Program-made: the position numbers and the translations under genes
From: Styela clava
Lineage: Eukaryota
NCBI RefSeq assembly: GCF_964204865.1
Contig: NC_135264.1
Location: 10,478,001 to 10,542,000, forward strand
Length of the DNA stretch: 64,000 nucleotides
Direction of reading: 5' to 3'
Shown: positions 1 to 64,000 of the stretch, piece after piece
Numbering within the stretch: position 1 is the first letter of the stretch
How the letters are laid out: each line of letters opens with the position of its first letter
The notes under the pieces: model-generated
What the model saw: the letters and a program-made list of their open reading frames with translations, nothing else
What the model was told of the DNA's origin: nothing
Database searches by the model: none

Positions 1-285
1 TGTCCAAAAATTAAAAAACTTCAACAAAAATATTCTTTTACATGTTGAGAGGGGAGCGATATTTTGGATAAACAATTGGATCTTTATTCAGCAAGGGTAT
101 ACGGATTGTTAAACTAGGTGAATATGACAAAAGCAGACTTCAGAAAAAGCTGAGAAAAACTTGTGATGGGTATAAGTATAACAACATTCTGCATTTTTCG
201 CTATCATTTTTAAAATTAGAATACACTAACTTATTCTATAATAATTTTTGTTACATGGAAATAGGTAACTTTTATTTGTTACGGT

Positions 286-1354
286 TAGGGCTGTCCAAGC
301 GAACCAAATATTCGAAATAGAATCGAATCGCAAATTATTCGAATCGTTTTTCGGCTAATTTTCGAATCGCTAAAATTAGGTACCGGTACATAAAGCGGAA
401 ACCACCTTTACGGGATGTTTTTCATCGGGCAAGCGGCGGCGATCCGAGCTCAGACCACTCTCGCTCCCGGCTTGCTTAATTGGTTTCCCGATATTTTTCT
501 CGCCTTCATTTTGTGATAAACATGTCATTACTAATGCCCGCCCGGTGGCACGTGATTAGCCATTTCATGCGTGGTCATCATAACAAGGTATAGTCGATCG
601 TGACGTTTTTGAGAGAGAACAAGGAGAAAAAGGAGACAATTTAGAAAACGATAGTTCTATAAATAGAATCGATTTGAAGCTGTTGAGTTAGTTATCATAG
701 GAACATGGTACAGGCAACTCAAAGCTGAAACAGGTGTTTTGGGATCCTTATGATGGCAATACCTTATTTAAATGGAATTTGTAATTTCTCATGATGGCAT
801 TACTGTATTATCCATCTATATACCAAGACAAATAATTGCACTCTTGCATTTTGATGGCTGTTGTACACTAACAATATTATAGTCCTCAAATAATATTGTC
901 ATCAAACTAGCTTGGAATTTTTAAATGCAATTTTGAACTTGAGCAACAGTTTTATCTATATTGATGGTTGTTATTATTTTGCTGAAATTTACACAAAAAA
1001 ACATAAAGACTAGTGAATAGGATTAAAATAGCATCTACAAGCTTTATATGTCCTACTAAAACTGAATCCATCAAAATTGAGATTGCAATTTTTGAATAGT
1101 GCAATTTTTACTCTTAACACTCAACAGTTTTCGAGACCCAAATTTTGGAGTTCTCCAATTTTTTTGACCAGTTCATACAAGCGTGTGATCTCCTTTGATG
1201 TAACTGCACATACGTTACCACAACATCGAAGGGCAGGCGTTTATTGTATAATAGAGACAGATTTACTATTGGGCAATAATATTCGATTATTCGGTTCGAT
1301 TCGGCGAAAATATTCGATTCGAATCAAAAAATTATTCGATTTTGGACAGCCCTA
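286..1354. mobile_element. Non-autonomous hAT-type DNA transposon in a RAD51 intron
   Basis: TIRs TAGGGCTGTCCAA / TTGGACAGCCCTA. Perfect 8-bp TSD GTTACGGT at 278-285 and 1355-1362. Subterminal TTCGAA/CGAAT repeats at both ends. No transposase ORF. Confidence 0.92.
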
Positions 1355-1515
1355 GTTACGGTAGATAAAAGTGCGACTAAAATGAGAAAAATGGAATAAA
1401 ACTGTACTAAAAACTCACGCTAGTTGAATTGTGTATTACTATTAAATAAAATACAACTTATTATAGTTCAAAGAAGACATTAAAAAAAAAAAGTTTCCGC
1501 AATATAGATTCAGAC

Positions 1516-2880
<1,365 letters not shown>

Positions 2881-3620
2881 ATTTACTGAAATAAAGGTTT
2901 GCGAACGACGCCTGCGATATCTCAGAATACAGAAATACTAAAATAAGACGAGACGATTTACCAAAACAAATCTCGCGCTTTAGATCCACTGAACCATAAC
3001 AATTATTTTGACCAAACTTTTCGTAAACTTAAGAAAAAACAACGTTTAAATATAACTTGTACAGTCCTTTAGTTTGATTTAACATAGACAGACCAAATAG
3101 TCACACAAAAAAACGGTGTTCATATGTGTAAGTTTTTTTTTACAATTGTGAGATATTTCGAGTATTGTAAAAGTAATGTAGCAAACGCCGTAGGGAAGTA
3201 CTTTTCTTTTATATAAAATATTTATAAAACATTATAATAATGAACAACATAACATATTTATCATTTTTTTTATTGGCGGTTTTCAACAAAACGTCTTTTT
3301 TTACGTAATTCATAATAAATTTTCCCCGAGGATGCCAGTATCAAGAACTATGACGTACAGTTTCGATATTTATTATTTCGTGCCAGACCGTCTCGTTGTT
3401 CAGACGAGTTTCGACGCCGGAAGTTTACGTGTCCAGTTGTATTTCGCGAGATTTTTATATTGTACCAGCGTTCAGACAGCTATAACAATGTATTTTTCTT
3501 CGCAGAACAGCATGTAGTTGATAATAAAAACATATATAAACATAGCTAATTGTTACAAATTTAGGAGCACGGAATATCTTTCGTTTTATATTACTGTAGC
3601 CTATCACTTCTTCACTCGTC
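2881..3620. promoter_or_regulatory. Divergent (bidirectional) promoter region between RAD51 and SLC35B4
   Basis: The start codons face away from each other 740 bp apart. The region is locally CpG-richer, with an ETS-like CCGGAAGT (~3417) and TCGCGAGA/TCTCGCG motifs (~3444, ~2971). Confidence 0.6.
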
Positions 3621-6600
3621 ATGTTCGAAATGTATTTTGCCGTTGGAGTTCTTCTTGCCTCGTGTTGTACAAATGTAATTTTTCTTGAACACCTGATAAA
3701 GTGAGTGTATAACTTTTTTGGCTAGAGTTATTGAATTTTGATATTGTGTACCGGTATGCAGGTATGGCAGTATGGTGAATTTTATGCTTGGATGAATCTG
3801 TATTTATGATTGTAGTATTCTGTTTGTACTTACTGTTTGAAGTTTTATAGTTTGGTCTAATCTTTCTTTTCTGTAACATTGCCTATGGCATACTTTTATA
3901 TATATCACATCTTTCTGTGCTAAAGCAGCCAGAGCTTTGATTTCCCTTTGTGTTATCTGGCTAAGTTACACAGCTTTTAACTCAAACTTTGTATTTTATT
4001 TAAATAAGAATTCACTGAAATTTAACTTTCATTTTTCAGAGCTTCACCTGATAGTGGAAATATCCTGCTTTTTCTTCAATTTTCCTTTATTGCTATAGAA
4101 GGTTTTATTGCTAATCGGAAGTTCGGATGGGAAACTAGACATGTTCCTTTAAAGTATGTGGCTTTTTTGCTTTTCTTATTGTGCAAAGTAAAGAAAGACA
4201 GAATCAAATAGGCCTATCGATAAAAAAAAAAAGTTATAGCTAAACTCTACTTTGTCGTCATGATTTTACTTATATGGTGTATATTCTCAAAACAAGAAAA
4301 AAGTCTCAAGTAATTGCCTCCTATATAAAATGTAATTTTACAAGCATTTTTTTAAACTTTAATGGCTTCATACTACTTGATCACAGTCTTATCCAGAGAC
4401 ATATATCTGTATATAGAAGCACCCCAAAAAAACAAATTTTAATTGTAACAGAAAATAATTCAATTTGTCTTATATTTAGAAACTATGTTGTCATGGTTCT
4501 ACTGTTCTTCACAGCCAGTGCTACTAATAATATGGCATTAGGTTTCAATATACCAATGCCTCTTCATATGATTTTTAAATCTGTAAGTATAACAAATATG
4601 ATAATTATTATTCTTTCTATTGTTATCAAGCGAGTAGTGTGCATCATATTTACATTACCGCCCATAAAGTTTCTAAGTTGCTAAAAGATAAGTTTCTAAT
4701 TCTTAGGCACGAACATATACATACATAGATTTATGAAGTTCCTTCCATTAAAAAGCGATTATTGAAACGTCTGGTCAGTTATGGCTCCATCCACTATATG
4801 GACAGTCTATACAATTTTTTATATTTTTTTTCTCTCAGGGTTCTCTTGTAGCGAACATGTTTCTTGGTGCTTTCTTATTGAAGAGGTCGTACTCATCTCA
4901 AAAATACCTTTCAGTTGCATTTGTGTCACTGGGTATATTGATTTGCACTTATGTTACAGTAAGTTATGTTTATGAAGATTGAATGCTTGAATAATATTGC
5001 TCGACTATAATTAGCATTGACCAACTGCAGCTCTTTTTTGGATTATTGGACTTGGACATGTACGAGGCCCGGCCTATAAATTGTTTTACTCAATGTAGTT
5101 GTTTGTCTCTGATTCTAGCAGACCAATCGATATTTTAAATTTTCAACACTTTAAGATGGCTATCACCATACTTTTTTTGACATTTTCATGAATCCTACAC
5201 AGACCTCAATACTGTCCCAAATATTGAGTATTTCTCTCTTTTTTTGCTACGAATATAGCCTACCTAGTTGTATGTAGCGTGTATCATTTTTGTAATTACG
5301 TTATCTGTACGCTATGATTTTATTTTGTTATTTTGATTTCTTCATTACCATAATTTGAGATACGTATTGGCTATTTTCAAGTTTAATGGAAATTCAAATT
5401 TTAAAATAAAGTTTTCTATAACTGAATGAAGTGTGTAGCCGACAAAATGATTGACAATCATTGGATTTCCGGTACATCAATTTGAAATATGATTTTTTAT
5501 ATACTAAACATAAATTTCATATCTTTATAAGTATTGCTAATGTTGACATTATATCTAAGAGTGTTTCAAAGGCCACCACAATGTCTAGTCATTCAACTGA
5601 TGCTTCTACATTAATTGGAGTCATATTTTTGACAATTTCACTCATTGTATCTGCTGGAATGGGAATTTATCAAGAAAGTATCGCAATCAAATATGGGAAA
5701 CATCCAAGAGAAACTTTGTTTTACAATGTAAGTGATACGATTACTGAGTTATTGATTAATAGTTGTTGGACATAATCTTAATTAATAATGAGGTCGGTCA
5801 AATAATGAACGTAGGTGCCAATATCTGATGGATATTTTTTTATCATAATTCCTAAGAAACAAACATGCCTAGTTTGAGTTCACCAACTTATTTGACCTTT
5901 GACAATATATGGAACACCACTGTTCGTTATTCTCAGAAGTCTACATATGGATTGTTTGCTAAATTATTGTTGTTGCTGGGGACAAAAATGCCTTTACCAC
6001 ATTTTCTATATTTAATAATAATGAAAGAAATTGCTTGAAGGCTTTTACTTTTTTTTTGCTGTTTCACTCTGCTTTGTTTGACTTCCTCCATAAGTTTGAC
6101 CGCGGATCTTTTCAGCAAACTCTGTGATCTCAAGCCCTAAAGTACCGGTACTGATGTGCAACAATGTGTATTTATTTGAGTATTGATCTCTTGCACATTT
6201 TGAAATGAGACTCGTATTTTTCCATGATAAATACTAAAATAAAAGAGAGATCATGTATATATATTGTATTACTGCTATCTTCATTATGTTTTATTAACAG
6301 AAAATAAATTATTTTCACAGCATGCTCTACCGTTACCATTCTTCCTGCTACTCGTACCAAGCATTGCGCGGAATTTAGAAATATTCAATCAATCACCTCT
6401 TGAGCCGGTGCCATTTTTTACAAACTTTCTGAACACTGTTTCAGAGTCAGTTTTATCTTTTCAAATGAATTTAGAAATTCCAATTTTGTGGCAATACGTC
6501 ATCATCAATGTTGTGACGCAATACTTTTGCATTCGTTCCGTATTTTATCTCGTTACTGAATGCACTTCGCTAACGGTTACGCTGCTGATAACCCTACGTA

Positions 6601-6815
6601 AGTTCATATCGTTGCTGTTTTCAGTGCTGTATTTTCAGAATGATTTTACTTTTTATCATTGGATAGGGACATCATTCGTTTTCGCTGGCAGTTTAATGTA
6701 TTCGGATATTTTTAGAATAAAATCTTCTACTGTAACCACGTTTAATAACAGCAAAACATCGAAAAATGGTATTAGTAATGGGTATCACAAAAACGGTCAT
6801 ACAAAGGTGGATTGA
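3621..6815 (+). CDS. SLC35B4: UDP-xylose/UDP-GlcNAc nucleotide-sugar transporter SLC35B4
   Basis: Exons ~3621-3700, 4040-4153, 4480-4582, 4839-4958, ~5560-5727 (acceptor ambiguous) and 6321-6815. Motifs: CCTNVIFLE, GNILLFLQFSFIAIEGF, NNMALGFNIPMPLHMIFKSGSLVANM, SAGMGIYQE..KYGKHPRETLFYNHALPLP, TECTSLTVTLLITLRKFISLLFSVLYFQNDF. Confidence 0.95.
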
Positions 6816-7425
6816 ATCTTGTATTAAACCAATGCCAATGATGCCTTATCTGTTCATTATGCTTATCAACACAGTTATATTTGTGTTAGAAAATTTCTAC
6901 TTATGTGATTACCTAGAAATTATTATTATTTTTACTTTCTGCTCTTAACTATAATACGAAGATACCCTAATGTGGAAATAATTCTAACGAAGCAAAGCTG
7001 AAGCCATTTTATTATTTGTACATATTTTTGTTTTTAATATTATTATCATGTCATAAAGCACTGTGCTTATGCTAGTCTGCCAATGTAATTGTCTCTTTGA
7101 ATTAAAAGGATTGTATATACAGTCAATTGAATTAATCAATGTATTATATGGTATATTTTATGTGATATATTTATTGTATCATGCCTGGTTTGATAATGGC
7201 TTCCCACTAGGATGAGAAATTCATTATTATTAGCCTATGTATTCACATGGAGATAATTTAATATGTATAGTTTTCAATCTACATTTTATTAACTTCTTTT
7301 GTTAGTCAGTAACGTTCTTTAAAATAATATTGCACAAGAGATGTTCACTATATAACAGGAATATCTTATCAAGGTCGGCCCTCTAGGCAAATTTAACTGA
7401 CCCGCCTTGGTGGAATGTTTTATAC

Positions 7426-7681
7426 CAGGGTATGCAACAGGTGGCCCATTTAGCCAAGCCATTTAGTGTGGCACTTGTCAACAATGAAATATACTCATTA
7501 AACATAAAATCCTAATCAGACGGTTTGTTTAAAAATTTGATCACATGGGTAAAAATACATGTTTTTTGTGGCTGCGTTAAATATTGTATTGTGATAATTT
7601 TTTTTGGTTGTATAGGATACATGGAAAAGCTAGATGTCTGATGTTGGTTATATGGCCCACTGAAAAATGTTGCACACCCTG
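7426..7681. mobile_element. hAT (Charlie-like) MITE
   Basis: TIRs CAGGGTATGCAAC / GTTGCACACCCTG. 8-bp TSD TTTTATAC/TATTATAC. Internal GGCCC motifs. Confidence 0.8.
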
Positions 7682-8609
7682 TATTATACTGTCTATAAGT
7701 TGTGAATATTGTTTACCACAGATTGTCAACTCCATGCTTAACTGAATGTCACCATTATTTTAGGATCATACTATATTTATAATTAATAATAATATAACTA
7801 ATGCTACTTTCATAATCATATTCCAATAAAATTTGGCTGAAAAGAATTCTGTGTTTTAATCCAAATAGTCTTCCTCATTTTTGTATACCTGTTACCATTG
7901 TACTGGAGACTATGCAGTGATTTTTATTATGCTTTTTCCCTAATGGTATTGTACGTTGGCTAGTCCTAGCGATAAGCATAACATCTGTTAGAATTACACT
8001 CTGAATAAGCCTACTAAGTGGAGTGGATTGACAGGTTAGTATCATGAGAGTTGCACACAATGTTGGTCGGCTAATAATACTTCATACTTTACCATGCAGA
8101 AGGAACAATTAACAACTGCTTAGCTATCATCTCTATTAACAGGTATTTTTAGAAGGGGTGGTTTCAGAATTTCCAATTGCCCAGGTAGCGGGTCCTGGCG
8201 TCAAATGTGGGTTTTTCTGAGTCTTAGGGGTCAAAAAGGGGGTTCTGACCCCATACATGAAGCCTTTCTTCTCCCTAAAGATTAATTAATATATTGCATT
8301 CTCATAAGAGGTAGCTGAAATCTGTGTCACTTTCCTATCAATTCAAGCAGGCTCTTGGTAGAAGCTATTAGTATAGGGATGGATATTATTCATGTTTGAA
8401 AAATTCAATTCATGTTCATACTGGAGGTCCTTATATATCCCAGTAAAGCTGTAACACCAAATCAAATTAGCCATGTTTATTCATTGCATTGATAAGTGAT
8501 GCACCAAGTTAGAAAAGAGCAAATTTGCACTTAGTAAACAAAGACAAAGCCATTAGCACTTGAGTGAAAATAGTACAACTTTGTTAATCAACTCATTGAG
8601 TAATCATGA

Positions 8610-11600
8610 TCAACTAAAGCCATTCTCCTTTGGAAAACTGTTCATAACTTTTGATTTGACTTGTTGAAGAATTTTTTGCTGAGAAATTTCACCATCTAAT
8701 TCATTAAAATTGACTTTGATTTTTCGAAGTTCTGCAAGATACTGGATATACATTGGCCATACATGATATTCAAATATGTTAGGAGTATCCGATGGTTCAT
8801 ATTCTCTCGTCCTGAAATGATGAGATAACCCTATAATTTAGAGAAAGGATGTGCAACCTGTAATAATACAGGAAGGCCAGATACAAATGACTAAGTGAAA
8901 CCGCAGGCCACACCTTCGAACTTTTGGTTATTGATCTAAAGGAATTGGAATTACTCGCACATACTATATTATCCTAAATTAAAAACTCGTTGTTTACTAG
9001 AGATGCTTACTAGAAAGGGAAGAATAAAAAGTTTCCAAGTAGGCATAATTAGCGGGAAATAAATTGAAAAAGCTCAGGAACCAATGGGTTATTCTAATCT
9101 ATTCCATGACGTCTCCTATGACGGAAAACAATATTTAATTAAATATTGTTTGGTTGGAATCGAATCAAGTACAATTTATACTTACAATCTACGTTTTTTC
9201 GCTTCCTCCTTTGTTAGTGTGAAAACAAATCTCATATTGAATAATGAATTCAATTCCCTGAAATATAACAAATTAGTTATTTAGTAGAAGCTATTTATTG
9301 ATAGATAATCGGAACTTTATGCAGGAAACTGACCAGAGCTGAATTGCTTGAGAGACCAATTTAAAAAATTATCGAAAATTTTCTATGTTGCGAAATAGCA
9401 GAAAACTCAGGCCCATAAAATGTAAGGCTCTTGCATGGGTGAATTTCGGCTACCTGTTAAAATTGCTTAATCAACTTACTCGATTAGTTTCTGTTAGAAA
9501 TTTGAACTTTAATATCGCTATTGAACGTGTCAAATTCGAGCCGTCAACATTACGATACCAACTTTATCTTCTGTAATCATATGGGTGAGCAGGTGACGTT
9601 AAAAAGTTCTATATTTTTCAAATAATTGAAATGACCATTACCTGTGGTTGAATATCAATATTCCTTCAATAATTAGAACAGATGATTTTTCAGTGTTTTT
9701 CATTTTTTCAATAATATTTTTGACATCTTTGACCATTGTGTCCATGTCAAACGCAATCATTTCTACGAAGAAATTGGACAATCGTATATGAATGGTAAAT
9801 TTAAAACTGCTAATTACTGTTCGTATAGCAAAATAAAAACATCAAATTTTCCAACGGATAACAGTCGTCGCATATATTGTTTCAAAAATAGACCTATTAT
9901 TCTGAATATTTAAAAGCGTAATATTTCACAAAATAGTATTCTAGGATAAAGCGTTTTGTTATGAATATTTAATAGCTTGTGAAACTAGTGTTTTCCGCAG
10001 AAAAATTATTTGAATATTTTTTTGCCTACTACTAACCATCCCATCTTCCAAATTCGCCTGATTTATGTAACGGCACATCTTTCTCTTCCTAAAAAATAAA
10101 ATTGTCGGCAAGTCTGATCAATATGATAAATTATGTGTGGCTCTTACTGTATCTGTGTGTAATAGGTGAGGGTGTATGCTCTCAATTTAACAGATATTAG
10201 ATTACTTCCTGGTTTAAAAATTCATGTATATTATTTTTCGTAGGTGAAACTACAGTAAACTAGGTTCAGCATTTCAATACTAAAGGATTGACATATTTAT
10301 CCAGAGGGAGAGGAAAGCCGATAAGACGTCTCGTCCGGTTATCATTCCATGTCGGGTATGGGATTAGATAATTATTTGTTTTCGGAAGCATGGACTTGAT
10401 GGTGGAGGAAGCCGTTAACAGACCAGCGGTTACGTGAACCACCCTAAGGCAGCGAGGAGTCCAGCAATCCTAACGCTTAGCACGATGAGCCACACCACCG
10501 CGCACATTTTTTCCGACACGCTTGAAGGCAGACATGTCTATTTTCCATGTACTGTATTAAACTGGTACAATTTTTGAATCTGTTTGCATTTGCATTTTAA
10601 ATCCACTCCGAGAAATTGTGATAGTGATCAAATGTGCTTCCTCCCAAATGCATTTGCAAACCAAATTGCATCTGTGGCCACAACATTTTTTCTATTATGA
10701 AATGTATATTGTTGAAATATGCACAAAATAGAATACCTTAAAATATATGTCTTGATGTATTACAGTGACATTGAATTCTTCATTTTCTAAACAGCGACCG
10801 AGACCTTCTGCTAATGTTGTTTTACCTCCATTAGACACACTGTAAAACAAATAAAAAAATTCACACACACACACCATCTAAAAAAAGGCATGCCCCATGA
10901 CAGTGGACTATGCATAGAGGTATTATGTCACTATTTATAAATTCATTTCTTGAAAAAATACTTGTAACTGTCTGTAAGTATTAATCGGAACCTAACATAA
11001 AATGATCAAATAAAGCACAACCGGTGTTAGCAAAACGATGTAATTTCTATATTTCAACCACACATGCTGGCAAATTACATCGTTTTGCTAATACTGGTTG
11101 TGCTTTATTTATTATCGTCGACTTGCTAGGATTTAATTGTGTTATGATAGTTTATGCGCACAAAATAAGTTCGCATTTAAATTGAATAAAAATGCACATA
11201 ATATATTAAAACCTTTTCTTGTCGTAAATCAATGTTCATGATTTGTTTTATAAAAAGTTAATGGATCATTAACTTTAAAAGCTTTGGGAACCTCTGCCAT
11301 ACAGTGTAATGTAACACCAATGAGTATTAAAAATATTGAAAGGTGGTAAATTAGTAATGATCTAATGGTATGCATATACACACAATGGCCATGGCAAATT
11401 GACCTTCAAAAACGTTTATTAAAAACCGAATATCATATAAAACTAATAACATCTATTTATTTAATATTTGAAACACTATAAACCCTTAAAATGCAATAAA
11501 CTAGCATCACAAATCACAATGAATCCAAGTAAAACACCAATTAAAAATATTGATCACACAAAATATAAATGGAAATAAAAAAGCACGCAGAAAGTTGAGA

Positions 11601-14600
11601 TTCTGTGTGCTAATATGTGTTATATTACCATAAAAAACACCATAAAACATAATAAACTAGCATCACAAATCACAATGAATCTAAGCAAAACACCAATGCA
11701 ATTTAAATATTGATCATACAAGCTATGAATTAAAAATAAAATAGCACTCATAAAGGTATGATTGGGTATGATAATGTGTTTTTTTGAAAAGGCTATCTAG
11801 ATTTCTCATAGTAATCCAGAATGTTTCTCAATTTTAAAATAGTCACAGCGTATAATTTTAGTAAAATAATAGAAAATTTGATTAGGGTTATAACTATTCA
11901 AATTAGTTCACATTGATTATTATACAAAACATTTTCCAAAAAGAATTTGAGCTGAATTTTATATCAGTCCAAACATGCCCCGCATAAGTTATTTTTAATA
12001 ATATGATATTTCATTTGCAAATATACCATAGCAATTTTGAATCATCGGAATTACACTTTGACCTCCCTCCACACACACACAAGAAAAGTCTCTGCCGCAA
12101 AATTATCTCAATTATGAATTCTATCAAAAATTTTGTTTTTGAATTCTCTCTCAAGTTGGAATTACAGAGTTTTAATAATAATGGAAGAAGGTATCACTAA
12201 GTTTATTACCAAGCCTTCTTTTGATTATCAAAATTAGATTTTCTGGAGTAGAATGTAACTATTATCCACCCCCACATTGCTCGTTAAAATTGACCCCTAT
12301 ATTTGATTACCCATTGCAAATTCGTAATCAAAATTGTTCAAGTTTAAAACAAAGGGCTCTGTGTTCAATTGAAACCCTGATGAAAGTATACAGGCTGTGA
12401 AACAATGAACCAATCACAGCATATCCTTATGCACAACGTTAAAAATTGTTTAAATTTCATTAATTAAAAGTGCTGCTAAAAATATTAGCAGCCAATATAT
12501 ACATGATAAAAATTTACAACAAGAATAACGTGATTTTGACAGTGGAAAAATTAATGATTACCAGTGATTGTAAAATCAAAAAAGCAGTAAAATTCATGAG
12601 CACAAACGATATAAAAAATTGATCATCTCATTTAAATCTTCTCTTATGTTGGTCAAGCCACATAGGCAAATTTTGTGGAAATAATTTAACAACAACCATA
12701 AGTGCAATTGTATCTCCTTCAGCTGAGTGTGGTAAAAGTTGACTGTGATGAACGCCTACTTCTTTCATCAAATATTGTAATCCATTTGGTCTTCTTTCAC
12801 AAGGTTGTCTTAGTTCTCTCACACCAGTCAAGCTATCCGCACAGTAAATTTCTTTCCATATTGTTTGATCTGCCTTAACCCTATCCAAATGATTATTCAG
12901 TATTAAATAGTCAAAGGCATCTCCATTATGAGCCACAAGACAAATTGGATGTGCTTGCCTATCCAAAAATGATCTGAGAATCATTGATGTTTCATATGAA
13001 AATGGCTTTTTATTACGAACTTCTAAATTCTCTTTGTCAATTTTTGTAATTCTGGAAACTTCATTCGGAATCATGGATAAAGGATCAATGAGAATATTCA
13101 ATTTGTCTTGAACTCGAGGCACTTTTGGAAATTCACCGTATTCATGTTCCACTACCTCATTACCCAGTTCGGTAATTTGCTCGCGATCGACCGCTATCAG
13201 ACATAATTCAGTTATATTATCAGTGGTGGTGTCCAGTCCAGTTGTTTCAAGGTCCAAAAACACAAAGGTTCGAATATCATATTCATGTTCATTGGCTTGT
13301 CGGTCAGGGTCTTCATTTTGGTCAGCTGACTCTTCACCATTTTCCGTAGATTGAGTCGGAAACAGAGCTCTCGCAACTTTTTGGTCGCGAGGTAACACAT
13401 CTGAAAATTTCATGATTGATACTACGTTAATGAATTGATCTGGAATACTATCCACAAGTTGCATTAGGCATGTCGCATATTGCTCGGCTGTGTACGTCTC
13501 CATCGGCATACGCTTTTTCAAGTATCGTAGATACAAGCTTTCCATTGAGTAGTCGATCGCATCTAATGTCGTTTCATGCATTTTATGTTGATCAGGTGCA
13601 TCCAAATCTTGGCACGCAGTTGCAGTGTCTGCAATCCATAAATTTTCTTCTTCCATTGCAAAAAGTGACATTTGTAACGCAGTGATTTCGCTTTTGAGAG
13701 CTGGGAAATCCATAAGAAACCCATGATGAGCTACAAAACAAATAGGCCGGTTTTGACGCTTTAAAAATTCATTTATAAGAAGCACTGATGATCTGTCGAA
13801 TGGTTTTTTATGAGAACCTTGAATCCTTTTCCAATCAAGGTTAGATCTTGCAGCCGAGTGAAGATTCAAAGGTTTTTGGGTGTCAAAGCACAAAACTAAT
13901 TTGTCTATATATCTTTTCATTTTTCTGGTATTATTACTTGTATTATCACCATCGCCATGATCAGTCAAGTCTCTTTTGTGAACAGCAATCATAGCAACCT
14001 CAACAATCTGTGGGTTGTTCACATCATTCAAGTGTACTTTTGTAAAAATAAATGTTTTCATATCTTTTCCCTTGTCATAGCTAAGCTTCGCTTTGAGAGG
14101 TGAAGTAACACATCTTTGTGCTGCCTGCTGGGACATTACGGTAACTACCTTTTAATTTAGATTACAAATCAACTTACAGTCACAACTTATAATCAACTGA
14201 AGTTTGGAAGTATACAGATATATTCAGTATTAGAAAACAATAGTCACAATCACAAATACTAGTGTTATTCAGCGGATTGAAAAAATGGAACATTAAATAT
14301 ATTGGATTATACTATATTATACAGTTTTGCACATATATACATTTAATGTCTATACACGACATCTTAATCGTTATCATACAATTTTTAGTCCGATAATACA
14401 CAGCATTAATTTTATAAAATAGCACCGCACTAGGTGACAATCTACATAACAGTCCCGGTCATTTCGCAGCATTGCGACGTTACCAGCTAATAATAAATTA
14501 GCTGCTATGCGCTCAAACAGAGTGACATGGAAAATATGGCAGTTATCAATTTGTTATCGCCTCCAGCCTATTCATAACACGACGAAAAGCAGAACTTGCA

Positions 14601-14649
14601 CTCACCCGCCAATTCCAACCACAAAGACGTTCCCTTCTTTCTTTTCCAT
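8610..14649 (-). CDS. NMRK: Nicotinamide riboside kinase (NMRK1/2 family), 6 exons, 197 aa
   Basis: Exons 14649-14606, 10839-10737, 10088-10037, 9762-9642, 9257-9186 and 8811-8610 join in frame (594 nt). Motifs: VVGIGG|VSNGGKTTLA (P-loop), VIHQDIYFK, LIIEGILIFN, EAKKRRLTREYEPSDTPNIFEYHVWPMY. These match NMRK motifs (GVTNSGKTT, QDDFFK, LIIEGFLLF, RRR..R.Y.PPD..GYF..HVWPMY). Confidence 0.93.
10283..10503 (-). mobile_element. tRNA-derived SINE copy (internally deleted)
   Basis: Matches the full copy at 32832-33171 in blocks: GGAAAGCCGATAAGACG, GCATGGACTTGATGGTGGAGGAAGCC, GAGGAGTCCAGCAATCCT, GAGCCACACC. Confidence 0.85.
11008..11110. repeat. Near-perfect inverted repeat (39-bp arms, 25-nt loop)
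   Basis: 11008-11046 AAATAAAGCACAACCGGTGTTAGCAAAACGATGTAATTT against the reverse complement of 11072-11110: 2 mismatches. Confidence 0.9.
11495..11780. repeat. Diverged tandem duplication, ~155-bp unit
   Basis: AATAAACTAGCATCACAAATCACAATGAATC..AAAACACCAAT..AATATTGATCA occurs at ~11495 and ~11651. Confidence 0.75.
12628..14136 (-). CDS. Intronless TREX1/TREX2-like 3'-5' exonuclease with two tandem DEDDh domains (N-terminal degenerate, C-terminal intact), nested in NMRK intron 1
   Basis: 502-aa single ORF. C-domain: TFVFLDLETTGL, ITELCLIAV, PRVQDKL, FLDRQAHPICLVAHNGDAFDY, CADSL, HSAEGDTIAL. N-domain paralogous: TFIFTKVHLND, IVEVAMIAV, KRYIDKLVLC, FLKRQNRPICFVAHHGFLMDF, IADTA, YTAEQYATCL. AATAAA on the minus strand at 12207-12202. 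Confidence 0.92.
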   Translation of the reverse strand: MSQQAAQRCVTSPLKAKLSYDKGKDMKTFIFTKVHLNDVNNPQIVEVAMIAVHKRDLTDHGDGDNTSNNTRKMKRYIDKLVLCFDTQKPLNLHSAARSNLDWKRIQGSHKKPFDRSSVLLINEFLKRQNRPICFVAHHGFLMDFPALKSEITALQMSLFAMEEENLWIADTATACQDLDAPDQHKMHETTLDAIDYSMESLYLRYLKKRMPMETYTAEQYATCLMQLVDSIPDQFINVVSIMKFSDVLPRDQKVARALFPTQSTENGEESADQNEDPDRQANEHEYDIRTFVFLDLETTGLDTTTDNITELCLIAVDREQITELGNEVVEHEYGEFPKVPRVQDKLNILIDPLSMIPNEVSRITKIDKENLEVRNKKPFSYETSMILRSFLDRQAHPICLVAHNGDAFDYLILNNHLDRVKADQTIWKEIYCADSLTGVRELRQPCERRPNGLQYLMKEVGVHHSQLLPHSAEGDTIALMVVVKLFPQNLPMWLDQHKRRFK

Positions 14650-15274
14650 GGGGAAACGCCCGAATCAGCCACCCACACAAAAACGAATCGATTTTGGATT
14701 GTGTAAATTGGGTATAACTTGTCAATATTACCATGTGATTTATCAACGATGTTGACAAGTTACCGAAAACTGGGTCAGTGCGCATGACCGCACGCCGACA
14801 TTGAAAACGGCTCATTAACAAATTATTCCGCACAAATAAATACGCAGTAGAATTGAGACCATAACACGGTAATGTATTTCATATTTTCCAAAACTAATAT
14901 ATGTTTTCTGAACTCATATATTGCCAATTACACATGTACCAAATCGGGTTAATTCAAAATCGTTCCCGGGCCGTGTTTAATCATATTTGGCGATAAGAAG
15001 TTCATAGTTTAACACGCATTACTTCATTATAGTTTGCTATTTTGATTTATATTACCATCGCTTGTAAAAGACATGTTTGCTCGAAGCAAACTTTATGAAC
15101 ATGAACAAGCACCAAACCCGATACCGTAGTTTTTCAATACATAGAAAGCAAACGAGAAACACTTGACTGGCGTTTAAAAAGAACGCTTTGAAAGAATTAC
15201 AAAGGTGAAACAGTTCCGCTTTACACAAGGGATTCGACAGCGCTTCAAACGCTGCTATTTATTAAACTGTGGCT
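14650..15274. promoter_or_regulatory. Divergent promoter region shared by NMRK/TREX-like (-) and the PARP14-like gene (+)
   Basis: ATGs at 14649 (-) and 15275 (+) point apart across ~625 bp that is locally CpG-richer than the flanks. Confidence 0.6.
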
Positions 15275-18200
15275 ATGGATGAGACTGTTGTAAATATAAT
15301 AGGATTGCCTTTAACTTGTAATCCTGTCAAAATTAAAGTTCGATTTCAGAGCGAATGTGATGTTTCGATTGTTAGCGTGAAAGTGGATCAGTCCAAATCA
15401 GAAATAATACTGAACAGCAAAGAAGGTAAGCTGCTTATATAATGCAATGTAATTCGTCAGCAGAAGACTGTTGTCAGATTTTGTGCGGACGGAAGTTGTC
15501 ATGTATATAGTCTCACGCTATATTCTTATTTGTTGTTTTATAATATGGTATAGTACTTTTGAATGTGTGCCCAACGTTTTCATATTACAATTTTTGTTGT
15601 TAATATTATTTATTTATTATATTACAATCCTGAGAACATCAACAACATAAATACATTTCTGCATTTGGAAACCGATTTAATGATAACCAACAGAATGAAA
15701 ATAATTTGATTAAGCAACACTTAGTGGATCATCCTTAATAAATTTTGATAATAAATAAACCTTATACTAAATTAGTACCCCCTGCAATCCGTTAAGATCA
15801 ACTAGTATTATAATATTACAACTAGAATTATAATCATGTACTATTGTATGAATTGGTCACTTATGTTGACCAAACCACTTACTGACTTATGCTGGACAAA
15901 AAAACAATTACGCAAACTTGATCAAGAAACTTTAAAAGTTGTTTTTCATTCTAGAAAATCATCTCCATTTGATGATCAATTCAAAAGCATTTTTTTGATT
16001 CAAAGAAATGATATAATTGTCTAAACTGGACAATGCGTTTAATAGAATTTAACAATTTTGAAGCATTTCAATGCTTATTAAATTTACTGTACAAAATTAC
16101 TGTACAAAATAGATGGACCCATCAAATTGTAAACCTTGAGTGTATTTTGACTTTATTATTTACATTGAAAACAAATTTAAAATAAGTTACAACATAATAC
16201 TGAGATATATATTTGTTTATTATACAATTTTAATACAGATGCAGAAAAATTTTGCAAAAATCTTCCAAAAAGCATCAAGTTTGGGGATACAGTCCACAAT
16301 CTTGCACTATATGAAGATGAGACAGCTAGTGGTAAATATTTTATTTTTAGTCAATTATTATTCACGCTTACATAATGAGATATATGTTGGAAAACTCTTA
16401 TTCCATTATTTTAGATTCAGTTGACAGTTCTACGACAACAGAGCAAGAACTGTCACCAACTCCAGTAGCACAGAAAGAAGATGAAAATTTAACGATCCAA
16501 AATGTACAATACTGGGATACAATGGTGCCGTTACCAATATGCAAATAGTAAATCCGATTATAATCCTAAAAAAAATTACATTTTTGCTAAAAATTAAACT
16601 TGATTTTTTTTTCATTTTTAGTGGATTGTTGGTACAGTTCAAAGACGAGACTATTACCACAAAGAATGTGCATGATTATTTCAGCAGCAACCAATTTTCT
16701 TGTGGCGGACCCATAACAAGAATGCAATGCATGATTGATGGAATACTGATACTGTTTCAAGATGACAAAAGTATTTATTCAATTCATATTTTTGTCAAAT
16801 GAAAAGAATATATATATTATCCATTGTTGTAACTTGGAAGTTCGAAAATCTGTGCTTGCAGCGTTCATACTCAAAATGTGTGTAAATATAGGATGTGTAC
16901 CTTTTTATTTTACAGCTGCTGAGAAAGTTTGGAAATTCAGACCTCACCGGATCGCTAATAGACCAATCAAGATATTCTTGAAGACAATACCCACAGTTTA
17001 TCATGATAAACTCCTTTATAGAGTATGTCTGTGAAACGATTATTTTATGAATTTAGAAGTTATTTTTTCTTCATTTATTCACTTTTTTATCATATTTAGC
17101 CACAGAAGCAAAATATGTCGGACCAAGAAATTAAAACCTTATTGGTTGGAATTTCTCCGAAACAAGCTTCGCCAACGACCGTCAAAAGATACGACAGCAA
17201 CAATATTCTCATTTCTTATGAAGCGGATGTAGGTTAGTATTCAGGTCACCTGCAATCAAATCTCCCCAACACTGGTAGTTGACGATTTAGTTGCAGTGAT
17301 GGAAAATTAAAATTCGGAAGTGTTTGTTTTTTACATGCTGACTCCATCTATCCCATTTGAAGAGGGATATTGGAAGATATCCTAGATCTAAAACAGTGGT
17401 TCTTAAACTTTTTTAGCTGCGCCCCCTTTTTAGAATTTGATAAGTGTCGCACCCCCACTCCAAAAATAACTAGCAAACAATAAGCTACAAATAACAGATA
17501 GTAAGGCCGAATGTATGTTTTATTCAAAAAAAAACAGTTGATAAATTCGTGGATAGAACGTAAATATTGAAAATAAACGAATGTAAATATCCAAAATAAA
17601 GGAATGTAGATATCCGGAATAAGGAAGGCAAGATCAAGTCTAACAAATATTATTGTTTTTCATTCGATTCACGCCCCCTCAAAAAAATTGTCTACGCCCA
17701 CCGTTTGAGAGCCACCAGTCTAGAAATTCGTAACAAAAGATTTATTATAATATCTATAGAATAATAAGCAAAGCTTTTTTCATGAACTCTAAGTAGTCAC
17801 AGGGAAAGGGCAAGCGTAAATTTTACTACGAAGTATTGTACAAGACTGTTCAGTAGCTACATCTTTATTGATTTCTCCATTTTCCGCGTTCAAATATTTA
17901 TTTATCGATACAGGACATGATGAATTCCAGAAAATCATGTTAGAATTCAAAAAACGTCTCAATGAAAACGTGAGTTATTAAAAAAATTGGAAATTTAGTT
18001 TTTTTATTATTTCAAATACCGATACTCATTTATGAAATTTATTTTAGATTTCTCAATTGCCCAAAACTGATTGCCTAAGAGTAAAAGGTTTTCCATCTGA
18101 TATTTCTGATGAAGAAATAATTATTTTATTCGAAAACAAACAGAGAACTGGAGGTGGACCAGTAACGAAAATTCAACATTTAGACATCGATGTCGTACTT

Positions 18201-21200
18201 GTATACTTTGCATCGTATGAAGGTTAGCATATAGCAATTTATAGGATTTTGCCGAGAGGAATTCTGCCCTAGGGATTAGATTTTATTGTATTTTTTGAAG
18301 GGGGGGGGGGGGGGCTTTTTATTTGCATATAGTATTAGTAGTATTGTAAACTTTTTGATTATGATTATAATACCTATTTATACACATATCATAAACTATT
18401 TATATTGTAATACATATGCAAAAATGCGTATCACTATATAATGATTCGGTATTAAAGACTTGGTAACAATGAAAATGGAGTTTCTCTGCATAGTGGTAGA
18501 TGAATGAAGAGTTTTAAAACATGAAAAAGGAAGTATGTATAATAAATAAAAAAACAGGTTGTAGAACACTGGGGTATGTGATGGATGTGGGGCATCTTTA
18601 ATGCCAGTATGCTATGCACAGAAATTACTGAATGTCATCAGACCCCCGTGCTAAAAATTACTTTATTGTATTCTCTATTTTTACTACTAGATGCGATGGG
18701 GGTCATTAATAAATTCAAAGGAAAAACATTACCAGTTTTTGATACTTTGTTGAAGATAAGTAAATACTTTCACTTCATGTATGACAAGAATAATGATGAC
18801 ATTGCTGAAGACAGTGGTAGTACCAGCGATTATAGCATCACATCTACACTTTTGGAAGGCAAATTCAGGTTGGCATGTTAGAATAGAATAGGGTTTTTAT
18901 CTTTATTCAAGGAAAGCTGATAAGACAGCTTAATCATATGATGAACTAAAGCGTCGCACTGAGTTATCAGGGCATGTTGAGTTTGGAAATAGTTGACGAA
19001 TTTCTTGTGGTGAACTTGATGGTGAAGAAGCCTGTTCCAACCAGTGGTTATGTGAACCACCCCATGGCAGCCAGGAAGGAGTTCAGCAATCTCCTCACAC
19101 ATAATTATTTGCCACAGGATGCGACCAGCGCTGCGCAATCAGAGAGGGGGCCAAAATCGTATTTTTAATATTTAGCATGGCGCAACATGCAATGTGTTCA
19201 GTACTACTTGATATTAAAAGTAATAATTCAAATTTTTTCGTTTGAAATTTTCATTTCTTAGATGGCTTGTCGACTGTAAAATGACAGATAAAATAAGAAC
19301 TCAGTACAAAGTTAAAATTGTGTTTAATGAACGAGATAAAACCATCACATATATTGGGGACAAAGATGAGGTTGCAAAAGTGCAAAAAGCTGTTACAAAA
19401 ATGCTGAAGGTAGGTTTTTTTAGATGGCTGAACTTTATATAAGTAAATATTCAATGTTCAATCTTAATTTTCGTAATATATCAAAATTTAAATCAGGTTG
19501 CGGAATTGGAATTTGGCTTATTTTCTTTGAAATCTGAGTTGTATTTCAAACTCAAACAGCAGCATATTAAACAAGGCTTGCATATGCTGAAGTTTTCATT
19601 ATTTTATCCGCATTTGATTTTTTCAACAAAAGTTTGAAGCAATTGTCGGAGTACAATTTTTATACATCCTGGAGTCGGAGTCAAAATTCAACCCAGATTC
19701 GGAGCCAACTTTATTTTCAAATCAGAATCAGGAGTCGACTGTGAACATTCTCTCATTCAATGGCGCTAATTTACATATATTGCAAGGGTGGCCAACCTGC
19801 TATCAGGCGCAGTCGACTTTTTTAAAACATGCAGCGCTTCATGAGGCTGGTTCAAGTCATTTTTCTGAGATATGTCATCAACATAAGACGCGATCGACTA
19901 CTTGAGATGTGGCGAATCGACGTGTTGGCCACCCTTGATATGTTGTATAGTTATATGTCTCATTTATCACAGTATAACGTTTTTTTAACATTCAGTTGAA
20001 ATGTTTTATTTTTGTATATTTTTAGAATGTAACAAGAAAAGTATTGGACTATGTTGAAAAAGATTTTGTAACATTTTTACTTGGTGCAAAATCGAATCCT
20101 ATCATATGCAAATTTGTTTTTGAGAAGCTACAACAACAAAACATTAATGGTTTGTATTATTTTGCATCAATGTATCTTACACAAATATGGAAACTAGTTA
20201 TAATGTCACAATATATTTTATAGAATGATAAAAATATATCATGACATCACAGTACATTTATATTATGGCTAATATCTCAAATTTTCATTATAAAATAGCC
20301 CCCATCCAGCCCCCTCAAAGAAATCATGGGTTCGTCACTGCATAAGATATATAACTAAATAATGATATTTGTAATATTTGCAACAAAATAACTGTTAATA
20401 ATCATAAGAACATTTTTGTGAAATTTGTTTTAGCTATTTTGTTGGTTGAAGGAGACATTCCATTTTTATGGGGATACAAAAATGATTGTGAATCTGCATT
20501 GAATGAAATCAGTAGAAGAATATTATCTGTTCGTAACGTTCCTGTTCCACCAAATGTTCACGAAACTGAATCATGGAAAACAATCACTGATCTGATCTCA
20601 AAAGGCCACATCAGTGTGGCTTCACATGTAAGGGGTTTAGAAGTAATATTTCATTTGATTTTTCCCCATCAAGTAGGAAAGCCTAATCCGGCGGCCACAG
20701 TTTATATTTTAGAAAGCGCTCACATGTGCGAAAATACATAATGTTTTTTTTCTTGTCAATAAACCTTTATCGTTCTACCTGCTGTCTTCATTTCTGCAAG
20801 GCTAAGCAATAGCCACATTCTCTTTTCTTGCCCTCCACGCATGTTGATACTACTTTTTTTGTGTGACCCAGTAAGGTGTCTGAAGGTTGTTATATGGTCC
20901 ACCTGCGAAATATGTTCCCTGGTTTGAAGGATAGAAAATCTTTCTAATTCAGCATATTCACCCTAATCCCCCTATGGGTAAACAGACTTTTGACCCATGC
21001 AAGCCTGAGTGCAGAATACATTGGATATGTCTTCAATGGAAGTGTAGTATTTCTTTATTCTAATCAATGGTAGTTTAAATTTCCATTGCGACAAAACAAT
21101 ATAATCCTTCATATTCGGTATAAAACCTATATGCATCGGACGATTGATAATTCTCTTCGAAAGCACGTCAATTTTTACGTAAATAATAATTGGATTACTG

Positions 21201-24200
21201 GACTCCTTGTCGCTGTAGGGTGGTTCACGTAACCGCGGGTTACAACTTCGTTCACCACCAAGTCTATGCATCTAAAAATAAATAACCGGCAAACTAATCC
21301 TACAGCTGACATGGCCTGGTAAACAGACGAGATGTCGTGGTACACTATATGATTAGGCCTGTTGTGTTGGTTTCCCTCTCTTACAGGGTAAATATTGTGA
21401 GGGTGAGTGTTGTATAAGAATTCTAACCAAAGGTCTTTATGCTGTATATTATGTTATCTATATCTAAGGTAAAGAAAAGTGGCTTGCAACCTTCCAGGCA
21501 ACAGTTCAAATCTTGCTGCTATTTTTAAACCTACTTCTCAATTCAATACTATTCTTCAATACAAATCTCACCTGACTTTTATCTTTTCTATAATGAGCAA
21601 TTTACTTAAGGTTACTCATGTGAGAATTGTTGGATTCCATGATTCAATAGCTCATGCTCAAGAATTATTAAAAGAATCTCTCATTGACGAAGATTCAGAA
21701 GACTTCATTGATCTAAAATATGAAACTGGAATAATGAAATACCTTCTTCAATACTGTGATTTCAATAGCTATTGTCAAAAAAATTCAGTAGAAATTGTAA
21801 AAGCAGATGATAACGTTATAAGGCTGAAAGGTGATCCCAAAGTTCTAAAAATGAGTAAGTTTTTTATATTTTGTTCTCTAAATATGTTATGCCAGCATCA
21901 AGCATAAAATCCTAATCGCATAAAAAAATCATAATCCGACAATTTATGTTTGAAAAGCCGCTCACATGAGTGAAAATACCCCGTGATCTTTCGCTGTTTT
22001 GACCTTTTGTTGTGTACAATACCTAGTGTACAAATTTAAAAAAAAGCTAAATTTTTTTTGTGTGATCCAGCTATTCTGAAGTTGTCTTGTTTCAAAGACA
22101 AAATTTTGTTTTGATTTTAAAACACCCAATGTTTTGAAAATGCCCAGGCCTACTATCGACGCATCTTACCATTTTAAAAAGAATATTGGAAATTATTGAC
22201 ATTAAATTATGACATGGAAAAGTTTTGTAACATATGCACATTTAAGCAATGCAATACATGAGCTTGTTTTTTTTCTGTTCATAACGATCAAGCATGGCTG
22301 AATGTCTGATATAACCTATATTCTTCTTTATCAGCCATAAATTTGACAGATTTCATTGTTTTATGTCAGCATGGAGCAGATTTGATTTTTATGAAACACA
22401 ATGATATTTCGTGACATACCGTACTCTAAATTAGCTTACTACCCACAGATTGGCAATTATAGTTAAATACCTTAATAGAAACACTGAACTTGATTATTAA
22501 ATTTGTAGTCAAGGCCACAATAAAGACCACAATAGCCAAGGTTGTGCGCAAAGAAAAACAGATTAAAAAATTTGGAATTGTCGATTTTGTGCAAAGTGCT
22601 GAAGGAAAAGCAATTATAGAAGAAACGAGTAAAGCAAAGAAGACTGTAATACTCTGTAACAGATGCATTCAACCTCCGCAAAATGTGGTAAGAAAGTTGA
22701 TATTCACTGTACCGTTATTTGTTCATTACTTCAGACACTCAATGTCAATATCAAAAACATAAAAAAAAATTTGTATATTATCACGACACATGCGCAATGA
22801 CAGCAAAATATTAGAATAATTTAATGGATGTCATATTATACGAATACATTCTATAGGAGTGTTTCCAAGAATTAAATAAAAAACAGCAAAGTTTTGGATC
22901 AAATATTGTCAATGTAGTACTCAAAAAAATTGTAAAAATGATAGCTTTTTGACAAACGCCTTCATATTCAAATACTGAATATTTGAAATCAATAAGTCCA
23001 GTAGTTTTTCAGCTATTTTTTCATAACAATAACTCAACAAAATGATCCAATAATTGAAGTTCATGATTGTATCCTATATTTCATAGAATATGTCATCAGA
23101 CGTAGCATCAGTGTCCAGTCAAGTAAAATCAAGCACCAACATTGGAGGCATCAAAATTAGAGTTAAACAAGGAGATATAACAGAAGAAGATAGTGATGCA
23201 ATTGTCATTTGTGCTGGTGTCACTTTTAATATTCCGGGTCTGCATTCAGAAATCTCATTTTATATTCATTTGTATCCTGTATAATGGCTTGAGTAATCGT
23301 TTTGGATATCTTATCTTGTAGTCAGATTTGACTTGATTGTGGTACATCGCGCTGAGCGTCAGCAATATGCTCGCCACCACATCTCAAATGACAGCTGCGT
23401 TGGTTCAAATCTTAGATAATTATGTGCGAGAGAATGCTGGACTCCTTTCCATGGTAGAGTAGTTCATATAACCATTGGTACATGCGTCTGAAACAAATAA
23501 CTGGCTAACTATTCCCATGCCCCATATGGACTGGTAACGAGGCCGTGGTTGGACATATGATTAAGCCGTGTTTTTGGCTTTCCTCTCCGCTAAGATAAAT
23601 ATGTAAATCTTATCCTATCCTTTTTGTCCTTTCAATTATGAATCGCAAAAATGAGAAGAAAAAACAACTCACTGATTGCTGTCCGTTCAAAATAAAGTTA
23701 CTTTCTAACATACCAGTGGCAGCTTGTACAAAGCCTTGTTTGGGGGGAAACAGATAGAAAGAGAAAGAGCATAAACTAATTTCACACACGACTTGGATTA
23801 GTAAATAGACGACAAACCATCTTCGAGCATTATTTTTTCCATTAAATTCCTATCATAATTTCATTCTACATTTGCATGGTATTCAGGCAAAATGGCAGAA
23901 GCTGTCTTTGATAAAGGTGGTGGCAAAATACAGCAAGAATTAAAGTCATCAATATCGGAAACATTAAGAGTAACAAGCAGTGGAAATCTTCATTGTAAAA
24001 GAATTTTCCATATCAAAACACCAATCATTGAATCAAATATTTCTTTGTCTTTATGGAGCGCGTTACAAGAAGCAGAAAAACAACGTTGCGGATTGATTTC
24101 TGTACCTGCTTTGGGCATAGGTTTGTGATCATGTCATTTTTTACACAATAGAATACATAACTAATGACTTTATTCCAATTTTAACTTTGTACAGGTATTA

Positions 24201-27200
24201 TTCAAACTGAGAAGATTGCCAGTCTTATGATGGAAACGTTTTATGCTTTTGCAAAGGATCCCAAAACACAACATGTGAAATTTATCAACTTAGTTGTTTT
24301 TGATCAATCCCACTTGTATAGTTTTGAAAAGGCATTGGGAGAAATTGAAGCTAAAGATTTTCCCCAGGGGGCAGCAGGTAAATGGAAGTTGATGATACTT
24401 ACTCATATACATATTACCGGTATGTATGAGTATATTTTGTCCTCGTAATCAGCTTAACACAGCAGTTCCCAAACGGTGCGTGGCGAAAATTAACAGAATT
24501 GTGTTGAACATAACTAAAATATGATTGAATATTCAGCCTATTGGAATTATTATAAATGTTTTTTATTCTAAATGCTGTGTATATGGATCGATAAATTTGT
24601 TTTATCTTTCCATGTCATTTACTTTCTTTACCTCAGTCTCTGCCTCTATTGTCATGTAAAATAGAGATAGACACTACTTGCTGCAATTTCGTGAACTGCA
24701 GTATATTCATCAGATGGACCAAGTTTGGCGAACATGAGTGATTATTTCAGCAATCCAAAGAAAAATCAGGCAGAGATGAAAACAGTGTTGTCCAAAACGA
24801 ATAGTATATTCGAAAACATTCGAATATCAAAGTATTCGAATACCTTTTTGGCTGATTTTCGAATAATTTCGAATAGTAGCCACTCTTCGCCGTCAGCGAG
24901 GTGTTTCACTTCTAAGTGAAATCTTAGAACGGTTTTTGGCGCTTTGTAACGTATCGTAATCATGATGAAATAGAGTCAGCACTTTAATTGTTCGTGATAT
25001 TTTGTGCGAGCGTGCGCCTCATACTGTTGCACGATTGGCATTGCCGCTATTACCCTGCAAGGTTTCTAATTTATACATTGATTTCCTTCACGTCAAAAAA
25101 TTTAAAATCATTTGAAACCGCAATTGTTACAATACCCAATAAATTAGTCAGAATTATTAGGAAAAATATACTTCATACTTTTTTCGCTTTTTGGCAACCG
25201 ATTTTGATAATGATAGTTAGAAGTATCGACTTTTTACTAGAATAATTTTCTGTTGCGCAAAATATTTAGATAGCAGCAATTAAAATGCCATATTAATTTA
25301 ATTCTGTTTAACATAACCTGTGATTGCGTCAACTTACGAAAAAATAAAAGCATTGCTATCGTATATTAAAATATCACGGCAATCTGTGGACATAAAATGT
25401 GTGGAAACTACCCATTATAATTAATTTTTGATTCGAAGTTTTGTACCTACTGAAATATGAAAAGCAATACTACAATATCAGGCAATCTGTGGACATAAAA
25501 TGTCTGGTAACTAGGCAGGTTGTAGATAACAGTTACCGTATTTCATTGTTTATTGTATGCAATTGATTCATGTCATAAAATATGCTTTTTACTTGAATTT
25601 ATTTTTGAATGTATTCGAAATTTGATATTCGAAAATAATAATTTCGAATGTATTCGAAATAGTGAACTATTCGGTATTGGCCATCCCTGGATGAGAAAGA
25701 AGAGTTAACTTTTTGATTTCATTCTTGAGGCCTACATGTTTACAAACTTTAAAAGACATAGAATACACATTAATTATCACAAAATTGAGTTTTATTCAAA
25801 AGCAGCAAATTTTTCGTGTAGGAGCGTCATGAGTTTTTTTTCCCTAATAATATGGCGTCGCACAGACAAAAAATTAGGAATCGCTGACTTGGCAGATGAT
25901 GAAATAATTGATAAAAATATATAAATAAAAACTGATTACAAGATTGTTTCAAACATACAGAATTGAAATAAAAACGTATCGCCGAAATAATTGTTCACTC
26001 ACATAAAAATATACGACACACACACATATATAACCGCAAGATATAATGAAATATAAAACCAAAAAATCTAAAGAATAAAAAAAGTTTGGCCACGCCATGT
26101 TAATCATTTTAATCTACATCACCTGATGAGCAGAATCAATTTTTTATAAATTTGGAAAAGAGACTTCTGAGAAATATGGAATACAAATGTATGTGAAATC
26201 ACTTTAGGTGAATACTGTTAAAAATATCATAAAACATATTATATTTTGTTGCAGGTGTATCTAATGGAACTGCGGCAAAAATGCCTGATTTTGTACCGAA
26301 ATACCCTGCTCAAGGAGAAAAAAGTGTTTCGGTTATGCTAGGTTGTCTGACAGTTTCTATTAGGAAGGGAGATATTACAGAAGAGAAGAATGATGCGATT
26401 GTAAATAGCACTGGGTCAGACTTTGATTTGTCCAAAGGTGAGAATAGGGCAGAGGTGTCCGACCCATTTTGGGGTCCATGTCTCTAGACCTTGAGCTGCA
26501 AGTTAAGTTGAGTCAAGAGCCATCCAGGTCAATCAAAGTCCCAGCAAATTCGTAAAGCCCTGAAGTGAGTCACTACTCTTTCAAGTCTCTCTTGCAGTTA
26601 GTCGAATCGGAGTCCACACGGAGTTGATATGGGTCACATCAAGTATTTAAAATGATGTCTTGGGTCGACCCGACCCACTCTTCAACACTCTGGCTACAAC
26701 ATAGGGTCATTTGCAGTTATGCCTATTTTACCTTTTTTCAAATAACTTGAGATTTTAATTTTCTACCCTCAACTCTTTTACACCAATTTAAGGTCTTGTT
26801 TCAACTGCAATTATCAGAAAAGGCGGAAAAAGAATTCAAGAAGAAGTACGTCGTATACGTGGGTCAGATATACGCGCAACATCAGGGGGAAAACTTCCAT
26901 GTAAAAAAATTATACATGTTTACACACCAACAACTAGAGAACTCTTTGCCAGCATAATAGGTGATGTCCTAGAAATCGCAGATTCGGAAAAATGTACTTC
27001 TATTTCGTTTCCAGCAATGGGAACAGGTGGGTAGTTTACAATATTATTTATTTGAGTCATCAATAGTGACAGTATTTAACGAACACACAAAGCTTGGTGT
27101 ACTGTTTTTGAGTATTAGAAATGTGTTTAACTTATTTACTATATACAATCAGGTGGAAGAGGATTTTTGCAATTTTTTCAGTACAGTTATTATTTATGCA

Positions 27201-30200
27201 GGCAACCTGAACAGATCTGGAAATGATATTGCCCATACAATGATAAAAGCATTTTCGAAGTTTTCAAAAAAGAATCCGCAGACAACAAATCTCAAAGTGG
27301 TTGATATTGTTATCTATGATCAACTCCAGCTTCCATTTTTTGAAAAAGCTTTAATGGAACAACAGGAAAGTGAAGCAAAACAAGGTACTTCTATTAGTTT
27401 GTTAGTTCACAAATTTTGATAATCCATGGCCCCTAACGAAGATTTCTAAACAATTGTGGCCCTCTTCCCTTCTACAAAATAGTTTTGCTTTCAATGTACT
27501 CTCATCAAAAATTACATGTGCCACGTTAAGTAATAATAAAAGACGAAGACAGAAGCAAAAAATAGTACATTATGTCCGCCATCTTCATTATTCATACATT
27601 ATTGTAATTTCATTTACCAAGGTAATAAGAGTGACAAGAGTTGGCTGCAAACTGCAACATCATTTATTGGGGAAAAGGCATCATCAGTTTCATCACTCTT
27701 TTCCAAAGGTAAATTTGCAATACTCTGGCCTATATTGTGAAATCTTTCAAACAAATGCTAGTTATTAGAAAATTTAAACTCCTTTGTCAGATGATATATA
27801 TCATAGCAATGTTGATAGTACACTCTTCAGATGTTTTTTATTTACTACTTACAGTAAGCAAGCGTGGTTTTGGATATTCAGAAAGTTGTTCTCGTTGTTT
27901 AAAGGTACTTCTTATACTTACCACAGCAAGTTTGATTGGGGATGACATTCACACTCAAAACACATTACCACCTGCTATTCTTGAAAGTTATTAGACCTTT
28001 TCCAGTTACCGTATGCCCCTCCCCCCACTGATATTACCCTGTCACGTTTTAAGATAACAAATTAGTAATTATCTAGTTGGGGGTTGGGGAATGATTTCAA
28101 ATTTTAATTACCATCGCAATTTGCATTCTCAGCCCTAACCCAAACCACATAACTGGGTTATTTATATATTAGGGGGGTAAATTTGGTGGATGAACTTTTC
28201 AATCCTTGATCGTGGTGGACTGAACCATTCATTCTTCTTTATTGAGTTTTCGAAGTAGATCATGTGAACGGGCAGACTCACTCATAAATGCAATTCAACT
28301 TTTTTGTTTTCAGCAATATTATATGATGAACCTTTGCAAAAAAATGTTATTGATCAAAATTGTATTGAACTGCAATTTTATTCTTCAAGTAAAGACAAAA
28401 TTGAGCAGGTAGGGAAGAAAAATTTTTTTTTTTCATTTTGCCCAGAAATTCTCAAAATTTAACTAGATATGTATATTATTCTTCATTTCAGGCAGTACAA
28501 GATATACGACAAAAAATTGATAAATGTTATTTGAACACACCTATTGTTGATGACCAACTTAAATATTTGGATCAGAATGCTAATCGAGATCTTGATGCAA
28601 TAGAACGTAGAAATAGAGTCCTGCTGTCAAGGTAAAATCTTTACACTTTTTTAGCGTATCAGAAGGCATGTCATAAATGTCAAAATGTAAATATATCAAA
28701 AAATTTTGATGAAATACGATTTACCACGTTTATTAAAATATTATATTGCAACAAGATTGAAAATTTACTAGCTTGTTGCAGCAATACCCCGAAATAGGAA
28801 CGTTGATGTCGGTGCAGAAGTTAGATTGTTTTTAACTTTCAAAATATCGTTTATTCAATGTGATATAGAAATATTACTGGTAAGTTTAACCGCACTCATA
28901 TTTCACCATTTCAATATTGTTTATTAATTCTACTAAGACTCGTAATTTGGCTTGTGACACAAAAGAGAAGCAACCTGATTTGACTTCAAATATGCTGTTA
29001 CTCAAACTTGACCTGTGAGTCAGTTGGCCCTATGACTTTACTTTACTCGTGATACAGAGTTTGGCGACTTGCTTACAGAGTGTCTCACATTATCAGATAT
29101 GATAAAGTCTTGCTATGTTTTATAATATGCTTTTGTGGTTCTCTCTCCTTAGGTCTGATTATAAAATTTCTGTGGAAGGACTGAATTCAAATGTGTTGAA
29201 TGCTGTTGAAGATATTAAGCGTTTGCTCAAAAAGTCTCAGCCAAGATCATTTGTACGACCAAATCTATCAATCTACACTTGGCAATATAGAAAGTCAGAT
29301 GGAGAATGGGAATCATTTGAATCGAAAATACAACAAGAATTAGCAGAGTTATATCAAGTTTGTATTCTTTTTTCTTTTTGTTTTACCTAGTATTTTTTGA
29401 ACTAAAAATATTTGAAATCAAGTTTAATATACCTTTGAGTGGTTAATTAAGTATTTTTTTCAACATTAGGGCAGGATTTACATATTCATCCTGGGGGAGA
29501 GGGAAGTCGATAAGACTGCTTTATCATTTGGCTAACCACAGTCTCTCGTCGGCTACCAGCAGTCCATGCTGGGTATGGGATTAGTTTACCCAGTTGTTTG
29601 CTTCAAATGCATGTCCCTTTACTATGTCGCTTAAAGAACGAATATTTCATATTCGAATTAATGACATCTTGTGCCTCAAAGTTTTTTAATCATTTGTCTT
29701 AAACCTCAATATTTGGGATTGTTTGAAGCTCTTTTTATTTTTATATAGATCAACCCCTACTTTAGAGGCATTAAAATAATTGATGGTAAGAAATACAATG
29801 TAGATATTCTAATGAATGCTTTGGATGGACAAGAAATAAGAAGAAAGGTTACAAATGGTAATATAGATATAGTATGGCTAAATAACAAAGCTTTTTTAAA
29901 ACATTTGAGCAGCATTCAATCAATGATACACATTACCTAGGATATGATATCCGTTTTTTCTCCTCCAAGGGGAAATTTCAGGTGAGATGTTGAGAATGTG
30001 TGAAAGTGGTTTATAAATATGAATAAATTTTAGCCAACTAGTGGTTTTCTGAACCACCCTGTGATATTAAGGAGTTCTGTGATTCTTTCATGCATAAATA
30101 TTCCTTGTGTGGGGTCAAAGATGCGGTGGCGAGCGTTTTCCTAACGCTTAGCACGATGAGCCACACCGCTGCGCCTGATAGTCAATAGCTCATTCCAAAA

Positions 30201-31451
30201 TTATCAAGATTGAATATAATGTTGGTTAAACAAGGTCAAGTGTTCTCGAGGGCGTGCCAATTTTTTTTGCTGTGCAAGATGAGTTTCTGATAACGATGCC
30301 CCCTATACCTTCAAAAATATTTCAGGGGATAAACAAATTTTAAAAGTGAAATGTTTATATTATTAATTACATCATCAAACTAAGAAACAAAATCATATGT
30401 GTAAAAAGATCAAACTCATTTATCAACCAAAACAGATTGGAATATTGTTTTGAATTGTACCTTTTCTTTTTTGCGTAATTAATGTTAAAATGCTCCCACT
30501 GCATAGAATACTGTACTTTTGTTAGTTATGAATGAAAAATGTTGAGTGTTTTGACAATCCATAATTTTTAATCGAAAATCCCCAATCCTTCTTGCTAATT
30601 TCCTAGTATTTGATAAGAACAAGATATTAATATTTTTACAGAATGGATTCACAACAGACAACCTTCTCAATTTGGGAATAACAGTAGTGATGTAAGTATT
30701 TTATATGATTAGTTTTACAGAAATTAAAAGTAGGAGTTTGGTTGTACCAGGCTAAGTTATTTTACCATATTTCTGGGATATGTTGACATAATTAGACTGA
30801 CCAATACATCAATATTGGCTTGGCTTCGCTGTGTGGCGCATTGGGCTAAGCATTAGGAATATGCTCGTCACCGCACCTCTGATTACAGGTTGGAATCCCA
30901 TGTGGGAATAGTTATGTGCAAGAGGATTACTGGACTCCTCGCTGCCCTAGGGTGGTTCACGTAACCGCTGGGGTCAAGGCCACCATCAAGTCCATGCTCC
31001 CGAAAACTAATAACTGGCTAATTAATCTCATACCCGACATGAACTGATAACCAGGCGAGAGGCCATGATTTGACATATGATTAAGCCCCCAGGTTTAATA
31101 TGTAAATCCAAACCTATCCTGATATTGTCAATTCCCAGTTACTGATTATCCAAATAAAGTAATACATGTTCCATATATATGACCCTCAATCCAATCAAAA
31201 TGACCATTCTTTATTAAGTCCACCAATCTGAGATGAACAACTGGCTAAATATTTTTATATGAACTCGAATTTGGGGTTCACAATATTATATAGACATATT
31301 ATCAGCCTGAATATATTTTGAATTATTTTTTTTGCAACTTGAAATTCAACAACATATGGCGATGAGTTAAAATAAATACTTTGTTTACTTTTGTTTTTGA
31401 TATTCTTAGGCTGGTGCTTCAAATGTATCGTCAAACAAGAAAGCATTTTAG
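15275..31451 (+). CDS. PARP14-like multidomain protein (3-4 RRM, KH-like repeats, 2 Macro, KH, WWE), ~1330 aa, apparently lacking the ART/PARP catalytic domain
   Basis: About 27 phase-compatible GT-AG exons (approx.): 15275-15425, 16239-16331, 16415-16547, 16622-16770, 16916-17021, 17100-17232, 17914-17969, 18049-18223, 18691-18868, 19262-19410, 20026-20149, 20434-20627, 21611-21854, 22479-22687, 23087-23237, 23887-24120, 24195-24377, 26255-26437, 26793-27026, 27202-27384, 27622-27708, 28314-28408, 28492-28631, 29153-29357, 29749-29858, 30642-30691, 31410-31451. PARP14-type RRM: IYFENKQRTGGGPV. Macro 1: GDITEEDSDAIV..TSSGNLHCKRIFH..ISVPALGIG. Macro 2: GDITEEKNDAIVN..TSGGKLPCKKIIH..SISFPAMGTG. 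WWE: WQYRKSDGEWESF..YNVD..IRR. The last two exons are less certain. Confidence 0.87.
17394..17718. mobile_element. hAT (Charlie-like) MITE, degenerate
   Basis: Starts CAGTGGTTCTTAAACTT and ends GTTTGAGAGCCACCAG. Internal CGCCCCC motifs. TCTA-centred, imperfect TSD. Confidence 0.65.
18881..19135 (-). mobile_element. tRNA-derived SINE copy, degenerate
   Basis: Blocks GGAAAGCTGATAAGACAGCTTAATCATATG, ACTTGATGGTGAAGAAGCC and GGAGTTCAGCAATCTCCTCACACATAA resemble the family. Confidence 0.7.
19783..19937. mobile_element. hAT MITE
   Basis: TIRs CAAGGGTGGCCAAC / GTTGGCCACCCTTG. 8-bp TSD ATATATTG/ATATGTTG. Internal GATCGAC motifs. Confidence 0.85.
21190..21395 (+). mobile_element. SINE copy (3' part), degenerate
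   Basis: GGATTACTGGACTCCTTGTCGCTGTAGGGTGGTTCACGTAACCGC...CACCACCAAGTCTATGC. Confidence 0.7.
23335..23620 (+). mobile_element. SINE copy, near full length, degenerate
   Basis: Head ATATGCTCGCCACC..GGTTCAAATC. Tail ATAAATATGTAAATCTTATCCTATCC. Confidence 0.75.
24460..25886. mobile_element. Nested hAT-type MITEs: outer 24460-25886, inner 24783-25689
   Basis: Outer TIR CAGCAGTTCCCAA / TTAGGAATCGCTG. Inner TIR CAGTGTTGTCCAA / TTGGCCATCCCTG with TSD GATGAAAA/GATGAGAA and subterminal TTCGAA arrays like those of the 286-1354 element. Confidence 0.75.
29468..30174 (-). mobile_element. Two SINE fragments (~29468-29612 and ~29937-30174) on either side of the WWE exon
   Basis: AGGATTTACATATTCATCCTGGGGGAGAGGGAAGTCGATAAGAC (tail end) and GCGGTGGCGAGCGTTTTCCTAACGCTTAGCACGATGAGCCACACCGC (head end). 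Confidence 0.75.
30826..31120 (+). mobile_element. SINE copy
   Basis: Head GTGTGGCGCATTGGGCTAAGCATTAGGAATATGCTCG..GGTTGGAATCCCATG. Tail ATATGTAAATCCAAACCTATCC. Confidence 0.85.
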
Positions 31452-32219
31452 TTCATGAAGATCAATATTCATGTTTTATGATAAAGCTGAAATTTGACGC
31501 TGTTTGGGCCACAATGTCTCCATAATCGAATGTTATATTCCTGATATTTGTACCGTAATTATTATTGTGAGCGTGATGATGTAATCACGAACTGAACACT
31601 GTATATAAAAATATATAATTTACTATAGTAGAAGTAAGGGGTACCTTTTAGCTTTTACCCATCAACTGTTTTATAACAAAGATATCATGTTAAGTGGGAC
31701 TTCGTACACTTGATTATTTGCACTTCAAACATTTCTTTTTTGTTTTCGTTACAATCTTCAATAAATGATATTAAACAATTAACAATGTGTCTTAATACTA
31801 AAAATTGATCAGATGAACCAGTGATTAGGATTTATGCAGTGTCGGGCCTAGGCTACTATAGTTGCACCGCGCTTTATCCAGGCGCAAATTATTACTACAT
31901 TCAACCATTACAAATCCATGTATAAATGTGATGATATACTTGCATTACGTCGCCACATGTAAGACTTGTGAAATTATTTTTACCCTGGCAGAGGCTGAAT
32001 TCAAGGGAGTTTTGAATATTTTCCGATAAAACTATTTGTAACTCGTAACATTGGGTTTTATATTTGAATGACAATCTACTAAATTGTAGATTCTACACGG
32101 CATCGAGGCATCAAAAAGTCATCCACCATTCATATGATTTAATCAAATACAGTTAGTTCCGTCTTGGTTCCGTCATATTCGTTAACTGTCCAAGAATGCC
32201 TCCATATTATGAAAGCGTG

Positions 32220-32400
32220 ATCGATTGGTATTCTACGTCACTTCTGAATTTGTTATTGAGTACAAAAGGATTCAGTTTTGCATAAAATGTAGGCGTGAGA
32301 AATATATTCTCCGATCATATTTGAATTATGCTCGAAATTTTAAGGCCAGTAATCACGTGATTATTTGTTTACTATAGCTGACAGACGACGAGTGAGTAGC
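32220..32400 (+). promoter_or_regulatory. Putative SLC8B1 promoter: inverted CCAAT, CRE-like TACGTCA, 14-bp palindrome TAATCACGTGATTA (E-box)
   Basis: GATTGG ~32223, TACGTCAC ~32234 and TAATCACGTGATTA 32350-32363, all within ~260 bp of the ATG. Motif matches only. Confidence 0.45.
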
Positions 32401-32484
32401 GCGTTGTTTTGTAGGTTGCTGGTAATTCGAGTGCTTATTTTCAACGATGTAATTGCGCTTATTTCGTGTAAAAACTCGGGAGTA

Positions 32485-35400
32485 ATGGAAAAATATGTAT
32501 TTGTTGTGTTGTTGACATGTTGGTCTAAATTTTCACTTGTGAATGGAGAGGGGAATGTCTCTGTTTCGGACGACTCCGGTGATGTTGAGGTAAGTCTGTA
32601 GATAAGAGGATCGAAATTCAGAACTTATTTTGCCCAGATTTCATCACCTTGGTGTTATATCATACAACCATAAGGCCATAAGAAGCTGCATCAGCTAGTT
32701 TTATATATTACCAAGCAACTAAATTGACAGAATTAACACATATTGATCAGCTTGTTATTATGCTGCCTGATTCAGTGATTGCTCTTTCACTTTTAGATAC
32801 AAGTGTGGCGAAATACTACACAAAAATTTATATAGGATAGGATTTACATATTTATCCCGGGGGAGATGAAAGCCGATAAGACGGCTTATCCATATGGCGA
32901 ACCACGGCCTCTCGTCCGGTTACCATTCCAAGTCGGGTATGGGATTAGATTTCTGTATTGTTTGTTTTCGGAAGCATGGACTTGGTGGTGGAGGAAGCCG
33001 TAACCGACCAGCGATTACGTGAACCACCCAACGACGGCGAGGAGTCCAGCAATCCTCTCGCACATAACCATCCCTGCATGGGATTCGAACCTGCGAACCC
33101 ACGCAGAGTAGTTAGAGGTGCGGTGGCGAGCGTATTCCTAACGCTTAGCCCGTTGAGCCACACCGCCGCGCCGCCCGTTGAGCCACACTCGACTTAACCC
33201 AGTACCGTAACCCTACAAACGAATTGAGCTAGATTCTCTCTCATATCATACTGAAATTCATTTTATCCATACATCAAATTTATGTTAAGTCCTTGGTGCG
33301 CTTTAAATCAGTAAAATTAAACGTGTATACAGGTATATGCTTTTTGTTGTTTTTTAGTGTCGAGAATATCATTCCATCAAAAATTCATCAGATATTTGCA
33401 ATTTTGTGAATTCTACTGATGACTGTAAAATGGATGAAGGTTTCTTTGATTATATATTATATGCTTTGTGTGACGTGAAACCTAATTTACTGCCTGCAGT
33501 TTATGTCTTATATGTAAGTATATTAGTTATTTCACATCTGGAAGTTGAGAAATTAACTGGGAATAGATTTGATAAGCTTACAATTTTTCGAATAATTTGA
33601 CAAAATTGATTTGATTCATACAATTTATCTGACATAAAGTTTGCATATAGAATGTTATGTTAAGTTGCTGCTTTGAAAATATTGCGTTTCTCCACAATTA
33701 ATAGACTAATCGTTTAAAATTTTTAGTACTCATAAATGTTTTAAGTCGCTAGTTTGTATAGTTCATCTATTCGTATCAACAAAATAGAAAAATGAAAAAA
33801 GTTTGACATCTGGTATTTCAAGTTATAAATTTTTTAAATTAATATCTTGAATTATTAGTTCTCTTTAACCGTTTTAAAAGGAATAACCTTTCGTTTTGAC
33901 CATATTATTTAGAAGTCTTCTTTTTCTCAGGTAAATTTATTGCATTCATTTATATATAACGGCAGCAATCCACCATATTTGATATAATATTCAATGTTGT
34001 TTTGTTTTAAATTTCCAGATTATCTGGCTACTTTACCTTTTTATTGCTCTGGGAACAACAGCTGAGAGTTTGTGAGTGAATTTTACATTGATGAATTACA
34101 TTTTTATATGCACTGCTGCAGTGTATTTTAAACATTTGATCATTAATTACTGTTCAAAAGAAGATACAATCATCTGATAGGCAATAATATAGGCTCCAAC
34201 CATTTCCCTTTTTTAAGACAAGCTGCTTAGTTCACTATTGCAAAATAGAAGGAGGTTAATACTTAACAGTCTTATGGAATGAAATGAGAATGCTAAGAAT
34301 TGCTTACCTTTAAGCTTATAGTGAGTCATGGTCTCTCCTCCACGTACCAGTTCAGGTCACATCGGTTCACAATAGTTATACTGTTGTTCGTTTTATAAGC
34401 ATGTTTCTGGTTCTGAAATATGAAAATAGAATTTCACACAGTGATTTTATATATCTTTTTAAAAGTATTCAGAAAATAGCTAAATAAAATGTTCTTTTTA
34501 CAGTTTTTGTCCGTCTTTGGAGTTTATTGCCAACAACTTGAAGCTGAGCCAAAATATAGCAATATCCTTGAAAAATATCAAAATTACTTTTATAATTTTT
34601 ATTTTTTGACAAGTAGAATGAAAATAATGTATAAAGAGCTTATTATTCTTGCTAGTTCACTTTATGTTAACCTCGGCTTTTTATACAAATTTCGAAACAA
34701 AATAATTTTATTTCTTTAATTTTCAATAATAATCACGGTATAACAGTTGTTGCTTTCGGTAACGGAGCTCCAGATATCTTCAGTGCAATTGCAGCTTTCA
34801 CTAATTCAAAGCCAAGCTCTTCTGGTGTAGCCATAGGAGCTTTATTGGGTGAGTACCATTCAAACTACTAGCTTTCATTAGCCTAAAAATTGTTTATAAA
34901 ATTTACTATTTTTGAAAAATAGTTGACTGTGAATTGTGAGACGAAACGACAAATTTTTATAAATTCATCGTTTTAGGTCTGCAATTTATTTTCAAAAATT
35001 TTCTTGAATTCTAGATATTTTATTCTGCTTGTTAAATTTTTTTTAGACCAGCAGTTCACACTATCTATTTTGAATCTTATTAAGGTGCTGGAATATTTGT
35101 TACTACTGTGGTAGCTGGAGCCGTTGCAATCACCAAACCATTTGAATTAGCAAAACGTCCGTTTCTACGAGATGTCACTTTCTATCTTGCTACTGTATTT
35201 TGGACATTTTGTTTGCTTTATAATGGGAAGATTGATTTACCTAATTCCATAGGTAAGATTGAGCTGTTAGTTAATTATTATCAATGGAGTGCTGTTATAA
35301 GAGCGTACAAAAAGCATACATGTGTATCATTTAATTAAATTATTGTTAGGATGTATATGGTATTTTTATAGTGGTATATATAGCCTACTACAGGGCCAGA

Positions 35401-38400
35401 TTGAATCAACCAACAGGCCATAGTTTGGCCATATTAGGTCTATACACTTAACATTTAAGCATTGCTAATCTATTTCGATACATCTTTTTTTCTGCCAATC
35501 AAGGCGAAATAGCAATGCATCATATTTACTTATAACAAAATGCAATACATTCATATGCTGTGTTAGTCTGTGAAGCATATTCAATGTAAACACAGAACAC
35601 TTTATTCTTTTACTTATATTAAGCCATGTGTCAATATACTGCGGTTTACACTTTACAGAATAAATATTATTGGAAATAGCAGAGGAATTTTCTATTATGC
35701 TATCTGCTATTTGATGGCATGTCTGAATAGAAAGATAGTGTAGAATCCTAATTTTTGGAATCTCAAACTCAATCTGCGATACAAAATAATTGTAAATTAT
35801 TCTAAATTTTATTAGCTAAGCATAACCAATATCAATATTTTATGTAATAAATGTATATTCTATGGATTGAATTTAATAAAATTTTGCCAATTTGTTAAGA
35901 ACACTGATATCTCAGATCCTGCTACTAATGCTGTATTTCATATTGTCGATCATTAAATTGTCCTGGAAGCTTAGTATTGAATAAAATGGTCAGTACCGGT
36001 GTTACATAAATATTGTCCTTGAGATACCCTATGATGCTTATTATCATCTTCTTGTGCCGTTAAACATTTCCTTCCTGCTTTATATTGTGTCCTGAATGAT
36101 GAATTGTTTTATTGATATGTTCAGCTTATTAATTAAGAGAATGTCATAAATATTATATTTATGATCATTTTTTATCACCTCAAAATTCAGTTTTATTTTA
36201 CCATTTTTTTGTTTTATGTTTCAGGGTTTTTGCTTCTTTATATTTTTTATGTCATTGTTGTTCTTGTTGGCCGTTATGTCAATCAAAAATTAAGAAAAAG
36301 AAAGGCAAACAATAACCAAGGTGGGTAAATTTAATATGCTTTTTCATGTTACTCTTAAACCTGACATTTTAGGCAGACATCAGCAAGATACAGTGCAAAC
36401 TCTACCTACGAAAGGCTCTGGATACGAAATATCCAACTTTCCAAAAATATTGCTTCGACTAACGTAAAATTTTCTACATATGGAAGGCCGAAAACCTGAA
36501 TAAAAAAAAGCATATAGTGATATTTATTTATTTTAGGTCAATTTAATGCAGTGCTTGAAGCAGGGATGACCAATTCGAAAATCACGACTTCCGAATATTG
36601 TTTTTAGTGTTTATAAGAATATGAATATGGCCCATAAATCCTAGCACCACCATCCACGTTTTGATTTAATACATTTTACAATTATTTCATTCTTATAGTA
36701 ATCAAGCACAGACTTGTGCTGCACAGTAATAAATTACAGTCGACATGAAAGGGTTTCAATTAGCGCCGACATGAAGTGCTTATAAATACAATGAGGATGT
36801 TTTTGATTGAAAATATTTTACACCTATTATCGTATATTTTAATTTAGTCGAGATAGTTTGTGCAATGAATCTAAAAGCAAATTGTCGTTATTAATTGTTT
36901 CCTTCCTCAATTTCGATAGTAACCCAACAGAACTGGAAATTTTTCCATTTCTTGCAATTTAGAGCATATAAATGAGCTCTTTAATATTTTTTAGTAGCAA
37001 TCGCGGAATTTATTGTTATCCAGGCGTCGTTGATGACAATGTCGTTCAATTTAAGCTGACGGTTTTATATTACAATCAAAAATAAGATCACAACAGCCGA
37101 CATGATATATTCAAATCAGCATCACTGCCACTCGAACAGTCATAATTATTGTCAGATGGGAATCGGGTTCACTAATTTGATGATCGCATGATAACTGAAT
37201 CAACGAATGGTTTCATAACCACGATGAAAATTAAAGCCTGTGGTGGGCCACCCACGGATAAATGCAATCTGTCTCACTCAGTTTCAGTTGCTGGCGAAAT
37301 TCATCGAGAAGACGATTATACACGTAACAGTGTGTAACAAAAGAAGATAAATTATGAAAAAAAATAAAAAAACGGAAAAAGCAAAACAAAAAATTTCATT
37401 ATGCAGTAATCTAATTCTCACTGTATTTGTTACGGATTTTAATCATTAATATAATTTATACAAATATTATGTCCCACTTTTGTGGCAGCTTGGAACGGAT
37501 TAGGGCATTTACAAGTGAAATATTACAGAATTTTCTACTGAATGAATTAATTTCGTAGGTAGAGTTTCCACTGTTTTGTAAATGTAATTTTATTATTCCA
37601 TAAGAATATCCATAAGATATTTCAGTTTTAATTATTATTTTTACGTCTTTCACTTATAAAGCCCCATTTGGACCACTATTTGGGCACAGTAATTTTGGTA
37701 TTGCTGTTATCGATATGCTATCCGTAATAACATTCTCCAAAAATTGTTAAAAAATGAAAACTTGTATTAGAAAACAATAGCAAACATGTAAAACAGCTGT
37801 GCCCAAATGGATTCACTGAAACTTATCTTCTTTACCCCCTTAGATTGCTTCGCAGCCTGTTATTATTTGAAAACCTTCTACACAAATTCAAATTAATTTT
37901 TTTTTCAATTTTTTGCGATAAATTAAATCATTTTACTTCAGATAAACAGTATGATGAAACATCACATCTCATAAATGAGCCTGATAATGATCCAGTCGTA
38001 ATATTAGGGTGAGTTGTCGAAACTATATTTTAATTGATGACATGACTTTCATAGAATTTCCTATTGCAGTATCGACCAGGTATCAAGTTATTATAAAAAC
38101 ATGTTTCTTTCATTTCTCTTGTGTTCACTGAAAGAAACAAATACGCAAAACTTGATAGCTAGCCTATTCATTAAAAAAAGATTCAGAAAAAAAAACTAAC
38201 AAGTTTTCAAATCAATTGTTTTTTCTTTTCTTGTTAACTTTATGGTATAGTTTGATATATTTTATCCTTTATTTTGATTATTAAAATTTTTCTTTAATAC
38301 CTAGTTGCGTAATTTATACATAATCGACATTCCTCGAGTCATTAAGATTTTAAGGTATATAATTTTTTCATAACAAAAAAGATTTCAAAAACTATGGTAT

Positions 38401-41400
38401 ATTTTTATATTCTAATACAAATACAATTCCTTAATATCCATTACTGGAAAAAAAAATTTATTGTAAATTTTTTATCTAGGCCCACAGATGAAGAGGGTGA
38501 CTGGGTTGAACAGCCATTACGAGCTGCCCATGAACATGACAAAATAATAGATGAAGAATTGCTGAATCATGCTGTAGATACGCATCATCATAAACATAAT
38601 CACCAAGAAGTAACAGAATCTTCTGACAGTGGTAGGTTCCCTACTCTAAATTCTGTGATTCTCAAGATGCAGAGCTAAACTGGATAGGATTTGTTTTCGT
38701 CCAATATAAAAGCTATTTTTTAGGAAATAAAATTCTATCGTGATAGTTTTGATAGATAGGTCAAGGAAATTTTAATTTTGACTCCTGCTATCAACACATT
38801 ATGAAAATTTAGAGCAAAAAACTTTGATATATGCTAGCCTTGTTTGGTCGTCTGTTGGGAATGCATAGTCAATGTAATGGGACTTGATCCGAGGATTTGT
38901 ACCCTGCGACTCTTCAACCCTTGGGCTTTACTACTGCATTGTAAAATTGTATATGTAGATATATAATTTAAACTTTTAATCTTTTTTTGCAGAATCTGAC
39001 ACATCTGAGGACATTGCTGTTGCTTATTCAAAATTTGGAAAAGCTTGGAAATTAATTAATCCTATTTCTAGCAAAGATTGGAGAAAAATGTCATTTCTTG
39101 TTAGATTCTTAGTAATTTTACAGGTTTGTATCATTTACTTGGTAATTCAACCAGCCGATTACATCTACATCTAAAACAATTAATTTATTTGGTATTCCCA
39201 TAACATGCTGTACTGTAAACCAAACTAGATGCTGTATTCCACGTCATAGCTGTTTTTTAGTCATATTGACATAAACTGCTTCAAGTTTCTCGCCAATATG
39301 TATTCCCTATTACGTAATTCTACACTTTCATTCTTCATAGTCTCAGTAGTTTTGGCTCTTTGGTAGCCGCCTTAACCTCCCTCAGAGATGAGTGTCCTTT
39401 GTTTTTGAGTGAGTGCACATGACCTTGCTTTGAGCAAATTTCTCTGAAAAATATGTGTTAGCCATCATATTGGTGTTTCTAACCCAGAATAAATATGTAC
39501 GGTAAATTCTGTTGAATGGTTTGCCAGTGTTTTCATATTAATGATTACCGGCCGGTAGTAAAATTCTTTTTTTCTTACAGGTACCTATCAAGTTTATGTG
39601 CAATATAACAATACCAGTTGTGAGTTCTGATCCCAAAGTAAATGACTGGAGTAGGATACTATCTTGTATACATTGTATAACTTCGCCAATGTTCTGTGTT
39701 GTGGCAGCAAAAGGTAGGCTAGACACAAGTAATTGGTGGAGATATTTCATTTTAATAAATTTGCAAAACAAAAACAGACAAACAATCTGGAGTCTCTGGA
39801 CAGTGATTTTTCAAAAAGATTTTGGCTGATTCATGAAATTTGCATGCATGATTTGAAAATAAAATCGATAAATGAAGTTTTTAGAAATCACTATTTTATA
39901 TAAATATTACATTTTAGGTGCTTCGGTAAAAGTGGGAGCGTTACCACTGTGGGCTTTATTTCTAATCATTGGTGCAACTCTTGCTGTTATTGTTCATTTT
40001 ACATCGGAAGAAATGAAGAGGCCGAAATATTACTGGGTGAGAATATTATTCTGGTAGACCAAGCGTCTCCAAAAGTACTCTGAATAGGATAGAATTTTGA
40101 GAATAGAAAGTATATTTTTGTCTGGAAATGTGTAAAAAAATTTTATGGTAAAAATTGTCCTTACCGGTAAATGCAATTGAAAGCTGTTCAATGAATATTC
40201 GAAAAAAAATTTTTTTTTCAATACATGAGCCTAAAAATGAAATAGGACATTTTGGAAAATTGGTTACCCATTTTTTTCCACTTTTTTTTTTTTAATTTTT
40301 GACTTTGGCACCCCTTCTAGCAAATTTCTCTGTTTAACTTTAAATTCTTTTTCAAGGCTTTCGCTTACCTTGGCTTCATAGCATCGGTAATCTGGACTTA
40401 CTGTATTGCAAATGAAATCGTCAATTTACTGCAAACATTTGGAGCACTTTGGGATGTTTCCAACGTGATTATGGGCCTTTCATTACTCGCATGGGGAAAT
40501 TCAATAGGTGATATGGTAGCGGATGTAACTCTGGCCAAACAAGGTTTCCCAAGAATGGCAATTTCTGCATGCTTTGGTGGACCATTCTTTAGTATCCTTT
40601 TTCAAAATTTATCAATTTTGATAAAACGTTTGAAAATATCTTATTGGACACAAAATGTATATATATGAATTGTTTTGTTATTATGTTGTTGTTTTTATTG
40701 ATATTTTCTTCTTTTTGTTATGGAAAAATCGTTTTTCTCATTTACTATTGAAATTTTCGGTGGTTGAAGATTGCATTTTTCGCTAGAAGGCTATTACTTT
40801 TATTTTTTTCAAAAATTTCTGTGGTCTATATGGGATTCGTTTTTTGAGTGTGATGACATCATCAAAAATTGTGATGGTTTCACAAAAGTCGTGAACACTG
40901 CGGCACCGGTAGTCTACTGTGACAGATTGCATGTCCTTCGTGTATCGAGAGAATCGCTCTACTATTTTTTCTACTTTTATTTGGTGAACTATGTTAAATT
41001 CTTGTATTTTAATTGAAAAAAGTGACTTAAATTACCTTAACGCTACCTTTCTTAGACTTGATTATAGGAATAGGTTTACCCTGTACAATTGCAACTATAA
41101 CAAATGGACATCCTATATTGGTAAGTATTTATTTGTTTATTTTTGTTATAATTTTAGTATGATGATTAAGAATTTTGGTATAGAACGTTACAAATACAAT
41201 CGGACTACGCCATGCGATTTGATTTGCAACAAAGAATGATATAGATATAGAGAATTGGCGGATACTAACCTATGTTTTGATGGGTTTTTTGCGTAATTCA
41301 TTTCCTCATTACTGCCTATCCCAGTTCACTTTACTGAGCACCTCAGTGGTCTCATGTAACTTCGATCAGAGATCAGCTTGAGTTTTTACTTGGATAAAAA

Positions 41401-41624
41401 AAAAATTTATAATTTACACTTATATTTTTTTTATGTTTTTCCAGATCAAATTCACTTTACTTGAAGCTACATTAGTTGGAAGTCTTCTGTTTTCTCTCTG
41501 TTTCTCATATATTGTTGTACCAATACGTGGATTTCAAATGACCAAAATATACGGAATCATTTTAATAATTATTTACATTGTTTACTTACCGTTAGCAATT
41601 CTTGCCGGTACTGGGGTAATTTAG
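32485..41624 (+). CDS. SLC8B1: Cation/Ca2+ exchanger NCLX (SLC8B1 / SLC24A6), ~15 exons
   Basis: Exons approx. 32485-32589, 33358-33513, 34019-34071, 34504-34561, 34737-34848, 35086-35252, 36225-36320, 37942-38008, 38480-38631, 38993-39123, 39581-39713, 39919-40036, 40357-40591, 41056-41120, 41445-41624. Alpha-1 repeat: FFCPSL..KLSQNIA|GITVVAFGNGAPDIFS. Also RPFLRDVTFYL. Alpha-2 repeat: MGLSLLAWGNSIGDMVADVTLAKQGFPRMAISACFGGPFFN. Confidence 0.95.
32832..33171 (-). mobile_element. Full-length tRNA-derived SINE (~340 bp), reference copy
   Basis: Minus-strand head GCGCGGCGGTGTGGCTCAACGGGCTAAGCG (A box) ... GGTTCGAATCCC (B box), a unique body and an (ATCCT)n tail. About 11 related copies in the window. 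Confidence 0.92.
34562..34736 (+). other. U12-type AT-AC intron in SLC8B1
   Basis: 5' site ATATCCTTG, branch-like TTCTTTAAT at 34712-34720, 3' site ..AATCAC. Removal restores QNIA|GITVVAFGNGAPD in frame. Confidence 0.92.
40592..41055 (+). other. U12-type GT-AG intron in SLC8B1
   Basis: 5' site GTATCCTTT, branch TACCTTAAC at 41033-41041, 3' site CTTAG. Removal restores GGPFF-N-LIIGIG. Confidence 0.92.
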
Positions 41625-43876
41625 TACCAATTTTTTTCATGTGGCGGAATAATTTTGTGTAATGCACATTATGTACAAATACCCTTATTCTAACATATTC
41701 TGTATTTTAATTGTGTGGTGAATTTAATTTGAAGTGCATCATGGACTTTACTTCAAGGTGAGAAATTTTGTACTTTGGTAAGTATAGAAAAGTGTGAATG
41801 GAATAGATGCCAGTCACATGACCAAAAAGAATGAAGGCTCTGTTAAATAGAGGTGGCTGGCGATTGAGAAACATTTAAATATTTACAAATATTAATTTGT
41901 TAACAATATTTGTTAACAATATTAACAAAATGACAAAAAAAATGGATTTTTTCCCATGTCGAAGTCGACAATCAATTCACGTTGCAAGATTTAAAAAAAC
42001 AGTACTTCATTCACTCCACTGATTCAATACGCATTTCCGATCACTAGCTAGCTACCTCTTTTCTACAGTTCGACAGGATCTCATATCTCACTCATTGTGC
42101 ATGCCAATTTCAGCAACATTATTGTGATGTAAATTTTGGAAAACAATTATTATTTTAACGGCGCTACTTGATTTTTAAACGGGCATTAATTCTTTTTGTT
42201 CTTTTCAGTAATTACCATTTCTTCCATCTTAGAAATTTATAATTACTTTTTTATTTCTTTTTTGTATATTATATGGTTGAATCATCCTCAAGAGTGCTTT
42301 ATTTGGTTCAATTTATTTTCTTTTTTTTAGGCAAGCAATCTTAGTACTATGCAAATTGCCTCGATTTCTATTAGTATTAATCACTAAACATTGTGTTATT
42401 ACCTTTGAACTCCAGGATTGATCACTTACTTAAAATCACTAAAAAAATTTGATTTGTACTATTCTCGATAATTGTGCTACAACATCTATTTCAATAATAA
42501 TTCAGAAAAAAATTGTTCCTATCGGGGGTATGGAAACAGAGTTCGTTCCTATTGCACAAAATTAGTTGCCTGGCCCATTTAGCTTGCTCACTCTAACCGT
42601 TAGCTTGGAAGTTTTTTATCTATTCCGACCCAGAAAATAGTGCCTAAGTCACTTGGTCAAGTCACTTGGTCCAACAAAACGTGTTTTAGTTTTAAAATGC
42701 TAGCTTTGGCACTGTCGTATTCACAAAATATCCTTTATATATTTATTACTCTTTTAAAATGATTAAATGCCTCACAATAACTATAGTATAAATACAAGTG
42801 GAAAATTGATAGACATTTAATTATAATATTATTTTTAAATGATCCGAAATAGTATAAAAAATTTTGGCATCAAATTTTTTTATCTTCATGCTTGGAGTTT
42901 TACTTCATACCTTGATAATCACTTATGTACGGTGCAATATGATATTCTATTAATACCTTATGTTAGGCTATAAGTTTGAACTATTATGTTATGTATCAGA
43001 TATTACTGGATTAAAAGATGTTTTTGCCATTGGAGTTTAATTATATGCAATAAATAGTTTTCTGTAGTAATCTTGCCTTCGGAACATTTGTGTGATTGAT
43101 CTTAACTTTAAAGTATTGTATTTCTTTATAATGTTAAAAGTAATTGAGACTTTGATTGTAATTGATATACATATGTTCAAATATATAAATAAATATATAA
43201 CGATTGTATTATAAAAGGTTTTATTTGAATAGAAATATCATAGGCATTTGTGGTATAAAATTGACAAAAACAGGGTTATATTCAACTCGGTATTAATGTG
43301 AGGCTTTTTTCCCTATTTCTTTATTGCGCAAATTCAGTACTAATTCGGCTCACTCCGTCAGCCCTCGAAATTCCAACTATCTGACCCGGTTTCATGCGTC
43401 GTGTCCCCTTATTTGTTAGTCGGGGACAATCGGCACCGGATAGTAAAAAAAACGACTCTAGCTCCGACCTCTCGGGAACCAAGTTTTCATAGCAAAAACT
43501 TTGGGTATACAAGCCTTCTTTTATAGGGTTTCTGCAGACTTCTATTGCCAACATTGAAAACATAAAATTCTGAATCCGGAAATTTTTAACTCTGGGCAGT
43601 TTGCTGCCAATTTGACTGAAGTGGAAACATGTCAAACTACGACTGCATGGTCTGCACGCAACGTACCTGGATGGATATCGTGCATTTACAATTTAGAATA
43701 GATATATTTTTTGAGTTTTTATATTGTGCTTACATTTTCAAGCCGTATATAAATATCACGGATAACAAATAAATACATAATATTGAATCAATATAGATGT
43801 TGATATAATAAATAGTATTGATACGAATAGCGAAGTTGTCTATATTGGTGAATTCGGCCGTTTTCACCGCGCAGTT

Positions 43877-44563
43877 CTAGTTATAACCTTTCCATGCAAA
43901 GCTGTTAACAATTCCCATATTCCTTATCCGCCCTTTCGGTACTCTGTCGCTGTCAACTACGTTTACAGAAGAGTTTTTACAAAGTCGATCAACAGTCTTC
44001 GTGATTGCAAGTTCTTCAGATCTTTTGTGCTTGTGGTCGTCTGGCCACCATTGTCTGAAATCAAACGGATAGAATAATTATTAAATTTACAATTAAATTA
44101 ACGCATACCTTTCTAGCAGTTCAAAATTGAATATGGTAATAATACTGAATACACTAAAAAATAGGCGCTCTGGAAGTATTTGTGACAAGATGACGCACAA
44201 CCTGAACAACCCTGAACTGGTGCACATACTATGTTCAGGTTGTGCGACATCTTCGTGCGAATACTTCGGGACCACCAAAAAAAAGTTCTAGCGAGCGAGA
44301 CAGCAAGTGATTTAACTTCGATATCTCCATTAAACACTTAGGGGCCCATGCGATTTTGCATAAAAATGTAGGGGCCACAGCGAAAAAAGGCTAGAAAGTC
44401 CTGGTTTACTGTGAGATTTTCGAACTTATTCTTACCGTATTTTTCTTGGTCGTACCTTCCGTAACCTTTCGACTGATTGTTCCAATTCAAATTCTGTTAA
44501 TTTTTGATGACCAAGTTTCAAGCGACACTTTGGAATAGTGCCCCATGGCTTTGTAGGAGGCAT
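43877..44563 (-). CDS. Unannotated 101-aa basic protein, two coding exons (absent from the ORF track)
   Basis: Exon 44563-44436 (ends CG|GTAAG) plus exon 44054-43877 (TTTCAG|A...TAG) = 306 nt: MPPTKPWGTIPKCRLKLGHQKLTEFELEQSVERLRKVRPRKIRQWWPDDHKHKRSEELAITKTVDRLCKNSSVNVVDSDRVPKGRIRNMGIVNSFAWKGYN. An additional acceptor TTTCTACAG lies 27 nt upstream of the ATG. The exons are GC-richer than the flanks. Confidence 0.78.
44170..44270. repeat. ~100-bp palindromic mini-element (copy 1)
   Basis: GAAGTATTTGTGACAAGATGACGCACAACCTGAAC...GTTCAGGTTGTGCGACATCTTCGTGCGAATACTTC. Homologous to 47148-47246. Confidence 0.8.
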
Positions 44564-46997
44564 AATTGCCTTATACTATGCGGGTTATTCCTGTAGAAAT
44601 ATGAAAAATATGGATTAGGCTACACTGCGCTGCTTGTTCAAACTAGACTACTAGGAAAACGTAAACTCCATTCTTTATTCGTCCTTCTAGCTAGCCTAAC
44701 TATTCTCATCACACACTATGATCTTCAAATAGTATCACATCAAAAACTGAACGATTTTGTTATCATTTTCACACCACACTGTCGTGAATCCAAGTACTAC
44801 TAAAAAAAACTATTATTGGCTTCAGCTTATATATATACATCGCTTTTATTGAGAGATTGTGCGACGGGCATAGAAATTCGCAACAATAACCATAGCCTAT
44901 TGTGTTATTTGTTGTGATTAAATTTAGAGAGAGTATTCGATACATATATTGTGTGTGTGCTGACGTAGAAACACAAAGATGTTACATTCATTACATTGCT
45001 TTTGCTCGTAAGTTGTTTCTCGTATTTACCTCTACCCAGGTTTTGTTAAAGTAGACACCAAACGTGGTGATTTAATTAATAAATTGAAAATTACTGTTTT
45101 ACAATTACATTTTTGATTACCTTATCCATTTACTTGCCGCTCGAGAATTTCGGTCATATCCTATGTCAGGTAAAACAGAAATATCATCAATCCACAGCAA
45201 TCAAATCAGACGTTTTCGAATATAGTGGGCTATTGTCACAACGTTCTGTATACTTCGAAAACTCGTCGCTATTTTAATATCCGTAATTGAAAATTAGATT
45301 ATTTTGAAACGTTTTCGAAAGGGGTAAAATTAACAGTTTTTATAGTTAACATCTGGATTAATATGGGAACAACGAATCTCGACAATACATGGACAAGCCG
45401 AGTCTCTTGAAGATGTAATTCAAGTAATATCGGGTACAATTTTACTTGATCGCCTTTCTAAATTATCTATATCGAGTACACTGAATTGACATATCAAGTT
45501 TTTGTGCCTCAAATAGATGTTATTTTGGTTTGAAGGCCTTAACGTCTTTATTCAAAGTCATTCACAGGCTGTATATCATCTCACTAAAGCTATTTATATT
45601 CACACAATGAATATTTTACTAAACTCAATGCCCAACCCAAATATTTTTTATTTTTCCCAACAATGGTCAATCACGAGCAGCAAAATCGCATAAGTACCCT
45701 AAATTGTGTGCCCGAAGCATGAAACTATTTTTGGACAAAATATTATATTTCCGGGCAAAATCCGTTTGTTCCGATCCACAAATAATTTTTTTAAGGCGGT
45801 GTGTGGGATTTTGAAGTCACGAGGAGTTCTACACCCATCCTTACAGACTTAATTCATGCAGCTAGCTGGCATAATTGATTAGTTAGCTACTCGTGTTAGA
45901 CATGGGAGCCGGACGAGTGGTTGTAGTTTGCCAGAATGGGATTTTTTTCGATCACTTCTACAGTTTGGTGAGTTCAAAGGCCAGTGTGAATTTATTTTTT
46001 GAGAAACTGGTACTACATGCAGTTGCAAATGATATTGAATTAATTACAATAATAAATGCACTATTTATTATGCAGTAGAAACGAAGTCCCTGAAAAATAG
46101 AACAAATCTACTCCAAGCGAATTGTACAAGACAATTTAATATATATGATAAAACAACAATCCCGAAATCCCGGAGTTTAGGCTTGTTACTCGATTCCTGA
46201 TTCCCAGAATTTTCAAGAAGGTAATTTTTGTCGGATCAATATGCCGATTTTAAATATATTTCATTTTTATTGGATTTTTTCATAGGATATAGTTTCCCTT
46301 CACTTTACTGTATCTAGTGCTTAACATCCGTTGTGCTTTTATGTATGGACCTTTCCCCGACCTTTGACCGCCGGAAAATTCTTCCTATACTTTATCATTG
46401 CAAAATTTTCGGGGCTATTTTAAGAGTGCTTTTGCGAGTTGGCGCCTATAAATTGGGTATGTGTTCCAAGCCATCATTATGATTCATCGCATACAACAAT
46501 CTGTTTTTTAAAAGTACCGGTAAATAATTTCAGGCTAGTCTATCACAGCTATTTCTACACTAATTTTTTATTATTGCAATTAAATTAAAACTCCTAGGAA
46601 GACAGAGTGATCATTGAATTATCTGATTTTTATTTAAGTTTCCGAAACGCAACTGAAAATTAACGAATAGAGATAAAAAAAAAACGCGAAAACGAGTTAA
46701 TGTTTACAACCACACTTGAAAATCTGCCTGAGTGAGAAAAGTGTCTGAGCGGATCACTTCAAAAGTGTCACTTTTTGCAACTACCTGATTGGCCAATGTC
46801 ACGAAGTAAACAAGGAAGTTGATGCTCGGGGAAAGGTCCATAAGATTTCGATCACGCCCTATTATATCCCGACACTGGCATCATGCATTTTACAGCTAAG
46901 CCATAATTAGCTAAATTCAGAAAAAAAATCGCGTCATTTGTGCAATACATCCATAATAATATGCTTACTCCTGTAATACCGATGTATGGGATAGGAC

Positions 46998-47299
46998 CAG
47001 TGGTGGGATTCAGACGGTTCGCACCGGTTCTATAGAACCGTCTCAAGAAATTTTATGAGATCAGCAAACCGGTTAGCTTTACTGATTACTGTCAATGTTC
47101 TGTTTGTAACAGAACCGACTGTTACCGGCATATGATATTTGGGACCTCCTGAAGTATGCGCACCAAGATGGCGCACAACCTGAACTCAGGTTGTGTACCA
47201 AGTTATTGTTCAGGTTGTGCGACATCTTGGTGCGCATACTTCGGGAGTACCGATATTTGTGATGAAACCGGCTGACAAAAAATTTGAATTTCACCACTG
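46998..47299. mobile_element. hAT MITE carrying an internal palindromic mini-element (47148-47246)
   Basis: TIRs CAGTGGTGGGATTCA / TGAATTTCACCACTG. Perfect TSD GATAGGAC at 46990-46997 and 47300-47307. AACCGG subterminal motifs. Confidence 0.9.
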
Positions 47300-48524
47300 G
47301 ATAGGACCCACCAACTGTGTTAAAATCAGGGTTCATTTTATTACTAAAACAGTTCACTGGGCATTCAAAGTTTGGCGATAAAGATGGAGAATGTCTACCG
47401 ACGTAGGAAAGCTAATCGTATGGGCGCAATCTGGCCGTGTTATCAATGATAACGGCCTGTTTACAACTCAATATTACATTAAATATATATAATTTCTACT
47501 CAAATTTTCAACGTATCCGTTTACTTTCAAAAGTTTCCAATACTGAATAATCATGCGATTGTTGAGTGAGAATCACGATGTCAAAATTTCTAATTTCGTC
47601 CAGAAATCACAGCCCCAGTGGTAGCCAATACGTACATAGAATTATGATAGTTATTGTAGTTGATTTAACTTGCTTCAAAACGAAATCGGTGGAAATTGGT
47701 TTCAGTAAGATAAAAAATGAAAAAGTTGCGTATGAAAAATACACATTTATCCAAAACCTGACTTTTGATCTTCCTAGTAAACTAGGCTACTAACATACGG
47801 CTAGTGCCATTTTAATATTAAGGAAGTATCCATTTTAGTGATTATCCAAGTGAATATAATAACCGGTTATATGCACTTTGTTGAGGATATGCGAGTATTT
47901 CAGTGGGACCACAAGCATTTTAGTAGATTACATATTTTTTCATATTTCCCTATACAGATCAGAAACTAGCTGTCTATAAAATTCAGCAATGAGACTTTCA
48001 TATTAATCGTCAGTTATTCGAAGCTTATATTATTCTAGTTTATTATTTCTTTTGAAAGAACTCCTTTTCACCATAGAGCTTCCTTTTGTCATTTCTGCAA
48101 CAAATAGTTTTTTGTAATAATTTTTTGTTTTACTTTTTCAATGAATTCAGACCGATTTCCGATTGCTTTGCTTCCGATTGCTTTGCTTCGTGTTGACGAT
48201 TCTATTTCCTACATCTAATTTAATTTTAAAGTTGGACGTTTGCACCCAAGTATTTATGCCTGAAATATATATTATTTAAATTTACTTTAATGTGTTGTTT
48301 GCTGTTTGGGCTGTAGGGTAAGTGAAAGGGTATCAGATTTTTATTTTTTAGATTTTGCGCACTTTTCTGATTTTCCGCTATTTGTTAGTTTTGCGCGTAT
48401 TTCGCTTCTTTGTTTTATTGTATCAAAAAATCGAAATGAACTTACTTATTTCAGTGGAACTTAGTGTTTAATTGGGGGCAATAGACCCCCTCGGTAGCTG
48501 ATGTAGCCTTAGCCTATTGGGCAT

Positions 48525-48750
48525 AAGAATAAGATATCATTTTTATCACGTTGGATAGGAAAGTCGATAAAACGACCTAATCGTATGGCGTACTATGGCC
48601 CCTCGTCCGGTTACCAGTCCATGTCGGGTACGTAATTGGTTTGCCAGATATTTGTTTTATATGAGGCAGTTGCGTGACCCGGCAGTGGAGAGTCCAGCAA
48701 TCATCTCTCACATAGTTATCCCCTCTGTGCCCGAACCTGCCAATCTACGC
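48525..48750 (-). mobile_element. SINE copy, degenerate
   Basis: GGAAAGTCGATAAAACGAC..CCTCGTCCGGTTACCAGTCCATGTCGGGTA..AGTCCAGCAATC. Confidence 0.7.
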
Positions 48751-49014
48751 AAAATTCGCTTTATGTGTGCACTTTTTCTTAATTTGTAAAATTTCGAGAT
48801 TGTTTAAGTAAAATTCCAAAATTTCAGAATAGGATATCATTTTTATTCCGGGGATGTTGCATGGACTTGATTTGTAATTTATGCACTAAATCCCTCGTTT
48901 GGTTGGCACACAATATATAAAGATACGATGTGATATTTCATTAATCTGGCTTCTTACCAAAAATGGCTAGAATTGTTTTGAGTTAAGCAAAAAATTTACA
49001 AAAAAAGTTGCTTC

Positions 49015-49300
49015 AAAGGATATCGCTATTTTAGTATGTACATAGCTGACATAGCCATTTTAGTAGGAAGTTGTCGCGATTTTAAAAGGTGGGAAAATAG
49101 CGGACATAGCCATAGCCATTTTAGTAGGAAGGTATCGAGATCGCGATTTTAGAAGGGACATCGCTATTTTAGTAGAGACATTGCGGACATGGTCTTTTTA
49201 TTAAGTACAGAACAAACACAGCCATTTCAGTAGGGACGTATCGGGATCGTGATATTAAAAAAGATATACCGGTACCGGTAGTCATTTTAGTCGGGAAATA
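49015..49300. repeat. Degenerate tandem repeat (GCCATTTTAGTAGGAAG-like, ~6 copies)
   Basis: Recurrent GACATAGCCATTTTAGTAGGAAG / CGCTATTTTAGTA / CGCGATTTT units. Confidence 0.7.
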
Positions 49301-49404
49301 GCAGACAGTTTTTCGTTTTCAGCCTTAGCTCGATGCGCGACACCACCGAGCCACACGGTACGGTACGATACATGGCAATGTTATACCGTATCAGTAGCTA
49401 CCGG

Positions 49405-49566
49405 TATTACGTGAACCACCCAACGACGGCGAGGAGTCCAGCAATCCTCTCGCACATAACCATCCCTGCATGGGATTCGAACCTGCGAACCCATGCAGAG
49501 TAATTAGAGGTGCGACGTTGGCGAGCGTATTCATAACGCTTAGCCCGTTGAGCCACACCGCAGCGC
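49405..49566 (-). mobile_element. SINE 5' half, closely matching the 32832-33171 copy
   Basis: ATTACGTGAACCACCCAACGACGGCGAGGAGTCCAGCAATCCTCTCGCACATAACCATCCCTGCATGGGATTCGAACCTGCGAACCC is identical to the reference copy. Confidence 0.9.
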
Positions 49567-49744
49567 TTACTGTCTGTAGTCTTTATTTCATTATTTGAGC
49601 AAAGACAGGAATATACCACCCACAGACCCCATATCTATATCAAGCTTCTGATGGTACGGTAGTGTCTATATTATTAGTTTTTTTTTTTTTATGCTTATGC
49701 AACACAGCTAATAATTAGCCCTAATTAAATGCTTTTTGACAATT

Positions 49745-52700
49745 ATGGCCGCTACTGAACAACAGGATTGGGTGTTAGACGATGGTACTGAAAAGCTAGC
49801 TGGGGAAATACAACTACGAAGCTATTCCAAGTTCATTTCAGGGTACTCCCAGCAACTTGCGGATTTGGAAACGGCTCTCGGAAGTTATAGCCTTGATGCA
49901 TGGGATAGGCATTTGGATCCGATTTCGTTGGACACATCTCCGCATGAAAGGACGTCACTTTTGGATTTGATAAACACAGAAAACAAAGTGTTGAATAAGA
50001 TTATAATCGCGTTATCTTCTTTATGCCTCGAAGTACAGCATTTGGAAAAAGAGGCAAAGGAAGAATTTTATGATGCGTTATTGTTCTATGGCGAAGGAGT
50101 AGAAATAAAGGAAGAAGATGGAACACGACAATCCCAAATTGGTCGTCTTTTGCCATTATTACAAAGATTGTCAAGCTTTGTAACAAGAGGAAAAGAAGTC
50201 TTAAAAAACATGATCTTACAACTTGCAGCACTACATAACAAAACGATGCCTAAAGTTATGGAAGTCGGACAAATTCACTTTACAACTGTATTTGAAAGTA
50301 TCGGAGCGTTACTGCGCATCATGATTACTTTAAATGAAATTGTAGCTGCTAATACTGTGTTAAAGAACCATTGGATTCAATATAAAGTTGTGTTGAAGTC
50401 TGTATATCAGGATCCGTCTAAATATGGCGTCGATGCGGATAAAATAAAACCGTTTGAAAAAATGTTAGCCAGAATCGAAAGGCAGATTTTAGATGGTAAA
50501 ATACTGGATCATTGCTGGCTACAAAATTATGACGACACTGGTATTCCAGTCAGTAAAAATACACTTTTTGCTGAAGAATTTGCTACCAATATAAAAATTA
50601 TTTTTGGAAATGTAGAACCGAAAATTGGTGACGGAACTGAAACGACTCAAAGGTTACAGTATGTGGAATTATGTGCTTTATTCGCTCTTCATGTGATGAT
50701 TTTTCGAGACTTGGACAAGCGACTTTTTCGCCAATTGTGGGATGTTTACAAGAAGCTGCCATGCGTTGTTTTGACTAGTAACGTCATTTGGTTCGCTGAT
50801 GAGTTTTTGAAACGATTTGCTGGAAAAGCAATCGACAAGAAAATGTCTGATCAAGTAACCCAATCTCGACTGGCGTACTTGAATTCAAAACAGCAATCCT
50901 TACCTAGGGAAGCCCAAAGTTACTTTTTGACAGTAAGTTCTTGGCTTGTCAAAATGGAGTCTATACAGACGCAAGACAAATCAACTGCCGATCTCAATAA
51001 CAAAGTCAAAATTCTATTGGAGGGAATATATTTATCTTTTGGTTTAAGTAACATGGTAAGCCAAGTGATGAATCTGCATGCAGCAATGCAAAAACCAATG
51101 TCAAGATCTGAAGTATTGGCTCTTTGTCGTATTATGGGATTAGCGAAAGCTATTGAAGACAGTTTTCATCGTTGTGCGATGCAAGTTATGGAAAATGAAC
51201 AACAGATGGTGCAGCATTTACAATACCAAATTCTTGCTGGTTTACAAATGGGAAAAAGAAGAATCGTAGTCGACAAAAAATACAGCGATCGAAGGCTCGA
51301 TATATTATCAGCTATCATGCTTGCTTCGAATTCTATTAACGGACCACCGACAGCTCAAAGAATTCTTGTTACAAAATTAGCCATCAGTATCGCCGATCAA
51401 ATGAGAGTATTTAAAGATGAGGAATTGGGTGTTGTCAAGACGATGATCGACAGATTGATTATTTTTGGAAACAGCCTTAAATCATCTATTCGTAGAGCAT
51501 CTGATTTTTCTTTCTTTTACTGGCATCGTGCAGTCCTTGGAATATTTTTTGACGGAGTTTGTCAAGATCCTACAGATGCAGGTCAAATGCATTATATGTT
51601 TTCTGTTTTGAATGATTGTGTTCCCCATATACGTAGAAGCAAACATGTTGAAAACACAGAAGAACTGGTGAAACATTACTCCGAAGATGTTATAGCAATT
51701 TTGAAACAGAACCTGTTAGTGAAAGTATGCAAGGAGATTGAAAACGACCTACGCCTGTCTGTCCATACCCATTTAAAATTAGATGATAGAAACCCGTATA
51801 AAGTTGGACTGAAAGGCCTTCGACAATTATTGTCCATTAAACCGCTACATTTTCTGAACCAGATGATTGACATAAAAGATTATGTGTCACATTACATCGA
51901 TACGACATTCTATAATTTGACAACTGTGGCTTTGCACGACTGGCGAACCTACGGAGAAATGAGAAATTTGGCTGTACAGAAATATCAACTCAGAATGCAA
52001 GAGGTTCATCTACCAAATCAGACTCTTGAACAAGGTCTTGATGTCTTGGAAATCATGAGAAATATTCACGTATTTGTTTCGAAATATCTCTACAACCTAA
52101 ATAATCAGATATTTGTTGAAAAGTCTAGCAACAACAAGCATCTAAACACGATCAATATTCGCCACGTTGCGAATTCCGTACGAACCCACGGAACTGGAAT
52201 CATGAATACGACAGTGAATTTTACTTTCCAATTTCTAAAGAAAAAATTTTACATTTTTTCTCAGTTTTTGTACGATGAACACATCAAATCAAGACTTATT
52301 AAAGATATTCGGAATTTCAAGGAAAATCGTGTCGCACTCGGACAGAGGTATCCCTACGATCGCGCTGACAGATTCAATAAAGGGATTCGAAAGCTCGGTC
52401 TTTCACCTGAGGGTCATAGTTATTTGGATCAATTCCGACTGCTCGTTTCTCATATAGGAAATGCAATGGGATATGTTCGCATGGTAAGGTCTGGCGGAAT
52501 TCATTATTGCAGTGATGCAATACGTTTCGTTCCTGATCTTGATGATATCGTGAGTTTCAATGAACTAGTGAGAGAGGAAAACATAGGAGATGAAGTAAAT
52601 GAAGCCGCGTCACATTTGGATACTGTGATTGATACCTTGTCGAAAAATTCCGCTGAAGGATCGGATTATTTTACCAAACTTGTTGATGTTTTTTCGCAAG

Positions 52701-53245
52701 AATTCCGCAGTCAGAAAAACATGCATTTGAGGAATTTTTACGCCATTCTGCCGCCTTTGACGCTGAACTTCGTTGAGCACAGCATAAGCTGCAAAGAAAA
52801 AATGAATAAGAAGAATAAACAAGGTGCCGCGTTCACGGATGACGGATTCGCAATGGGCGTCGCATACATTCTCAAACTTCTTGACCAATATAAAGATTTT
52901 GATTCGCTTCATTGGTTCCAATCTGTGAAGCATAAGCACGAAGAAGACATGAAAAGTCAGAAAAAGGATGTAACATCTTCCTCTAAGAAACAACAATCTT
53001 CATCCAACATTACAGAGGATGAGAAGCTCCTCCAGGCAACATCTCTTGCTCTAAAAAGAATCTTAATTTATCAGAGAGAATTTGAACTTCTCTATTTTTC
53101 GTTGAGCAGTGCAAGAATATTTTTCCGCGGAAATAAAGCTGATGATGATGGAGATGAGAAACCATCTGAGGATACTACTCAAGACAACGCTAACAACTCT
53201 GGAAATGAGTCTACCACTCAACAACCTCCTCAACCTAATTCATGA
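49745..53245 (+). CDS. WASHC4: WASH complex subunit 4 (SWIP/KIAA1033), 1166 aa, single coding exon
   Basis: Continuous ORF from ATG 49745 (the ORF track starts at an upstream TTG). Motifs: TENKVLNKII, LRLSVHTHLKLDDRNP, FYNLTTVALHDWRTYGEMRNLA, LPNQTLEQGLDVLEIMRNIHVFVSKYLYNLNNQIFVE, RTHGTGIMNTTVNF, FTDDGFAMGVAYILKLLDQ, LSSARIFF. Confidence 0.97.
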   Translation: MAATEQQDWVLDDGTEKLAGEIQLRSYSKFISGYSQQLADLETALGSYSLDAWDRHLDPISLDTSPHERTSLLDLINTENKVLNKIIIALSSLCLEVQHLEKEAKEEFYDALLFYGEGVEIKEEDGTRQSQIGRLLPLLQRLSSFVTRGKEVLKNMILQLAALHNKTMPKVMEVGQIHFTTVFESIGALLRIMITLNEIVAANTVLKNHWIQYKVVLKSVYQDPSKYGVDADKIKPFEKMLARIERQILDGKILDHCWLQNYDDTGIPVSKNTLFAEEFATNIKIIFGNVEPKIGDGTETTQRLQYVELCALFALHVMIFRDLDKRLFRQLWDVYKKLPCVVLTSNVIWFADEFLKRFAGKAIDKKMSDQVTQSRLAYLNSKQQSLPREAQSYFLTVSSWLVKMESIQTQDKSTADLNNKVKILLEGIYLSFGLSNMVSQVMNLHAAMQKPMSRSEVLALCRIMGLAKAIEDSFHRCAMQVMENEQQMVQHLQYQILAGLQMGKRRIVVDKKYSDRRLDILSAIMLASNSINGPPTAQRILVTKLAISIADQMRVFKDEELGVVKTMIDRLIIFGNSLKSSIRRASDFSFFYWHRAVLGIFFDGVCQDPTDAGQMHYMFSVLNDCVPHIRRSKHVENTEELVKHYSEDVIAILKQNLLVKVCKEIENDLRLSVHTHLKLDDRNPYKVGLKGLRQLLSIKPLHFLNQMIDIKDYVSHYIDTTFYNLTTVALHDWRTYGEMRNLAVQKYQLRMQEVHLPNQTLEQGLDVLEIMRNIHVFVSKYLYNLNNQIFVEKSSNNKHLNTINIRHVANSVRTHGTGIMNTTVNFTFQFLKKKFYIFSQFLYDEHIKSRLIKDIRNFKENRVALGQRYPYDRADRFNKGIRKLGLSPEGHSYLDQFRLLVSHIGNAMGYVRMVRSGGIHYCSDAIRFVPDLDDIVSFNELVREENIGDEVNEAASHLDTVIDTLSKNSAEGSDYFTKLVDVFSQEFRSQKNMHLRNFYAILPPLTLNFVEHSISCKEKMNKKNKQGAAFTDDGFAMGVAYILKLLDQYKDFDSLHWFQSVKHKHEEDMKSQKKDVTSSSKKQQSSSNITEDEKLLQATSLALKRILIYQREFELLYFSLSSARIFFRGNKADDDGDEKPSEDTTQDNANNSGNESTTQQPPQPNS

Positions 53246-53422
53246 ACTATTATTTTTTGTGCTAACTTTCAATTTGCCTTCATTATATTATTATTATTGA
53301 TTGTAACCAGGGAAATCAAAGACAAATCAAATATTCAAATAACAATTTCTCAACTGTATTTTTAATACTAAATTATAATTCCAGTGATTTACAATGATTT
53401 GTTAGAATTTGACCGTTCAACA

Positions 53423-53731
53423 CAGGGGTGTGTAACCTGCGGGCCAAATGCGGCCCACAAGTATAAATTGTGCGGCTCGCGAAATGAGTTTTTAATTCAG
53501 TTCAATCTGGTACGTGCAAGTAATTCGAATCCCTTTGCGTTGCATAGCCTATACCGGAATCCATTTATTATCTATGCCTATGATGCACCAATGCCGCAGG
53601 TCATAAGATTAATACCCAAACATTTTTGTGCCTGCAACTACTAGAAATTTCATGTTAAATAATGGTGCGACCCACGGTTTCACCCAATTATTTGTAACTG
53701 GTCCTCCTGTTTTAAAGGTTGCACACCCCTG
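53423..53731. mobile_element. hAT (Charlie-like) MITE downstream of WASHC4
   Basis: TIRs CAGGGGTGTGTAACCT / AGGTTGCACACCCCTG. Imperfect TSD GTTCAACA/GTTTAATA. GCGGCCC motifs. Related to 7426-7681. Confidence 0.8.
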
Positions 53732-54794
53732 GTTTAATATATTCTTTATTTCACCTTTGAAAATTCTTTTTGAAATATACTTGGAATTGTGTGCTATTCT
53801 GGTCATCATTCTCTGATTGTAACTACCATTTTCTTTTAACATTATTTAAAAAAAAATTTAATTTTGTTCATATTGAGTTGCAAATTTAAATATTTAATTC
53901 CATGTAGCCATTATATTATATACCGGTAAGCCTGCAATTTTTATTTCTTATTTATTTAACAAAAATCTGTTTCAAACCAAGATTAAATGTATTATCGTCA
54001 TTTTTTTTTTTAAAAGTAGTTAATACAAAAGGTTGTTTTCCCGTATATTAATGGGCAATGTGGAGACCATTTCTCAACACATGATATCAATTCTTAGTTA
54101 GGTATAAATTAACAACGATTGGTATTTTTCTAACTATATATAGCCTTTTGATCTAGAATTTTGAAACCTTAAATCCAATTAGACAAATTGATGGAATCTG
54201 ACATATTCAGTTGGTGATAGTGACTGAGAGCCTGTGATTAAATATGAGATTGTATTTTTGATTTGGGGATTTTTTTTCTTTTGAATCGTAAATTTTGTAT
54301 CATATTGTTAATGAGAATTCATTCCTTGTTATTGATTATCCGATTGATTTAAAATTACTTCATTATTTGTGATTAGTTTCTTAATATGTGCTTGTCAAAA
54401 AATGGATAGGCCAGTATAGAAATCAGCCGTTTTTTTGTGATTACTATAATAGTATGTTGATGAATATTCATTGCCACTGATTTTCTTTGATTGTTGTAAT
54501 AAAAGGGGTATGGTATACTTCAGTACTATTTGACGATATAGCAAAAATAACAGCACTGGCACTTGGTTGTTAGAATAAGATGATTCCGACTAGTCGTACA
54601 TCAATGATTTTTATATCAGCAAATTCAGATTTGTACTGAAGTATACGTATTCCTCATACTATTTTAAGTGCAATATTAAATTTTCTTTGCCTATGGCTCT
54701 ATTATTATCATATATTGTATATTCTCGAAATATTGAAATTATTACCATATTTGATTATTCGTTTAATTATAGTTAGAATAATTAGATAGTCTAA

Positions 54795-57700
54795 ATGGGG
54801 AATGGAAATACACATCATCGTCGGCCTAAGAAGCATTCTAAGGACGACGCTTCGTTAGCGGCACCCACTCCTTCAGAAGGCAGATTGACACCTTCCATGC
54901 AGCATAGAGGAACAGTGGGAAAATTTCAAGGCAAAGATGTCATGATAAGCTACAGTCATCAGGATATAGATATAATGAGAAAAATAAAAAGTAAGATTGT
55001 TATGTTTGGTATGTTTTTATTGATATTATTGTCGGAGTCCAAGTTTGGTTTGAAGTCATATTTTATTCTGATGACGTTTTTGAAATCTGTGCAGCCTTTT
55101 TTATAATTACTGATATAGGATTTACAGAATAGGATAGGATTTATATATTTATTCCATAGGGGGGAGAAAGCCTATAAACCGGCTTAATCATGTGGCGAAC
55201 CACAGCTTCTTGTCCAGTTACCAATCCATGTTGGTTATGGAATTAGTTAGCCAGCTATTTGTTTTCAGATGCATGGACTTGATGGTGGAGGAAGCCATAA
55301 CCGATCAGCGGTAACGTGAACCACCTTTGTGGAGGGGAAGAGTCCAGCAATCCTCTCGCACATAATTATAGGATTCGAACCTGCGAACCCACGTAGGGTA
55401 ATCAGATCTGCGGTCGCAAGCGTACCAATATTAGTTAATAAAAGCTAAATGGGTATTGTGGGAAAATTGCTCTTCTCTGCAACTTATGAACCAGACTTTT
55501 TCAAATGAAGACCCAAATTTTACTGGTTTTCATAATTTTCTGGGCTCAAATTCATATGAAAATCATTTTTAAACATTTGCTGAGAATTTTTCTGGTTTTG
55601 TGGTAATTATATTAATCATTTGACCATTATGTCTTCTATATATTTGAGCATTGATCTCTTGTATTTATTCATCATTTTTTGTCTTTCAGCTATTCTTGAG
55701 AAAGCTGATATCACGGTATGGGTTGATGAAACTGGTTTGTCTCCTGGTACTTCATATTTACGAGAAATCGGTGAAGCGATTGTAGATTCTTACGCATTTC
55801 TTGTTCTTCTGAGTCAAGACTCCGTACAGTCCAAGTACTGTCAAGTAAGAAGTTTTATTATGGACTTCCAGTTTGAAAATATTAATTCTACAAGATGTTT
55901 CTGTCGTATTTACAGATTAGCATTTCTGCTTTAATTTTTTTCGAAGTAATTTTATTTTAATTGTAGCGTTTTTTGGTATATTCATGTTGTTATCTTCAGT
56001 TCCTTTTGCAATTTGACTTTCTTGATCTATGATTTTTTCAGAGTTGAAGTTTAACATAAATTTATTTAACTATTTACTACTCAAATTATTTTTGCTATTC
56101 GCCTGTGTCCTAATTTTAGATTCTTATTGGTGGTTATTGAAGTCCAAATTTCTGATAGAAACCTAAATTAGTATTAAGTTAATTAACTATACATTCTCGA
56201 CAGAGGATTAAATAAAACTTTGCATTCAACTGTATTTTAGTGGCAAAATTTCGATTTCTGGAAGTTGAGGGATCAGGATTAGAAATATACCTACTTCAAC
56301 TGGGGTTCAAAGTTCAAATTATGCGTCAGAAATCTGAGACGGTCATTTTTAAAATTCTTTTCTATTATATTATCCAGGATGAAGTTTCACTTGCGTATAT
56401 ATCAAACAAAAGTATATTTGCTGTCGCCATCAAACCTTTTGATGAACTAACACCTATCATGGATTTGGGAATGTGAGTTTGTTAAAAAATTGTTTGAGAG
56501 GAAGTACAACATTTTTTACTTTGGCTCTGATTCTGGAGAATTTAAAAATATAATACCGGTTTTAATATTGATAAAAAAACATGAACAAACTCACACTTCG
56601 TTCCCAACATGTAGCTGTGATTAATACCCGTACAACTTTTCGGGTTTAGAATTATTTTATTTTCTTATTTCAGGAAACTTACACTCTCTGCAGTACAATG
56701 GCATTTTATAACCGGGGAAAGCAAGATGCACGAACAACTTGAACCTTTAATATCAAGTATTCAAGCTAATTTAACAGTCTTGAAACAAACTCAATCTGAT
56801 TCAGAAGCAGAAGAACGAACAACGGATGGTATGTTAAGGAAGTAAAACCACCATCATATGATTTTCGCAGACCAAATTGACTATTTTTTGAACGAAAAAA
56901 ATGAAATATTTTTTTTTAATTTTTATATATTCAAGTATTCATTCTGTTTTTAGCATGTCTGCTCAATACTACAGGGTGTTCCAAAATAAATGAAACCCAC
57001 AAAATTGGTAATTGAATTAATAGGTTTCATTTATTTTAGGACACATCCCGTATATATTTTAGTTTATAGGCAAAGATGCCAAAAACAAACTGTCTACTTA
57101 ATTACTGTATATGCAATATTTTGAATTATTGATTCTTAGAATAGTTTTGTTTGAAATTTTACCATTTCAAGCAATTGAAATTCACAAAATGGCAAAAAGA
57201 TCGATGATAAATTTCTAAATTCAATCTCTTCGAATATACATCGTCCACTATGTGTTTGAAACAAATGTTTTAGAATGTATGTAAAATAGTACTAGATTAT
57301 TCCCAGCCATCTCCAAGTATGGCTACAGATAATTATTCTGAGTTGATCAAAGTAAAATATTGCTTTGAATTACTTCTTGGGATATGTTACACTGCCATAA
57401 CATTCAGTCTTGACTGTATCGCAATAAAATTGTAAATTCAAATTTTTGTTATTTGAGAGTCTCGTTATATTTCAGTAGATTCTCATCTAACTGATAGTGG
57501 CAGTGAAAGTGACAGTAAGTTGGTCATTGTATTATGTTCGTTTGCATGACACGGTGGCATTTATATGGGGTTTATATTTTTATCGCTTTTTATCACAGAA
57601 TGTTTACCTATATGCATGAAATGCATGAAGTTCCTCTCAGTCTATTCAATTATTGGTGTTTGATGCATTTTTACTTCAACCTTGTGTCTATGTCACAATA

Positions 57701-58564
57701 AGAAACTAAAACCCTTCCATTAAAATGCACAAGGTACTGGCGTGCATACAGCACAAGCTTGCCGCATGGATGAGGTTAATATTGCAAAGTTTAAGTTCAG
57801 GGTTCTATCATTGTTTAACTAATCATAATAAATATGCAACAATCCTATTTTTTCGTGGATATTGCCAATCATTGCATGTGGAATATCAGTCACCAGTACG
57901 CAGTACATATCATCATATTTCTATGTTTATTATTGTGTTGTTTGTTTATATTCTGAATAAATATTTTGTAAAAAACTCTTACCAACTATTTTCTACATTA
58001 TTACCTACTTTATTATAACCATTATAACAAATATTCATACTATTGATTAAAATTGTCAAGTACTTTTTAATAACTGAATCCAAATGAAAAAATGAATGTT
58101 CAAGTTTTACAGTAATTTAAGACCAAAATCTTGGCATTTTTTCCTCTAAATTTCACCACTTTTAGGTAAATTATTTTTTTCAATCACCAAAATTATGAAG
58201 ATTTGAATTATCTGAGCTGAAACCAAAATATTCAGTGATTTTTTTAACAATTTTTTTTCAGTTTCAGTTTTTTGGCTATTTTCAAAATGAAAATAAAATA
58301 CTGTTGATACAATGTCTTGCAACTTATACATTGTGCTAATGTTTAATATCAACAATATTTTTATCATCTTTTTTTAGATGAATCCGAGGAGGAGCCTAGT
58401 AATTATGTGATGAACAGACAAGCGTTTAAGTTACGACGATTAATGAGCAGGACGAGAATTTTGTCAGAAGAAGATGATTTAGAAGATACATCGGAAATAC
58501 AAACCGATAAAGAATTCTGGATTTCTCATTTTGGGGAAGATATTCAGATGGTCGAATGGCCGAA
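54795..58564 (+). CDS. Cytosolic TIR (TIR_2-type) domain protein with an N-myristoylation-like start; first six exons, remainder presumably beyond the window
   Basis: Exons 54795-54990, 55690-55844, 56378-56472, 56674-56828, 57476-57514 and 58378-58564 join in frame: MGNGNT...KDVMISYSHQD..KIK-TILEKADITVWVDETGLSPGTSYLREIGEAIVDSYAFLVLLSQDSVQSKYCQ-DEVSLAYISNKSIFAV...EFWISHFGEDIQMVEWP. No stop is reached and the last donor is GTAAGT at 58565. Confidence 0.88.
55129..55425 (-). mobile_element. SINE copy, 5'-truncated
   Basis: ATAGGATAGGATTTATATATTTATT..GCATGGACTTGATGGTGGAGGAAGCC..GGATTCGAACCTGCGAACCCAC. Confidence 0.85.
56972..57050. mobile_element. Tiny Tc1/mariner-type MITE
   Basis: TA|CAGGGTGTTCCAAAATAAATGAAACC ... 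GGTTTCATTTATTTTAGGACACATCCCG|TA. Confidence 0.7.
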
Positions 58565-60550
58565 GTAAGTTGCAAGAATGGTATTTTTTTGCAAGATTTT
58601 TTATTTTTATAAGATTTAAAGATTTATTTTCAATGGCAAAAATCAAAATTGAATTCAAATTCCAGGAAGATGTCATTTTGGATATTGACAATTTGTATGT
58701 TAACGAAACAAAATCTTTATGATCATCGATGTAAATAACGTATTATTTAGTCTGTTTGTCATCAGTCATGAAGAATTTTTTTGAAACTTAAACATTTAAA
58801 TGAAGCTAGATATTGGTCTTTTTGAAGATCATGTTTTTCGTTTTAAAAATGCATTCATTCGAAATATGAATGAATTTCTTTATCAGATTGATGTAATAAT
58901 AGTCTAGTTATGTCACAATACCAATAATTGTAATTTATTTTTCAAATAATTTATTTGTGTATCCTGAACGTTCCTCAAAGTAGTAAAATGTTACAATTCA
59001 TAAAACTATTTTAACTCAACTTATTTTATAAAAGCTGAGAAAGTAGGAAATTAGATATTACGGTAAATCTTGTTTCTGAAGTTTGATTGTGCTGTTATAA
59101 ACTGCACTATGAAATAATATTTCTTGAGTTTGGAACTCATTTACGAATACTTCCTGATGGTTGGTATCAGTGTTCACTATTAGCGCACTTTTTTGCGAAA
59201 ATTGCGAAGCACTTTCGCAACTTTTTTTAGGGACCGCGAAATAGCACTTTTTTCCGATTTTGAAGAGAAATAGCACTTTTTTCCGATTTCGAATGGAATA
59301 AAAATTCAAAGTTAACAAATATTTTCGAGTATTAAGTTGACAAATAAGTAACATACTAGTACTTTTGTAACTCAATTCTGCATATCATAACGACCGGAAT
59401 TCTAACCTATGAGATGCAGACATAGGAGATAAAGCTTTTGCATTAACGGCAAAATTCTTGTTTATAATATGATTATTATACAAGCACACCGATTCCGCTT
59501 CTCCCGCAAAAAACGCTCCCCTTGATTGAAACCAGATGTTGGAATACTAGGCAGTGCGTTTCTTTGAAGGAGAGTAGTCATGTGACTATCAATGATATCG
59601 ATGAATTCAAAATGACTATAAAAGTGTTAGGTGTTATAGTCACTTTGGATGAATTGTGACCAAACTGCACGATTTTCAAATCAGACGAAACTTTTAGTAG
59701 CATGTCACAGATTTGCAAAATCACCAAATTCACAAAATACCATTAAGTGCCATTTTATTGTAATCACAATGTTGAAAGGACGTGGCATTTTCCGGAATTT
59801 TGCGATACTTACACAACTATTTCTCATTGATATGCGAGGTTGGGTGGGCAAAATTCAATATTTTTTTTGAATCGAATATTTTTAGGGAGTACCGAATAAA
59901 CGTGGTGGAAACATTAAAAAATCGGCAACAAAGCCTTTTTACTGGTTAATTCCGTTGTAATCGCTAATTGTTCTTGTCACTGATCGTTTTGGCGGCGATA
60001 TTCAGGTTTTGGGTAATCTATATTCCCGCCCTCTCTTTTTTACAAATATGAATTCTTGTGGGTCGGCGGACATCGAAGTTTTATATTTCGGGTTTACCCG
60101 TTCGTTCACATCGGCAACAGCTGTTGAATACATTGAGGACTCAAATTAACATTTGCGTTGGCTTTAATATTACCTATCAAGATTTGTAAATTTACCGTCC
60201 CAATTTTATGCGAATGGTAATATTATTGTCCATACCGTGATGCAGATATTTATTAAGACGATAATTAACTTTCTCATGTATTTCTATGGTGATAAACTTC
60301 GCAAGTCTGAAATTGTGCCAATCCTGAATGTTGATTTAAAATAGTGATTGAATAATTCGGCAATAAAGGCATTTCTGCGTGGTCATAAGACGAGATGACG
60401 TTAATGAACAGCACTTCTTTTACAGGATATTTTACGTATGCGACTTAATGCTAAAAAGATTGGGCTCGAGTGCTTTTTTTTTCGAGTGCTCGAGAGCCTA
60501 ATAGAGGTCAGGCGCTAATTGTAACTAATTCCCTCAAGTTTCAACGTGTT

Positions 60551-61700
60551 TTCAACAAAACAACACCCCGGCGATAATTATAGCTAAAATGTTACCGAGC
60601 AATTCACAATTTTATTTATGGAATTTGCAAATTCACCAGTTTCTTGACGATTTTGATATTGTCACGCCCTAATTATTAGGGCAAAAAATACTCCCCTTTT
60701 TCCGCGGCGGTTTGACGGGTTCTTTGTTCCATTTTTCAGAAGGTTCTGACACGGGGATATAGAATACTGAATCCGGAGGGTTGAATCCCTGTCCAGTTAC
60801 TGGTGATTTTCCGTTTTGAAATGCGTGAAACATTCTCTATTTCAAATTAAATGACGTTTCGCGGGCTAGAGTACTCCCCGAAAATGATGTGTTCCAGACG
60901 TTAGTTAGACGATAGATAAAACATTAGATTAATAATTTTCGTGACGCCCCGTTTTCGAAAATACAAAGTTATATCGCAAAAAATGCGTTATGATACATTT
61001 GGAATGAAACATTATTTACGGTTAACTCAGATCATATTTTACTCTTCATGACACCCGGTATCCGAAAATACAGTTGTATCTCGAAAAATGTGTTTTGTTA
61101 CATTAAAAATAAAACCTTTTTGTGATTAATTTAGATCAAATTTTACCTTTCACGGCAACCCGTTTCCGAAAATACAAAGTTATATCACAAAAAAATGCGT
61201 TTTGTTACATTTATTTTGCATTCCCAATAAAATACATATTTTCCCTAATTAAGGTCGTCGATGAATCTGTTCCTGTCGTTCAAGCTCGACACACGTTTGG
61301 ACGAGTGTGGGGCGTTTTTTTGGTCGACGATAAATTAAAAAGTTGCCACACGTTATTTGTATAACGATAATAACTGAAAATTAAGATTTTATAATAGAAG
61401 TGAATTTGTCTCAAGATGGTATTTTACACGCTGACAGGCTTGGTTATAATTGATATTCGTTTAATTTATTTTACACTATTAATAAACGCGCCACACCAAT
61501 TGCGACCATATAAATTGCAGTCGCATCGGTATGGACTGTATGTTTTTGGCGCTCTCACATTAATAATAATTTTCAACAAAACAATACCCCAACGGTCATT
61601 AAAGCTGAATTCGTTACCGAATAATTCACAATTTTATTTACGGAATTTGCAATTTCAGGATCTCACTTGACGATTTTGATGATGTCATGCCCTAATTATT
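60551..61700. repeat. ~130-bp direct repeats (60551-60680, 61572-61700) enclosing three ~105-bp tandem units (60940-61205)
   Basis: TTCAACAAAACAA..GTTACCGA..AATTCACAATTTTATTTA.GGAATTTGCAA..GACGATTTTGAT..GCCCTAATTATT occurs twice. CGAAAATACA(AAGTTATATC)..AAAAATG.GTT occurs three times. Confidence 0.75.
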
Positions 61701-62239
61701 ACTGCTTAAATGCCTCAAAATACAACAAATGTAATCATTTTCGACGATAACAGGCGCAACAATTCGTAAACGAGCCGTTATAACGAAATTCGCGATTGAT
61801 TTTACCTCTCTCTTGTTTACAATTTTTCCCGCCGGCCATGTATGGTCGAATAAAATGTTCACATATTCGAAACATGACTTGGCCAAGGATGGAAGGGATC
61901 ACTAATGAGCTAATAGAAAGTACATACGCGAGGGTATGATATTAATATCGAGAATATTTGTGAGCATATCACAGGACGGAAATATTTTGCACCCGGCTGT
62001 TTGTTGGCAGAACAACGATACGCTAAAGTTGAATGATCGAATACAGGGAAGTATTTATTTATCATCTCACTTGCGAACATTGAGGTTTTGGCGGAATTGT
62101 ACGATCATGTTGTCTTTCTTAAATAATAACTTTTTCAATAAATGTTCATTTTTCTTTTGCGTCTTTATTATATGTCGGGTTTTCATTTATTTTAAATTCG
62201 AAATTGTCCGAAATACTCCAACAGGTGTATAAGTACAAT

Positions 62240-63545
62240 AACAAGAGAGCTATGCTCAAATATATGGACACGTAGGGTCACATAATTTTGATGACGTCAT
62301 AGCGAAAAAAAAGTAATAGCCTTCTGGAGAAAATTTTTATCTTTAACCACTAAAAATTTCAAAGCAATTGGTCCAGTATTCGAAGAGAAAAGCGACTTTT
62401 AAAAACGTGTCAAGCGGTACTGAGTTAGCAGTCAGGCAGCATCTTACCTGTACACTGTAGGCCATATACGGTAATTGATCACAGAACAGTTGTTCCCTTG
62501 CAAATTTTATGTTGTTTACACTTTAGGACAGATAATTGATCACAGAACAATTCTTCCCTTTCAAATTTTATGTTGTTTCCAGTAGACTCTCATCAAAATA
62601 AACAAATATAGTAGGCTACAAGTGCTACAACGCTTGCATTACTGCACTGGTAGGACCGTGAAAGAATAAGTTACGGTAATTTCATTGTGGTAAGACACCG
62701 GTACCGGCACCAGTACCAGTATCGTACTTACGTACTGAGCTACCAGTACCGGTTAGCAGTCAGCCAGCATCTTACCTGTACACTGTAGGCCATATACGGT
62801 ACCGTAATTGATCACAGAACAGTTGTTCCCTTGCAAATTTTATGTTGTTTACACTTTAGGACAGATAATTGATCACAGAACAATTCTTCCCTTTCAAATT
62901 TTATGTTGTTTCCAGTAGACTCTCGTCAAAATAAACAAATATAGTAGGCTACAAGTGCTACAACGCTTGCATTACTGCACTGGTAGGACCGTGAAAGAAT
63001 AAGTCACGGTAATTTCATTGTGGTAAGACACCAGTACCAGTATCGTACTTACGTACTGAGCTACCAGTACCGGTACCGAACCTGTAGGTCTGATATTCCG
63101 TTCCGCATACGATAGGCTATAAAACTTGCATTGCAGCATTAGTAATACCGCGGAAGGAATAAGTCAATTTCACTGCGTTACGGTACCTGTATGGCAACTT
63201 ACCAGTACCGACCTACAGTAGCTGTAGTACTGAGCAAGACAATCGATCGCGAAACCGCTTGAAATAAGTGTAAAGCAGTGTTCCCATGAGTAAAAATAAA
63301 TACCGCGAAATTTTGTATGAAATATCATATCTCATAGGATTCATATAAAATTTAAGAATAAACAAAAGTAATAGCCTTCTAGCGAAAAAATTAATCTTTA
63401 ACCACTGAAAATTTCAAAGCAATTGGTCCAGTATTCGAAGAGAAAAGCGACTTTTTAAAAACGTGTCAAAGAACAACAAGAACAAGAACAAGAACAACAA
63501 CAACATAATATTGAAACGATCGTTATGTCCACTACGTGTCCAATA
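62240..63545 (+). mobile_element. Helentron-associated (HINE/DINE-like) non-autonomous element with internal tandem repeats
   Basis: Starts AACAAGAGAG. 11-bp subterminal IR TGGACACGTAG (62265-62275) / CTACGTGTCCA (63532-63542). ~105-bp direct repeats (62308-62413, 63365-63469). Two ~328-bp tandem units (62424, 62752). (AAGAAC/AAC)n microsatellite at 63469-63505. The family assignment is inferred from this architecture. Confidence 0.65.
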
Positions 63546-64000
63546 ATAGTACTTACCAGGGAAGTTTAATACACACGATGTGTAAAGGGCGTCGTAACTC
63601 CCGTTTATTAATTATAAATTTTTTTACATTCTGCTTAAAAAACAACGCACGTAACTCTCGCGACCAAATCTTTTTGTTTTGTATGGCATCGTCTTGACGA
63701 CGAATTTATTGCCGACTGAATTTTAATTGTGTTTTAGGATAAGGTATTTTCTGTTTGTTGGTTTCTAAACTTCACAAACTTGGGTAGCAATTACTATTAA
63801 TGTGAGATTTGTGCATATAAACGATTGAATATCGCGACTGGACGTCCGATATCTGAGAATGCGTAATTCTCTTTCAACATTAATTTTCAGGATATCAGCG
63901 GTCATGTGGTCGAATAAAAATTATTTATCAAATGGATTGGTATTTCGAGACACTCTCAAAATTATTTGGGATCCACTATCATATCATTCGTTTATTTTTT

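Follow-up and report, generated by a model that had tools for sequence, protein, structure and literature searches.

The coding region of a PARP14-like gene of the ascidian Styela clava (LOC120333708) stops shortly after a WWE domain, at the intron that in sister genes parts WWE from the ADP-ribosyltransferase (ART) domain. Is ART truly missing from this gene, or is its absence a product of assembly, annotation or alternative splicing, and what might a protein of this family do without it? These questions were followed in the window, the whole 64-kb stretch of DNA analyzed, to which all positions refer (Table 1).

Table 1. Features of the ART-less PARP14-like locus, by window position
Feature	Positions	Strand	Basis
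ART-less PARP14-like coding region	15275..31451	+	model = XP_077976500.1; many joints seen in RNA contigs
PARP14-type third RRM (aa 281-340, exons 8-9)	18066..18713	+	PF23085 38.7 bits, above cut-off
Macro A (aa 706-866), macro-3 type, pocket partly degenerate	23138..24343	+	profile, tree, macro-like secondary structure in model
Macro B (aa 905-1070), macro-3 type	26335..27362	+	PDB sequence matches, tree, Foldseek
KH8-like domain (aa 1154-1212)	28537..29234	+	PF23254 28.1 bits, cut-off 27
WWE (aa 1226-1288), exons 24-25	29274..29853	+	PF02825 E 0.0024, below cut-off
Exon-25 alternative extension, in-frame stop, 1316-aa product without ART	29858..29981	+	X5 contig reads to 29978; translation
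Exon 26, 50 nt	30642..30691	+	in the place of the first ART exon of ART-bearing sisters, after phase-1 intron
Interspersed repeat, last intron	30820..31087	.	at most 17 matches in 377 kb DNA; very high depth in DNA-type run X12
Terminal exon: 13 codons, stop 31449-31451, 3' UTR, AATAAA 31760	31410..31782	+	joint 30691>31410; X5 contig end

Gene model and transcript ends

The gene comprises 27 coding exons in a single open frame, and its translation is letter for letter RefSeq XP_077976500.1. The initial annotation, made from the DNA letters alone, had correctly placed the first WWE exon (29153-29357), both short 3' exons and the AATAAA; its second WWE exon runs from 29749 to 29857, not 29858, and the protein, intact as it had claimed, is 1319 rather than about 1330 aa long. 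Runs X1 to X5 (three studies), not recorded as RNA, were treated as RNA-type because their contigs skip GT..AG introns; run X12 was DNA-type. The joint 30691>31410 (GT..AG) was found in contigs of all five RNA-type runs (X1, X2, X3 and X5, four of four; in a second comparison X5, X1 and X4, three of three) and was absent from X12. A 1624-nt contig of X5 was spliced from the second macro domain through to its end 22 nt past the AATAAA, which, with an ATTAAA at 31770, is the sole such signal within 31410-32484. Against the outcomes that the initial annotation had named as fatal to its reading (an unexpressed gene, or splicing to a PARP exon elsewhere), the gene yields contigs that join 30691 to the stop-bearing exon. 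With an open frame and a transcript both present, it bears neither mark of a pseudogene.

The preceding joint, 29857>30642, rests on the RefSeq model and was not among the contig matches listed; further backing comes from an X4 contig that stops at 29857 and from the next joint, where contigs align over 51-53 letters to exon 26. Five tails were tried (RefSeq isoforms X1 and X2, the extended exon 25, a skipped exon 26 and a possible donor at 29293, which would yield a 1244-aa product), and all five stopped without ART, giving products of 1244-1327 aa; for the skipped exon this had been anticipated by the initial annotation. An X1 contig also showed a joint 29287>30641 (short side 30 letters).

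Might ART exons be hidden in a gap or sit at another site, so that their absence is an artefact of assembly or annotation? The last two introns do hold interspersed repeats (smaller ones at 30114-30176 and 30250-30342 besides that in Table 1), and parts of the region are untiled by the DNA contigs listed: long X12 contigs (0-1 differences) cover most of 27326-32700 in order, with pieces for approximately 29426-29474 and 30666-31483 absent among them. Nevertheless, the window contains no N, exon 26 is joined to the stop-bearing exon in contigs of all five RNA-type runs from the three studies, and an independent S. clava record, XP_039256973.1, has the same end point; this explanation is largely refuted already and we regard it as extremely improbable. 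Depth in X12 was approximately 190-270 across 27.3-30.7 kb and 400-510 past 31.4 kb; a divergent second haplotype was considered for this step and not counted, as contig depth is not copy number and a second contig covers exon 23.

Search for the ART domain and the ART-less sister gene

As the initial annotation had stated, no PARP domain follows WWE: the motifs HG[TSC] and G.G.YF were absent from all six frames of 29858-32484. A profile built from 10 ART domains peaked at 1.9 bits within 29001-33000, at 6.4 bits across the window and at 9.0 bits (E 0.45) over 164 kb around the gene; at paralogue loci, the 32 ORFs that scored highest with the same profile gave 47-145 bits. None of 37 genome-wide matches to PF00644, the profile that the initial annotation had proposed for 29850-32480, and none of 22 to a native ART exon fell on the gene's chromosome, and no ART exon that could serve a long isoform, as in a ZAP-S-type gene, was found on that chromosome or in the 50 kb flanking the window on each side. 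Profile and motif searches of the last introns and flanks revealed no ART remnant. Exon 26 bears a faint by-eye likeness to the start of the first ART exon, had no ART-profile score and is not claimed as its remnant. Downstream, a Na/Ca-exchanger exon matching PF01699 marks the next gene, putatively labeled SLC8B1 by the initial annotation; the neighbor on the upstream side is an exonuclease gene.

The S. clava genome contains 21 near-full ART last exons and 52 Deltex DTC matches, and among its PARP14-like genes a second ART-less one was identified on another chromosome (gene C of contig C17; 37% identical), with the same ending, matching intron phases at that end and no ART-profile match above 2.5 bits before the next gene. 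In a tree without the macro domains (510 columns, 12 rows), of the kind that the initial annotation had called for, the window gene, XP_039256973.1 and gene C formed a single clade (SH-aLRT 99.7/UFBoot 99). This sister relationship points to one old loss of ART. The window gene is nested among ascidian PARP14-like proteins with conserved intron phases, in keeping with PARP14-like descent. Its nearest ART-bearing paralogues, weakly placed (92/73), were genes A (G000:C17:9229488-9253736) and B (9276182-9300283) on the minus strand of the same contig as gene C; like the window gene they have only macro-3-type macros and the same phase-1 intron after WWE, but unlike it both retain three macros along with three ART exons. 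We infer that an ascidian PARP14 lineage swapped macros 1 and 2 for macro-3 repeats (A and B keeping ART) and that loss of the three ART exons in one branch afterwards gave rise to gene C and the window gene.

Full-length searches outside S. clava gave no orthologue (14 matches among 5106 candidates), a search of 1.8 billion representatives with the WWE exon returned, apart from the protein itself, just 5 unrelated-looking WWE-repeat matches, and shorter pieces yielded 1 weak macro match; such searches have little power for genes that evolve fast and are restricted to one lineage. P0014, a Ciona model of 1411 aa lacking PF00644, was set aside: it ends after a macro-1-type domain, falls outside the clade and may be truncated.

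Macro, RNA-binding and WWE domains

XP_077976500.1 contains two tandem PF01661 stretches, and its predicted structure shows two macro folds plus KH and WWE, with single-domain Foldseek matches to PARP14/15 macros at E values down to 1e-14. All four macros of XP_077976500.1 and XP_039256973.1, and all eight of the contig C17 genes, fell on the macro-3 side of the macro tree (support 98/94), together with vertebrate, starfish and lancelet macro 3; the macros of P0011 and P0016 were in the first macro tree and were excluded from the second, and support within the macro-3 group was weak (85-91). Against three S. clava paralogues, macro A was 28-37% identical to macro 3 and 20-25% to macros 1/2, and macro B 35-42% and 24-30%, respectively. 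The best PDB sequence matches of macro B were PARP15 macro 2 and PARP14 macro 3; against human PARP14 structures it aligned well to macro 2 too.

The macro hydrolase signature has been described as Asn/Ser and Gly flanking loop 1, with a hydrophobic and an aromatic residue in loop 2 (PMC10221186). The loop-2 aromatic is absent from both macros, macro A has no Asn before loop 1, and in XP_039256973.1 the loop-1 Gly of macro A is gone too. The PARP14 order of macros 1-2-3 with a hydrolase-type macro 1 was likewise not found; from the tree and these residues, the hydrolase-type macro 1 looks to be missing and both macros to be of a non-erasing type. Of the motifs expected in a putative ADP-ribose reader, macro B keeps those for adenine and phosphate binding and macro A has lost some.

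Elsewhere the family order is retained, with PARP14-type RRM and KH, then KH8 and then WWE. Other RRM/KH-like segments lie within aa 1-690, including a weak KH-like match in exon 10. The WWE scored 18.7 bits in XP_077976500.1 (Pfam cut-off, 21.1) and 27.2 bits, above the cut-off, in XP_039256973.1, and its model has a strand-helix-strands pattern (pLDDT 74-88). Of the earlier reading, an intact ART-less PARP14-like protein encoded by a transcribed gene is supported; its ADP-ribose-binding WWE is doubtful, because the score lies under the cut-off and one review reports that PAR binding by the WWE of PARP14 itself went undetected.

Variation, proposed role and known systems

XP_039256973.1 was 92% identical to the window protein over aa 1-455 and only 47% over aa 456-1319, compared with 92.5-99.8% for four further pairs drawn from the two accession series concerned. 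It mapped only to the window locus; because no separate locus was found in this genome, it is perhaps a hyper-divergent allele. Identity between the two forms was concentrated in family-conserved columns of macro B (46/53 versus 54/116 others, p 6e-7) and macro A (37/52 versus 51/112, p 0.0025), which argues for long-term constraint; long-term retention is further supported by the sister ART-less gene together with this second divergent form. Among the coding variants listed from RNA contigs (39 and 4 in two comparisons, with 116 and 28 further ones left out), 12 were synonymous and 31 nonsynonymous, with no stop codon; pN/pS among these was 0.68 (p=0.17), not significantly below 1 in this polymorphism check for purifying selection, for which the initial annotation had proposed dN/dS, and 0.81 for aa 456-1319.

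These values would suit a relic that is still transcribed while selection on it has relaxed, a birth-and-death by-product of a large family (PARP14-like genes are reported to duplicate often, PMC4245714) in slow decay after losing its enzyme, as would the degenerate macro A, the weak WWE and the several frame-changing tail isoforms. Such decay is nevertheless improbable given 27 exons in one open frame, the lack of stops among 43 scored variants, and ART-less full-length forms at 47% and a third gene at 37% identity, all with open exons and conserved columns.

What we consider rather probable is a real, spliced PARP14-family gene with neither ART nor a hydrolase-type macro, likely encoding a noncatalytic reader and adaptor; the absence of the hydrolase-type macro 1 as well strengthens the reader-only interpretation. 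In an architecture of RRM/KH, macro, macro, KH8, WWE, short tail and stop, macro B would recognize mono-ADP-ribose that the approximately 20 ART-bearing paralogues set in trans, RNA or partner proteins would be retained through the RRM/KH region, and KH8-WWE might offer a docking site for Deltex-type ubiquitin ligases; the protein would in this way gather marked targets while neither adding nor removing marks. An ART-independent, KH-dependent activity has been reported for human PARP14 (PMC11080071). Deltex docking may have been lost, since in a human model DTX3L KH2 contacts mainly ART, with KH8 and WWE supportive only (PMC11251020).

The protein might instead be a decoy or dominant-negative competitor that soaks up pathogen antagonists directed against active PARP14-like paralogues or occupies those paralogues' partners or marked targets, its back half being under diversifying or balancing selection. 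The contrast between its two halves at one apparent locus, set against the four closely matching pairs, would agree with this, as would the many amino acid variants (one run had four of them close together in macro B) and the strong positive selection reported for macroPARPs (PMC10221186); yet high amino acid variation fits relaxed constraint too, and the allelism of XP_039256973.1 is inferred from absence; a competitor is rather unlikely. Possible, if doubtful, is a broader combination: an ascidian PARP14 pseudo-enzyme subfamily without writer or eraser, whose members would serve innate immunity purely as ADP-ribose sensors or decoys, at a locus with two ancient, mutually exclusive back halves behind a shared front, kept MHC-style by balancing selection.

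Returning to the reader and adaptor, titles and abstract openings of the mainly nonsubscription literature held no ART-less PARP14-like gene from ascidians or other invertebrates, and macro-PARP surveys that take the PARP domain as their criterion would overlook such genes. The enzyme-independent functions of PARP14 are hard to tell apart from what it does as writer and eraser; a natural gene left with only the scaffold and predicted reader parts, and kept in two copies or more, opens that question to experiment in a chordate near vertebrates. If XP_039256973.1 is an allele, it would represent rare, extreme allelic divergence in a putative intracellular ADP-ribose sensor.

Human PARP14 (ARTD8/BAL2) and invertebrate PARP14-like proteins share with the window gene the order RRM/KH, tandem macros, KH8 and WWE (22-29% identity to ART-bearing relatives in local alignments), but the window gene has no ART, two macros (both macro-3 type) rather than three, and no hydrolase macro 1. 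ZAP-S, which is reported to function without a PARP domain (PMC8066025), is the short isoform of PARP13; it and short PARP12 are isoforms of zinc-finger genes that retain the domain, whereas here the gene itself has none. PARP9 and PARP15 are likewise two-macro derivatives of PARP14, the former with an ART described as inactive and the latter without a hydrolase macro; unlike the window gene, both keep ART, PARP9 keeps hydrolase macro 1, and they are vertebrate or mammal specific. DTX3L, a hub scaffold, resembles the window protein in its RRM and KH region but differs in possessing RING-DTC and in having neither macro nor WWE.

A transcribed PARP14-like gene without an ART domain

With its splice sites fixed, LOC120333708 was read in the window as 27 exons, from an ATG at 15275 to a TAG at 31451, and its translation, with exon 12 starting at 20434, was exactly P0003 (XP_077976500.1, 1319 amino acids), titled [quoted passage not shown] in RefSeq; isoform X2 (1285 amino acids) skips exon 25. 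Pfam identified the third PARP14 RRM, two macro domains, KH8, and a weak WWE in P0003 but not the ADP-ribosyltransferase domain (ART; PF00644), so that the gene was already annotated as ART-less, albeit under an uninformative name. An ART profile compiled from 10 domains scored no higher than 1.9 bits in 29001-33000 and gave no hit in read-through frames; its best score was 6.4 bits over the window and 9.0 bits across 164 kb around the gene, as opposed to 47 to 145 bits for the top 32 ORFs at paralog loci (positive control). Genome-wide, neither PF00644 (0/37 matches) nor a native ART exon used as query (0/22) had a match on the chromosome of this gene.

Sequencing runs X1 to X5 were treated as RNA on the grounds that their contigs skip GT..AG introns, none of the listed runs being recorded as RNA. 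The joint 30691>31410 was present in RNA-type contigs from 4/4 runs in one search and 3/3 in another (5 different runs, 3 studies) and absent from contigs of the DNA-type run X12; no joint 29857>30642 occurred among the contig rows listed. One 1624-nt X5 contig was spliced from the second macro domain through to 31782, 22 nt beyond the AATAAA at 31760, which is consistent with a poly(A) site after 31760 but short of proof because RNA ends cannot be proven from contigs. In this contig exon 25 extended to about 29981, with a stop inside the extension. Translation of the alternative ends revealed no ART in any tail tried. The architecture and lack of ART set out in the initial annotation, a PARP14-like gene ending past WWE, are borne out by the RefSeq model, the RNA contigs, and the profile searches, and the gene is transcribed. 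That the missing ART is an artefact is highly improbable: the window has no N, and X12 contigs, in order, tile most of the region, their haplotype being almost exactly that of the window and hence a test of the assembly rather than an independent sample.

Around this gene lie several others (see table). The exonuclease gene, which may be TREX-like and which by eye has two exonuclease-like halves, lies head-to-head with it at a distance of about 1.1 kb; upstream of 15101, an X3 contig continues for 1016 letters. Some 37 to 22 kb ahead of the window start (L044-L045), several long open frames (841, 875, and 1089 amino acids) and transposase-like frames probably represent a large mobile element.

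Features neighboring or related to the ART-less gene (window positions unless a contig is named)
Feature	Location	Strand	Basis
UAA-family nucleotide-sugar transporter exons	5455-6812	plus	
Exonuclease gene (PF00929), single frame, 507 aa	12631-14151	minus	Pfam
WASH complex subunit 4, one uninterrupted 1176-aa frame	49715-53242	plus	
Exon with TIR domain (PF13676)	55584-55931	plus	
Gene C (candidate ART-less PARP14-like)	G000:C17:9309410-9335763 (L039-L042)	minus	pieced from profile matches
Scattered fragments of a further copy	C17 9258161-9265429	plus	

Macro domains, relatives, and constraint

According to three studies (PMC10499325, PMC10221186, PMC13224862), hydrolase activity in PARP14 belongs to macro 1 alone, and macros 2 and 3 are readers. 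Both macro domains of P0003 (macro A, residues 706-866; macro B, residues 905-1070) grouped with macro 3 in two trees (34 and 36 domains), in agreement with pairwise identities; support for the macro-3 side was 98/94 in the second tree and weaker within the group. In each, the middle exon measures 234 nt and the last exon 183 nt, as expected of tandem duplication. Neither carries the loop-2 aromatic of hydrolases by motif comparison; macro B retains the GDIT, VNS, loop-1 Gly, and GTG motifs of PARP14 macro 3 and PARP15 macro 2, and macro A has lost the Asn. An AlphaFold2 model of residues 703-1319 (mean pLDDT 74) resolved into two macro folds, a KH, and a WWE-like unit and ended in a disordered tail, with PARP14 macro 3 and PARP15 macro 2 as top single-domain structure matches. 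Judged from these sequences, the eraser (hydrolase-type macro 1) appears to be missing as well as the ART.

The nearest genomic relatives lie on contig C17. Candidate gene C combines two macros with KH8 and WWE and closes with a short tail, a stop, and AATAAA signals; the ART profile found no match above 2.5 bits from it up to gene B. It stands head-to-tail ahead of two ART-bearing genes (A and B) with only macro-3-type macros, which differ from the window gene in having three such macros and three ART exons. Behind WWE, genes A and B have a phase-1 intron followed by a new exon where ART starts; gene C and the window gene have the same intron followed by a short unrelated exon. Gene C (37% identical to the window protein), P0003, and P0006 (XP_039256973.1, another S. 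clava record) formed a clade with 99.7/99 support over 510 non-macro columns, a grouping that long branches could inflate; gene C was assembled from profile matches. Read most simply, the ART exons would have been lost once, long ago, before the gene duplicated. A Ciona intestinalis PARP14-like model (P0014, XP_078493539.1, 1411 amino acids) ends past a macro-1-type domain without ART; it may represent a truncated model or an ART-less form of separate origin.

P0006 (1285 amino acids) likewise has no ART and terminates where P0003 does; to P0003 it is 92% identical over residues 1-455 and 47% over 456-1319 (by exon, 92 to 98% in exons 1-6 and 8, 78 to 86% in 7, 9, and 10, and 27 to 67% thereafter). 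Along its length it matched best at the window locus (36 of 86 candidates scored), where alone an 82-residue piece matched, at 39%; no second copy lay within 50 kb of the locus. P0003's cluster held no XP_039 protein, and four other protein pairs across the two accession series, which we infer to be two annotated assemblies, were 92.5 to 99.8% identical. From these matches, P0006 would be one of three things: a deeply diverged allele, for which the chances are about even, a tandem paralog that this haplotype lacks, or a chimera made by the gene model. Hyperdivergent defense haplotypes are known in other animals. X12 contig depth roughly halves in the back half of the gene (27326-30665 versus 31484-32700), which might reflect a divergent second haplotype, but contig depth is no copy number.

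P0003 and P0006 were identical at 46/53 family-conserved columns of macro B versus 54/116 others, and at 37/52 versus 51/112 in macro A, a concentration that shows long-term constraint on the ART-less proteins. Within the window-type form the signal was weaker: the 43 listed coding variants (12 synonymous, 31 nonsynonymous, no stops) gave a pN/pS of 0.68 (p 0.17), which fits relaxed constraint and diversifying selection equally. That the gene is a relic seems improbable.

Proposed role and comparison with known PARPs

We favor a reader/adaptor, a reasonably probable reading in which macro B would bind mono-ADP-ribose, the RRM/KH region would bind RNA or proteins, and the protein would gather targets marked by active paralogs, candidates for which are 21 near-full ART last exons in the genome. 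One report describes for human PARP14 a role that depends on KH but not on ART, together with binding to DTX3L (PMC11080071). Deltex DTC domains gave 52 matches in the genome; 38 of these sit in one array (C5, 2.6-5.6 Mb) and the smaller groups are on C19 and C6, so that Deltex-type ligase genes appear to have expanded greatly. The Deltex and WWE links are weak, since published accounts place DTX3L contact mostly on ART in a human model (PMC11251020) and report no PAR binding found for the WWE of PARP14 (PMC13224862). A decoy or dominant-negative, as the more doubtful alternative, is compatible with the reader/adaptor.

The literature covered describes PARP-less isoforms (ZAP-S; PMC8066025), an ART that is inactive in PARP9, macro domains that have lost their activity (PMC10221186), and frequent duplication of PARP14-like genes (PMC4245714); within it, no description of a PARP14-like gene without both enzymes was found. 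Lacking the ART domain by which macro-PARPs are defined, the window gene is best filed as a variant derived from the macro-PARP family.
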